DNA from: Eledone cirrhosa
Lineage: Eukaryota
Direction of reading: 5' to 3'
Length of the DNA stretch: 64,000 nucleotides
Assembly: GCA_964016885.1 (NCBI GenBank)
Contig: OZ024756.1
Span: 21,452,001 to 21,516,000, forward strand
Part shown: in pieces, positions 1 through 64,000 of the stretch
Numbering within the stretch: position 1 is the stretch's first letter
Layout: each line of letters opens with the position of its first letter
Program-made: the position numbers and the translations under genes
The notes under the pieces: model-generated
Database searches by the model: none
The model's input: the letters and a program-made list of their open reading frames with translations, nothing else
Told to the model about the DNA's origin: nothing

Positions 1-400
1 TACACAGTTTTCCCCGGTAGATAATAATCTTAGTCACTCAGGGCATGAGGATATCTCCAGACACAAGTCCTATGTACACCGTTTCCCGACGGACAATGAC
101 CTCAGTCACTGATTTGGGGCGTGATGATATCACCTGATACGAATCTTCTACACAGTTTTCCCCGGTAGATAATAATCTTAGTCACTGCTTCAGGGCATGA
201 GGATATCTCCAGACACAAGTCCTATGTACACCATTTCCCGACGGACAATGACCTCAGTCACTGATTTGGGGCGTGATGATATCACCTGATACGAATCTTC
301 TACACAGTTTTCCCCGGTAGATAATAATCTTAGTCACTGCTTCAGGGCATGAGGATATCTGCAGACACAAGTCATATACACAACGTTTCCCGACGGACAA
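1..400. repeat. ~152-bp tandem repeat (at least 2.6 copies, runs off the window start); unit is a dimer of two diverged ~76-bp halves
   Basis: tacacagttttccccggtagataataatcttagtcact recurs at 1, 149 and 301; both halves begin gatatc and share (c/t)agtcactg. Confidence 0.9.
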
Positions 401-1789
401 TATCCAGTTAAGGACGGATAATCGGCCATGAGTAAATATTGTCACTGTATTGCGAGAAAAAAAAAATAGCTACTAGGTAAATCTTTTACTAAATATCCAA
501 AGTAGAGCTCCTAATTTATTCTCGTGTTTGACACGTGACATTTCCAGCAATGTCTGCGTCTAATCTGTTGGTGACATGGGAGTTACTTATAGCCTGCGTT
601 CCACCTATCTAGAGAGCCATGAAAAATGGCACTGAGACTAGGTTCTTCGTCTTGTAGTTGAACCATTAAACATTTCTAATTTGGTCAGTACTCTGTTATT
701 TCTTTACACCATAGATCACCCTATACCCCTTCCTTTTCATCCCATCCTCATACATGAAGGTCGGGCGTCATGGACTTATGGAGCAACACTCTCCATCTTT
801 TCCTGTCTCTTGCCATTGCCGTACATTCCGCCAAACTCCTTCATGTCCATTGCTTAATATCATCTGTCCATTCCCTAATATCATCTGTCCATTCCCTTTT
901 CTGCCGTACCCTGGCCCTTTTCTGCCGCCCCCATGGCCCTTTTCTGCCGCCCCTTGGCTTTTTTATTCCCTTTTTAATCCCTTTTCCCCTTTTATTCGTC
1001 CCTCAAGGATGTGGGTAGTCTAAGTTTGGGCTCCGATGACATGATTAAAATACTGAAGTTTCCTTTTCCTTAACCGACTGTCGATTGGCACCAATTTCTT
1101 CCAGTACAGATTCATTTGTTCTGTGAGCTGTCCAGCTAATTCTAAGAGTGTATGCCCTACATTCATAAATGCATTAAAAAAACAAGCAAGACCAATAAAT
1201 AAATATATGAAAATAAATAAAGACACCACCTGATGTGTTGTCCCATTAATCTATAGTTTACTCATTGAGATTTAGAGCCAATCATTTTAAATGCAGGAAG
1301 TTAAATCTTGCAGAACGGATGCCATGGTTGAAGAATTATTAAAATTAAATTTTCATTTTGCCAGCCATGTGAAACTCCTGGTTGTCGTTGTTGCACCTTT
1401 TGTTGTTATTAAAATTGTTGTTGTCGACAACCACACACGCACGCACGCACGCACGCACGCACACAATCTGTCTGTCTGTGTATTTATGTATGCGCATATA
1501 TTTATATGTTCATTTGCATATACATACAAGCATAGAGAAATAAGTACCTCCATATATTTCTTATACACACAGGCACGTATATATATGCATCTCTATTTCT
1601 CTCTCCATGTATATATAAACACACACAGACACACAGATAGAGAGACAGGGAAATATATAAATCCAAATAAAAAATATTCATCTCCAATTCACTTTAGGTA
1701 CCTCTTCCATTATCAGAAAGAGACCATAGATTAATAAATAGCTCAATATGTCAACTAGAGGCTACAAAATCTATTCCATATAGCAATTC

Positions 1790-2032
1790 TACAGTAGTTG
1801 AGTGTTCCACAGACACGTGTACCAAGAACGTAACTCTCAAGGAAATACCGCGTTCGATTAGGCTTGCCTCCTTTCAAATAGACGTATATCTAATTTTTGC
1901 CAGCGGTTTGTAAATAAGCAACGTTAAATGTAATACAATGTCTTGTTCAAGGGCACAACACACTGCCGAGAATCGAGCTCACGACCTTAAGATTTTCAAG
2001 CCAACACGCTAACCACTTAGCCACGCGTCTCC
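1790..2032 (-). mobile_element. Diverged tRNA-derived SINE, family 2
   Basis: Reverse complement gives gcgtggctaagtggttag (A box), gagctcgattc (B-box-like) and gtgtgttgtgcccttgaacaagaca; homologous to 58667-58870. Confidence 0.65.
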
Positions 2033-2425
2033 ACTCATAATACATGGTGTATGTTTGATATACAAAACCGGTACAACACACTGTACTTCCACAAGGCGTA
2101 CAAAAATTCGTTCTTCAGTGCACTAAAACTTGCATTAAAATACTGGTCTCATTTAAGACTTAGGCCAATAATGTTGAGCGTAGGAGAAGCCAATTGTATC
2201 AATTCCAGTACATGACCGTACATTGTTTTATCGACCACAGAAGGAGGAAACGCAATGCTGACATAAAGTGGGAATGATTTGAACTGGGATAGAAGTTCGT
2301 AATGAAATACTGTAATGCACTACTATGGTCGATTAAACTAATTTAAATATAATTAAGTTTAATTTACTCGCGCAGTTTTAAGTGAAATATGAGAATGAAC
2401 TCTATAGATAATAAACACAACCACA

Positions 2426-2760
2426 AGGATATGGTCCGAACGTGGAAGAGCCGAACTCCCACTGTCATCGCCTCCATCACTCTCAACCTCCCCATCTCTC
2501 TATATAGTGAGCAAATGGGGTCCCACGTGCTGGCCTCCCCACAGCCCCGGCGGACAGAATTGAGAAGGCGTTTCCCCGGAGGATGGTTAAGGGAGATACG
2601 CTGGAAGAGTCATTCCAACTCGCGAGGCTCACATCTGCCGCTGGCCAGGTTAGCGCCCATGGTGGTGAGTTGGGAGGTAGCCCTAGGGCCAAGGGCACCA
2701 GAAGTCTCCACTGCCAAGGACACGACCGCAAACCTGTCGGAGAGCGACGACCAAGGTTCT
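2426..2760. repeat. GC-rich dispersed repeat, second copy at ~18800-18960; possibly a LINE 5' UTR
   Basis: gagccgaactc...tatagtgagcaaat(g/a)gggtcccacgtgctgg...cggcggacagaat(t/g)gagaaggcgtttccc is present at both loci; the UTR identity is inference. Confidence 0.6.
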
Positions 2761-3746
2761 AAGGACTATGACAATCTCCCATTCTTAATATCAATTTAGG
2801 CACAAGTCCACGGATTAATATAGCATTAAGATATTACAATTGCTGCTGCTGATGATGATGATGATGATGATGACACAAGAATGGAAAACAGGAAAAAGGT
2901 GGACAGAAAAATACAAAACAAAAAAAAAACAGACGAAGGACGAAATGAGATGTAACAATAAACACAATGACATATTTCGTTGTATTCCGAAAATAAACAC
3001 TGACTAAACACTGACCGATGACATCCGTTTAGCGTTGCAAGAGAACAAAGTGATGGAAGGTTAGTCGGCCATATTGTAATGCTTGCGTTTTTCAGACGCT
3101 CCTCTATTAACGACTGAACGTGAAGGAGTTATTAACGGTAACAAAACAATAGATGTAGATTGAAGTGAAGGAGCACGCACGTACGTACACACGCACGTAC
3201 ACACACACATACACATACACACGCACACACACACACACACTTAAATGAGGAGAAAATGACAGAACGATGAAGGTACTTAACTAAGAAATATAGACAAATA
3301 TACAGAGGCGAAGGAAACAAAGATAAGCGGTTATTCTATATAATGAGATAATATGGCGACCAAGAAGATGTAAAAAGATATATATATATATATATATATA
3401 TAAACTTAATAATTATATAAAGAAAACCCACTAACACCACCACCACCAAGATGGCTGTTACAATAATATCACGAAGAAGAACAACGAAATTGAAGGGAAA
3501 TGGCGGCTGTAAACGATGAAGCGACTCTAATGACGCAATCTCCTGCACTTGGCAATGTTCCATGCTTACGAAGTTCTGTAATAACACAATGACATTGCTA
3601 ATCTTGTTATTTCTGATAGATTTACTTTAAACAATATTTACAGCGATGATTTGCCGAAAAATATACATATTTCTGTAAATATGTCCAAAATCTAAGCTGC
3701 TGTTTAGAATAGTTTTTCTATCGTGAATATATTTTTATACACAAAC

Positions 3747-3785
<39 letters not shown>

Positions 3786-4102
3786 TAAACACACACATAC
3801 AAGAGGATAATTATATATATATATTGACAAATATATGCACATAGGCATATATATATATGTTTATATGCATACATATATATATTTATATCCATACATACAT
3901 ATATATATTTATATGCATACATACATATATATATATTTGTATGCATGCATACATATATATATTTATATACATACATACATATATTTATATACATACAAAT
4001 ATATATATATATATACATTCATACAGATAAACACACACGCACACGCACACACACACGCGCACACGCACACGCACACGCACACGCACGCACACACACACAC
4101 AC

Positions 4103-4149
<47 letters not shown>

Positions 4150-4182
4150 CATATATATATTGACAAATATATGCACATAGGC

Positions 4183-4236
<54 letters not shown>

Positions 4237-4240
<4 letters not shown>

Positions 4241-4303
4241 GTCCAGCTAACCTCAGTCTCCTCTGTGTCACTTTTGAGCTGACTTTTGGGATGCTCCCAT
4301 ACA
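4237..4303 (-). mobile_element. Inverted continuation of the adjacent RTE-type LINE fragment
   Basis: Minus strand reads [21 protein letters not shown], the motif that normally follows RMLRMALNI.. in RTE-clade ORFs. Confidence 0.8.
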
Positions 4304-4320
4304 TCTTTTGGGATGCTCCC

Positions 4321-4620
4321 AAGCCGCTAGAATTGGTTGAGGGCTTCCTGTATTTGGGAGCAAAGATTGGGAATACGGAAGATGATGTGGTTGAGAGGAA
4401 GGGCAAAGCCTGGGCGGCGTGCCACAGCTGGAGATCGGTGTGGAAGTCTGACCTTCGTAAAGACCTGAAAATCCGCCTCTTCATTGCTGTAGTGGAGTCT
4501 GTGCTACTGTACGGGTCTGAAACTTGGACCCTGACCAAGAAACTCGCTCAGATGGTGGATGGGTGCTACACGAGAATGCTGAGGATGGCTCTGAACATTA
4601 ATCAGTATACACTGAGGATG
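4321..4620 (+). mobile_element. RTE-type non-LTR retrotransposon fragment (end of RT and downstream region)
   Basis: [11 protein letters not shown]...[33 protein letters not shown]...DGCYTRMLRMALNI; F.YLG and LLYGSETW are RTE/RTEX signatures. Confidence 0.9.
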
Positions 4621-4706
4621 TTATATATAACCAAAGATTAATAATACTACCAATACTGGAATTAAAACTTCAAGACAGTTGAGGTATGTCATACATCAAT
4701 TCATAT

Positions 4707-4770
4707 ATTTTATCTGATGAGGGCGTACTGAAAAAAACAGCACAGTACCTCCGAAATATATATAATAAAA
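4707..4770 (+). ncRNA. Type-I hammerhead ribozyme (family E)
   Basis: ttttat-CTGATGA(4714)-gggcgtactg...cagtacctcc-GAAA(4753)-tatata-TA-ataaaa; stems I and II pair, helix III is palindromic. Confidence 0.8.
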
Positions 4771-5094
4771 CATTTATGTTGATTATGTGAACGTATTCAT
4801 TTATTAATATTTTGATAATATATATATATATATATATAAATGTATTATGTTATATATATATTTTAGATGAGTGTATTATCTTATATATATATATATATAT
4901 GTGTGTGTATGTATTATGTTTATATATATATACACAGTTCAAGAGTAACCAATCTTAAAGAGAGAGATAGGAGAGGGGAGATTGGTGAATCAGTTAGAAG
5001 CCAAAGCGTAAAGGCATGTGCTCAATGTGCAATATGCAGTGGAAGGCAGCTAGGTGGCTGGGTTCATGCAGAGGTTAGGTGCACAGAGCTGGAA

Positions 5095-5859
<765 letters not shown>

Positions 5860-6003
5860 TGTGTGTATTATGTTTATATATATATATCAGTGTGTGTTTG
5901 TATATCTCTATACTCTCTTCTGCATATATATGCATAAACATAACACGCACATGTATATATATGATAACACACACACGCATACACATATATGTAAGTGTAT
6001 ATA

Positions 6004-6052
<49 letters not shown>

Positions 6053-6349
6053 GTGAAAGACAGAAAAATCAAGGGAGGGATATATATATATATATATATA
6101 TATACTTTGTGCGTAGAGAAAGATTTCTAGATGTATGTGGCAGTTAGCTTGATAAAATATAAAAATCGAACATTTTCATAACGGACTGAAAGGGAGAATT
6201 GACATAGCAGTTAACTTTTTCTGACGTAGCTTCAATTATGGAAGAACGTAACATAGGCAGACGTCAGAGCTAGGAAGGAATTCGTGGCAAATCCCTGAAA
6301 TTTCATTAGTGATCACCAACTGTCATTCAATGTCAACAGGCTTGTTCTT

Positions 6350-6728
6350 CTGGCCCCTTTCTTTTCTCGCTTTCTTTCCTCCCTTTTTCTCGCTTTCTTT
6401 CTTTCTTTCTCTATCTCTCTCCCGCTTTCTTTCTTTCTCTATCTCTCTCCCGCTTTCTTTCTTTCTCTATCTCTCTCTCGCTTTCTTTCTTTCTTTCTTT
6501 CTTTCTCTCTCGCTTTCTTTCTTTCTCTATCTCTCTCTCGTTTTCTTTCTTTCTTTCTTTCTCTGTCTCTCTCTCGCTTTCTTTCTTTCTCTGTCTCTCT
6601 CTCGCTTTCTTTCTTTCTCTATCTCTCTCTCGCTCTCTTTCCTTCTCTATCTCTCTCTCGCTCTCTTTCCTTCTCTATCTCTCTCGCTCTCTTTCTTTCT
6701 CTCTCGCTTTCTTTCTCTCTCGCTTTCG

Positions 6729-6763
<35 letters not shown>

Positions 6764-7416
6764 GCTCTCTTTCTCTCGCTCCTCGCTCTTTCTCTCGCTC
6801 TTTCTTTCTCTCGCTCCTCGCTCTTTCTTTCTCTCGCTCTCTTTCTCTCGCTCGCTCTTTCTCTCGCTCGCTCTTTCTCTCGCTCGCTCTTTCTCTTTCT
6901 CTCGCTCTCTCTTTCTCTCGTTCTCTCGCTCTCTATCTCTCGCTCTCTATCTCTCGCTCTCTCGCTCTCTATCTCTCGCTCTCTCGCTCTTTATCTCTCG
7001 CTCTTTATCTCTCGCTCTTTATCTCTCGCTCTCTATCTCGCTCTCTCGCTCTTTATCTCTCGCTTTCTCGCGCTCTCTCGCGCTCTTTCTTTCGCTCTCT
7101 TTCTTTCGCGCTCTTTTTTTTCGCTCTCTCTCTCTCTCACTCTCTCTTTCACACTCGCGCTCTCTTTCTCGTGCTCTCTATCTATATATCTCTTCTTCTC
7201 ACTTTCTCGCCTCTTTCTACTCCCCTTTCTACTCCCCTTTCTACTCCCCTCTCTCTCCCTTTCTACTCCCCTCTCTCCCACGCTCCCTTTCTACCCACTC
7301 TCCCTACTCCCTCTACCCCCTCCCTACTCCCTCTACTCCTCTCCCTATTTCTACCCCCTCTCCATCTTTCCCCCCCTCTACCCCTTCTCTCTCTTGCTTT
7401 CTTTCTTTTTTATCTC

Positions 7417-7462
<46 letters not shown>

Positions 7463-7516
7463 AACAAACAAACAAACAAACAAACAAACAAACAAACAAA
7501 CAAACAAACAAACAAA
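6350..7516. repeat. Polypyrimidine (CT/CTCG) low-complexity array followed by (CA)n and (CAAA)n
   Basis: Direct inspection; the 445-aa S/L/F ORF is its translation. Confidence 0.95.
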
Positions 7517-7828
7517 CAGGTTTTATAAAAGCGTATTCCGAATTTTCAATATTTCCGCCATTAGTAATGCCTCGTTTACTGAACACTGGCCGAGGTATGT
7601 TAAACCTCTTTTACAGATTCCATTATCTATGTTCTTGGGAAGATAGGGTATATAAAACATTGTATATACACATACTGAACATTGGCCGAGGCATGTTAAA
7701 ACTTCTTACATATATCATTAGTTATGTTATAGTGAAGATAGAGCAAACTAAATAGATTATATATGTGTATATATATGTATGTATATATATATATATAATG
7801 TATATATATATATATATAATGTATATAA

Positions 7829-7978
7829 GAGGGTGTGCTAAGATACCAGGTGGGCCATAACACACCAGAGTACTCTATATTTAGGGTAGAAGAGTGGATA
7901 GTAGGAAAAGAGTCAGGACCCCGACAGCCGAGCTCCGGCCGTTTCGACAGCTAGATCCGGTCCTGACTCTTTTCCTAT
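7829..7978 (-). mobile_element. TA-flanked short element, family C (3' half of a hammerhead-like motif), with a short fold-back
   Basis: taggaaaagagtcaggacc...ggtcctgactcttttccta; homologous to 8970-9110, 13037-13250, 28228-28420 and 29786-29990. Confidence 0.75.
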
Positions 7979-8239
7979 ACATACATATATATAATTGGAA
8001 ATTTAGTAAAATCGAATCTCTGGCAGTTTGCAAGCAAATTCGGCCTACTTATATGAAATGATGAGTTAGCAAAGCACTCGATAAGTTAGGTCCTAAGAGT
8101 AATAACATACGTTTAAATAGCTTGACATATCGAACATTGCAGTAGGCAAAATCTAACACACAATAATATACCAAAGTAACGATAGAACTAACGGGTTGAG
8201 AAAAGTAATATATATATATTATTAAATATATATTAAATA

Positions 8240-8271
<32 letters not shown>

Positions 8272-8663
8272 GCAGAAGATGAAGTGCTTATATGTGGTTG
8301 TTACGCTGTAACTTCGTGATGATAAGCCTGTTCGAGCGATCCAAAAGCACTTCATGTCAGTAGTTTATCCCAGTTAAAATTTGGTTATTAAGAGTAACGG
8401 AATATTCATTTATCAAATTAATAGTAGTTAAGACTGGGTTATTTAATCCTAATTGCTATATTGCAATAAAGCAATTATGTTGAAATAACTTCGTTTTAAC
8501 TACTATTAATTTGATATATATATATATATGTATATATGTATGAGGTGAGTTTTATTGTAGTACAATAAAGCAATGCAGATATCGGATAAGTAGCACTCTC
8601 AAGTTTGTAGGACTGGAGTATAAATAATATATAAGATCAAAAGATGGTCAAAAGAGTTCCATG

Positions 8664-8733
8664 TATTTTATTATGCGCATTTCAAAAACAAATATCATCG
8701 TGCAATAACATTTGCGTTTTCGTCAGATAAAAC
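8664..8733 (-). ncRNA. Type-I hammerhead ribozyme (family A, CUGACGA)
   Basis: Reverse complement: ttttat-CTGACGA-aaacgcaaatgttatt...gatatttgttttt-GAAA-tgcgca-TA-ataaaa. Confidence 0.8.
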
Positions 8734-8854
8734 AGGAAGACATGATATGAAGATTAAAAAACACTTGTGGATAGTGCAGTTTTAAATCAACATATATGTT
8801 GATTTAAAACTGCACTATTCACAAGTGTGTTTTAAGCTTCATATCATGTCTCCC

Positions 8855-8925
8855 TATTTTATCTGATGAAAACGCAAATGTTATTGCATGATGATATTTG
8901 TTTTTGAAATGCGCATAATAAAATA
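8855..8925 (+). ncRNA. Type-I hammerhead ribozyme (family A)
   Basis: tattttat-CTGATGA(8863)-stem II-GAAA(8906)-tgcgca-TA-ataaaata; perfect 8-bp stem I. Confidence 0.85.
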
Positions 8926-8969
8926 CATGGAACTCTTTTAACCATCTTTTGATCTTATATATATATATA

Positions 8970-9110
8970 TGAATCAGTCTGAAACTAGCTGTTGAAGCAA
9001 GAGCTCAGCCGTCGGTGTCCTGACTCATAACAATACTCTACTACCCCAAGTATCGAGTATTCTGGTGAGTAATGGTCTAACTAGTTTCTTACTGAATCCA
9101 TCTTTATATA
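8970..9110 (+). mobile_element. Family C short element, diverged
   Basis: gagctcagccgtcggtgtcctgac...ctctactaccccaagtatcgagta; TA-flanked. Confidence 0.7.
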
Positions 9111-9147
9111 TATATATATTTATATATATATGTATGTATGTGTGTGT

Positions 9148-9268
9148 ATCCCGGGTTCAATCGGGGGTAACCACAGTAATTAAGGTACTCAATACATAGC
9201 AGAGTATAAATATATAATATAGAAATGGCTTCTACAGGGCTAGAACTGTTTCATTCGGGGGAAATCAT
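9148..9268 (-). mobile_element. Family B short element, truncated inside the hammerhead core
   Basis: cccgggttcaatcgggggtaaccacagtaa...ggcttctacagggctagaactgtttcattcgggggaaatcat then TA; homologous to 11615-11825 and 57236-57430. Confidence 0.75.
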
Positions 9269-9422
9269 ATATATATATATATATTATGTAACTTGTGGTT
9301 AGTAACGGCGACCCATGTAAACTCTCATATCTGAAAAAGTGTCGATTAAGAGACGCGATCCGATCACATGATCGATAGAGAAACAATTGTAATATGAAGT
9401 AAGGTTTACATCAAGCTGCAAT

Positions 9423-9462
9423 TCTCTCTCTCTCTCTCTTTGTCTCTCTCTCTTTCTCTCTT

Positions 9463-9495
<33 letters not shown>

Positions 9496-9502
9496 TTCTC
9501 TC

Positions 9503-9559
<57 letters not shown>

Positions 9560-10137
9560 TCTTTCTCTCTCTCTCTCCTTTCTCGCTGTCTCCTTTCTTT
9601 CTCTGTCTTTCTTCTTTCTTTCTCTGTCTCTCTTCTTTCTCTCTTCTTTCTCTCTCTGTCTCCTTTCTGTGTCTCTCTCTTTCTGTATCTCTCTGTGTGT
9701 GTGTGTCTCTCTGTCTCTCTCTCTCTCTCTCTTTCTCCCTCTCCGTGTCTCTCTTTCTCCGTGTCTCTCTTTCTCCCTCTCCGTGTCTCTTTCTGTGTCT
9801 CTCTCTTTCTCCCTCTCCATATCTCTTTCTGTTTCTCTTTCTGTGTCTCCGTGTCTCTCTCTTTATCCCTCTCCGTGTCTCTCTCTTTCTCCCTCTCCGT
9901 GTCTCTCTCTTTCTCCCTCTCCGTGTCTCTCTCTTTCTCCCTCTCCGTGTCTCTCTCTTTCTCCCTCTCCGTATCTCTCTTTCTCTCTCTGTGTCTCTCT
10001 CTGTCTCTCTTTCTCTCTCACTGTGTCTCTCTTTCTCTCTCACTGTGTCTCTCTTTCTCTCTCACTGTGTCTCTCTTTCTCTCTCACTGTGTCTCTCTTT
10101 CTCTCTCTCTGTCTCTCTGTCTCTCTCTCTCTCTCTG

Positions 10138-10206
<69 letters not shown>

Positions 10207-10336
10207 TTCTCTTTCTCTCTCTCCGTGTCTCTCTCTCCGTGTCTCTCTCTCCGTGTCTCTCTATCTGTGTGTCTCTCTCTATCTGTGTGTGTCTCTCTAT
10301 CTCTCTCTCTCTCTCTCTGACTCTGTCTTTCTCTCT
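9423..10336. repeat. (CT)n/(CTGT)n compound array with a 24-bp sub-unit ctccgtgtctctctctttctccct
   Basis: Direct inspection. Confidence 0.95.
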
Positions 10337-10782
10337 GTATGTATGATGTATGCGAATGTGTGCCCTTGCACAATCTGTGCGTAAATTACAGATCTTTCAG
10401 ATTTTCTATACACCATTTAATTTGTTTCATAAACATTCTATATTTAACGTCTTTATGTATTTTATACGGGAGCGGTGGTGGTGGTGGGGGGCCGTAAGAA
10501 GAAAAAAAGTCAATAGCAATATGAAAATGACACGTCACGCAAATACAACAAAATGTTATATTAATGATAGAAACGATTTGAGCAATTTAAATCCGTAATT
10601 TAACGTAAGAACATGTCCGTCACAAATTTCCAATGTGTACAGACATTGGTTGTTGCTCGGCGAAGAGACAAGTCTAAGTCGTGGAATATATTTACTGCAC
10701 GAAATATGTCGATTTCATCCAAAACCGCGCCAGGCTCAATGAATTTCACCAGGGAAACACATGCACACACGCACATTTTATA

Positions 10783-10821
<39 letters not shown>

Positions 10822-10852
10822 AGATCAAAAGATGGTTAAAGGAGTTCCATGT

Positions 10853-10921
10853 ATTTTATTATGCGCATTTCAAAAACAAACATCATCATGCAATAATATT
10901 TGTGTTTTCATCAGATAAAAC
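10853..10921 (-). ncRNA. Type-I hammerhead ribozyme (family A)
   Basis: Plus strand shows ttttatta-tgcgca-tttc...tcatcag(10908)-ataaaa. Confidence 0.85.
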
Positions 10922-11038
10922 AGGAGAACATGATATGAAGGCTAAAAAATACCTGTGGACAGTGCAGTTTTAAATCAACATATTTAAATCAACTGCACTG
11001 TCCACAGGTGTTTTTTAGCCTTCATATCATGTTCTCCT

Positions 11039-11107
11039 GTTTTATCTGATGAAAACACAAATATTATTGCATGATGATGTTTGTTTTTGAAATGCGCATA
11101 ATAAAAT
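11039..11107 (+). ncRNA. Type-I hammerhead ribozyme (family A)
   Basis: ttttat-CTGATGA(11046)-aaacacaaatattat...atgatgtttgttttt-GAAA(11089)-tgcgca-TA-ataaaa. Confidence 0.85.
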
Positions 11108-11234
11108 ACATGGAACTCCTTTAACCATCTTTTGATCTTATATTATGTATACTCCAGTCCTACAAACTGTAGAGTGCTTCTTATCCGATATCTGCATTGC
11201 TTTATTGTACTACAATAAAACTCACCTCCTACAT

Positions 11235-11267
<33 letters not shown>

Positions 11268-11614
11268 GAGAAAGATCTACGTCTTTCTAAATGTTTATCT
11301 ATAAACAATTATAAACATACCGTGTTTCTTTAGAAATATGAAATACATATCTGTAAACAGCTATGCTTGAAACTAAATCCTAATTCTATTATACACACAC
11401 ACAGAGGCACACACATACACACACACATACACACACACACATATAGCTATAATAAATATGAAGACCAAAATCTGAAGAGGGCTCGATAAGGATTGTATCT
11501 AAAATAAAAATGTATATATAAACCCGCATAGCAAATATTTATTATTAGTACTGCTTAAAGTTTATGCAAAGAAGCTCTCTATATATATCTACTACGATAT
11601 ATATATATATATAT

Positions 11615-11825
11615 GAAGTTTATTCCGGGGTCAATCGGAGGTAACCACAGTAAGTAACGTACTCAAGACGTAGCAGAGTATAAATATTTAATATAGAAAT
11701 GTCTTCTACAGGACTAGAAGAGTTTCATTCGGGAGAAATCATCAGGACAGTCTACTTCCTGATGATTTCTCCTGAATGAAACAGTTCTAGTCCTGTAGAA
11801 GCCATTTCTATATTAAATATATACT
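11615..11825. mobile_element. Family B fold-back element in a TA tract
   Basis: atagaaatgtcttctacaggactagaa...aaatcatcagg vs cctgatgattt...ttctagtcctgtagaagccatttctat. Confidence 0.85.
11755..11801 (+). ncRNA. Type-I hammerhead ribozyme (family B)
   Basis: cttc-CTGATGA(11759)-t-ttc-tcct-gaa-t-GAAA(11778)-cag-ttctagtc-ctg-TA-gaag; GUA cleavage triplet. Confidence 0.75.
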
Positions 11826-11960
11826 CGTGATGGTGCTGAAACGTTCCTGGCTTTGGGTAAAAAAAATATACAACAGGATCAGTTAATTATGATTTTATTC
11901 AACATATTCCCCTCTTGGATTCACAATCTTGTTGCAGTTACCCTTCAATTATTCTGTAAT
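11824..11960 (+). mobile_element. Probable mariner/Tc1 left-end remnant
   Basis: ggtgctgaaacgttcctggctttg...gattttattcaacatattcccctc resembles mariner termini I recall from octopus; not verified. Confidence 0.5.
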
Positions 11961-11997
<37 letters not shown>

Positions 11998-12106
11998 ATA
12001 ATAATAAATTTGAAGACTAAAATCCAAAGAGGGCTCGATAAGGATAAATATATATCAAATATAATATTTATTTATAAAACTGCTCTATATTATATTTTAT
12101 CTGATG

Positions 12107-12292
12107 GGCGGTGGATTGGCAGTATCAGTAGAGGGTCGGATGCCATGCTTTCCAGCATAGTTACGTCCCTTTACAATCTGAGTTCAAATCCCGCCGAGGT
12201 TGACTTTGCCTTTCATCCTTACGGGGTCGATAAAATAAAGTACCAGTAATGCACTGGGTATTTGCTGGCCTTGTGCCTAAAGTAGAAACCAT
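12107..12292 (+). mobile_element. tRNA-derived SINE family 1, full length, with 18-bp TSD
   Basis: tggcagtatcagtag (A-box-like), gagttcaaatcc (B box), gcctttcatccttacggggtcgataaaataaagtaccag central domain; attatattttatctgatg at 12089-12106 and 12291-12308. Confidence 0.9.
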
Positions 12293-12295
12293 TAT

Positions 12296-12358
12296 ATTTT
12301 ATCTGATGAAAGCACACCATAATTTAACTTGGTGTCCTTGAAATATGTATAATGAAAT
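12296..12358 (+). ncRNA. Type-I hammerhead ribozyme (family F)
   Basis: attttat-CTGATGA(12303)-aagcacacca...tggtgtcctt-GAAA(12340)-tatgta-TA-atgaaat; homologue at 49096-49153. Confidence 0.8.
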
Positions 12359-12914
12359 AAATATGGTTTTATAAATATAGTTTCCATTTGTTAATATCGT
12401 ATATATATATATATATAGGGTGGGTAAAATTCCCTCCCCTCTCTCTCTCTCAATAACAAACAAACACGTATATATATGGTGGTTACTTGATGTGTTTTCC
12501 ACTTTCTTGCATCGTTTTTATTTTTCTTCTATCCGGTATCTGGGTTAGACCATTAGATGATGGTTTATCGTTCCAAACTTAAAACTTACTAATTCTTTCA
12601 TTCTAAACGTTAAACTGATATGCTGATATTTGTAGTGTCTTAGCCCCCCCCCCCCCATATAGGTATATATATATATATATATATCAGTAATTCTCAATTA
12701 TTGATGAGTTGAAATAAAAAAATATTTATTTATTTTCTACTAAAAGAATTAGACATCATCATTTACTTGTAGGTTTCTGTTTTACTTGAAAACTTTATGG
12801 CATAATGAATTTCTGGCATAATGAACCATTTAGGAAAACACATAAACATTCTGAAACACCCACACAGATACACGTATGTATGTATGTATGTATGTATGTA
12901 TGTATGTATGTATG

Positions 12915-12946
<32 letters not shown>

Positions 12947-13015
12947 CAGAAATAACAACACAAGCGGTACAGTATATGGAAAGGATATATTAGGTTAACG
13001 CTTGATATAGCAGGA

Positions 13016-13036
<21 letters not shown>

Positions 13037-13061
<25 letters not shown>

Positions 13062-13250
13062 AGATTCAGGACCCCGACGGCTGAGCTCTGGTCGTTTCGA
13101 CAGCTAGATCTGAAATAGCTGTCGAAACGGCCGGAGCTCAGCCGTCGGTGTCCTGAATCGTTTCATATTACCCACTCTACTACCACCAAGTATCGAGTAC
13201 TCTGGTGGGTTATGGTCCACCTGGTTTTTAACGACACCCTATCTGATGTA
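13037..13250. mobile_element. Family C fold-back element in a TA tract
   Basis: gattcaggaccccgacggctgagctc..gtttcgacagcta vs tagctgtcgaaacggccggagctcagccgtcggtgtcctgaatc. Confidence 0.85.
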
Positions 13251-13420
13251 TATATATATATATATATATATATCAGATAGGGTTTGCTTCATGTATGTGT
13301 GTATATATATATATATATATGTGTATAGATACATACATAAATCAATCATCGTGTACACAGTCTATCTCACGGTCTTTTACAAAGCGCAGAGAAGATATAG
13401 TTAACTTAAAGAATGAGGTG

Positions 13421-13592
13421 TTATGAAATACAGTGAAGATACTTGAAGGGGGAAAAGAACTTTCCATTGGCCGCTATGAGGAATCGAAGCCCATAGCTTC
13501 TAGACACTGGTTAGTGTTGCGGTTAGATCCCTTATAGCGGCTGATAGCAACTTCTTTTTCCGCTTTTAAGGTTCTACACCCTATTTTGTAAG
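13421..13592. mobile_element. Old MITE-like fold-back with ~70-bp diverged arms
   Basis: ggaaaagaactttccattggccgctatgaggaatc vs gatcccttatagcggctgatagcaacttctttttcc. Confidence 0.6.
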
Positions 13593-14349
13593 CGATTTTA
13601 TAGCATCTCCGCGCATGAGCACATCATTCTTTATATTAAATATATATTAATATTAATTTTAGAGAGTGCAAATGAAACTATTCATGCATACGTCAAATAT
13701 AAGCGTCAGCTTTTTCTAGCCTATTGTTCTATTTCTACTTCTAAAATTTATGAATTTTATCGATTCAGAAACCACGAACATTAATTCGAGATATGAACAG
13801 AAATAGGACCAAACTACACGCACACGCGCATATATGTAAACAAATAAATTCAGATATACCCGGAGAAGCATTGGTATTTCATAAAATTCACAATATAATT
13901 TTGCACACATCACTAACTGATAAATAAAACAGAATCTCAGTGCATTTTCTCCTGACATTGAAGTCAGAGTAACAGTTTTACAATGAATTCTTTTTGTGAA
14001 TAAATGTCTCAAACGGTTTTCTTGGGGAATTTGTGTATATTGAATAATAGATAACAGGTTTTAAGAATAAAGCATCCAGATAAAATTTTAGATATACCTT
14101 TCTTCTACTTTTATATATTCAATATATATTTCCCTGCTTCTCAATTTAAACATCTCCCTCTCACTTGATGTGTGTGTGTCTCGTTATTCCCCTTTCTCTG
14201 TTTTATCTCTCGAAATAATTTATGCAAAGCTTGTTGTTGTTGCTCTTACAGCTCACATCTATGCAGGTCTAGCTAGCCTCCACCAAGGTATATCTCGTTG
14301 GAGGTGTCTTGGATAATTCAATGATAGGGACCCCCAGTCCTATCATCTC

Positions 14350-14708
14350 ATTTCTACAGCTGAGTAAACTGTAACAACGTGAAATAAGTATCTTGCTCAA
14401 GGAAACAACACATCACCCGGTCCGAGAATTGAACTCACAACTCACAACCTTTCAATTGCAAGCCTAATGTTCTAACCACTAAACCATGCGCCTTCACTTA
14501 TGCAAAGCTTGCAGAGCGTCGGACAACATGCTTTGCGGCATATCGTTACGTTCCTTTGTTATGAGTTCAACACGCACCGAAGTTGGCTTTGCCTTTCATC
14601 ATTATGGGGTCGATAAAATAAATCACCAGTGACGGACAGGGGGTTGATTTAATTAACTTTCTCCTCCCCTAAAATTGTTGGCCTTGTGCCTAAACTATAA
14701 ACCATTAT
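14350..14708. mobile_element. Head-to-head diverged SINEs (family 2 on minus, family 1 on plus)
   Basis: gaattgaactcac..ctaaccact on the left; gagttcaa..gcctttcatcattatggggtcgataaaa on the right. Confidence 0.7.
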
Positions 14709-14755
14709 ATTATGCTGCATCTCTCTCTCCCTCACTTGAAATAATAAGGAAAAAG

Positions 14756-14792
14756 TTTTAACATTTCGGACACTAGTCCATCATCAGAAGAT
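14756..14792 (-). ncRNA. Minimal hammerhead (family H), diverged
   Basis: Reverse complement: tctt-CTGATGA-t-ggac-tagt-gtcc-GAAA-tg-TT-aaaa; homologue of 22921-22956. Confidence 0.6.
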
Positions 14793-14871
14793 AGCGAGAA
14801 ATAAAACCTAGAGTAAGAAGGAACGTAAATAATGAGAACAAACACATGCGTGTTCTATTAGCCTATGTTGA

Positions 14872-14914
<43 letters not shown>

Positions 14915-15363
14915 GGTCTTCCACAAACAACCTTGCCTGGACTTGTGCCTTGGAGGAAAACTTTCTAGGTGCAAATCCCCTGCGACTTCACAGAACTTAT
15001 GTTTACCGAATTCGCAGACCCCTTCTTCCTCCCGTTAGACCTGTGCGAAATTCCTTCCTTGCTCACATTTCAACCAGCTTTGATGGTCTTTAGTCTCTCG
15101 TTCACGATTTCACCGAGTTTATATTCATAGAAATCTAGGACTTGTCTCTTTCTTCTCACTTTCTGTTGCTTAAACCATTTTGTTTGTTCACCCCAGCGTC
15201 CCCTTTATTTACGTGTCCCAACGACTTTTTTTAGCCGTTGTTCGCACCAACCTGAGGTATATGGCCTTTAAAGTGATGAAATGCCTAGGACGGTTGGAAG
15301 GCCACTGACGAAGGACTTACTTTTTCATATGTAACCCATTTGCAACGCCGCAGCTCCATTATT

Positions 15364-15404
<41 letters not shown>

Positions 15405-15586
15405 TAAACTTTGATGTAATTGAATTCGAGAACTCAACATATATTTTTCCACATAGTAATGACAGGATATGTTTAGAATAAGGAAATACAAAGTAGGCAT
15501 TCGCTTCATGAACATCGTGTTTTGTAAGGTCCTTAGTCACTTCAATTTCGGATTACCTCCTTGAATGTAACCGTATTATGCAAAAA

Positions 15587-15661
15587 GGTGTCTGATGAGA
15601 TCCTGGCACTGGGTACTACGCAGAATCACGTGGCCACTCTCGTCATCGAAATATGTACACC
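15587..15661 (+). ncRNA. Degenerate hammerhead candidate
   Basis: ggtgt-CTGATGA-gat...atc-GAAA-tatgt-acacc; stems I and II close, but the cleavage-site register is off by one. Confidence 0.4.
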
Positions 15662-15865
15662 GGCCTTATCAATAAAGGACTTTAACATCTAAACTACTCT
15701 GTAATTCCTTATTCTCTCTCTCTCTCGGTCTCTCTGTCTCTCTGTCTGTCTCTCTCTGTCTCTCTGTCTGTCTCTCTCTCTCTCTGTCTCTGTCTTTCTG
15801 TCTCTGTCTCTTTCTGTCTCTCTGTCTGTCTCTCTGTCTGTGGTATCTCTCTCTCTCTCTCTCTC

Positions 15866-15973
15866 AACCGTATTTCCCTGCGTCGAAGACGCTTCTCTTT
15901 TCCTAAAATAAGTTAAAAAATCTACCATGCATCCTGGAGGACGAATCGTTGTTCGGCGCCGGGAAATACGGTA
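15866..15973. repeat. Short fold-back between (CT)n and (TA)n
   Basis: accgtatttccctgcgtcgaa ... ttcggcgccgggaaatacggt. Confidence 0.65.
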
Positions 15974-17171
15974 TATATATATATATATATATATATATTC
16001 TCTTACACTGATATTATATGTATTGAAATACGACTAAATAAATGTCATAGTTGACCTGAGCGGAGAGATACAAAATAGATATACTGATGCATTTTATTCG
16101 AGGAACTAAATACTGCCAATTCACTCCTTTATATCATATTGAATTATTTAATCTACGCAGTGCACTAATCTCACTCTGAGCCCACATGGAGCGTTACGTT
16201 CGCTTGTCACTGAAACAGAATATTATTGTTGTGCAAATTAGCAAAACAGGAATAACAATAGTAATAATAATAATAATAATAATAATATATATGGAAGAAC
16301 AGAAAATAAAAGATGGCCATACATCTAATCAATTGTTCTTTTAGAATGTGTTTTTGAAGAAATGCAGTTTCTATAAGATGCCTGCAGGCACCAAGCAATG
16401 TGAGAAGCTGGCGCCACTTCTATCAGTTCTGTGATAGAATATTTGAAGCGTTGAGCTTAAAAAAAAAAAAAAATTTGGAAATGCGGTATGGAGTAAAAAC
16501 GAAAACAATGAAAACATCGCACTGTGTGTATGTGTATGTGTATGCATAGAATGAAATTCACACTAACGCACATGCACATATACGCTCGCATACACACACA
16601 TACACACTCACATATATGCACACATACACACACGCATACACACATATATACACATACGCACTCACACTCACATGCACACACACACACACACCCACACACG
16701 CAAATGCACACTCATACACACACACGCGCATACACACACACGCATACACACACACGCATACGCACACACGCATACACACACACGCATACACACACACACA
16801 TACACACACACGCATACACACTCACTCATTCATACGCACTCACTCATTCATACGCACTCACTCATTCATACTCACTCACTCATTCATACTCACTCACTCA
16901 CACACGCACACACACGCGCACACGCACACATGCACACACGCACACGCACACATGCACACGCACACATGCACACGCACACATGCACACGTACACACACACA
17001 CACACTCTCTCTCTCACCCTATAAATGAATATGTATGAATGTGAGAGAGGGAGGAGATGGTGATAAACACATAGATATATTGAGAGTGCGAAACAGAATG
17101 TGGGAAAGAGAGAAACACACATGGAGGCACATATCAGTGTGCGAGTGTCTTTCTCTGTGTGTGTGTGTGTG

Positions 17172-17217
<46 letters not shown>

Positions 17218-17584
17218 ACTATTTCCACATATTCATACATACATGTATTTTTATGTAATAAAATCGATAGAAAATGTATTGAGGTAGAAACTATTTTTTT
17301 TATTTTTTCGAATCTACAGAGTATAGGACATGTATATATATGTGTATATATACATATATATGTGTATATATACATATATATGTACATATATATATATATA
17401 TATATACATATATATTGTGTGTACATATTGCTATATATGTGTTTGTGTTTGCAATTCTATATATAGTGTATACACATATATTTATATTTGTGTGTTCATA
17501 TGTTTGTGTTTGCATTTCTATATAGTGTATGTATGTATATATATATATTATATATATATATATATACAAATGTTTTGTGTGTGC

Positions 17585-17621
<37 letters not shown>

Positions 17622-17635
17622 TATATAAACATTTT

Positions 17636-17671
<36 letters not shown>

Positions 17672-17818
17672 CATACATACATATATAAATGTTTTGTGTG
17701 TGTGTATATATAAATATATTTACATATACATACATATATGATTAAAAATTGCGGTTAACTTAAACATTGAGAACATTTGATATTTGAAACTATTGAAGTC
17801 AACGCCCAGAACTTCTAG

Positions 17819-18540
17819 CATACCTTCCGTTAACCCATCGCCACGCATACCTTCCGTTAACCCATCGCCACTCATACCTTCCATTAACCCATCGCCACTC
17901 ATACCTTCCGTTAACCCATCGCCACTCATACCTTCCGTTAACCCATCGCCACTCATACCTTCCGTTAACCCATCGCCACTCATACCTTCCGTTAACCCAT
18001 CGCCACTCATACCTTCCGTTAACCCATCGCCACTCATACCTTCCATTAACCCATCGCCACTCATACCTTCCGTTAACCCATCGCCACTCATACCTTCCGT
18101 TAACCCATCGCCACGCATACCTTCCGTTAACCCATCGCCACTCATACCTTCCATTAACCCATCGCCACTCATACCTTCCGTTAACCCATCGCCACTCATA
18201 CCTTCCGTTAACCCATCGCCACTCATACCTTCCGTTAACCCATCGCCACTCATACCTTCCGTTAACCCATCGCCACTCATACCTTCCGTTAACCCATCGC
18301 CACTCATACCTTCCATTAACCCATCGCCACTCATACCTTCCGTTAACCCATCGCCACTCATACCTTCCGTTAACCCATCGCCACTCATACCTTCCGTTAA
18401 CCCATCGCCACTCATACCTTCCGTTAACCCATCGCCACTCATACCTTCCGTTAACCCATCGCCACTCATACCTTCCGTTAACCCATCGCCACTCATACCT
18501 TCCGTTAACCCATCGCCACTCATACCTTCCATTAACCATC
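17819..18540. repeat. 27-bp minisatellite (cataccttccgttaacccatcgccact), ~26.7 copies
   Basis: Near-perfect units with two recurring variants. Confidence 0.97.
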
Positions 18541-21041
18541 TATGATATACAATTGTTGTTTTCTGGCAACCTATTGCATTCTTTAACTTGAAAAATGTCT
18601 TGAGTACTTAGCACTAGATGCCAGGCAGCCGACTTTGGTCTGATAGCTCAGTCAAAGAGACGAGATGCAGAATGACGTTTCACACGAAACGTGCCCATAG
18701 TCTTCGTCATTGAGTAACGTGAGCTAATACTGTAGATGTGTTGGCAGACAATTGGTATTAATGTTTCTCACAAGTATGGAAATACACTCTTGACAGGTGC
18801 AACGTGCCCGAACGCGCAAGAGCCGAACTCGCACCGTCATCTCCCCATCACTCTGTATAGTGAGCAAATAGGGTCCCACGTGCTGGTCGTCCCACAGCTC
18901 CGGCGGACAGAATGGAGAAGGCGTTTCCCAGGACGATGCTAAGGGAGATGAGCTGAAACAGCCATTGTGTCTGTCACCGCATCATTAACGATAGTGTCTG
19001 CAGATCAGGGTGGAGAGGATGTTTGTAGTAGTAGTAGTTGGCCTTTCCAGAAAAAAACTGGAAGAACATGCATTCAAGTCGGGTATGGTACTACACATTC
19101 AGCTGGTAGTTTACAACTGAAGCGATGTAGGTCCTTGCCATCTCCGCCCAACATTTGAGGGATAGCTTTCTCTCCGCCGATTAAAAAATGAAATTGGTTA
19201 TTTTGTTCTCTGCCCACGTCTAGTTTTTACCTATTTGGAGATTTGATCCAAACCAGTCTAACTCTGCTGTCTAGATAGCGAGGTGCGGCCCACTGACTTA
19301 TCTCGGTTAATGCACTATCCTATTAGTATTCTTCCGGTATTAAGTTGACTGCTTCTATATCTGACGTGTCAGATACCATGACTCAGTCAACGGCATACAT
19401 AGACACGGCTCTCCTTCGACAAGAAACTATTTTATTTACGTCACATGATATAGATGGAGACACATTTGATGGACGGGTTACAAAACTGCGCTGTTTTATA
19501 TTGACATCTGACAAATAAAATAGAGAAAACAATAGAAAATAATGTACATAGTATACAGATATGTGTTAGAGACTCCTTACATTAGAATTGCCACCTATGG
19601 TCAATATAGGAATCCCAAAGATGCAATGTTACTCTGATAGCAGAGGCTGTGCCTTTCTCATCTACCATCCCCCGGTCTACAAGCACATGCTGAGAAAAGC
19701 TACATTCATAGGGCTCTAATCACTATCATTACACACTTTTTGCTTCATTTCCTAAAGGGAAGTATCTCCCTTTTCATCTTCCTTTTCCTCTACAATGGAA
19801 CATGGAATTGTCAATGAGAGTTTGGTAAAAAGAGGAAGGGGTTTGTTTTCAGTCCTTCCAGTCCGCAATACAACCGGCTCTCCATAGCCAGCAGAGAGAT
19901 GTAAACCGCCTGCTCCTCTCGGCCAGAGGAATTCGGTGGGATGATCTGACCGAGCGATCTTACCGTGTGGTTCTACATGACTGACCACACTCTTCTGTAC
20001 CTGTATATTTTATCTTAAATCAATAATTTCTCCTCCACCTTCCATTAGCACTTCCAGAAATTTCTGGAAGTTCACCAAAATCCTCTGGTGGAGATCAACA
20101 AGTTTATTCTTGTCGACATTTAATTTGTTCCCGAAAACATTACCGATCTTCTGCATCACTAACGCCTCTATAGTATTTTAACTTAAAAATTTTATTGGAT
20201 GCCTTGACCAACCCCTACAGAAATATGATCGTCTTATATTATAGACGCCATGTTGGATTTTCACTTGAATCAAGATTGTTAAAGATACAAAGTGTGGAGG
20301 AAAAAAAATCGAGTCCGAAAAACGATGATCACACTTTCTCTTTTAAAAGTCTCGGGGTATTTAAGTCTGCGAATCATGAGCCCCGCGAAAATTAGTACGT
20401 TTCCTAAACGCCCCGCCAGGTAACTAGGGTGAAGGATCATTCAAATATTTCAAGGTCGTTTATTGCTAAACTGAACTCCACATAATTATTTTCCCAACTA
20501 GATAACATACGAGAAAATAACTTCTTCCCTGAAATGTGATATTATAATTGCAGACCTGACAACCTCGAAAAACCCAAGCGGGGTATACCATGAAAAAAAA
20601 AGGGCCCCATTCACACAAAAATACACACATTATGTGATGGACATGATGATGATGATGATGGTGATGGCGATGACGACGGCGTCGATGACGACGGCGACGA
20701 CGAGATTAAACTAGAAAAGGATGTTTAAAATATTTTAAAGCATTACATGAAACAATTGCAAATGAAACAAAAAATAAAAAAAAAATAAAAAAAACATACC
20801 AAACAAAACAAAATGCAATGAAACACATTGATCAATATAAATTGAAATACAGTTAAAACCATAACAACAACGGCAACATCAATAACAACAACGGCAGCAT
20901 CAATAACAACATGAACTACGCATTATTTGGTACCGTAGAAAATCAATGATTTAGAGGTAATATTAATTAACCCTAGCATTTTGATCTGCTGTCAAATGGA
21001 TAATTTTAAACATGGAGTAATATAATAATAATAATAATAAT

Positions 21042-21615
21042 AATTGTTTCTACTTTTGGCCCAAGGCCAGCAATTATTCTAGTACATTACTGGTACTTTA
21101 TTTTATCGACCCCGTAAGGATGAATGGCAAAGTGAACCTCGGCGGGATTTAAACTCAGACCGTAAAGGGACGTAACTATGCTGCAAAGCATGGCGTCCGA
21201 CCTTCTACCGATACTGCCAAAATAGCCTTAATAACAGTCAAAAGTGATAGCAACAACAACAATAGAAATGGCAGCAGGAACAGCAGCAACAACAGTAGCA
21301 ACAACAAATATAACTGAAGCTGCAGTAGTAGTAGCAGCAGCAGCCGTAAGTGCACAAACAAGAACAACAACATCAGCAAAACAACGACGTTGACAACTAC
21401 GACACCGGTGGCAACAAACTCAACATTATTTGGTGGATTGGCAGTATCGGTAGAGGGTCGGACGCCATGCTTTCCAGCATAGTTACGTCCCTTTACGATC
21501 TGAGTTCAAATCCCTTCGAGGTTAACTTTGCCTTTCATCCTTACGGGGTCGATAAAATAAAGTACCAGTAATGAACTGGATAATTGCTGGCCTTGTGCCT
21601 AAAGTAGAAACAATT
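21042..21615. mobile_element. Two family 1 SINEs in opposite orientation (21042-21220 minus; 21432-21615 plus)
   Basis: Both carry the B box and the gcctttcatccttacggggtcgataaaa domain. Confidence 0.88.
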
Positions 21616-22422
21616 ATTAACAATAACAAGAACGACAACTCTAACATCAGCAACAACATTAATAACAAGATCAACTCTAACGACAACAACAATACTAACA
21701 ATAACAACAGCAACAACAATATTAACAATAACGAGACCTAACAACAGCAATATTACCAATAATAACACTAACACTAACAATAACGAGAACACTAACGACA
21801 ACAACAACAGCAATATTAACACTAACGACAACAGCAACAATATTAACACTAACGACGACATTTTTAACAATAAGAATGACAACAACAACAGCAACAATAG
21901 TAACACTATCGACGACATTTTTAACAATAAGAACAACAACTATAACAGCAGCAATATTACCAACACTAACGACAACAACAACATTAATAATAAGAACGAC
22001 AACTCTAACAACAACAGAAACAATATTAACAATAACAACAAGTAGAATATGAGAGAGAAAAATAAAAGACGTCGAAAGTAATATTGTGTCTGGATTGACT
22101 TGCAATGCTTCATTTCACGGCAGCCATTACAACAGCCTAAAATGACTTCCGTTGTGCTGGTTGTATATATTTGTGAGTGTTTATTGTTACTGTTGTTGTT
22201 GTTACTGTTGTTGTTGTTATAGCTTGTGATGTTTCTTATTGCCTAGCATATGCATGTTGTTTTTGTTTAGTGCGTTAGATAGAGTGCCTTGTAGTGTTCG
22301 TTTCGGCACTCTGCGCTTTCTGAGTTCAAATACTGCCGAGGACAACTTTGCCGTTTATCCTTTCGAGGTCAATAAAAAAAATAGTACCTGTCTAGTACTG
22401 GGTCGATTCTCCCTCATCTCTC

Positions 22423-22471
<49 letters not shown>

Positions 22472-22616
22472 ACATATATATATACATATATATATCTATA
22501 TATACATACACACACACACATACACACACACATACACACATACATACATACATACATACATACATACATACATACATACATACATACATACATACATACA
22601 TACATACATACATACA

Positions 22617-22647
<31 letters not shown>

Positions 22648-22920
22648 GAGGCTGTATTGAGATACAAGGTTTCTAGCTTTTTTTTTTAAAACGTGGTGGA
22701 GCCCATCTCTCTAGGTCTATATATATATATATCAGGGCCATTATCTCTCAATTTCTATCTTTCTCCGGAAGAAATCTGCTGTATTTAGACCTGGAGAGAG
22801 GAGCTTCTACAATGTAGTATAATTTACGTTATATATATATATATATATAAAGGTCAACAAAGATAACCACACAATCGGTACAGTATATGGTAGGGATAGC
22901 TTGAAATAGCTGGAAGAGGG

Positions 22921-22956
22921 TCTTAACGTTTCGGACGCTAGTCCTTCATCAGAGGA
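22921..22956 (-). ncRNA. Minimal Penelope-type hammerhead (family H)
   Basis: Reverse complement: CTGATGA-a-ggac-tagc-gtcc-GAAACGT-T-aaga with ACGT palindrome; element tail cggtacagtatatgg also at ~12965. Confidence 0.7.
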
Positions 22957-24050
22957 AAGAAAACATTGAAGGGACTAGTTTGGTGGAATTGGAAAAATGT
23001 TTTTAAAGAAAAATAACAGGTCCATTCATGTTGCTATTTCTTGAAAAATTATATTGTTATATTTTGGGAGGGCCATACTGCCAATAAAAACACGCGCACA
23101 TGTTGGCATTTACTTCAATTTATTACAAATTTCTACTCATTTGGTTGCGTTTGTTTTTATTGGCAGCTTGGCTCTCCCAAAGTATAACAATATGTTTCAA
23201 TACTCGCATTCAGATAAGAAATACAAAAACGAAGTCTATATATACATGCACACACAGACTACAGCCGACGCTCTGGCAATCATACATGCACATACGCGCT
23301 TTTATGTATGCATGTATGTGTGTACCTATGTATGCTTGTATGTATGTATATAGGCTTAGATTTGTCTATGTATATATGCATACATGTATGCATGTATTTA
23401 TTCACATGCGTACTTATATAAGTAAGTATGTGCATACTTATTTATGTATGTATGTGCGTATTTATTTATGTATGTATGTATGTATGTAACATGGTGCGCC
23501 CATTATTTATGTTTTTCTTCAAAATCTCTTTATTTTTCATCCCCCTATAAATATAGAAGAGTAACTGTTTAATTTTTATATATTTATCGATACGTTCAGG
23601 CATTTTATCTTCTATTTAAGGTTATCTTTTCATTTTATTTTATTAGCATTTTACACACACGCGCATACACTCACACACACACACTCTCTCTCCGGCTCTC
23701 TCTCTCCATCTCTCTCCATCTCTCTCCATCTCTCTCCATCAAAATGGAAAAGTTCCATCTCTGATCTGATTAGGGTTTACTATAGGAAATAGTTTACATA
23801 TATACATATATATATATATAATTTTCTTTTGCTGGCGGGGTGCAGTTAAATTCAGTTAAGGTTTATTTAAAAGAAATAAACTCTTATATCATATACAGCC
23901 CCAGCATAACCATACAAATACATTGACTAGAATAGGTAATATTGTAAAAAAAGTATTGGAAATAATTCTCAATGATAATAATAATATAAGAAACGTAACA
24001 TTTCCAATTTATTTTTTTTGAAAATCTTACACAGAGTGAATAATAAATAA

Positions 24051-24082
<32 letters not shown>

Positions 24083-24278
24083 CTAAACTGGCCGCCTTTC
24101 TATGACAGTTCTAACTCTACTTTATAATACCTGATGATCGCTAGTCTTCCATTATATATATATATATATATATACACACGCACACACCGATAGATATCTG
24201 CGCACACACACATATGCACTTGCAGGCACACATACATACTGATGCACACATACATACTGATGCACACACACATACACG

Positions 24279-24317
<39 letters not shown>

Positions 24318-24703
24318 TAATAACAGCTAGCACAAAATATAGTTTTCTGATATTTGACTACATTACCAAACTTCCGATCAGGTCGGAAATAACACTAGAA
24401 AGATTCCTTATATATAAACTTCAAATAGATCGATGAATGAATACACACATGTATATGCATACATATATACACACAGCTATATACACTATATATACACACA
24501 GATATATATTCACACACACATATATATATATATATACACACACAGATATCTGTACACACCCAGATATACATTCACACACATATGCACATATATTCACAAA
24601 TATATATGCATATATATGTATAGTTATATGCAAATATATATATTTAAACACACACACACATATATATATATATATACACATATACATACAGAAACATATA
24701 CGC

Positions 24704-24734
<31 letters not shown>

Positions 24735-25595
24735 TACAGAGACATATACGCATATATATATATATATACACATATACATACAGAGACATATACGCATATA
24801 TATATATACACATATACATACATAAACATATACGCATATATATATACATATATATATACACATATACATACATAGACATATACGCATATATATATATATA
24901 TATATATATACATACATATATATATACACATATACATACAGAGACATATACGCACACACATATATATATATATATACATACAGACATATACGCACATATA
25001 TATATTTACACATATATATATATATACATGTATACAACGATATATACACAGATGTATACACCCATGTATACACGCATGTATACATACATATTTACTTGTA
25101 TTTCGTTATGTTACATGTAGTTTCCACCTGCTCCTCCTCGTGGTTCTAATTTGCCATCCGGTTGACCAACTTAGTTCTCTCCCTTTCTATCTTTCTCTCT
25201 CCCTCTGTCCCCCATCTGTTATAATTAGTTACAATATACAAATATACAAATACTTAAGTCTCGTTGGGTTATACACCGCAACTCATTCAGTTTGTTATAT
25301 AAGGAGGAGTTACCTCGTCCTATGGACTAAAGTGCTCTTACTCTTGGATATTTCTCCCAAACTGATACTGCAGTATGTATATATATATATATATTAGAAA
25401 GTGAGGTTTTTTTACAAAATGAAAAATAACCGAGGTGTCCTACACGAGTGAAAGTATAAAGAAAAACAGATGAAATCGAAAATGCAACTGGAGTCTTATT
25501 TTTAAAAATATCTATATATTTATTTGGTTCCTTTACCGGTTTCGCAGTTCTTCTGCTTTTCAAAAGTAGAGTTGAGATGGAGGGTCTGTGGTTTT

Positions 25596-25649
<54 letters not shown>

Positions 25650-25685
25650 CAAGGTCGATTGGTTAAGTCTTCATTTCTTTTATTG

Positions 25686-25772
25686 GTTGCTGACGCGCGT
25701 TTCGCTATTGAACAGCTCAAGGTTCGATTGTATCGACCTGGCCCGACTCTGGAATCAAAAGCTCGTCAGACC
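25686..25772 (-). ncRNA. Type-I hammerhead (family D) in a TA-flanked inverted element at ~25650-25860
   Basis: Reverse complement: ggt-CTGACGA-gcttttga...tcaatagc-GAAA-cgcgcg-TC; GUC triplet; 3' half repeated at 57488-57512 with acc complementary to ggt. Confidence 0.7.
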
Positions 25773-26554
25773 TCTGTTGTAGAAACGATACTGAGGTGAA
25801 CCTAAACATCGAGTACTCACCTGGGTGAACCTACAGTAACTTCGCGTTACAATCCCTCGATATATATATATATATACACCCATGCATCGTATTCTAGAAA
25901 CTCTATTTGGTGCATGTACCATGTAATCCCAAAATAACTGTCTAACGATTGGGTATCTGTAACTAAACCATACTCCCTTCACTAAAACTGATTGACCTAT
26001 GGGTTTCCACCATGAAAACTTAAAATCATATCAAACGGCGGAAAGGATTTCAAAATAACTCAACAGCAAAACATACTTGGAGAGAAAGGCATCACTGGGT
26101 TTTGTGCCTAATAAAAATAAAATAACAAAACACACATGGACTCACACTCACTCACTCACACTCCCTCGCACTCACTCACTCGCACTCACACTCACTCACT
26201 CACACTCACTCACTCACGCACTTACTCACTCACGCTCGCTCGCTCTCACCCACCCACCCACGCACGCACGCACGCACGCACGCACGCACTCACTCACCCA
26301 CTCACTCACTCACTCACTCACTCACTCACTCACTCACTCACTCACTCACTCACTCACTCACTCACTCACTCACTCACTCACTCGCACCCACTCCCACCTC
26401 TCACTCACTCGCACCCACTCCCACATCTCACTCTCACTCCGACTCTCTCACTCACTGATTCGGTGAGTTATGAGAAGTCAAAAGAATACTTCATTTACCG
26501 CTGTTTTTCTGTATCTCAAAGAAGAGTTGATGAATACACTAAAGAAGCAAAGAA

Positions 26555-27900
26555 AATGTCAAAACTATCCTACAATTCTTTTATATTTGGAACTTGGAAT
26601 ATACTTTATCAATTTGGAAAAATAAAAGAGCAAACCAATGATGGAGAGTTATTCTTAGAATATGATATGAATTGCTAAAACAAGATGGAAAAAAATGGAG
26701 AATTTATCACAATTAATGGGCATAAAATATGGTTTAGCAGGGAGTCAAGCAAACATGAAAAGGGAGCAGACTTCATGGAGCATAAAAGTACCATAAACAA
26801 TCTGTAATATATTGCCCAATGAATTCCAGCAGAGCATGCAGAATAACACTGGCATCTGAGCTCTAAAATGTCTTAAGCATCCAAATTTAAGCTGAAAATA
26901 GCGATTACAGAGACGCGGAGAAATTCTATGAGGATATAGAAAAACCAACAGGCGAACAAAACGAAAAGGGGGGAAAAAAGCAAAAACGAAACGAAAAAAA
27001 AAAAAAATTCAAGGTGAATTGAATGCAAATATTTGATCAGATGCGTATGACACATGGAAAGGAAGTTAGTAAATATGGCTCGGAAAATAATAGAAACTAC
27101 CAGCAGGAGAGGAATATTATTAGAATTTCCAAAACAACATCAACTAATTATAGCAAATACATTGCATCAGCACAAACTGTGAAGAACAGTATCACAGTAT
27201 TGCCCCAGAGGGATCTATAATAACCGGATCGATTTTAATCTCTTCCTAAATCGATTATAAATGGAGCTCAAATTCAAGTCTTTTCTTGTTGCAGATATAT
27301 GCAACGATCACGAACTTTTAATGATGACAATAAAAATTAAGCTCAAATCAGTGAAGAACGAAGGTGCAAAAATAAATTATAATACTAAAAAAATCTTATA
27401 GACCCGACCGTAATAGTAGAATTTAAAGCAGAGATAAGAAAATTTGCACAGTTATTATTAAATGCAAATATCCAAAGATGATCAGAAGCCTATCAGGGCG
27501 GTGGATTGGCAGTATCGGTAGAGGGTCGGACGCCATGCTTTGCAGCACAGTTACGTCCCTTTACGGACTGAGTTCAAATCCCGCCGAGGTTAATTTTGCC
27601 TTTCATCCTTACGGGGTCGATAAAATAAAGTACCAGTAATACACTTGGATAATTGCTGGCCTTGTGCCAAAAGTAGAAACAATTAGCAGAAGCCTTTGAA
27701 GAAATAACAACAATAAGAACATGAACAACAATAACAATTCTTGATGAATTAAAGAAAATTAAGAATGCTTGGATAAAGAAAATAAATGTTTTAATCAGAT
27801 GTGATGTAAAACAGAAACGGTATCAAAGAAGAGTGGAATATAAATTGGTCTACTAATGAAAATGAGAGCAGCGAAAGATGCATACATTGACAAACAAGAA
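26555..27900 (+). pseudogene. Decayed RTE-type LINE apurinic endonuclease region, interrupted by a SINE
   Basis: Remnants IFGTWNI, RWKKNGEFITINGHKIWFS, IDF, ADI.NDHELLMMTIKIKLK with many stops and frameshifts. Confidence 0.75.
27496..27684 (+). mobile_element. Family 1 SINE, near consensus
   Basis: gggcggtggattggcagtatcggtagagggtcggacgcc...gagttcaaatccc...gtagaaacaatt. Confidence 0.92.
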
Positions 27901-28192
27901 AGGCGAAGGATTAGAAAGCAGTCAGAAAAGAAAAAGAAATACGCAGCGAAGTTTTCGAGAACTAACTTAAGATGTTGAAGATTAGTATAGTATCATTCAT
28001 ACTTTATTCTTCTTTTACAAGGATCAGTCTTGCGGCCATATTTGGAGGGGATACAGTTCAATATACCGACTCCTGCAGATTAAATATGTAAACAGTACAT
28101 GTGTTTAATCTGGTAATATTTGAAACACAAAGAGGACATCGGTGCAAGGTTAGATACACCTGTTGGATATTAATAACACAGTAGTTTTCTTT

Positions 28193-28227
<35 letters not shown>

Positions 28228-28228
<1 letters not shown>

Positions 28229-28420
28229 GAAAAAGTATGACCCCGACGGCAGAGCTCAAGCCGTATCGACGGCTATTTCCGTCCAGAAATAGCCGTCGAA
28301 ACAGCTTGAGCTCTGACGTCGGGGGCATACTTTTTCCTATTTCCCACTCTACTACGCTAAGTATTGAGAACTCTGGTGCGTTATGGCCCATCTGGTTCCT
28401 TACCACAATTCCTTTGTTAT
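28228..28420. mobile_element. Family C fold-back element in a TA tract
   Basis: aaaagtatgaccccgacggcagagctcaagccg..cgacggctatttc vs gaaatagccgtcgaaacagcttgagctctgacgtcgggggcatactttt. Confidence 0.85.
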
Positions 28421-28431
28421 ATATATATATA

Positions 28432-28650
28432 TAATGTAGGAGGTGAGTTTTATTGTAGTACAATAAAGCAATGCAGATATCGGATATGTTGATTTAAAAC
28501 TGCACTATCCACAAGTGTTTTTTAGCCTTCATATCATGTTCTCCTGTTTTATCTGATGAAAACACAAATATTATTGCATGATGATGTTTGTTTTTGAAAT
28601 GCGCATAATAAAATACATGGAACTCCTTTAACCATCTTTTGATCTTATAT
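28432..28650. mobile_element. Family A element with inverted 3' tail and internal deletion
   Basis: 28432-28485 is the reverse complement of the family A tail (compare ~11185-11236); 28486-28650 is the forward hammerhead part. Confidence 0.88.
28546..28614 (+). ncRNA. Type-I hammerhead ribozyme (family A)
   Basis: ttttat-CTGATGA(28553)...GAAA(28596)-tgcgca-TA-ataaaa. Confidence 0.85.
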
Positions 28651-28916
28651 TATATATATATATATATATTAGGGCTACTATAACGATTTCAGACACGTAG
28701 ATCAGTTGAGAAAAAAAGCATCAATCGTTTGTTTTTGTTTTGAACCGTTTCTGCTTCACATTTGAAATTATTTGAATTATATTGGGTAAACCATTACTTT
28801 CTTTTGTCATATTTATTATACTTTGCCCCTTATATATTTTTACTGCATTGTACCGGCCCTTTGAAAAAACTATCAGTCATTTATTACATATCACATAATG
28901 CTTCGTATTTACTTTA

Positions 28917-28963
<47 letters not shown>

Positions 28964-29708
28964 AGTGGGTGTGGTGTTCCGTGTAAGCGCTCGACAAATA
29001 AAGGAGCTAAACACTCTGTATAGCTCTACACATATCCTTTCTATATATATAATTAATACAATAAGAGATAGTTTAAAGCTAAACTCTGACTGGTATCCAT
29101 CTCACTCAACAAACATTAGGTTATATTTAAATATAAACCCAATTTAAGTGTTTGGGGTGCTAACAATATGTATAATGTGGAAAAACCAGTTGTATTATTT
29201 TATGAGGTATAATTAAAGTTAAAATACATCTCTCTTTCCAAACAATTGTTTCATTATAAGTTTTCTACAAGTTGGGAGATTATTTCCAGATAGTTTTAAT
29301 GCACTTAATCGTTCCGTGGTTGCAGATCTCTGTGCTGTGGTTCGGACTGTTACATACTGTATATTCTTCTTGATCAAGGGAGAGAATCAACAAGTCATCT
29401 CGAAACTGTAAGCTGAGGGTGTCGCTCAATTTGAAACGAAAATGAAACTATATGGCACAGGAAAGGTTATGCAGAGAAGCACATTCTAAGCTGAGTTTCA
29501 TTTCCTCGCTGGAAAGAATTGCCTGGAGAAACAAGAAGATTTTTAAGAGCTTCCAATCATATAATCCCATAAAATATAAAGGGGAATATGTCATTTGAGT
29601 GATAAAGACCAGTAGAATAACTCTCCTACCATTAAGATAGATTTTATCGTTATAAATGTCACTGGATATATTTAGATTTTGACGTATTTCGTACCTGAAC
29701 ATTTACCA

Positions 29709-29745
<37 letters not shown>

Positions 29746-29785
29746 CATACAGGAAAATGTTCAGGTACGAAATATATATATATAT

Positions 29786-29989
29786 AACGAAGGAAATGTG
29801 GTAAGGAACCAGGTGGACCATAACGCACCAAAGTACTCAATACTTAGGGTAGTAGAGTGGGTAATAGGAACCAGTAAGACCCCGACGACTGAGCTCAAGC
29901 CGTTTCGACGGCTAATTCTGGACTAAATTTTAGTCCAGAATTAGCCGACGAAACGGCTTGAGCTCAGCCGTCGGGGTCTTACTGGTTCC

Positions 29990-29990
<1 letters not shown>
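29786..29990. mobile_element. Family C fold-back element in a TA tract
   Basis: aggaaccagtaagaccccgacg..tgagctcaagccgtttcg vs cgaaacggcttgagctcagccgtcggggtcttactggttcct. Confidence 0.88.
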
Positions 29991-30031
<41 letters not shown>

Positions 30032-30084
30032 TTTCGTAACTGAACATTTTCCTGTATGTATAAATATAAATATATAAATATATG

Positions 30085-30132
<48 letters not shown>

Positions 30133-30592
30133 GAGTGTATGTATATGTGTGTAAATAAAAATATATTTATACTGACACACACGATTTCCATTCGTTACTT
30201 AGTGAATCACTAATACCCTTTAAGCAAGTAAAGATATGCGAAATGTGAATGCACATATAGAAAATAATAAAAAAAAAAACAGGAAAAGATATTATGAATT
30301 CAGTGAGATGAATGATCATGTATGTGTATATATATATATGTATATGTGTATTTATGTGTGTGTGTGTATATATATATAAATATGTGTGCGTATATATATA
30401 TAAATACGTATGTGTATATATATATGTATTTATGTGTGTATATGTATGTATATATGTATATATAAATGTGTGTATATGCATATATAAATGTGTGTATATG
30501 CATATATAAATGTGTGTATATGTATATATAAATGTGTGTGTATATGTATATATAAATGTGTGTATATGTATATATAAATGTGTGTGTATATG

Positions 30593-30658
<66 letters not shown>

Positions 30659-30676
30659 CACACTCACACTCACACA

Positions 30677-30715
<39 letters not shown>

Positions 30716-31112
30716 ATGTATATATATATATACACACGTATGTATATATATATATACACATGTATGTATATATACACATGTATGTATATATATACACATG
30801 TATGTATATATATATGTATATATATTTATATACATAAATATATATATACATGTAGGTATATACATATATGTATGTATATGTATGTATGTGTATATATATA
30901 TATATATATACATGTAGGTATATACATATATGTATGTATATGTATATGTATGTATGTGTATATATATATATATATACATGTAGGTATATACATATATGTA
31001 TGTATATGTATGTATGTGTATATATATATATGTGTATGTATGTATGTATATATATGTATATATTTATATGTATGTATGTATGTGTGTATATATATATATA
31101 TATGTATGTATG

Positions 31113-31148
<36 letters not shown>

Positions 31149-31217
31149 TGTATATATATGTGTATGTATGTATGTATGTATGTATATATGTGTATGTATG
31201 TATGTATGTATGTATGT

Positions 31218-32035
31218 ATTTGGTTCTGGCTCCTCTATACACTCTGATTTTATCTCTCTGATTGTAGCCAGAGAACTGCATACGGTGGATGAAGTGTTGT
31301 ATGTCTCTCTCTAGTTCTTCGGGGTTGCACATGCGGGACACGTTTCTCAGTATGTCGATTTTGGTATGGTCCGAAACAGCTGAGTTCCGGTGGATCAGAT
31401 ATTTGGAAGTCATGGGTTTGGCATAATGGTAATGGAGGATTTGTAATTTTGTTATTAATGGTATCTAACCAGAGCTCTGTGTCTAGTACAGGTAATCGAT
31501 GGTTGCGGTGTTTACTTGGGTAGTCTATAGTAACTCTCATACTCTGGTGGATGGAGTTAGCTATTTGCTGGATGCTTTCCATTGTGTTTTTCTCTAATTC
31601 CTGACTGTTCTCTAGTGGGGGTGTTTTAACTACGATGTTTAAATCATCAACGTAGCGGGAGTACATTATCAGGGTTAAGGGGTCTTCTAATTGTTCTTTA
31701 AGTTTAAGTTTACTGTCCCAGCATACCATGAATAAGTTAGCTATGTCGCCTGCAATGCTAACACCAATGGCTGCTCCTTCCTCTTGGGAATATGTTTTTC
31801 CATTAAATTTGAACATATGTTCCTTAAGGGTTAATTTTATGCTGGCCCCCACCGCATGTGCAATCATTTTCTTCAGTTCATCGTGGTTTTCAGGTGTCCG
31901 GATGGCTCTGGTCCACCCCTTCCATCTATCTGTCTGGGTTTTCTTGGCCATTGAGGTAATGGTAGGTGGTCTGCCTCTTGCTGGTCTTGTAGGGCACAGG
32001 TTGCTAAGGTCATATGTGTCTAGGTAATTATTACT
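31218..32035 (-). mobile_element. Penelope-like element reverse transcriptase fragment (Naiad-like), frameshifted and truncated at both ends
   Basis: CPTRPARGRPPTIT...HMFKFNGKTYSQEEGAAIG..IAGDIANLFM...YSRYVDD...DYPSKH..RLPVLD; after a frameshift near 31440, HYAKPMTSKYLIH.NSA..RMQFSGY (thumb). No GIY-YIG domain in the window; the clade call is from remembered motifs. Confidence 0.88.
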
Positions 32036-32059
32036 AAAGGTAATAATTACCTAGACATA

Positions 32060-34580
<2,521 letters not shown>

Positions 34581-34685
34581 TGTGTAAGTATATCGGTTTA
34601 TGGCGCTCTCTTTCTTTCAAACACTTAGATATGTATACATAGGAAAATTACGAGAGAGATAGAGAGACAGAAATACATATATAGA

Positions 34686-34723
<38 letters not shown>

Positions 34724-34772
34724 CACACTCACACTCACACTCACACTCACACACACACACACACACACATAT

Positions 34773-34833
<61 letters not shown>

Positions 34834-35377
34834 AGAGAAAAATTACGAAAAAAAAAAAAAAAAAAAAAAAAATTCTAACCGAGAATGAAATATATCGACA
34901 CATGGAACAACAACAACAGAATCAAATCCAAAGAACATTGCCATTTCCACCATTTTGAATCGGAACCTTTCGACAAGCGAATTACCTAGTATTAGACAGT
35001 GAGATTAGAGTTAATGTGGCAATCTTAACCACATGCTGAGCACACACATACAAGCACTACCACCACCACCACCACAATAATAATAATATTATTAATACTA
35101 ATAATAGTTTTTCTATTAACCAGAAGGATTTACATAACTATAGTGGATGCGATAGTGTTTCTTTTTACGTGAAAAGATATAAAAAAAAAAGAAGCCGGAA
35201 ATAACGAAAGTACAAACAAAATTGGTAAAATTGAAATGAGTAAAAAAAAACTCCTGTAGAGAAAGGGAGCGGGGGGCATCCGAGGGTCACTTGTGGTAAA
35301 AACCTACAAAAGGTCACGGTCACCCTGACCACTGATATCCGCCTTCTCCCAGTTGTTCTCGTACAATCTGTAGCAAT

Positions 35378-35600
35378 CGACAGTCGATCGACTTTTTGTC
35401 AAATCGCACCGAGGAAACAATGTTTCCATTGGTGTTTCCAATTGTAATACTATCTATCGGTCGGAAATCCAGGTAGAAGGAGCAACGTGAAATAATGCAT
35501 CTTGATCAAGAACATAACGCATCACCTGGTCCGGGAATCGAACTCAAAACCTCACGATTCCGAATCTAATTCTCTAACCACTCAGCCACGTGCCTTCACA
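35378..35600 (-). mobile_element. Family 2 SINE
   Basis: ggaatcgaactc and ctaaccactcagccacg are the reverse-complemented B and A boxes; collinear with 58667-58870. Confidence 0.85.
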
Positions 35601-36336
35601 AAGACCCCCTCTGTAGATATATTCTCTGAATATCCTTTCCAAGTCAAACTTTAAAACGTAAAAGAGGATTTGGTCAAAGATGAAAAAGTCTGTCTTCATC
35701 TCGTTTAATCTTATCGCTAGGGCCACCAGACACCTAGAAAAGTACCCGTCATTTTTTGGCCAAAGGAAGGCAGTGTGTGTTGTGTGTGTGTGTGGGGGGG
35801 GGGGGGGGGTGATCGTTTCAATGGACTTAGCTGATAGCTGGATCTGTCATAAGACATGTGATACCTTTCAATATATCCTGTTTGTTTTTCATCGAGTGGG
35901 GTAGAACTTGTCACGTCGAAGTTGCGACTGGTAGATAGTAACAGCAATGGAAAGACCAATGGATTTATTGTGTCCTTGGTCCGACTTTGGTCCAATTCTT
36001 AACTATTAGCCGCGATCAACATTTTTCGCGGTGGCAAAATTCCATTTATTGTATTTCGAAACTTTACTCCGTTTGATAATGCAAGCATTGATTGTCTACA
36101 ATGTTTTCTTCGCGCCGTATTGTTGAACTACTGAAATTACTAACTGCAAAGAAGGAACATGGTCTGGGTTTATGATAACTATTTTGCGATGCCTATTATG
36201 ATCAAGTTAGGCTTCTGTCTGTTACTGGAACCATGTATCCCAGTACAACCCGCACCATGCTCGAGTGATCGGCGACTAAACTGCCTCCCCGACCAGACCT
36301 TCGTCTGGTGAGGACGGTAAATGGAACCCCCAGCAG

Positions 36337-36369
<33 letters not shown>

Positions 36370-36613
36370 AAAAATCAAACGAGTTGTTAAAAGAGCACAT
36401 GAACTCCTCGGAATCAACGGCTATCCATCCTAACTACGAGCCTGACCAACTTGCAATTAGCCAAGCGTGGTGAGTACGATTACATCCGTGATATGACAAA
36501 AAGCAAACAGAAAGTGGCGGACCTCAACCAGGGTGGCGTTCTTTCAATAGAAGGAGGAAGGCTCTGGATTGGATTGGGGTACATGCGATTGTCTCAACTA
36601 AGATTTATCAATA

Positions 36614-36702
36614 TATGTGGGTTGCTTGAAATGTTCATAGGCTGACCAAGATACTCTCATGGAATGACCAAATGAGGTGTTTAATTTTCAACATAGTTCC
36701 TG
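36614..36702 (+). mobile_element. Probable mariner left-end remnant
   Basis: gaaatgttcataggctgaccaagatactctcatggaatgaccaaatgagg...ttttcaacatagt; recalled resemblance, unverified. Confidence 0.45.
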
Positions 36703-36799
36703 GAAAGAAATAATGTTATTATTAAGAATAGAGATTTCACATCTCTAGTATCAACCTTTCATAATCAGCTGATGAGCCTTTCATCCGACCCTCGTATAT

Positions 36800-36985
36800 A
36801 ATTGTTTCTACTTTTGGCACAAGGCCAGTAATTACCCAGTGCATTACTGGTACTTTATTTTATCGACCCCGTAAGGATGAAAGGCAAAGTCAACCTCGGC
36901 GGGATTTGAACTCAGATCGTAAAGGGACGTAACTATGCTGGAAAGCATGGCGTCCGACCTCTACTGATACTGCCAATCCACCACC
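36800..36985 (-). mobile_element. Family 1 SINE with 14-bp TSD
   Basis: ccctcgtatataat at 36789-36802 and 36984-36997. Confidence 0.92.
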
Positions 36986-37444
36986 CTCGTATATAATAAT
37001 ATAAAATAGATTTTGTGAGGTTGATAATACATATTAATAAAATGACTGATATAAAATGCGTGAAGCGTGTGTTCTAGAATGCCAACCGTGTAGTTATATG
37101 TATTCAACAATGATTGGCAAGTTGAATATTGTTTAGTTGAGTTCTTGAAAACCAAGCCAGATCGATATATAATGCGGGTTGACTCGTATTCACTTTACGC
37201 ATGCCACTAATGCCATTAGGAAAATCATAAAAGTCATCATTCCCTTTTATCTCTTCTTTGAAAATGTAGTGAATATATCGTTATTGATGAAAAATAAGAG
37301 TGTGGAATGAGAACACATATATGAATGGGAACGTATAAAGGAAATATGGCTACCTTCGGGAGAAAAGCGTGGGAGAGATTCTTTTAGGGGTGATACATAG
37401 AAAGGGAACAAATAAATCGATAAAAAAAAAGAACTAACAATGTT

Positions 37445-37595
37445 ATATGTACATGTACATGTATATTTATATGTACATGTACATGTATATTTATATGTAC
37501 ATGTACATGTATATTTATATGTACATGTACATGTATATTTATATGTACATGTACATGTACATGTATATTTATATGTGCATGTATATTTATATGTA
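37445..37595. repeat. 24-bp minisatellite atgtacatgtacatgtatatttat (~5-6 copies)
   Basis: Direct inspection. Confidence 0.9.
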
Positions 37596-38247
37596 TATAT
37601 GTATGCTTGTACACAGGGATCTATGTTGGAGAAGATGTGGAAGTATGTGTATATTGAAAATAAAGGGACAGATCTGCAGTATTATGGACGTAAAAGGAAA
37701 AGTAAAAAAAACAAACCGATGAAAATGGAATGTTCTATGAAGATGTATAATATAGCCATGTGTGATAAATAGATTCAGTGTTAAATAAAATAAAGAATAG
37801 GTCTGTGAAAATGAAGGGAACCCTGAATTAATGATGACTGTCACAATGAAAGGTATTTCTGTAAATTTGTGAACGTGTGTAGGTATGTGAGTGTTTGCAT
37901 GTGTGTATTTGTAGATAGTTGAGTGTGTATTAATGTATTGGTATATGTATGCATGAATCTTGTATGGTTGTAAGTTAAAAAGGAATAACCTTTAATGGTA
38001 TGCTTAGTTGGTAGCAGAGTCGAGAATATAGAGTTAACCTGTAGGCTTTTAGAAATCGTGTCATATAAGGTCCGTTTAAGAAAGTGTAAATACTATTCGA
38101 GGGGAAGGATCGGCATTTGTTGTGGGGAAGGATAGGAATCTGTTGTGGTGAATGAGATCAATTTTATGGATGGTGGTTCACCTTAATCTGAGCCGAAGGA
38201 TTTAATGTAATGTCTGCGAACCAATTATTGCACTTCCTACATTAGTG

Positions 38248-38570
38248 GAGGTGACGAATTGGTAAAGTCGTTAGAACGTCGAATAGAATGCTTTATGTAT
38301 TCATTCCGGCTCTTTGAGTTCAAATCCCGCCGAAGTCAATTTTGCCTTTCATCCTTTGGAGGTCGATAAAAAAAAAGTACCAGTCTAGTACTGGGGTCGA
38401 TTCTTCGTCTATATTTCTTTCTCATTTTCTCCCTCTCACTTTTTATCTTTCTCTGGAAGAAATCTGATGTACTCAGGTCTAGAAACGGATGACCTCTGCC
38501 AGGCCAAGAAACGCCGTATGTCAATACGGCACCTCTACAACTCTATCACGAGTCACGGAACCATAGATAC
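38248..38570 (+). mobile_element. Older SINE subfamily with the family 1 head and a different 3' tail (relatives near 45690-46010, 48530-48832, 49290-49590)
   Basis: gagttcaaatccc..gcctttcatcc, then ggggtcgattcttc..gaagaaatctg tail shared among copies. Confidence 0.65.
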
Positions 38571-38719
38571 AATACATATTAATGGATGCTGGAAAGGAGG
38601 CTATACTTTATATTGGGGAAACCATGTGCTACAGAAACTTGATTTGATGTACAAGAAAATACATTTCTTTATTAGAAATTTCCATCGGTGACATAAATTT
38701 CATTCTTATATTATGGCTT

Positions 38720-39280
38720 TTGTCAATTATTTTATACGGTCTGAATAATAACGACCTTAACATTTCCCGCAGACACGTTGACACTTCAGTGTTGTTAGCA
38801 GAAGGCTTTTCACAGAAATTATAAAACACTCGCCTGCTTCCTCTTTTGATTAGCTTCTCTTTTCTTCTTTTGTGTTTCTACTGCAAATCTACATTAGTTG
38901 CTTGTTCCATACTAATTTTCCCTCCGTACATTCCTGCCCTTCAAGCTGTTCTGTCATTAACAACACTTTCACATATTTTCGTTTGCGATCAGGCTGCTTC
39001 TTGAGATGTCACTGAACAACAGTTTGCTATCTTTTAGGGGTTTAAAAAAATTTTTTTTTTTTTTTTAAGCACACCCAATAGCAGTTTCTTTGGATTCCTA
39101 TTGTCTTCCATATGTTTAATATGGTCTAGTTATCGTAGTTGTAGTTTGCATCAGAAAGACGTCAGCTTGGTATTTGTTCATTTGTTTTAGAGCTGTACCA
39201 CTTTGGTGATGGCGGTGGGAATTATATCTTACCCTGACATGTGAAGCTCATCATAAATAGAATGGGTTCAGATATTTCAT
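38720..39280 (-). pseudogene. Decayed 3' region of an RTE-type LINE
   Basis: Minus strand LR*LDHIKHMEDNRNPKKLLLG (compare LRWLGH..RM...R.PK..L.G), followed by a Cys-containing remnant. Confidence 0.65.
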
Positions 39281-39406
39281 GGGTAAGTTGTCCGTGACTC
39301 TGAGCATTATATCCATGTACTGAGTAGACATGCTTCGTACAGTCTGATCGTTTAATAATAAACATAATAAATGTTTCGCTTAATGTTATTATCATTAGTA
39401 CGTATA

Positions 39407-39830
39407 GGGCGGTGGATTGGCAGTATCGGTAGAAGGTCGGACGCCATGCTTTGTAGCATAGAGTTACAGCTCTTTATGATCTGAGCTCAAATCTCGTCGA
39501 GGTTAACTTTGCCTTTCATCCTTATGAGGTCGATAAAATAAAGTACCAGTCACGCACTGGGGTCGATTTAATCGACTTTCCCCTCCCCTCAAATTACTGG
39601 CCTTGTGCCTATATAAGAAACCATTATTAAAAATATTGTTGGGCGGTGATTTGGCAGTATCGGTAGAGCATCAGGCACCATACTTTGTAGCATAGAGTTA
39701 TGGCTATTTGCGTTCTGACTTCAAATCCGCCGAGGTTAACTTTGCCTTTCATCCTTACAGGGTCGATAAAATAACGTACCAGTAATGCACTGTGATAATT
39801 GCTGGCTTTGTGCCAAAAGTAGAAACAATT
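39407..39830 (+). mobile_element. Two tandem family 1 SINEs (39407-39627 long variant, 39641-39830 short variant)
   Basis: Both start gggcggtg; the long variant has extra ggggtcgatttaatcgactttcccctcccc. Confidence 0.88.
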
Positions 39831-40623
39831 ATTATAATTATTGTTAAAAATAATAATTATTATTATAAAGAAATAAAGAAATAATGATAATAATGATAAT
39901 AATATAAGAGAGAAAATGAAATTTCTAAAACTAAAATAAGAATAAGAAACAAAAATATACACAAACGAGAGAAGCAGAAAGAAGGGAATCCATGTTTTTT
40001 TGCGTTAAGCATTTCACCTTCCTTCTCCAAGGAGACTGTCGTTGGTTTTATCATTGAATCATAGTTTTTTTATTATATTTATCTATGTTCTGTTATTTTT
40101 CTCATCTCTCAAATGACTTACAACTGTTTGTTTGGCATTCCTATCGAGAGAATATTGTATCAAAATGTCAACTGTACGTTGGGGACTTCAACAGCAATAA
40201 CTCAAACAATACAACAACAACGACGTTTCTCTTTTTGCTGTTGTAGTTTTTTTCTTCTTCGCCTTCTTCTTCTTCTTCGCCGCCTTCTTCTTCGTTGCCT
40301 TCTTGTCTACACACACACACACACACACGTATATATATATATATGTGTGTGTGTGTCTTGCTGTCTTCCTTTGCTCATGCCTATAGTTTCCATTTCAAAC
40401 AAAGGGAACGGTGGGAGGTAGGAAAGGGGTGGACATGATATGTTTATTATTTTCATACGAATATTCATTACCTGTGTATGCGAACGCGCGCGCGCACACA
40501 CACACACGCACACAGAAATATGTGTCTGTGTACACATATGTCCGGATGCGCACGCACTGCGCACTGTGCTTGTGTGTGCCTGTGTAAACACAGGCATGCA
40601 CTGGCACACACAGGCACACGCAC

Positions 40624-40699
<76 letters not shown>

Positions 40700-41217
40700 T
40701 AATATATATATAATATATATATATATTTATATATATAAACAGAATACTGAGTGTATGTTTACGACTTCAAAACCCAATCTTGAGGATGTACATTGTATTT
40801 TCAAGTAATCTAATGCACATGTAAGGATATAATAGAGGCAGATAGAAATATTACTAGGCTTTAGTATTCCCTTTTATAAAATTTGAGCAATACAGAGAAG
40901 ATAAGCCTGGCCTCTGCTCAACATTTTTGCTTAAATCTGTGAATTGACAGCGTCGTTAGAATGTAGGATAGAATGATTTGTTGTATTCGTTTCGGATTTC
41001 TGCTCTCTGGCATCAAAACTAGCCAAGCTCAAATTTCACCCATTCGAGGTTGATAAAAAAAAGTCCCAGTTCAGTACTCGGTTCGATTCTTCCGCTATAG
41101 AAAAACTCGACTGTGTTAAAACCGGGAGAGGGTTGGGCTCCGCCAGGTTTAAAAGTGCCCTAAACACGCCATCTGACGGTGCCTCTACGACTCCACAAGT
41201 GGTTGTGCGACCTTTAT

Positions 41218-41251
<34 letters not shown>

Positions 41252-41289
41252 TATGGTTGTATGGTTGCAAGAAAAATTGCGTCCGTATA

Positions 41290-41883
41290 TGAAAGGCGAA
41301 GCTAACCTCGGGTGGTTTGAACTCAGATCGTAAAGGGCTGTAATTCTATGCTGTAAACCATGTTGTCCGACGCTCTACCAATACTGCCAATCCTAATAAT
41401 AATAATTGTTTCTACTTTTAGCACAAAGGCCAGCAATTACTCCAGTTCATTACTGGTACTTTATTTTATCGACTCCGTAAGGATGAAAGCAAAGCTTACC
41501 TCGGTGGGATTTGAAATCAAAAACGTAAAGGGTTGTAAAATCATAATAATAATTGTTTCTACTTTTGGCACAAGGCCAGCAATTACGCCAGTTCGTTACT
41601 GGTACTTTATTTTATCGACTCCGTAAGGATTAAGGCAAAGCTTACCTCGGTGGGATTTGAAATCAAAAACGTAAAGGGTTGTAAAATCATAATAATTAAT
41701 TGTTTCTACTTTTAGCACAAAGGCCAGCAATTACCTAGTGTATCACTGGTACTTTATTTTATCGACCCCGTAAGGATGAAAGGCAAAGTTAACCTCGGCG
41801 GGATTTGAAATCAGAATGGCAAAGGGCAGTAACTCTATGCGTCAAAGTATGTTGTCCGACCCTCTACCGATACTGCCAATCCA
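41290..41883 (-). mobile_element. Head-to-tail cluster of ~4 family 1 SINE copies, two of them a local duplication
   Basis: aattgtttctacttt at ~41403, 41551, 41698; shared variant cttacctcggtgggatttgaaatcaaaaacgtaaagggttgtaaaatc twice. Confidence 0.85.
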
Positions 41884-42573
41884 TAACAATAAGATCGTTA
41901 TCGCTCTGAGACAGATAATCATCTATAATTTTTTTTAATAAATATTATTAGATTATATTTCATAATTATGTAAGTTGTACATGATTGAGTACTCTTAAAT
42001 GATTGCATATCATTCTATTGTAAATGTGATTTTAAACAGATAATGTGTTCATGTGTAAAGCAAATGATATACTTGTAACTATATAAAGTGCGTGACATGA
42101 ATCATCTGGTGTGTTTATTTTTGTCGCTTACACCAATGTATGCAGTGAGTTTCTCAGCTCTGGGTGTCGGGAAGGCCCACGACAAGAAATGGAAACATGG
42201 TTTGACAGAGTTTTTAGAGTGTCGGGCAAAATTCTTTGTGGTATTTGTTCTCATTCTATACATTGAGTTCAGATCTCACCATAACCAACTTTGCCTTTCA
42301 TTCTTCCAGGAACGATAACATAAAATACCAGTCAAATATTGGGGTTGATTCACTCAGCTTTTCCCACACCAAAGTTTTCTGGCCTTGTGCCTAAATTAGA
42401 GACCATTATTATGCCTCCTATTAAGTGTAGTACAAACGTGAATGATAAATTAACAAGGAGCATCAGCGTGTCTTGTGCTACATGACTACATGTTCAACTG
42501 CTATCTATTATTGCCTACGTTGTTTTTCATGAGACATCACTATTTTTATTATCTCATTATTGATGTCTAATAA

Positions 42574-43025
42574 GGGCGGTGGATTGGCAGTATCGGTAGA
42601 GGGTCGAACACTATGCTTTGCAGCATATAGTTACGGTCCTTTATGATCTGAGTTCAAATCTCGCCGAGATGAACTTTGCCTTTCATCCTTACGGGGTCGA
42701 AAAAATAAAGTACAAGTCACGTACTGGGGTCGATTTAATCGATTTTCCCCTCCCCCCAAAATTGCTGGCCTTGTGCCTATATAAGAAACCATTATTGATG
42801 TATAATTCGGGCGTAGGATTGGCAGTATCAGTAGAGAGTCGGACACCATGCTTTGAAGCATATTGGTAGGGCCTTTGCCATTCTGAGTTCAAATCCCACC
42901 GAGGTTAACTTTGCCTTTTATCCTTACATAGTCGATAAAATAAAGTACCAGTAACGTACTGGGTCGATTTAATTGACTTCCCCTCCACCAAATTACTGGC
43001 CTTGTGCATATACTACAAATGATTA
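42574..43025 (+). mobile_element. Two tandem family 1 SINEs
   Basis: Heads at ~42574 and ~42809. Confidence 0.88.
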
Positions 43026-43989
43026 TTCATGTCCAATCCCATGTGTGAAGTGATCAAATGGACTTATATTTAAAGATGTTCAATTCCTGACCATCCAGTC
43101 TTTATTCAAACAACGTATATAAGACACTGTTATCCAACATTGCCCACGAGGTTTTAAACACAGCAAGGCATGATTTCATTGAGATTTGGTTGCTAGCTGA
43201 TAACCATGGCCTGCATTAAAGCCCTACATTGAACAGGTCATTAATTAACTAAGGTTATCGTTAGGGAATCCGTGATATAAAACCATGTGAGAACAGATGT
43301 CATCTAACGATGTATATATCACTACACACATCCAAAGACATAATTACATCTTCAAGAAGATGCCTCACATTTATTCAGTCTCAGTGAACACATGAGCACA
43401 GCCTTGGCGAGGAGGCGTTGATGGCATCAGACGGTGTCCAATGTTCATTGGATGTTTTGGCTCTTAATCGTACCACCCTCTCGCTGCTGGGTCAGCAGTG
43501 TTGGCCACATTACTGCCAATCTTCGGCTCCTGTCTCTAAGAATTATCTCCTCTTTTTTGTTCTTAAGCCAACCATATTTGTGTACGTGACTATACTAGAA
43601 ATAATTATTTTTATTACATTTGAGGAAAAAATCTCCTTTCTTATTCTCGAATTGGAATATTTAATTTAGATATCAACTTAAATTTTGTGGTTCTGATTTA
43701 TTTTTATTATGGATATATTACTTTCGCTAGAATGCAAACTGTTATTGAAATCGTGTAGATATTTTAGTCCCTGCTAAAGATGTAGAAATAACATCTGATA
43801 AGGATGTCAAAATAAGAAAAAAACAAGAACATTAATAAATGTTGACAAATTAGTGAAATGTATAAATATAGAAAGAAAATAAAATCAATTATTTATCAAC
43901 TTAACTTGTTGCTAAGGTATTAATAGCTGTGTGTGGAAGGTAGGAAGAAACCTGAAGAAGCTTTTTGAAGAAAATTGGGAGTGGAAATG

Positions 43990-44440
43990 ATGATGATGCT
44001 GGTAGTGTTATTGTTGCTGTTATTGTTGTTTTTTAACTGACAGTATTGGTGTTAATGGTGGTAATGACGATGGTGATGATGGTGGTGGTAGAAGTGTTAG
44101 TTATTTTTGTTGTTTTTTACTGACAGTATTGTTGTTGATGATGATGGTAATGGCGGTAGTAATATTATTGTTGTTGTTTCTTTACTGACCGTGTTGTTGT
44201 TGATGGTGGTGATGGTGATGATGGCGGCAGTAATAGTGTTATTGTTATTGTTGTTGTTTTTTTTTTACTGACAGTATTAGTGTTGATGGTGATGATGATG
44301 ATGATGGTGGCGGTAGTAGTAGTAGTGTTATTGTCATTCTTATTGTTTATTTTCTTTTACTGACAGTATTGTTGGTGTTGATGGTGGTAATGTTGACGAT
44401 GGTGTAGGTGCTGATAGTGTTGGTGGTATTGGCGTTGATG
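43990..44440. repeat. Degenerate 65-90-bp repeat built from (GAT/GGT/GTT)n around an anchor ttttactgacagtattg (5 copies)
   Basis: Anchor near 44034, 44116, 44181, 44265, 44356. Confidence 0.7.
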
Positions 44441-44706
44441 ATAGCAGAGCGGGACATTAAACACGAAAAGTAAAGTCATGAACAAATATAAGCAGCAACA
44501 ACAACAACAATAACATCATTATCACAACACGAACAAACAAGTAAACATATGACTGAAAAACATGTAAAAATAAAAAAAATTAAAGTTTTATATTATATAA
44601 AAAAACATAAAAGAAACTAACACATGATTATCTTTCGAGTGGAGATTGATAATCCTGTTTGTAAGTTGCTCATTAAATCTTCAAATTGTCATATACATCA
44701 TTAAAT

Positions 44707-45545
44707 AATTGTTTCTACTTTTGGCACAAGGCCAGCAAAATACCCAGTACATTACTGGTACTTTATTTTATCGACCCCGTAAGGATGAAAGGCAAAGTTA
44801 ACCTCGGCGGGATTTGAACTCAGATCGTAAAGGGACATAACTCTTTGCGTCACTTTTGGCACAAGGCCAGCAAAATATCCAGTACATTACTGGTACTTTA
44901 TTTTATCGACCCCGTAAGGATGAAAGGCAAAGTTAACCTCGGCGGGATTTGAACTCAGATCGTAAAGGGACATAACTCTTTGCGTCACTTTTGGCACAAG
45001 GCCAGCAAAATATCCAGTACATTACTGGTACTTTATTTTATCGACCCCGTAAGGATGAAAGGCAAAGTTAACCTCGGCGGGATTTGAACTCAGATCGTAA
45101 AGGGACATAACTCTTTGCGTCAAAGCATGGCGTCCGACGCTCTACTGATACTGCCACTGTTTTAAGCACGAGGCCAACAATTTTGGGAGATGGGAAAGTA
45201 GATTAAATCGACTTCAGTACAGTAATGGTACTTTATTTTATCGACACCGTAATGATGAAAGGCAAAGCTAACCTAGACAGAATTTGAACTCAGATCATAA
45301 AGGGGCGTAACTATATGCCATAAAGCATGTTGTCGGAGGTTTTACCGATACTACCAAATGATTTCTAACATAGACACACATCCAGCAATTTTGGATGAAG
45401 CGGAAAGTCGTTTAAATTGACCGCTAAACTAGGCTGGTTGCTTATTTTATCGACCCTAGAAGGATGAAAGTTAAAGTTGACTTCAGTGGAGAAGAAAAGC
45501 TGCAAAGCATTTTGTCCGATGCTCTAACGATTCTTCCAATCCATT
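44707..45545 (-). mobile_element. Family 1 SINE with its 135-bp body triplicated, followed by two older copies
   Basis: cttttggcacaaggccagc at 44718, 44853, 44988. Confidence 0.9.
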
Positions 45546-47292
45546 TCCCTATTAAACGTCACTAAATAATGTAGAAATCAAATATTCTTGGAAATAAAGT
45601 ATCAAATGTTAAACTCCTCGGTTACGAGATCAGATACGTTACCGCAAGGCACTTTTTTTAGACGTTTTTATGATTCTCTCAATCTACCGCCCTAATGAAA
45701 TGATGAGATCCCGTGACCCCGAAGGATTCGTAGCGGCGTTCTAGAGGCATGCAGCGTTTCTTGACCATTTTAAGCCTGCAGGCGCTCATCACCTCTCCAA
45801 GTCTGAACGCAGCCGATTTCTTCCAGAGAAGGATAGAGCGTGAGAGAAAGGAAGTGATAAAGAGATATAGAGGAAAAATTGACCTCGGCACTTGCTTCGT
45901 AATTTTTTTTTTATTCATCTTGAAAGGATGGAAGGCATAGTTGAACTGAGAGAGTAGAGAGCCTGAACGAACACTGCAAAGCATTCTATTCGATGTTCTA
46001 ACTAATATGCAAATTCACGGCTTTATACCACCCTCACATACATCATTAAATATTGCAGATGACAGATGTTCTTGAAAATAGGGTATCAAATGATAAACTC
46101 ATCGATTACGAGTTCAAATACATTAGTGGCATAGCTTTGCAAAAGATCATCACATCTCACATTGCTTCCATTCCTCGGTGTATCAGTCTGGTAGAGAGAA
46201 GATCAATATCGGAATATCTAGTCTTTAGATCACATTCAACTAGTCACTACTACGAGGGTTAGGATGAATGGGGAGCAGATTAACTTTTGAATATCCAAAG
46301 GATGGGGGTGGGGATTGGTAGAATTAGTAGAGTACCGGATATATTACCATTGCTTTATTTGTTCTTTGCGGGATCGATAAATAAAGCACTAGTAATGCAC
46401 TGGGGTCGATTTAATCGACTTTCACCTCCTCTTCAAATTCCTAGCCTTATGCCTAAAGTAGAAACAATTATATTATATGTTCTGGCTATTTAGATTATGA
46501 TTTCAAATCCTGACGTGGTAAACATTTCATTTTATTCTCTCTTGGGTCGATAAATTAAACTACCATTAAAGTATTGGGGTTGATTTCATCAAATTTACCC
46601 TTCTTCACAATCTGCTGAGCTATGTGCCTATATTTAGAAATTACTTTAGGATTATTCAGTTTTTAGGTTACTATCAACGAGAAAGTTCACGTATCTTCTC
46701 TATTCTGAAATACTACGTCCTGAGACCACAGTCTAGTTAATTAATTGACCTAGCTCTCTGTGTGAAAATACTAAAAGATTATTTGAGTATATCAAATTGC
46801 CAGGCACAGTCCAGCACTCAGTTCAACGTTAAGTTCGCCAAGATCAACAATATACTAGAGGGAATAGATACAAGCTTAAATATCCAGATGCTTCGTCTTC
46901 AACGACAAACCATCCATCATAGTGTTAATGAAAATCTGGTTTCGATAACATGTGTAGAGAAAGAGGGAGAAACTAGCGATAGAGAGAATGTAAGGAAGAA
47001 AGAGAAAGAGATAAAGCGGAGGATGGGGGGAAAGAAATGGAGAGTAAGAGAAAAGGGAAAGGGAGGAAAAGCTAGCGGTAGAGAGAGAGAAAGGGTAAGA
47101 GAAAATGGGAGAGAGAGAGAGAGAGAGATTTCCATTGGAAATAGAATATTGAAGAGCATTTTTCTTTCCATTTTTCTCTCTATAACGTCTTTTCCTCTCT
47201 TTTAATTCTTTCAAAAAACATTTTGTAGATAAATTATATAACAAAATATCCCTTAAAATAATTATATTCTACAATCGTTCGATACTGTGTGT

Positions 47293-47432
<140 letters not shown>

Positions 47433-47859
47433 TGTATGAATCATGTGTGTACATGCGAGTTTTTTGTGGGTGTATAAATGTGTGTGTGTGCACACACACA
47501 CACATGTATGTATAACATGTGTATGTGTGGGATTATGTTTAAATGTGTAAGTGCATGTTTTTGAATGTGTCTGTGTATATATGTGTGTGTGAGAGAGAGA
47601 GTGCATGTGTTTTAAAATGTGTATATGTATGTGTGTATATGTGTGAGAGAGAGTGCATGTTTTTGTATGTATATATGTATATGTGTGTGAGAGAGAGTGT
47701 TTTTGAATGTGTGTATGTGCATATATATATATATATATGTATGTTTGTGAGAGACCATGTGTGTGTATGTGTAACTGCATATGTTTTTGAATGTGTTTGT
47801 ATGTACACCCGTGTGTATGTATGTGTGTGTGTAAGTGCATGTGTTTTTCAATGTATGTA

Positions 47860-47897
<38 letters not shown>

Positions 47898-47908
47898 TGT
47901 GAGAGCAT

Positions 47909-48018
47909 GTGGGTGAGTGTGTGTATTGGGAAGTGGGTGAGTGCGTGTATTGGGAAGTGGGTGAGTGTGTCTATTGGGAAGTGGGTGAGTGTGTGTATTG
48001 GGAAGTGGGTGAGTGTGT
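47909..48018. repeat. 24-bp minisatellite gtgggtgagtgtgtgtattgggaa (~4.5 copies)
   Basis: Direct inspection. Confidence 0.9.
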
Positions 48019-48454
48019 GCGCACTATATATGTGTGAATTTGGGAATAGCTGAGCGATCAAGAATCATGCTTAGCTCTCATGTATTCTCTGAATCGATGA
48101 AACATGGTGGCAAATTGAACACGCCTTGGATCAATCAGTTTGACCCGAGTTCTGTTAGTGAAATTAGGTAAATGTGTTGAAGACAGTCAGAAGGACTGAA
48201 TCAGTAGCCCAACAGGCTAACCTTCTCACACATTGAGTTATTCCAATCCTACATGGATTTCTTTTTTTGTAGAGTACTCGTGTCTGTGAAATTGAGAACC
48301 ACTGGCACGCTAACTCAATATATATCTCCTTTATTTTGAAACGATGGGTATCAATTTACATTAACACACACACATATACACATATGTTTATGTATATATG
48401 TATATGTATATATGTATGTGTATATGTATATAAGTATATATGTATGTGTATATG

Positions 48455-48485
<31 letters not shown>

Positions 48486-48954
48486 ATGTATGTATATATG
48501 TCTGTATATATATATATGTAAATATATATAGGCTAATTGGAATCGTTAGAATAACGGATCGAATTCTTTGTGGTATTCAAATATCACCGAGGTCAACTTT
48601 GATTTTAATCCTTTCGAGGTCTGTAAAAAGATAGTACCAGTTTAGTATAGGGGCCGATTCTTCCTTTGTCTCTTTCTCACTTCCTTTCTCTCTTTCTCAC
48701 TTCCTCTTGAAGAAATCTGTTGGGTTCAGATTTCTTCAAGAGAGAAATGGGCTCCGCCAGGCTTAAGATGCCCAATAAATGCCGTATGTCACTTCAGCGC
48801 TTCTACGACTGCACGAGGAGTTAAGGGACCATACTATATATATATGTGTTATCTCCCTCACATCGATCTATTGTGGGTTTACCTCCCCCGGGAGAAGTTT
48901 CTGCACATACGTATTCGTACAGTTGTTTTTCCTTTTCTGTACAAATTCATTTAG

Positions 48955-48997
48955 ACCGAGCTGATGATCCGAATAAGGTGAAACAATTGTTCTCGGT
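48955..48997 (+). ncRNA. Compact type-I hammerhead in a TA-flanked insert (~48845-49020)
   Basis: accgag-CTGATGA(48961)-t-cc-gaataa-gg-t-GAAA(48980)-caattg-TT-ctcggt; perfect 6-bp stem I, palindromic helix III. Confidence 0.8.
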
Positions 48998-49095
48998 ATG
49001 GTGAACTAACTGTTGTAGAACTATATATATATATATATATATGTATATATAAACGATATTAATAAATGGAAAATACCATTTATAATACCGTATTT

Positions 49096-49153
49096 ATTTT
49101 ATTATACGTATTTCAAGGACACAAAGATTTTGTGTGATTTCATCAGATAAAAT
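49096..49153 (-). ncRNA. Type-I hammerhead ribozyme (family F)
   Basis: Reverse complement: attttat-CTGATGA-aatcacacaaa-atc-tttgtgtcctt-GAAA-tacgta-TA-ataaaat. Confidence 0.82.
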
Positions 49154-49194
49154 ATAATATTTGGTGTTCAGATTTTGACATACCTTAGCATAGT

Positions 49195-49297
<103 letters not shown>

Positions 49298-49593
49298 TTT
49301 ACATGTGTGAGTGTGGAGTCGTTGAGACGCTGTTGTGATAAACGATGCGCCTTTGGCATTTAAACCTGGTAGAACTCATAACTCTCCAGGTCTGAACACA
49401 CCCTTGTTCTTCCAGCAGTAGGTGGAGAGCAATTAAGAGTTACAGAGGAAGAATCGACCGCAGTATTGGTCTGGTACATACATTTATCGACTTAGAAATG
49501 ATGAAGGTTTAAGTTGACCTCATCTAGATTTGAACTCAGAGTGCAAAACATTTTATCCGGGATTCTAACGATTTTCTCAATTCACCGCTTATC

Positions 49594-53275
<3,682 letters not shown>

Positions 53276-53549
53276 TGTCTAATATTCCTATCTCATAATT
53301 CTTAAGTGGACTCGAATATGAAATGGGTCGAAATAGATAGCTGTTGAGATGAAGAGATGTGTAAAATGTACAACATTTTCTCTAGTAATTATGGAACATT
53401 ACTTTCCAGATGATTACTACAATATCATCTATTACCTAAACTTCAAACAACTATTCCGCCTGTTGTCGGCTTTCCTTTCTTCATATAACAACTAGCATTT
53501 GACAATGTATAATAGCTTTCGAACAACAAGGCGGATATTCACGATAGCG

Positions 53550-54540
53550 TTACTGCTGCTACTACTGCTGCTGCTACTACTAGTACTACTACTACTAGTA
53601 CTACTACTATAATTAGTACTACTATAATTAGTACTATTATAATTAGTACTACTATAATTAGTACTATTATAATTAGTACTACTATAACTAGTACTACTAT
53701 AACTAGTACTACTATAACTAGTACTACTATAACTAGTACTACTATAACTAATACCACAATAACTAGTACTGCTATAACTAGTACTACTATAACTAGTACT
53801 ATAACTAGTACTACTATAACTAGTACTACTATAACTAGTACTACTATAACTAGTACTACTATAACTAGTACTATAACTAGTACTACTATAACTAGTACTA
53901 CTATAACTAGTACTACTATAACTAGTACTACTATAACTAGTACTACTATAACTAGTACTACTATAACTAGTACTACTATAACTAGTACCACAATAACTAG
54001 TACCACAATAACTAGTACTACTATAACTAGTACTACTATAACTAGTACTACTATAACTAGTACTACTATAACTAGTACTACTATAACTAGTACTACTATA
54101 ACCTAGTACTGCTATAACTAGTACTGCTATAACTAGTACTACTATAACTAGTACTGCTATAACTAGTACTGCTATAACTAGTACTGCTATAACTAGTACT
54201 ACTATAACTAGTACTACTATAACTAGTACTACTATAACTAGTACTACTATAACTAGTACTACTATAACTAGTACTACTATAACTAGTACTACTATAACTA
54301 GTACTACTATAACTAGTACCGCTATAACTAGTACTGCTATAACTAGTACTCATACAACTAGTACTCATATAACCAGTACTACTATAGCTAGTACTGCTAG
54401 TAGTAGTACTACGAGTAGTAGTACTACTATTACTATTGCTACTAGTACTACTGCTACGACTGCTGCTGCTACTATTGCTGCTATTACTACTATTACTAGT
54501 ACTACTGCTGTTGCTACTGTTACTACTACTACTGTTGCTA
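53550..54540. repeat. 15-bp minisatellite (taactagtactacta)n grading into (TAC/TGC)n
   Basis: Dozens of near-identical units at ~53600-54400. Confidence 0.95.
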
Positions 54541-54547
54541 CGCATAA

Positions 54548-54685
54548 TCATCGGGTGGTCTCAGCCGAAATGGACTCAACGATTGATCTCCACGTGGGTC
54601 TGTCGTTCATTGTCATTGCCAAGTCCTGGATTTCAATACCAGACTCTCCGGAGATGACATCAGGGTAGGAGAGCTTATTAGTGAC
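54548..54685 (-). mobile_element. 3'-terminal fragment of an RTE-type LINE
   Basis: LSYPDVISGESGIEIQDLAMTMNDRPTWRSIV...stop; M.DR..WR is the RTE C-terminal motif. Confidence 0.75.
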
Positions 54686-54749
54686 TGCTTGTAGTTTCCA
54701 AACCACTACTACTACTACTACTATTATCAATATGTGTAGGAGTAGTAAT

Positions 54750-56115
54750 GAATGGTTTCTGATGTAGGTACATGGCTAAACATTTTTTTTAGGGGAGGGG
54801 AAGGGGTAGGACGGAAAGTCGATTAAATCGAACCCAGTTCATTACTGTTGTTTTATTGGAAAAAAGGCAAAGTTAAGCTTGGCAAGATTTGAACCGGGAA
54901 CGTAAAGGGTATAACTCTATGCGGCAAATCATGTTGTCTGATGCTCTACCAATCTACCAACCTTAATTCGTTACTGGTACTTTATTTTATCGACCCCGTA
55001 AGGATTATAGGGAAAGTTAAGCTCAGTAAGATGTGATCCCACCATGTAAAGTAAGGGTGAAAGACAAGGTTAACCTCGACAAGATGTGAACTCAGAACGT
55101 AAAAGGGGCATAACTCTATAACGCAAAGCATGTTGTCCGATGCTCTACCAGTCCAACACACGTAATAATAATTTCTGATTTAGGCAAAAAGCCAACCATT
55201 TTGGGGGAGGGGAAAGTCGATTAAATTGACCTCAATGCGTTACTAGTACATTATTTTATCGACATCCGAAAGGGAAAGCTAACCTCGACGGGATTTGAAG
55301 TTAAAACTTCGTAGTAGTTTCTATTACTTTTGCTGTCTTATTTTGTCCGGACTCATTTGTGTTGTTAGTATTATTATTGTTGTTGTTGCTGCTATGGTGA
55401 GAGGTAACCATAGTTTCAGTGTTTGTTTTGCTGATATCTATATTTATCTGCGGACATTGAACCAGGTAAGTGAATCACGTTTGTAATAATAATTGTTTCT
55501 ACTTTAGGCACAAGGCCAGCAATTATCCCAGTACACTACTAGTGCTTTATTTTATCGACCCCATAAGGATGAAAGGCAAAGTTAACCTCGTCGGGATTTG
55601 AACTCAGATCATAAAGGGCCGTAACTCTATGCTGCAAATCATGGTGCCCGACTCTCTATCGATACTGCCAATCCATCGTAATCATAATTGTTTCTACTTT
55701 AGGCACAAAGCCAGCAATTACCCCACTTCATTACTGGTACTTTATTTTATCGACCCTGTAAGGATGAAAGGCAAAGTTAACCTCGGCGGGATTTGAACTC
55801 GGACCATAAAGAGCCGTAACTCTATGCTGCAAATCATGGTGTCCGACTCTCTACCGATACTGCCAATCCACCTCCCCCTGGTAGCCAATAATAATGATTT
55901 CTACTATAGGCACAGGGCCGAAAATTTGGGTGAGGGGAGGGGACGAAAGTCGATTAAATCGATCCCACCATGCATTACTGGTACGTTATTTTATTTACTC
56001 CGTAATGATGAACGGTAAAGCTAACTTCGGCGGGACTTGAACTCATAACGTAAAGGGCCGTAGCTATGTGCCACAAAGCATGTTCTCCGACGCTCTCCCG
56101 ATACTCCCATTCTAC
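54750..56115 (-). mobile_element. Cluster of about six same-orientation family 1 SINE copies or fragments
   Basis: Near-complete copies at ~55490-55675 and ~55686-55871, plus diverged neighbours. Confidence 0.85.
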
Positions 56116-56234
56116 CGACATTATGAAAAATATTAATAATGTTGATGATAATATAAAAAGCGTACCACGACATATTACGGTGATATGCAATTTGTTCAAG
56201 ATATTCCGTACGGCTATTATTTATTTTATAGATA

Positions 56235-56686
56235 GGCGGTGGATTGGCAGTATCGGTAGAGGGTCGGATGTCATGCTTTGGCGCATAGAGTTACGGCCCT
56301 TGCGGTGGATTGGCAGTATTGGTAGAGTGTCGGATGCCATGCTTTGGCGCATAGAGTTACGGCCCTTGCGGTGGATTGGCAGTATTGGTAGAGTGTCGGA
56401 TGCCATGCTTTGGCGCATAGAGTTACGGCCCTTGCGGTGGATTGGCAGTATTGGTAGTGTCGGATGCCATGCTTTGGCGCATAGAGTTACGGCCCTTGCG
56501 GTGGATTGGCAGTATTGGTAGAGTGTCGGATGCCATGCTTTGGCGCATAGAGTTACGGCCCTTGCCATTCTGAGTTCAAATCCCGCCGAGGTTAACTTTG
56601 CCTTTCATCCTTACGGGGTCGATAAAATAAAGTACCAGTAATACACTGGGTATTTTGCTGGCCTTGTGCCTAAAGTAGAAACAATT
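56235..56686 (+). mobile_element. Family 1 SINE with a five-fold 66-bp head repeat and ~19-bp TSD
   Basis: gcggtggattggcagta repeated with period 66; attatttattttata(g/a)ata at 56216-56234 and 56684-56702. Confidence 0.92.
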
Positions 56687-57212
56687 ATTTATTTTATAAA
56701 TACAATATATCAAGCAGGCCCAGCAATAGCAGAGCGTTACTTCTAGATTCACTGAGCTGAACTGTAACACTAGAAAACCAAGTTGTATGAATTAATATTG
56801 GATTGCCGAAAATATGTAGCTCACTTGAAAACTGCTTTTGTTTCAGAGATACAAGGAATAGGTCAAGTGTTGCCTTAAGAGCAATGAGTGTGGTTCGACT
56901 ATAAGGTTTATGAAATGAATCAAGTGAGCACAAGCGCACACACACACACAAGCACACACACACACAAGCACACACACACACACGCACACAAACAAGCGCG
57001 CGCACAGACAGACACACACACACAAGCGCGCGCTCGCACACGCACACACACACGCACACACCTGTTTAAACAGTGGGTTGGGTTGTAGGGAACAAAGACA
57101 ATGGAAAAACGGACAGAACCATCTCCTCAGTCAGCCTGTCGAAATCATTAGTTTCAGAAAAATTATTTTTGAATCTCTTCATTCCAGTGTACATTGGGAC
57201 CTAACATAACAA

Positions 57213-57235
<23 letters not shown>

Positions 57236-57246
<11 letters not shown>

Positions 57247-57430
57247 AAAGGCTTCTACAGGACTAGAACTGTTTGATTCGGGAGAAATCATCAGAAAGCC
57301 TGATGATTTCTCCAGAATGAAACAGTTCTAGCCCTGTAGAAGCCTTTTCTATATTAAATATTTATGCTCCGTTTTATATTGAGTACTTTACTTACTGTGG
57401 TTACCCCCGATTGAACCCGGGATAAACTTA
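57236..57430. mobile_element. Family B fold-back with two hammerhead cores back to back
   Basis: ...aaatcatcag-aaagc-ctgatgattt...; plus core intact (57300) but lacks the 5' strand of stem I; minus core has stem I (ggcttt/gaagcc) but GAAA is CAAA. Confidence 0.85.
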
Positions 57431-57442
57431 TATATATATATA

Positions 57443-57520
57443 GCCGGGGAGTGTAACGTGAAGTTACAGATCGAACCTTGTGCTGATCAATAGCGAAACG
57501 CGCGTCACCAATCAATCATA
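57443..57520. mobile_element. Family D element: inverted tail plus hammerhead 3' half
   Basis: tgtaacgtgaagttac matches the reverse complement of gtaacttcgcgttaca (~25826); atcgaaccttg..tcaatagcgaaacgcgcgtcacc. Confidence 0.75.
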
Positions 57521-57606
57521 ATATAATAAAGGGAGGAGTGTCGGACTGCGTCCTGAATATATATTTTTATTCCGTTAGTAAAATAAGTTAGATTACTTTG
57601 AATAAA

Positions 57607-57792
57607 TAATTGTTTCTACCTATGGCACAGGACCAGCAATAACCCAGTTCATTACTGGTACTTTATTTTACCGACCTCGTAAGGATGAAAGGCAAAGTTA
57701 ACCTCGGCGTGATTTGAACTTAAATTATAAAGGGCCCTAACTCTATGCTGCAAAGCATGGTGTATGACTCTCTACCGATACTGCCAATCCCC
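57607..57792 (-). mobile_element. Family 1 SINE (another 3' fragment at 58279-58370)
   Basis: aattgtttctac...ttttattttaccgacctcgtaaggatgaaaggc...ctaccgatactgccaatcc. Confidence 0.88.
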
Positions 57793-58666
57793 ATAATGAA
57801 TGAATATTACATAATCTATGTACTAAATTTCGTAGCTGTTGGTTAAAAATAAATATTCTGATTGCTTATTTTCAGATTCACTTCTTTTAAAATTTTCAAA
57901 TGTCAACACTCCCGGTTAGCGTCCGTTATATTATAACACTTATTACATCGCTTATGTAAACGTTCATATATTTGCATCGTTATATAAGGTTTATATTTCT
58001 GTCGCTAATTTTCTTCTTTTTCATTTTCATAACATTTTGACGTAATGCAGTTTATATATAATATCGTCTTTTTTTAAAATGTATCATGGATTACTTTACT
58101 GATTAGAGAAGAGAGTGTAACACAGTCTCTCTTCAATTTCTGTGCATATTATCAATTACGATTTTATTTGATGTGTCATATCTACACGCATATATATATT
58201 TGCGTATAATATCAATATGCACACTACACATGATAGTAGAAAACCACCCAAAGTGTGGTTTTTCTGCTAGTAAATATAATTATTTCTACGTTAGGCACAA
58301 GGCCAGCAATTACCCAGTGCATTACTGGTACTTTATTTTATCGACCCCGTAAGGATGAAAGGCAAAGTTGAAGGCTTAACAAATCGTCCTTGTGTTATAA
58401 TATATTTATATAATGTGTGTGTGTCTCTTTTAGGAAAAGCTGTTACATTTAATTCAAGGGACATAAATAATAGCTAATATATTTAATAATTTTTTATATT
58501 TCTTCATGAATTTTACACAAGGACAGCACAATTTACGACGTTACATTTTATTCAATATCGTACATAAAAAAATAGGAAAAATCACATTAAATCATCCAAT
58601 TATTGAAGTTTTCGTATAATTAAACACACACACACACACACACACGCACAAGCGCGCACACACACA

Positions 58667-58870
58667 CGTGTGGCTGAGTGGTTAGAGAATTGGATTCACA
58701 ATCTTGAGGTTGTGAGTTCGATTCCTCGACCGGGCGATGCGTTATGTCCTTGAGCACTTTATTTCACGTTACCCCTTCTACCTGGAGTTGCGACCGATAG
58801 ATAGTAGTAGCAACTGGAAAGACCAACGGAAACATTGTTTCCTCGGCCCGATTTGAGCAAAGTCGATCGA
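58667..58870 (+). mobile_element. tRNA-derived SINE family 2
   Basis: A box tggctgagtgg, B box gagttcgattcc, then tgtccttgagc. Confidence 0.87.
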
Positions 58871-58977
58871 TATATATATATATATATATATAATAGAAAA
58901 AAAATGGGGACGTTTCGTTTAAATATGAAAAATATTTATCACAAACCACAATAAAAAAAAATATCTTTTGTCGCATC

Positions 58978-59069
58978 ACCGGTCTGAGGAGCAGCTCGAT
59001 ACTGCAGTCGGGTCCATAACTCCTATGGGTTACCTTGAGCCAAAATTCTGCGAAACGCGCGTAACAGGT
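58978..59069 (+). ncRNA. Type-I hammerhead (CUGAGGA) with a large stem II insert, TA-flanked
   Basis: accggt-CTGAGGA(58984)-gcag...ctgc-GAAA(59052)-cgcgcg-TA-acaggt. Confidence 0.78.
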
Positions 59070-59121
59070 CGATAAATATATATATATATATACACATATA
59101 CACCCACACATATATTTTTAT

Positions 59122-59240
<119 letters not shown>

Positions 59241-59267
59241 TATACACATATACACATATACACATAT

Positions 59268-59672
<405 letters not shown>

Positions 59673-60543
59673 ACGCGAAACAAAGAAGAGGAATACGAAA
59701 GTTTATCTAATGACAGAAACCGTGTAGAAAATAAAATACCACAATTTATCTTAAAATAAAAATTGACGTCTCAAACAAAAATATATTCTCTTTGGTTGCA
59801 GCCTCCGCAGCACAGGTGTCGGCGGCACCGGAATAAAATGTGGCGTTGTTAGGAAGACCAAGCAATATGAAAAGTAGAACCTAAAAGAGCAGGCAGAACA
59901 ACGATAACATTGACATACAATAGAATTAAATATATTTATGTACACACAGAGAGACAGACAGAGAGACAGAGAGACACAGACAGACACGTGTTTATATAAT
60001 CCCATGGTTAATAGCTGTGAGTAACAAACAACACATGCACATAAATACGAACTACAACACAAAAACACTTAAATGAAAATCACATACCGAACTCTATCTA
60101 GTGCTTTACATTACACCTTACATAAAAAAATACCTACATTATCACCACACGCCTCTCTAAGAAATTGCACACTATTTTAAATATTTATAATAATTATAAC
60201 ATGCTTAAACACCCCACACAAAATATGTTTATTTCAACTGCATTATAACTCTTTCCTCATACATGCCTTATTGACTGTATTGACTCCTGTATTGTACACC
60301 AATTGTCCTTGCTTATAACTTCTTTCCCTGTGATTTTTTTCTTGTGCTTTTTACTTTTACTTATACCTAATACACTTACCTATTACACTTCCAACCAGTG
60401 CTGCCTGTAATTGTGTTATTTCAAGCGGAACATCTTTTTAACTCCCGAATCTCCACATGATGCTTTTGACACTAATAACAACTATGTACCCTAAATGTTC
60501 TAAATGACTAGGATTTTAGTTATACGTTTTCGACATTCCTTAT

Positions 60544-60588
60544 GCTCCGATGATTCCAGACATCCCTCCGGAAGAAACAATTGTCAGT
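60544..60588 (+). ncRNA. Hammerhead-like motif with variant core CCGAUGA
   Basis: gct-CCGATGA(60547)-ttcc...ggaa-GAAA(60574)-caattg-TC-agt; GUC triplet; ~40 nt upstream of a TA tract. Confidence 0.55.
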
Positions 60589-60631
60589 TAATAAATGTTC
60601 TAAACTAAAATTTGATCGTTTTAACACTTTG

Positions 60632-60668
<37 letters not shown>

Positions 60669-61387
60669 TGGCTGCCAACTCGTTTTCGAGTACGGCCACT
60701 ACTTTATATCCATGTAGGAGAACCCCTACGGATGCGCTGAACGAGTGTGACTTTTTAGTCCAGCCAGCGACTTGAAAACTCTGGTACAAACACTACACTT
60801 GTGACAATTATTGACACATAGTGCTGGGCCCATGGTACCATGTGACGACAAGTGAAGAGAGATCTCCAGATATAAAGCAATGCCTGTGCCGTGAAGCTTT
60901 TATAGTGAGCAAAGGCACTGCACAAAGCCAGTCCCACTCTCTTAACCAAGATGATATTTACCAAAAAGAAGAACAAGTCAACATCATTGGATACCATCAG
61001 AGTTGCAGGTGTTATATCAGAGTTTGCCTTCTCCTAGAATTCTGCCTTGACAAAGGCTAAGGGGTCATCTCTCCCAGTGATTTTGGATGGCCATTGACTC
61101 TTAAGAGCTCCTTTGCCCTTTGATATATATACATACATACATACATACATACATACATGCATACATGTATATATATATATATTGCCATTCATATACATAC
61201 ATGTATGTGTATGTATATATATGTTGGTAAGTATGTGTGTGTATATATATATGTTGGTAAGTATGTGTGTCAGTGTGTAAATACATTTATATATGTATGA
61301 ATATTTATATATATATATAAATGTATTTACACACAGACACATACTTACCTACATATAGATATATATGTATATTCACACACACACACA

Positions 61388-61455
<68 letters not shown>

Positions 61456-61507
61456 CACATATATAAAAATGTATTTACACAATCACACACACACACATAC
61501 ATACTTA

Positions 61508-61552
<45 letters not shown>

Positions 61553-62261
61553 ATAAAGGTGTCGATTTGTCTTTTAAACAATCTTAGAAAATTGATTTTT
61601 ATCAGTTTCATTTTGAAAGAAATTTTCTTTCCTTTCATTGTTTCCCTTTCGCCCCACCATCACTCACCCTCCACTCACTATCACCCACCCTCCACTCACC
61701 TCCACATTACATCCTTTCCAAGCCACAAAACCACTTTTATTCCCCTCCTCCTGAATATCTCCTCTATTTCGCTATCTTTCATTTTCATTGTCATATAATT
61801 TTTCTTTATCTCAAACCTTTCTTCTCCCGCGTCTTACGATTGCCCCTCCCCCTCTCCTCTCCTCTCTATTCTTTACTATCTCCATTGATACTCATCTATC
61901 TCCATCAATCTTCTTTCCCATCACATTCACAACATACTCTCATTCATTCACACATAAACATTCACACGCATACATTCAAACGCATACTCACTCACATACT
62001 CATACATTCACATACACATCCCCCCTCTCTCTCTCTCGCTGTGTGATTTTTTTTTACCGGGAAAATTTAATTACGAAAATTAATTTGTCTTCTAATATTT
62101 TTTTTTATCAAACTGTGCAAAACAATACTGACTACTACTACTACTACTACTAATACTACTATGGTTGTTGTGTTTCGGTGTTGTTTTGATTCGCGTGATG
62201 TGGGACAAAACGTAACCAACACTCTTTGAGATGTCATATATTCACGCAAGCATGCATAGGT

Positions 62262-62985
62262 TCACACACACACACACACACACCCACATCCACACACCAA
62301 CACACTCCCACCCACATCCACACACCAACACACTCCCACCCACATCAACACACCCCCACCCACATCCACACACCAACACACTCCCACCCACATCCACACT
62401 CCAACACACACCCACCCACATCCACACTCCAACATACTCCCACCCACACACTCCCACCCACACACCAACACACTCGCACCCGCATCCACACACCAACACA
62501 CTCCCACCCACATCCACACTCCAACACACTCCCACCCACATCCACACACCAACACACTCCCACCCACATCCACACTCCAACACACTCCCACCCACAATCG
62601 CACGCACCCCCACCCCCACTCGCACGCACCCCACACTCGCTCGCACCCCACACTCGCTCGCACGCACTCCCACCGACACTCGCACGCACTCCCACCCACA
62701 CTCGCACGCACTCCCTCCCACGCACACTCGCACGCACTCCCACCTACATTCGCACGCACTCCCACCTACATTCGCACGCACTCCCACCTACATTCGCACG
62801 CACTCCCACCTACACTCGCACGCACACTCTCGCACACACTCTCGCGCACACTCTCGCGCACACACACACGCACACGCACACGCACACGCACACGCAATCG
62901 CACACACTCGCACACACACACAATCGCACACACACACACTCGCACACACACTCGCACACACACACAGTCACGCTCACTCACTCAT
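62262..62985. repeat. C/A-rich compound minisatellite (28-bp cacccacatccacacaccaacacactcc, then 22-bp cacgcactcccacctacattcg)
   Basis: Direct inspection. Confidence 0.92.
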
Positions 62986-64000
62986 ATATATATCTATATA
63001 TGTGCATATCCCACTCTTTCTATATATATATGTGAATACATACATATATATATATACATATATGCGTGTGTGAATGTGTGTGTATATATATATATACATA
63101 TAAACGCATACATCGGCATAGAGAGGAAGGTAAAATGGGAAACAGAAAGATAAACATGCATATGCTTGTATTGTAATTATATCTCCCATATTTTAACTGT
63201 TGGACATAGACATATTATTGGTGAAATACAAGTTTGATGTTCTAGTAATTAGTTTATACAACGTCTTCTCAAATTCCCCTCTGAATCCATACCCTTCTAT
63301 TCGTGAAATAGGTGTCAAATGTTATTTCTCCTGTTTACTGAGAAAATTCTTGAACAAGGCAAAGAACCTCGTAAGGCACCCTTTCCACGGTGTTTTCTTT
63401 GATTAGACTTTGTTTATATCTGGAATTTTCTGACTGAACACGATGCTTGCGAAGCTGTGTATTGTTACTCGCAATGGCTGTTGTCATTTTAAAGCAAGAC
63501 AAGGCATCAAAATCACTTTTATTTGATTGAGGTTCAAAGAACATCAATATTCTTTTAGTTTTGAAAGATTCAAACTCTGTTTTACGATATCTCTGTTCAT
63601 TTTTATCTTTCCTGGTTCCCTTTTGTTTTCTGTCCAGCTTAAAATGCTTTTGTTTGACGGTGTGTTTATCGTCGCCATTATATGTTGGATAATATCAATG
63701 TCAAAGATCTAAAAACAGCCTGAAAAAGTGTCTTCTTTTTCGCCAAATTGTGAATCAAATCACATGATTTGACATAGAAAATGTGATCTAAATTGGAAAA
63801 ATTAAAATCATAAAATGTAATCTAGAAACAAAATATTTGCCAAGTCTTTGGCTTTTATGTGCAGAATATTTGCTGCGCTACATAGCAGACCAAGTGACAT
63901 TGTACACGCTTTGATTGCAGATGTTGTTAATATTGATGGTATTTGCAGAATAACGATGGTGAAGAAAGCCTGCGATAAAGATGACTCCATTATTAACCAT

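Follow-up and report, generated by a model that had tools for sequence, protein, structure and literature searches.

Layout of the locus

Within the window (the whole stretch of 64,000 nucleotides that was analysed, numbered from its first letter), a TA repeat carries a 380-base piece from the middle of an RTE-like LINE, which is inverted head to head. The features on which the analysis is based are the following:

3748..4237, no strand: left flank, a compound TA/CA microsatellite of about 490 nt that ends in (TA)25-CA
4238..4303, minus strand: segment B, 66 nt of the RTE-like ORF, with 0 differences to contig 17 of sequencing run X4 and contig 19 of run X6
4283..4299, minus strand: template of the filler inside segment B, including a 5-bp hairpin
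4304..4321, plus strand: filler at the junction, made up of 1 nt and a 17-bp re-copy of 4283-4299
4321..4620, plus strand: segment A, 300 nt of the RTE-like ORF, an open frame covering the end of the RT and the thumb region
4621..4629, no strand: right flank, T(TA)4
4630..4817, plus strand: a further, distinct insert with a hammerhead, from a high-copy family (core 4714-4720, stem II 4721-4752, GAAA 4753, predicted cleavage after 4764)
31221-32061, minus strand: ORF fragment of a Penelope-like element (PLE) with RT and thumb and one frameshift, between TA-type arrays; the ORF piece itself spans 31221-32046

The plus frame of segment A ends in ...MALNINQYTLRM at 4620, and the minus frame of segment B reads through 21 residues before it enters the TA run. 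The direct repeat of 17 bp (4283-4299 and 4305-4321) is exact, allows no extension on either side and is expected about 7e-7 times by chance; the last nucleotide of the filler is at the same time the first nucleotide of segment A (4321). All features that the first-pass annotation had described at 4237..4620 (plus frame, minus frame and 17-bp repeat) are present and the inversion itself stands, but the inverted part, which had been started at 4237, occupies 4238-4303, and comparison with the contigs gave loose ends of segment B at both of these positions. The inverted LINE piece is genuine, and its structure is well resolved. At 7 of 366 positions it departs from essentially all contigs of its family, and the M before YG stands where the family usually has an L.

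Source family of the fragment

For the family sequence, contigs from 4 of the 23 sequencing runs listed were compared, with X1 and X2 representing one sample. On single contigs of one family (X4 contig 17 and X6 contig 19), segments A and B are collinear and separated by 13 nt, and the closest proteins have a gap of 4 residues between A and B, which matches the 13 missing nt. Among the closest proteins with an alignment reaching the end of A, segment B begins 5 residues after A in P0001, P0002, P0005, P0008, P0014 and P0034, and 6 residues after it in P0007. Segment B had been proposed to be the direct continuation of segment A; their origin from the same RNA is upheld, direct contiguity is not, as 13 nt are missing between them. 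The proposed alignment to the family thus returned collinearity and a gap size of 13 nt, and the suspicion that the two segments come from different LINE families is answered by their presence on single contigs of one family. The 4303/4620 joint was found on 4 contigs of X1 and 6 of X2, and was replaced by a 4306/4620 joint in 2 contigs of X2; the latter suggests a family variant from which the gap would be 10 nt, with 2 nt of microhomology between segment B and the filler.

The protein encoded by segment A had 290 relatives among 339 candidates, and 110 of the 120 listed A-related proteins also matched segment B. The identities of A and B to the same 110 proteins were weakly correlated (Spearman 0.18, p 0.055), and the same-family origin is therefore based on the collinear contigs. 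The best relatives are single-ORF endonuclease-RT proteins: P0001 (79% identical to segment A) and P0005 (70%) contain the Pfam domains RVT_1 and Exo_endo_phos, the latter barely above the cut-off in P0005. The one close named relative, P0009, is from Octopus vulgaris (78% identity), for which reason the genome is termed octopus-like, and a DUF6451 match was below the cut-off. By this architecture the fragment is provisionally assigned to the RTE clade, with RTEX or a sister clade as possible alternatives. Related loci in metagenomes were 36-69% identical and came from other organisms, the search of genome contigs returned 1 weak and irrelevant match, and no related loci were found in viral contigs.

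In organism A the family is present in great abundance, with 4983 matching contigs in X1. It was also seen at about 90-100% identity on low-depth contigs (depth 3-9) in the X4 and X6 organisms, for which horizontal transfer, close kinship and trace DNA cannot be told apart. On X2, a go-back joint from 4591 to 4484 reached a depth of 584 and possibly marks an amplified, internally duplicated derivative of the family.

The missing 3' end

Among the proteins that could be parsed (34 of 120), the ORF continues for a median of 70 residues past the AGH motif, and the RNA end of segment B lies about 70 codons upstream of the stop codon. Because the ORF runs about 70 codons past segment B, the 3' terminus of this LINE is missing from the insert, the direct segment of which likewise does not end in the natural 3' tail of the element. 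A search of the window for the missing part with a 13-nt motif matched only two unrelated repeat arrays, and tblastn across the window returned only a faint and older RTE-like C-terminal piece (54572-54676, minus strand, E 0.002). The absence of the 3' end reported by the first-pass annotation is hereby borne out, as is the conclusion drawn from it, since a piece without a 3' end cannot be explained by ordinary 3'-end priming. The missing part might, as that annotation had allowed, lie beyond the TA tract in an orthologue; in the rest of the window it was not found.

Among the 80 related loci from metagenomes, 66 extend to the ORF end, 12 run out at the edge of their contig and the other 2, which are near-identical, are truncated, so that 3' truncation amounts to 2 of 68 loci. 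Most of the 66 loci carry a short tandem-repeat tail directly after the stop codon, as judged by eye and from relatives in other organisms rather than from the fragment's own family. A TA run stands where the ORF ends in 3 of the 66, two of them the same insertion. The features of non-classical LINE insertions, namely 3' truncation, lack of a tail and extra nucleotides, are present in the insert.

The inversion joint and how it may have formed

Read on the minus strand, the insert consists of flank, inverted segment A, segment B and flank, which is the product of an inversion with a deletion. We consider this, with a probability of roughly 0.68, the outcome of a single event in which a double-strand cut in the compound TA microsatellite was followed by twin priming on an RNA template; this value and the grades given in words to all other readings are the author's judgements and not computed values. 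Reverse transcription of one RTE-like RNA would have been primed by both DNA ends, at internal sites that lie 79 nt from each other, probably by pairing of a CAT 3' end of each DNA end with AUG in the RNA. The first-primed cDNA would have run for 66 nt (segment B) and the second-primed cDNA for 300 nt (segment A), with the 13 nt between them lost, and a 17-nt stretch of segment B would have been re-copied as filler before the cDNA ends were joined head to head. The RNA template, the microhomology priming and the single event are what we infer here; what is observed is the arrangement of the segments, their collinearity and the gap between them, the lack of the 3' end and the source of the filler, which re-copies the last part of cDNA B and ends at the 5-bp hairpin.

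At both ends the RNA breakpoint falls right after ATG, which is consistent with a microhomology of 3 nt to the compound TA repeat. Such a trimer is expected at 2.5% per position and any identical trimer at both ends at about 2%, a figure to be read as post hoc, and a nearby ATG occurs at 24-41% of the edges of TA runs. The natural sequence beyond the two outer ends of the piece is not TA-like. Against a single twin-priming event it has to be weighed that the target duplication, the microhomology and the single-event origin are putative, and that no contig among the listed joints in the four runs bridges the joint of this copy. A missing spanning contig proves nothing, since Logan contigs break at repeat joints. 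An assembly or read artefact, which might be suspected of an insert between long TA arrays whose joint is spanned by none of the listed contigs, is hardly credible and the least probable of the readings considered, a deletion of 13 nt, a filler of 17 bp and private substitutions together being unlike a fold-back read chimera.

In X1 and X2, at least eight other joints of the B region to the A region are listed on the same window strand:

4257/4566, 4262/4487, 4274/4572 and 4285/4484
4291/4420, 4302/4496, 4257/4472 and 4277/4424

Given the natural order of the two regions, joints on the same window strand require a head-to-head inversion. Two of these eight occur in both X1 and X2, one of them with an 11-nt filler resembling the same hairpin region. 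The short sides measure 20-27 nt where given, and joints this short are flagged as doubtful; they are probable recurrent 5' inversions, the outer ends of which are unseen.

These joints also bear on an unlikely history, in which ordinary RTE twin priming started at the natural 3' tail in a TA run and the 3' 220 or more nt were lost later, by deletion when a break in the TA array, which is fragile, was mended with the help of microhomology. In its favour are the probable head-to-head joints with different breakpoints in the same family and the proposal that RTE-clade endonucleases cut at TA (PMC13295347). Two of the other joints stop matching exactly at 4238, as if segment B continued naturally, and the ATG at its end fits deletion microhomology as well as priming. 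This history requires two events, and neither the 3' part nor a remnant of a tail was found in the window. Relatives, albeit from other organisms, rarely end at TA runs (3/66) and are rarely truncated at the 3' end (2/68).

Filler taken from nearby sequence with microhomologies of 1-3 nt is typical of polymerase-theta end joining. It is conceivable, though improbable, that no RNA was involved and that a polymerase mended a TA break by switching its template to an RTE copy in the genome; the source family is highly abundant in organism A (4983 X1 contigs). A DNA-level repair must however invert two adjacent pieces head to head so that the two outer ends both come from the 3' side of the sense strand, a polarity that twin priming yields directly, and the same layout recurs in hammerhead RNA inserts. 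A literature search found no paper combining templated insertion, twin priming and polymerase theta.

The adjoining hammerhead insert and other TA-flanked inserts

A hammerhead insert had been reported to follow the RTE piece directly; it is there, with a real core by inspection, and 9 nt of TA lie between the two. The core at 4714, the GAAA and the pairing of stem I are recognisable by inspection, Rfam gave no hammerhead match at 4622-4820, and the minimum-energy fold does not adopt the ribozyme (z -0.65). The insert is probably derived from a PLE and probably carries an internal deletion, and 4630-4660 may be an inverted tail; a contig of X6 has 62 extra letters at 4643. It differs privately at 3 of about 130 positions, and as this divergence is close to that of the RTE piece (7/366) the two are of similar modest age.

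With 9 nt between them, segment A and the ribozyme on the same strand and similar private divergence, the two pieces could be taken for one composite mobile unit or for a co-insertion by template switching, which we judge highly improbable. The summed depth is about 100 at 4626-4645 versus at least 1e5 on either side, and this trough between the pieces means that they are not an amplified unit. Among the listed contigs of X1 and X2 none bridges the RTE piece and the hammerhead, the hammerhead end 4622-4643 has a different flank in X6, and inserts also stack in TA runs elsewhere (8271-9266). A multi-copy RTE-hammerhead unit is therefore unlikely, whereas a one-off co-insertion is compatible with twin priming.

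Three TA-flanked families of short inserts were observed in the window, most of them with inverted 5' arms and with a family-specific end spacing of 57-104 nt (8530-8955, 10817-11234 and 28434-28650; 7819-7984, 8971-9104, 13058-13248, 28228-28417 and 29787-29989; 9132-9266, 11615-11826 and 57240-57428). The spacing of the primed ends on the RNA was 104, 91, 91, 76, 84, 80, 80, 57 and 74 nt in these three families, the 57-nt case having a short arm that is not TA-joined, and 143, 166 and 788 nt in three others. Inverted arms are also seen in the TA-flanked inserts 4933-5653 (spacing 166 nt, with a SINE 3' end inside) and 8271-8513 (143 nt). At 79 nt the RTE insert falls within the range of 57-104 nt shown by 9 of the 12 inverted inserts with TA flanks, from 3 of 6 families. 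The claim that its inverted architecture is shared by other inserts is supported by the hammerhead-family insert 28434-28650, which has the same inversion-deletion layout with 38 nt lost, and the insert 10817-11234 has an 11-nt re-copy at its joint. Fold-back duplications rather than deletions make up 8 of the 9 inverted hammerhead-type inserts examined, and the RNA junction at the second-primed ends of hammerhead inserts is mostly TA-like.

The PLE ORF fragment at 31221-32061 has no 3' end of its own and shows a fold-back of about 22 nt at 32013-32061. In its best relatives the RT is followed by a C-terminal GIY-YIG-like region, seen by eye in P0121, P0123 and P0141; a Pfam match to such a region was obtained in P0129 only and was below the cut-off. 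Matches on both strands in L067 were considered as a self-inversion and rejected. At 60668-60830 (minus strand), the end of a C2H2-finger frame (Pfam E 6e-5, below the cut-off) is followed by a stop, a hairpin UTR of about 60 nt and (TA)15; this resembles the 3' end of a second, TA-ending LINE-like family, for which a homologue was searched and none found.

The TA target

The window is animal DNA with many simple repeats; it holds 188 tandem-repeat rows, and TA runs of at least 6 nt make up 14% of its bases. The chance of TA on both sides of the insert is 7-15%, and none of 44 SINE matches has TA on both sides, a weak control for a SINE of no assigned mobiliser or age whose copies concentrate where the window is poor in TA. 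A place in a TA run, as the RTE piece has it, would thus be less frequent by chance or among SINE insertions, in agreement with the first-pass annotation. Against the twin-priming reading, TA on both sides counts as one event and not two, and 14% of the window lies in TA runs. Hammerhead cores lie in inter-TA segments of up to 450 nt in 14 of 16 cases, compared with 1 of 31 SINE positions set by hand and 26% at random; the 16 cores were kept from 18 pattern matches, with 2849 and 43952 dropped as chance.

The SINE-like repeat itself is about 190 nt long, with about 30 copies between 12108 and 58369 that cluster in TA-poor stretches and often stand in tandem partial arrays (44717-45122, 56236-56565). 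Two compound TA/TATG arrays are giant, with 2.5 kb (32057-34577, immediately after the PLE fragment) and 3.4 kb (49794-53247), and have a near-total G-over-C skew on the plus strand. The Rfam scan of the whole window gave mostly microRNA matches on TA repeats among the 150 of its 448 rows that were listed. A degenerate U6-like match at 40856-40958 (plus strand) scored 39.8 bits, under the gathering score of 44, and is not TA-flanked.

Which enzyme made the insert

Given a twin-priming event, two sources of the enzyme are put forward tentatively and with the same weight: a PLE RT/endonuclease acting in trans, as the first-pass annotation had proposed next to RNA-templated break repair, and the ORF protein of the RTE itself, at work in the repair of a TA break that was perhaps cut by a PLE endonuclease. 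Another LINE ending on TA as the enzyme source is very unlikely. The TA on both sides (chance 7-15%; SINE 0/44) and the 79-nt spacing, like that of 9 of the 12 inverted TA-flanked inserts, speak for a PLE. Against it, the spacing is matched in 3 of 6 families and the others have 143, 166 and 788 nt; no pLTR frames the RTE piece; the RTE RNA encodes its own RT; and the RTE family has at least eight other probable inversion joints, although these may stem from the same PLE process. The RTE RNA is not TA-like beyond either end, unlike most second-primed ends of hammerhead inserts, and 8 of 9 inverted hammerhead-type inserts are fold-back duplications. The PAc protein of a PLE required part of its own RNA, namely the first 172 nt of its own ORF (PMC11167929), and RTE endonucleases have themselves been proposed to cut at TA (PMC6007223, PMC13295347). 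The 3' end of the second LINE-like family abuts (TA)15, and TA junctions may therefore not be exclusive to PLEs. On the other side, RTE is classed among the stringent LINEs in PMC4476161, and an internal first start by its own protein is thus less expected.

Since the RTE RNA encodes an RT, no pLTR is present and twin-primed 3'-truncated LINEs are known, capture in trans by a PLE RT is a candidate reading rather than a demonstrated one; a single copy cannot prove that the enzyme of a different element did the copying. The wider proposal, that TA-targeting PLE machinery reverse-transcribes foreign RNAs without pLTR or hammerhead from internal sites about 60-100 nt apart and leaves short inverted 3'-truncated retrocopies in TA repeats, is a little more doubtful still. 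Its extension to host mRNAs found no backing, in that no captured coding RNA was recognised: 66 of 91 open frames in TA-bounded segments and 1 outside (the 91 excluding repeat-like frames and those of the RTE itself) gave no Pfam match above the cut-off.

If PLE enzymes made the insert, their selectivity for RNA would be far looser than the pLTR requirement suggests; and should the other inversion joints of the family come from the same process, PLEs would serve cephalopod-like genomes as retro-copying engines of a general kind. A countable signature would then consist of inversion with TA on both sides, lack of a 3' end and a spacing of about 80 nt, with which the building of inverted ends by PLEs could be tested genome-wide.

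Comparison with known systems

The insert works like a twin-primed, internally primed retrocopy with the known features of non-classical LINE insertions, and is as such one decayed insertion of a kind already described in humans; what goes beyond the human precedent is the probable recurrence of 5' inversions in an invertebrate RTE-like family. Sen 2007 described 21 3'-truncated human L1 insertions (NCLI), 15 of which have extra nucleotides, and one of them, NCLI38, is a simple twin-primed inversion (PMC1920257). Like NCLI38, the present insert is a 3'-truncated LINE piece without a tail, with extra nucleotides and with an inversion via twin priming. Unlike the NCLI, it is RTE-like and not L1, comes from an invertebrate, lies inside a TA microsatellite and is known from the filled site alone. 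It shares head-to-head segments, a small deletion and putative short microhomologies with twin-primed 5'-inverted L1 copies (Meyer 2010, PMC2837659; Kojima 2010, PMC2912911), from which it differs in a first primer off the 3' tail and in having no recognisable target-site duplication. A literature search found no report of twin priming in RTE elements, and nothing decisive came from PMC9977147, PMC5389967 and PMC13174262.

On AT-rich DNA, the PLE protein studied by Frangieh 2024 cleaves and extends both strands, with starts at two internal RNA sites without homology (PMC11167929). A TA- or AT-rich target, an inverted 5' part, the extension of both strands and two internal RNA starts would, on the twin-priming reading, likewise be common to PLE insertions (PMC8557442, PMC11167929) and the present one, whereas its cargo is not PLE RNA. 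Its spacing of 79 nt contrasts with published PLE tails of 30-40 nt, which the 57-104 nt end spacing of the TA-flanked families in the window also exceeds, and PLE inserts are mostly fold-back duplications, in contrast to the inversion-deletion of the RTE piece. Craig 2021 reported a (TA)n bias for Naiad, hypothesized that the linker mediates such a bias in Neptune elements and considered the mechanism by which the PLE cycle builds inverted ends as still undefined (PMC8557442). In Adineta vaga, where host genes are the cargo of PLE trans-mobilisation, this cargo is framed by pLTRs, which were called required cis-elements (Arkhipova 2013, PMC3846280). The possible movement of non-PLE sequence by PLE enzymes is common to both cases, but no pLTR frames the present piece, which has a microsatellite on the left and the hammerhead on one side beyond 9 nt of TA.

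A structure of this kind is not described in the available parts of the cephalopod PLE and RTE literature searched (PMC8557442, PMC9115989). RTE-2_OV of Octopus vulgaris encodes 1109 aa with a C2H2 finger (Petrosino 2022, PMC9115989). As compared by its description, it resembles the source family in belonging to the RTE clade, in its single ORF for endonuclease and RT, and in a microsatellite right after the ORF, and differs from it in that the closest relatives found here have about 1040 aa and no C2H2 finger in Pfam.

Follow-up and report, generated by a model that had tools for sequence, protein, structure and literature searches.

Head-to-head Penelope-like insertions in Eledone cirrhosa favour priming of one RNA at two fixed sites

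How does one insertion come to carry two inverted arms that end at two different points of the same sequence? The question is raised by a 64,000-nt stretch of Eledone cirrhosa DNA (GCA_964016885.1, contig OZ024756.1, forward strand, 21,452,001-21,516,000; the window), which holds three TA-flanked copies of a repeat, Family A, in numbers far beyond chance: one of its 30-mers has 14,563 exact matches in the genome, and the reversed control has 0. A preliminary description had located the three copies and their fixed ends, both confirmed from the sequence, and proposed that each arose when the two 3' ends of a broken (TA)n tract primed on one RNA of ~250 nt. Positions are given here in the L061 unit of the parent element (u coordinates), where the internal motif, or P site, lies at u3642-3645 and the distal motif, or D site, at u3733. 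Every window copy joins one P-ended arm to one D-ended arm.

Copy 1 combines a long D-ended arm (8536..8795, minus strand; u3476-3733, 92% to L061), whose end is the usual D site with one substitution, and a short P-ended arm (8794..8960, plus strand; u3476-3642), between (TA)n flanks at 8513..8540 and about 8961-8970. The arms overlap by 2 nt in a perfectly palindromic centre and differ by 8 point changes in 151 nt, and both carry a type I hammerhead (long arm, 8663..8734, minus strand, with a CUGACGA variant core; short arm, 8855..8926, plus strand). In copy 2, flanked by (TA)n at 10779..10816 and 11235-11267, the short P-ended arm (10814..10983, minus strand, 97% to L061, hammerhead core at 10914) runs to the shared 5' end, and the long D-ended arm (10991..11236, plus strand, about u3490-3733, hammerhead core at 11046) carries a ~90-nt tail at about 11146-11236. 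The centre between them (10984..10993), as read from the sequence, repeats the end of the P arm itself over a short templated stretch and overlaps the D arm by 3 nt. These two copies had been called full palindromes; they are palindromic but asymmetric, the ~90-nt tail standing on one arm only. Copy 3, between (TA)n at 28418..28433 and about 28651-28670, joins a D-ended arm consisting of the tail alone (28432..28486, minus strand; u3681-3733), with no overlap with its partner, to a P-ended arm (28484..28653, plus strand; u3476-3645); the base just before the latter is G, against C in the parent. Its reading as an inversion stands, and the template missing between the non-overlapping arms is about 35 nt (u3646-3680) rather than ~40. 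The left flank of this copy is the end of a copy of Family B, a second, unrelated short family.

A motif scan of the window copies found a type I hammerhead in 5/5 arms spanning its region, with the core, 8-bp stem I, stem II and palindromic stem III of a predicted ribozyme; that of copy 3 (28545..28616, plus strand), again with an 8-bp stem I and palindromic stem III, has a predicted cut after 28607. Rfam returned nothing at gathering score, and the folding z was -0.09. Four of the five hammerhead arms reach the same 5' point, as had been noted for all of them, and the long arm of copy 2 falls 14 nt short of it and follows a templated repeat, 7-10 nt long, of its partner's end.

Judged from its sequence, Family A is the 3' end, a pseudo-LTR (pLTR) with a hammerhead, of an autonomous Hydra-clade Penelope-like element (PLE). 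The parent unit is 3.7 kb long (about 3.73 kb in L061), and frames of 821 and 808 codons (P0001 and P0002) were found between arms. The frame carries RWT, DKT, YRDD, CxCX5C, CxxC and CxH motifs; alignment with 9 homologues places the RT motifs FDI and YRDD and a C-terminal IY..YFG region in the 821-codon frame, and the HSDKT, CNCRIKNKC, CNLC and CLH of P0001 are conserved in the homologue alignment. P0001 and P0002 read RWT and RWI at a column where most homologues have RWK or RWR, and no CCHH was seen on reading the parent protein by eye. Pfam searches of both proteins returned 0 families and a PDB sequence search a single spurious match (E 0.084), so the PLE-type RT/GIY-YIG assignment rests on motifs and homologues, of which 14/25 contain PF26215. 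Genome matches of the tail run through into the coding frame in 195/11,893 cases, many Family A insertions bring along kilobases of the parent, and partial tandems that form pLTRs occur at L063, L065 and L208. No short head-to-tail tandem arrays were seen among the loci examined. Family A is thus not a short element of its own, and the parent adds one more, unremarkable family to a known clade.

The 3' ends of the arms are sharply defined. Among TA-followed arm ends, 203/206 fall at the P or D site, ~90 nt apart, and 87/89 two-armed insertions have a microsatellite run on both flanks. The preliminary description had predicted sharp end peaks and a single 5' end; the two 3' peaks are there, and the single 5' end holds for about half of the arms. 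Junctions without TA pairing are rare at both sites (P 0/65, D 1/100 classifiable, against 12/28 and 6/16 under a uniform null), with 3-7 nt of pairing between the P site and the target. The further proposal that TA microhomology guides site choice is not supported: 12 other alternating TA runs of at least 5 nt in the unit are almost unused as ends and the D site offers just 2 nt. TA pairing fits the register of priming but does not choose the sites; 92/100 D junctions also fit one fixed start without any pairing.

The two sites are used one per end. Of 89 two-armed insertions, 86 are D+P, 3 are D+D and none is P+P; insertions selected by a D end split 68:2 and those selected by a P end 41:3, where free choice predicts 2:1 (p 3e-10 and 3e-5). 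The sample came from one stretch of one contig and was picked by exact motifs, and so leans to young copies. Overall exceptions comprise 3 D+D and 3 P+P insertions, which call for a second template or for one site used twice. A further 44 termini had no assigned partner, many abutting TA directly, so one-armed insertions exist; three had tiny partners and one, L208, proved to be a long D+P copy. Family B follows the same pattern (36/37 D+P), and no long coding parent for it was found in 49 loci.

Arms of a pair descend from closely matched templates. Diagnostic mismatches between arms average 0.56 within pairs against 7.85 after shuffling (50 pairs), and of 42 pairs in which both arms reach the shared 5' point (+1, u3476), 20 have both arms stopping there, 21 have both running on and 1 is mixed, so that 41/42 share a template class. 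In 83 pairs the P arm extends further 5' than the D arm in 49, lies nested in it in 16 and is level in 18, and a D arm upstream of +1 opposite a short P arm was found in 0 pairs against 15 for the reverse. Arms measure between 25 and 3,733 nt, and centre junctions differ from copy to copy. The arms of 66/83 pairs overlap, so a single RNA would have to be copied twice over the same stretch, which would require strand displacement; D-arm stops pile up at the P site weakly (7/60 in 28 nt). Two RNAs transcribed from the same source locus would likewise give arms of shared haplotype and class, as would conversion of one arm by the other at a later time.

We therefore weighed a reading in which two RNAs of the same source sit on an asymmetric protein dimer, one primed at P and one at D, perhaps paired through hammerhead stem III. 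Such dual priming has already been proposed for L1 (PMC2837659), the overlapping arms could form without displacement, copies of the D+D and P+P kinds do occur, and a co-fold of two hammerheads shows them paired by stem III. An extra rule would however be needed to force D+P, the short and long template classes, each of them common, meet in just 1 of the 42 pairs, and the 0-to-15 asymmetry is what is expected if the P arm leads on one RNA. We regard two RNAs as an unlikely source of these insertions, yet the strongest competitor to one.

A single cDNA, or an antisense template, might instead fold back and copy itself, with the second arm attached to the opposite end through the TA-like P motif and later deletions blurring the outcome. 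Head-to-head PLE palindromes have been explained in this way (PMC3846280, discussion), and self-priming accounts for haplotype sharing, D+P asymmetry and perfectly palindromic centres; the nested and level pairs also agree with it. In the 49 pairs where neither arm contains the other, each arm has sequence absent from its partner and fold-back is excluded; 17 of the 83 pairs, window copy 3 included, do not overlap at all, and D arms of 37-1,400 nt stand opposite P arms as long as 3.7 kb. As a general account self-priming is improbable.

A DNA transposon with a fixed palindromic body and a TA target duplication (a MITE) would give inverted arms, high copy number and TA flanks, but is refuted by the RT-endonuclease parent and the variable centres; arm length is equally variable, and P and D arms have equal allele frequencies, with no left and right lineages, which leaves this reading a negligible chance. 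Fold-back in library or assembly is just as implausible: palindromes are a known artefact and no raw read was seen to span a window copy, but arms differ by point changes, end at two distinct fixed sites and may not overlap, and loose ends of contigs from another run carry the inverted centre at 28483-28484. Contigs of four runs neither spanned nor skipped copy 3, and a flank search for empty sites over 79 insertions gave spurious matches from neighbouring repeats only.

The 5' ends point to two template classes. Genome-wide, the shared 5' point is reached by 11,147 arms; about 6,500 of them, about half, stop there, and 4,610 continue upstream into the parent. A G stands at -1 in 2,111 arms stopping at +1, and none of 16 read-through arms stops at the equivalent upstream sequence (p 6e-5); the 5' ends upstream of u3476, 16 in all, are spread out, and no second fixed start was found among them. 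These observations indirectly support a putative short RNA class beginning at the shared 5' end. A literature search on cap-derived extra G returned nothing relevant. Hammerhead-cut RNA was considered as template and rejected: a few 5' ends lie at u3599-3605, with no enrichment shown. The pattern for such ends has 126 genome matches, of which roughly a quarter look like 3-nt deletions on inspection; a control pattern, out of register, has 395, mostly point changes, with ~27 of the first 100 true-looking joints by eye.

Together, the end counts (203/206), the pairing (86/89), the non-nested arms (49/83) and the matched classes (41/42) support the core of the earlier proposal: priming at two fixed sites, each used by one broken end, on a single template, with head-to-head joining. 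We think it probable, though well short of certain, that in each insertion one RNA is primed at P and D by the two 3' ends of a cut (TA)n tract and that the cDNAs are then joined. The element's own protein would cut both strands of (TA)n; one broken 3' end would prime at P and the other at D on the same RNA, both sites being selected by protein or RNA structure and the register being set by 2-7 nt of TA pairing. Where arms overlap, the trailing D-primed enzyme would displace the P-primed cDNA, and the centre would be closed by microhomology end joining. Short copies may stem from a capped RNA starting at u3476 inside the pseudo-LTR, and long copies from tandem (or circular) RNAs. A broader model, to which we give an even chance, makes programmed twin priming the default insertion mode of PLEs: one RNP with a single RNA would use two fixed sites at a (TA)n break, the trailing enzyme displacing the leading cDNA and pairing of cDNA 3' ends closing the gap, so that tail, inverted pLTR and second-strand synthesis become one mechanism, a capped short pLTR RNA yields thousands of mini-copies and Family B takes the same route.

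Much of this can be set against known systems. Hydra-clade PLEs have a single frame with RT and C-terminal endonuclease, DKT, CxCX5C, CxxC and CxH motifs, a canonical hammerhead and (TA)n targets (Craig et al. 2021, PMC8557442). The parent resembles them in frame layout, in these motifs, in its hammerhead and in its (TA)n targets; the four motifs and (TA)n insertion place it in the clade by sequence. It differs in a hammerhead sequence unlike that of Hydra-1_Obim, a unit of 3.73 kb where the clade usually stays below 3 kb, RWT/RWI in place of RWK, and a tail of about 90 nt against 30-40 in published PLEs. It also shows EN+ PLE traits: pLTR tandems, an inverted 5'-truncated copy, a one-ended tail and a type I hammerhead in the pLTR. 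The same paper's supplement lists a 5'-truncated inverted copy of Penelope-13_HM and four Hydra-1_Obim copies ending at one site.

The pattern had at first not been recognised as described, yet inverted 5'-truncated copies with a one-sided tail are in print (PMC8557442, PMC3846280), as are (TA)n targeting (PMC8557442) and a pair of internal RT start sites from which both strands are extended (PMC11167929). The latter work concerns PAc, a Poseidon-clade element from Anolis, which in vitro nicks and extends both strands, has two internal RT start sites and a predicted dimer, initiates without target homology at AT-rich targets and does not need hammerhead cleavage (Frangieh et al. 2024, PMC11167929). 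Family A is like PAc in its AT-rich targets and two internal start sites bounding the tail. That paper assigns no site to each end and leaves inverted arms unexplained, whereas the Family A sites are used one per end; PAc starts are homology-free, and both Family A sites are TA-like, with the 3-7 nt of pairing at P.

In Adineta vaga, Penelope elements show inverted pLTRs head to head, palindromic junctions, an optional tail on one inverted pLTR, solo pLTRs and an Inr-like start (PMC3846280). Family A shares this inverted-pLTR layout, but its non-nested arms do not fit the self-priming on an antisense template proposed there. Twin priming and dual priming of L1 are treated in passages of PMC2837659, with Ostertag and Kazazian 2001 as reference; in L1 twin priming both target strands prime, as they probably do in Family A, and inversions with deletion at the joint arise, as in copy 3. 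In L1 this is a minority variant with poly(A) as first site and a variable second, whereas in Family A both sites are fixed and internal and the outcome is the usual one; most Family A arms overlap, unlike the L1 inversion with deletion, and classical L1 twin priming shows no strand displacement. Non-LTR retrozymes are short, non-coding, hammerhead-bearing derivatives of PLE pLTRs in head-to-tail tandem arrays (10.64898/2026.07.22.740005), whereas the copies of Family A lie dispersed, with their arms joined head to head.

Literature searches found no explicit explanation of PLE insertions by one RNA and two ends. What is new here is genomic evidence that favours double priming as the usual insertion mode. 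The origin of inverted and tandem PLE structures is a named open question (PMC8557442), and the in vitro study left steps after initiation unvalidated (PMC11167929). Family A, whose palindromic repeats are easily mislabelled as MITEs, offers natural products by the thousand; their nearly obligate use of one site per end and their non-nested arms together argue against the published self-priming idea. If both ends do prime on one RNA, this would explain a structure of Penelope elements that has long been known without explanation.

The three Family A copies lie in the window at 8543-8960, 10817-11236 and 28432-28650, and the window sequence confirms this placement, which was that of the preliminary description. 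Each copy has (TA)n runs on either side and consists of two head-to-head arms, one ending at the internal TA-like site proposed earlier (P) and its partner about 90 nt beyond, at the distal site (D). Copies 1 and 2, described before as full palindromes, are palindromic but asymmetric, and the 5' point attributed to all hammerhead arms is shared by all except the long arm of copy 2, which begins 14 nt short and is preceded by a short templated repeat. Copy 3 has non-overlapping arms and lacks about 35 nt of template. A motif scan found a type I hammerhead in 5/5 spanning arms of these copies; it was left unscored by Rfam, and its monomer fold was no better than those of shuffles (z -0.09). TA-flanked fragments at 4706-4772, 12295-12360 and 49086-49156 (minus strand) carry related type I hammerheads, in which the core is retained and stem III, though spelled with other letters, is again palindromic or nearly so; they are probably sister Hydra families. 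A SINE-like repeat with dozens of window copies sits inside one of them (12085-12310), with about 19 nt duplicated, and at one fetched locus (L100) Family A is split at the P motif by similar insertions.

A 30-mer from the Family A hammerhead has 14,563 exact matches in the 3.0-Gb Eledone cirrhosa genome (control, 0), many of them paired at a spacing of 1-5 kb, and fetched loci contain, between paired arms, frames that are 821 and 808 codons long. The parent protein combines RT motifs with a C-terminal endonuclease region and contains DKT, CxCX5C, CxxC and CxH, which the accessible text of PMC8557442 gives as marks of the Hydra clade of Penelope-like elements (PLEs). As Pfam and PDB searches with this protein returned nothing, the clade assignment rests on motifs; 25 homologues share 31-42% identity, the sole named one being a mis-annotated Argonauta protein. 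The parent counts as a new family within a known clade. With the natural copy L061:1615-5347 as ruler (u1-3733), Family A corresponds to u3476-3733, the 3' end of the unit, with P at u3642-3645 and D at u3733. Matches to the tail between P and D continue into the frame start in 195 of 11,893 cases, the usual PLE partial tandem. One 8.6-kb insertion (L208, G000:C1:54092239-54101878) consists of a pair of complete tandem units arranged head to head, the first ending at one of the two sites, P or D, and the second at the other. Among the subfamilies (L061-L065, with L063:1348-1907) the 3' UTR comes in two or more types and contains internal duplications and a tandem repeat of 111 nt. In the protein, CxCX5C is preceded by an insert rich in Asn and about 75 residues long, which resembles the N-rich inserts in the part of PMC3846280 available. 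Word shares of the coding region are 0.61-0.67 in sequencing runs of three organisms and 0.23-0.36 in two more, which may reflect related hosts or transfer.

A census covered the window and, on contig C1, all insertions behind the first 100 matches to the hammerhead and the first 100 to the tail. Of 206 element 3' termini that run into (TA)5, 203 lie at P or D. The 89 two-armed insertions comprise 86 D+P, 3 D+D and 0 P+P, and 87 of them are flanked by microsatellite runs, left and right. No partner was assigned to another 44 termini; inspection by eye gave tiny partners for three (L083, L116, L170) and showed L208 to be D+P, and many others adjoin TA directly. Pairing counts were divided by selecting motif against selection bias, giving 68 D+P versus 2 D+D in the D-selected sample and, among 53 P-selected insertions, 41 D+P, 3 P+P and 9 single or unclear. 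The D+P excess over a free-choice 2:1 was significant in both (p 3e-10 and 3e-5, respectively).

Family B, about 140 nt long and TA-flanked, likewise sets a short arm and a long arm head to head (window 7830-7975, 8971-9106, 13058-13248, 28229-28417 and 29785-29992), and its 28-mer has 29,308 exact genome matches. In a tail-selected sample of 49 loci, 36 of 37 close pairs were D+P and 1 was D+D; neither a parent frame nor a canonical hammerhead was found at these loci. Its neighbours include frames of other Hydra-like PLE families (L307, L312, L325, L327, L331, L333) and other PLE-like RT/GIY-YIG types (L324, L329), often nested in one another's TA runs. The window also holds tandem arrays of 76/152 (1-401), 27 (17819-18537), 146 (41396-41813) and 135 nt (44717-45122), and (TA)n tracts of 2.5 kb (32057-34577) and 3.4 kb (49794-53247).

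Guidance by TA microhomology, as first proposed, fits the register of the joints, above all at P, but not the choice of site. None of 65 classifiable P joints lacks TA pairing (3-7 nt; 18 more unclassifiable), and of 100 classifiable D joints (10 unclassifiable) 97 pair over 2 nt, one shows no pairing and the remaining 2 lie against runs of CA; under a uniform null, joints without pairing make up 12/28 at P and 6/16 at D. Because a single fixed start that needs no pairing also accounts for 92 of the 100 D joints, and the unit has 12 further TA runs, each at least 5 nt long, that are nearly unused, something other than pairing picks the sites. The in vitro work in PMC11167929, in the portion accessible, describes two internal starts bounding the tail, extension of both strands, a predicted dimer and no homology.

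At the 5' end, 11,147 arms contain the 22-mer at u3476 (+1, the shared 5' point); 4,610 continue upstream and about 6,500 stop. Frame-bearing arms that cross an upstream copy of this site never stop there (0/16, versus 50/101 at the terminal copy; p 6e-5); the ends of these arms are scattered over as much as 1.4 kb upstream. The stop at u3476 is therefore probably an RNA end rather than a pause. Such an end would in turn imply two probable template classes, the short RNA predicted by the preliminary description and, in addition, long tandem or circular RNAs. The start context at u3476 is Inr-like. The parent carries C at -1, but 2,111 arms carry G there, as do 18/57 in the census. At 30 loci with this G in Family A, it abuts partner positions of many kinds, and the partner arm can be the source of some of these bases. 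In other retro-copies a copied cap yields such a G. Genome match counts, with a flawed control, did not show enrichment of 5' starts at the hammerhead cut.

The mechanism originally put forward was that one RNA is primed twice, by both 3' ends of a cut (TA)n, and the cDNAs are joined head to head. Within 50 pairs sharing u3490-3640, arms differ by 0.56 mismatches per 23 diagnostic columns versus 7.85 when shuffled, and P and D arms have the same allele frequencies. When both arms reach u3476 (42 pairs), both stop in 20, both run on in 21 and 1 is mixed. This sharing of haplotype and class would also follow from two RNAs of one locus, and several observations weigh against a single RNA: in 66 of 83 pairs the arms overlap, so that a trailing enzyme would have to displace; 3 D+D and 3 P+P insertions were found; and D stops at P in weak excess. 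The RTs of PLEs are not known to carry RNase H. Fold-back, the explanation of inverted arms in the accessible part of PMC3846280, is excluded unless later deletions are invoked. The P arm reaches further 5' than D in 49 of the 83 pairs (level in 18, nested in 16; no overlap in 17), and because D always carries the tail, neither arm in those 49 can have been copied from its partner. A library or assembly artefact would also produce palindromes, and neither a read spanning a window copy nor an empty allele was seen, but the arms bear point differences, use two different end sites and may not overlap, and the inverted centre recurs in contigs of another run. A MITE is ruled out because arms match within pairs and P and D allele frequencies are equal.

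Compared with known systems, the novelty claimed for this insertion mode narrows. Between them, the accessible portions of PMC8557442, PMC3846280 and PMC11167929 already describe the truncated inverted copy, a tail on one side only, targeting of (TA)n and a pair of initiation sites. In the literature covered, with most subscription work, including older Penelope papers, outside its scope, no paper gives each broken end a site of its own, and PLE inverted arms are nowhere explained by twin priming. The Family A insertions are good genomic evidence on this open mechanistic question. Tandem derivatives are covered in the available text of a retrozyme preprint (10.64898/2026.07.22.740005), and for L1 both twin priming and dual priming are described in that of PMC2837659.

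Follow-up and report, generated by a model that had tools for sequence, protein, structure and literature searches.

The reverse transcriptase (RT) sequence at 31219–32043 (minus strand) of the window, the 64,000-nucleotide stretch of Eledone cirrhosa DNA that was analysed as a whole, represents an internal remnant of a Penelope-like element (PLE), dead and without function, and its family is almost certainly a PLE with a C-terminal nuclease and not Naiad. At its 5' break, a self-primed fold-back probably happened at insertion. The locus is an ordinary dead PLE fragment, with a junction that is of known type and well resolved.

The fragment comprises the second half of the fingers insert, motifs RT4–RT7 and the thumb, without the nuclease. 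It aligns with residues 373–656 of P0003, a hypothetical protein of Octopus vulgaris, with 67% and 62% identity in its two frames (tblastn). Specifically, the RT is split over two frames of the minus strand at 31219–32050, the first of which carries QEEGAAIG, RYVDD and LPVLD and the second KPM and the thumb. When P0003 is compared with the window by tblastn, the frame switches at about 31448–31452, and the frameshift itself is placed at 31445..31446 (minus strand), where one extra base is present that is absent from the sister contigs in all four public runs. Additionally, contigs of runs X5 and X7 and loose ends of X1 reveal a 24-bp in-frame deletion at 31346..31347 (minus strand) with a 3-nt direct repeat at its bounds, which corresponds to an 8-aa gap against P0003 after 31346. 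The motifs Q.EGAAIG, RYVDD, LPVLD and KPM with one frameshift, listed in the initial annotation, are thus confirmed, and the 24-bp deletion is additional to them. Elsewhere in the window, tblastn with nine relatives detects no other piece of the element, no nuclease and no 3' end.

P0003 is the nearest protein, with 67% identity over the first frame, and the remaining 16 protein matches show 43–55% identity to the fragment; further protein searches yielded no family member closer than P0003. Pfam gives a weak RVT_1 match only, below the cutoff, a PDB sequence search gives one match (E 0.032), and the ESM Atlas returns unnamed RT clusters only, while the viral and prokaryote genome collections contain no relatives, either by protein or by a 21-nt DNA pattern. 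In a FastTree phylogeny of 36 sequences and 301 columns, from which P0024, P0038 and P0078 were left out because they do not match the core pattern, the fragment is sister to P0003 (0.998), and the 31-sequence group including the fragment is split from five distant PLEs with support 1.0, the outgroups being unlabelled and deep support weak (0.42–0.62). The AlphaFold model of the relative P0005 (pLDDT 93.7) matches telomerase RTs best, in all of the top 14 rows (best Z 15.5, rmsd 3.5, 267 aligned). Taken together, the protein relatives, the tree and the structural match to telomerase RTs support the earlier identification of the locus as a PLE relic.

The more specific label, Naiad-like, is not supported. 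Naiads are defined, in the part of PMC8557442 drawn on here, by an N-terminal nuclease, a DKA motif and the absence of a canonical hammerhead. Of the 168 proteins examined, 48 relatives combine an RT catalytic motif with a YIG-like one, and the GIY-YIG nuclease lies downstream of the RT in 47 of these 48; the exception, P0104, is a tandem read-through that opens with the tail of a preceding copy. In P0003, the nuclease linker is likewise downstream of the RT. The nuclease sits in the same ORF as the RT in the relatives and is lost from the window copy. The DK motif, which falls outside the fragment itself, reads DKS in 46 and DKA in one of the relatives that match the pattern. The TA target and the RT3–RT4 insert are Naiad traits, and Naiads occur in octopods, the cephalopod ones being described as old remnants (PMC8557442, same part), but the C-terminal nuclease, the DKS motif and the 3' hammerheads of the relatives contradict a Naiad, as do the RYVDD and GGAIG/GAAIG motifs and an RT3–RT4 spacing of 128–153 aa as against about 86 aa. 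The chance that the fragment is a Naiad is therefore practically negligible.

Signs of a tandem, pseudo-LTR (pLTR) or inverted organisation come from relatives and not from the fragment's own family: terminal direct repeats (L003 and L004), inverted hammerhead-bearing arms (L009) and the tandem read-through of P0104. In L009, a decayed relative lies between inverted hammerhead-bearing arms (943–1079 and 2933–3058), the classic inverted-pLTR layout. L004 (3–4901) holds a relative with an open frame of 1632 codons, in which a long tandem repeat of 21-bp units precedes the RT.

Of 113 aligned members, 65 cover the two motifs, and in all of these the RT3–RT4 spacing is 128–153 aa, whereas a hand count from Fig. 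S1 of PMC8557442 gives 62–65 aa for Penelope, Neptune and C. remanei, 86 for Naiad-Amil and 120 for human TERT. At L010 and L011, two distant loci, the spacing is 63. The insert is about 70 aa long, with conserved E, P, G, P, T, R and W positions, and is modelled at a pLDDT of at least 93. A Cx4-5CxxC linker before the nuclease is conserved as well; in most relatives that match the pattern, 7–9 aa separate it from the following Cys. In the cited portion of PMC8557442, a fingers insert is treated as absent from canonical C-terminal-nuclease PLEs.

Comparison with the named clades, as far as the cited portions of the literature describe them, gives a mixed picture. Nematis shares the C-terminal GIY-YIG nuclease and the short Cx-CxxC linker, as in Nematis_C4/Cr/Pp (PMC8557442 Figs S2, S7), and its nuclease tail is similar as judged by eye. 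However, the spacing is 65 aa in the C. remanei element, so that the insert is unlike Nematis, and the family differs further by its DKS motif and by GxxIG at RT4, which is GxxMG in Nematis. Neptune likewise has a C-terminal nuclease with a Cys linker, hammerheads and a microsatellite bias that is attributed to the linker (PMC8557442), but its linker spacer is about 25 aa instead of 7–9, and it has no fingers insert (62-aa spacing in DreriNep1). Naiad/Chlamys elements share the RT3–RT4 insert, (TA)n targets and 5' truncation, and are set apart, beyond the Naiad features named above, by an insert of about 20 aa; a CxC motif upstream of the RT is a further trait described for them. Penelope/Poseidon elements have no Cys linker before the nuclease, unlike the conserved linker found here, and the traits of Hydra (DKT motif, CxCx5C linker, no insertion-in-fingers domain, IFD) are matched in none of their parts. 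The telomerase IFD, like the insert, lies between RT3(A) and RT4(B), whose spacing in human TERT is 120 aa, and TERTs are the best structural matches of the predicted model; the likeness shown is one of position, length and whole-model fold, not of sequence. The insert may be an independent gain relative to the telomerase IFD.

In the literature searched, we found no description of a Nematis-type nuclease combined with a fingers insert of about 70 aa. The insert-bearing lineage is apparently unnamed, though its families could already have been catalogued as part of Nematis or with a general Penelope label. A large C-terminal-nuclease lineage with an insert of telomerase length would bear on PLE classification and on the origin of the telomerase IFD.

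The abundance of the family was assessed by aligning contigs of four public runs (X1, X4, X5 and X7) to 31218–32062 at 80% likeness. In X1, 3164 contigs match, of which 1827 are at least 95% alike; by class, 725 are at least 99% alike, 1102 fall at 95–99%, 865 at 90–95% and 472 lower. Summed contig depth does not equal copy number and was not used as such. At the sequence level, these matches indicate that the fragment belongs to an abundant family with many close copies. At 14 of the 40 positions listed, out of 93, the window copy is unlike at least 95% of the X1 depth. Its private substitutions at 31305–31934, counted among the same 40 of 93 positions, include 10 transversions out of 14, five of them G<->C. 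Internal skips of 59–372 nt account for 14 of the 15 X1/X5 joints listed (15 of 49).

At the 5' break, a perfect hairpin with 18-bp arms and the loop TAAAG spans 32017–32057 and extends to 32013–32061 with one G.T pair. When the 845-nt stretch is simulated 300 times under a Markov model, no perfect arm exceeds 12, as against 18 observed; the fold z-score is −7.4, and none of 200 shuffles is equally stable. Such hairpins are not rare within the window. One X7 contig follows the window up to 32043 and then departs as coding sequence, and its loose end past 32043, translated by hand, stays in register (TSELGLLLK vs TEELGLLLR in P0003). A diverged X4 contig likewise stays coding through the 5' break region. 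Because the X7 and X4 contigs stay coding, 32040–32043 is native and paired with 32031–32034, whereas 32044–32057 (plus strand) is an added inverted copy, 14 nt long, of 32017–32030 and not native to the element. The exact break point is placed by one close contig (X7), one diverged contig and one 67%-identical protein. The 18-bp snap-back proposed in the initial annotation therefore stands as a perfect hairpin and as a snap-back, but not as an addition of 18 nt, since 4 nt are native and 14 are added, with the break at 32043. Two simpler readings were rejected: a far arm wholly added (18 nt), as 4 nt of it are native, and a hairpin native to the element, as X7 and X4 go on as coding sequence.

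The putative self-primer is a native 4-bp stem with a 5-nt loop at 32031..32043 (plus strand), seen in the X7 contig and in the minimum-energy fold. As the element lies on the minus strand, its first cDNA strand is the plus strand, and therefore the folded end is the cDNA 3' end; the orientation of the hairpin is head-to-head, which places its formation on the cDNA strand. Of 785 possible fragment ends, 17 (2.2%), this one among them, offer 4 bp or more of terminal pairing. With −0.9 kcal/mol the stem is weak: its fold is equalled in 63 of 200 shuffles, and it is unpaired in the centroid.

Snap-back is a mechanism already in print, reported for R2 and inferred for PLEs. In the cited part of PMC11371274, R2 snap-back 5' junctions are published in which the cDNA 3' end self-primes before target joining, and the cited part of PMC3846280 describes rotifer PLEs with 18- and 38-bp 5' palindromes that are read as self-priming on an antisense template. 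The present hairpin resembles these R2 snap-backs and head-to-head PLE palindromes in that a cDNA or antisense 3' end self-primes and then joins the target. Unlike them, it belongs to a natural genomic copy with an internal truncation point, only 14 nt are added, and the priming stem is identifiable. Comparison with a sister copy tells the primer apart from what it primed in a 5' palindrome of a PLE, so that cases fitting the self-priming model of PLE inverted ends can be counted over thousands of natural copies.

Both ends of the copy lie in microsatellite. On the 3' side of the element, a TA/TATG microsatellite, which reads (TACA)n on the element strand, extends over 30715–31219 with 55 TATG vs 4 CATA units; on the 5' side, a 2.5-kb (TA)n array with interspersed G covers 32058–34577 with 174 TATG vs 9 CATA units. 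The two arrays share TATG polarity, as expected of one interrupted array. In line with the earlier description, the hairpin does lead into a 2.5-kb TA array (about 32057–34577), and the 3' end does stop in (TACA)n. The hairpin-to-array joint is read from the window assembly alone, as contigs of the four runs give no cover at 32059–32062. No target-site duplication is readable in the arrays. The start of the right array beside the hairpin (32065–32105) contains four C-bearing units of inverted polarity, in whose spacing no mirror symmetry is seen; C units cluster also at 34397–34427. A second giant TA array (3.4 kb, 49794–53247) has the same G-only skew, with no element evident at its ends. At the 3' junction (31216..31219), array and element overlap by 2 nt (31218–31219), since the contigs of X5 record 17 and X7 record 25 match down to 31218; a Tyr as the following native codon would bring the overlap to 3–4 nt. 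After K, P0004 and the loose end of X4 have Y, and P0003 has F. An overlap of 2–4 nt fits internal priming and later deletion alike.

We propose the following account of the locus, whose chance of being right as a whole falls a little short of even. A family copy would have entered the TA-rich array by target-primed reverse transcription, as PLE biology suggests, and cDNA synthesis would have halted early, at 32043. The cDNA 3' end would then have folded on the native 4-bp stem, primed 14 nt on itself and joined the TA target; this timing is presumptive, as is the polymerase, which may be the element RT or a host repair polymerase, both of which fit the sequence. The 3' half, with nuclease and hammerhead, was most likely lost later by a microhomology-mediated deletion into the array, and the copy would then have decayed. 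We lean slightly towards deletion because the copy has its 24-bp deletion between 3-nt repeats and because 14 of the 15 joints listed are internal skips. For insertion as an internal fragment, as advanced in the initial annotation, a later 3' deletion is an alternative that fits at least as well. Under that internal-fragment route, which we regard as possible but doubtful, the piece would have arrived in its present form: the end of a nicked TATG array would have primed reverse transcription inside the element RNA with 2–4 nt of pairing, followed by the same snap-back. The overlap at the 3' junction (2 nt shown, 3–4 nt inferred) speaks for it, as do the absence of nuclease and 3'-end traces from the rest of the window and the internal starts of a Poseidon PLE on its own RNA in vitro (PMC11167929, part cited). 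However, those in vitro starts, in the same part of that report, occur at defined stem-loop sites near the ORF start, without target homology and not mid-thumb, and deletions are common among the family copies. Because anole Poseidon initiates at fixed stem-loops without target homology, it lends no direct support to priming here.

The hairpin could also have formed after insertion, through a break in or near the TA array that a host polymerase repaired by fold-back, in a longer copy trimmed at both ends. Polymerase-theta-type repair leaves a 4-nt microhomology with a short templated inversion, a product that the 5' break resembles, and the copy is flanked by long TA arrays and bears a further deletion at a microhomology. 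This course is nevertheless improbable: seven fold-back insertions in three small families, each with a copy-specific centre, point to a step tied to insertion, and 5' palindromes recur in PLEs (PMC3846280, part cited). An amplification or assembly artefact at the long TA run, to which the hairpin-to-array junction would owe its existence, is less probable still, and very much so. Fold-back chimeras are a known library artefact, and the junction adjoins 2.5 kb of low-complexity array, but the break coincides with a native stem, and the arms of the other fold-backs are 90–97% alike, so that this class of structure is old genomic DNA.

Rfam gives no matches in the window, whereas a hammerhead motif scan requiring both stems finds nine, as against 0–2 in 10 shuffles. 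Among the nine close metagenome loci, three (L003, L006 and L008) carry, downstream of the ORF, a canonical hammerhead core complete with its two stems, a further such core lies in an inverted arm of L009, and L001, L004 and L005 have variants by eye; L002 is without a hammerhead, and the sequence of L007 ends at the stop codon. L001 and L006 run into (TA)n. Because the relatives carry 3' hammerheads and some run into (TA)n, the lineage is the right kind of hammerhead partner, and it is plausible as the partner of the window's hammerhead elements, more so than Naiad, which is without canonical hammerheads. The 3' ends of distant relatives show no clear DNA match to the window hammerhead elements, a comparison that is uninformative at about 45% protein identity. 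A PLE–hammerhead partnership has already been proposed (bioRxiv 10.64898/2026.07.22.740005, part cited). According to the cited part of PMC13282606, O. vulgaris has 31 recently active PLE families and PLEs are numerous in octopus, and other partner candidates therefore exist. A wider reading, which we consider rather unlikely as a whole, would join these points: an unnamed deep PLE lineage that combines a C-terminal nuclease of Nematis type, a hammerhead at the 3' end and, where telomerase has its IFD, a conserved and well-folded insert of about 70 aa would have been recently abundant in octopods, would routinely form snap-back cDNA ends and would drive the many fold-back hammerhead elements inserted in TA.

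Head-to-head fold-backs with different centres are found at 7 of 10 loci of three small families (blastn), mostly beside TA runs. The first family, which carries hammerheads and has arms some 165 bp long, lies in TA runs at 8627–8962, 10809–11151 and 28485–28650, as two fold-backs with different centres and one single arm, and looks like a non-autonomous PLE derivative. The second family (13054–13168, 28225–28340, 29864–29992 and 7902–7977) has three fold-backs with arms of 53–64 bp and loops of 9, 6 and 1 nt, and the motif scan detects no hammerhead core in it. The third (11680–11823, 57229–57365 and 9206–9268) includes two fold-backs centred on a CTGATGA...GAAA core whose stem I is not detectable. 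Single hammerhead-like motifs of other families are present at 4714, 12303, 15592 and 58984 (plus strand) and at 25769 (minus strand), those at 58984 and 25769 being of a common long stem II type. A related repeat, presumably akin to an octopus SINE, forms tandem units of 146 bp and 135 bp at 41396–41813 and 44717–45122, with a piece also at about 12130–12290. A 152-bp tandem repeat of two 76-bp halves covers 1–401, and a 27-bp minisatellite with 26.6 copies at 98% spans 17819–18537.
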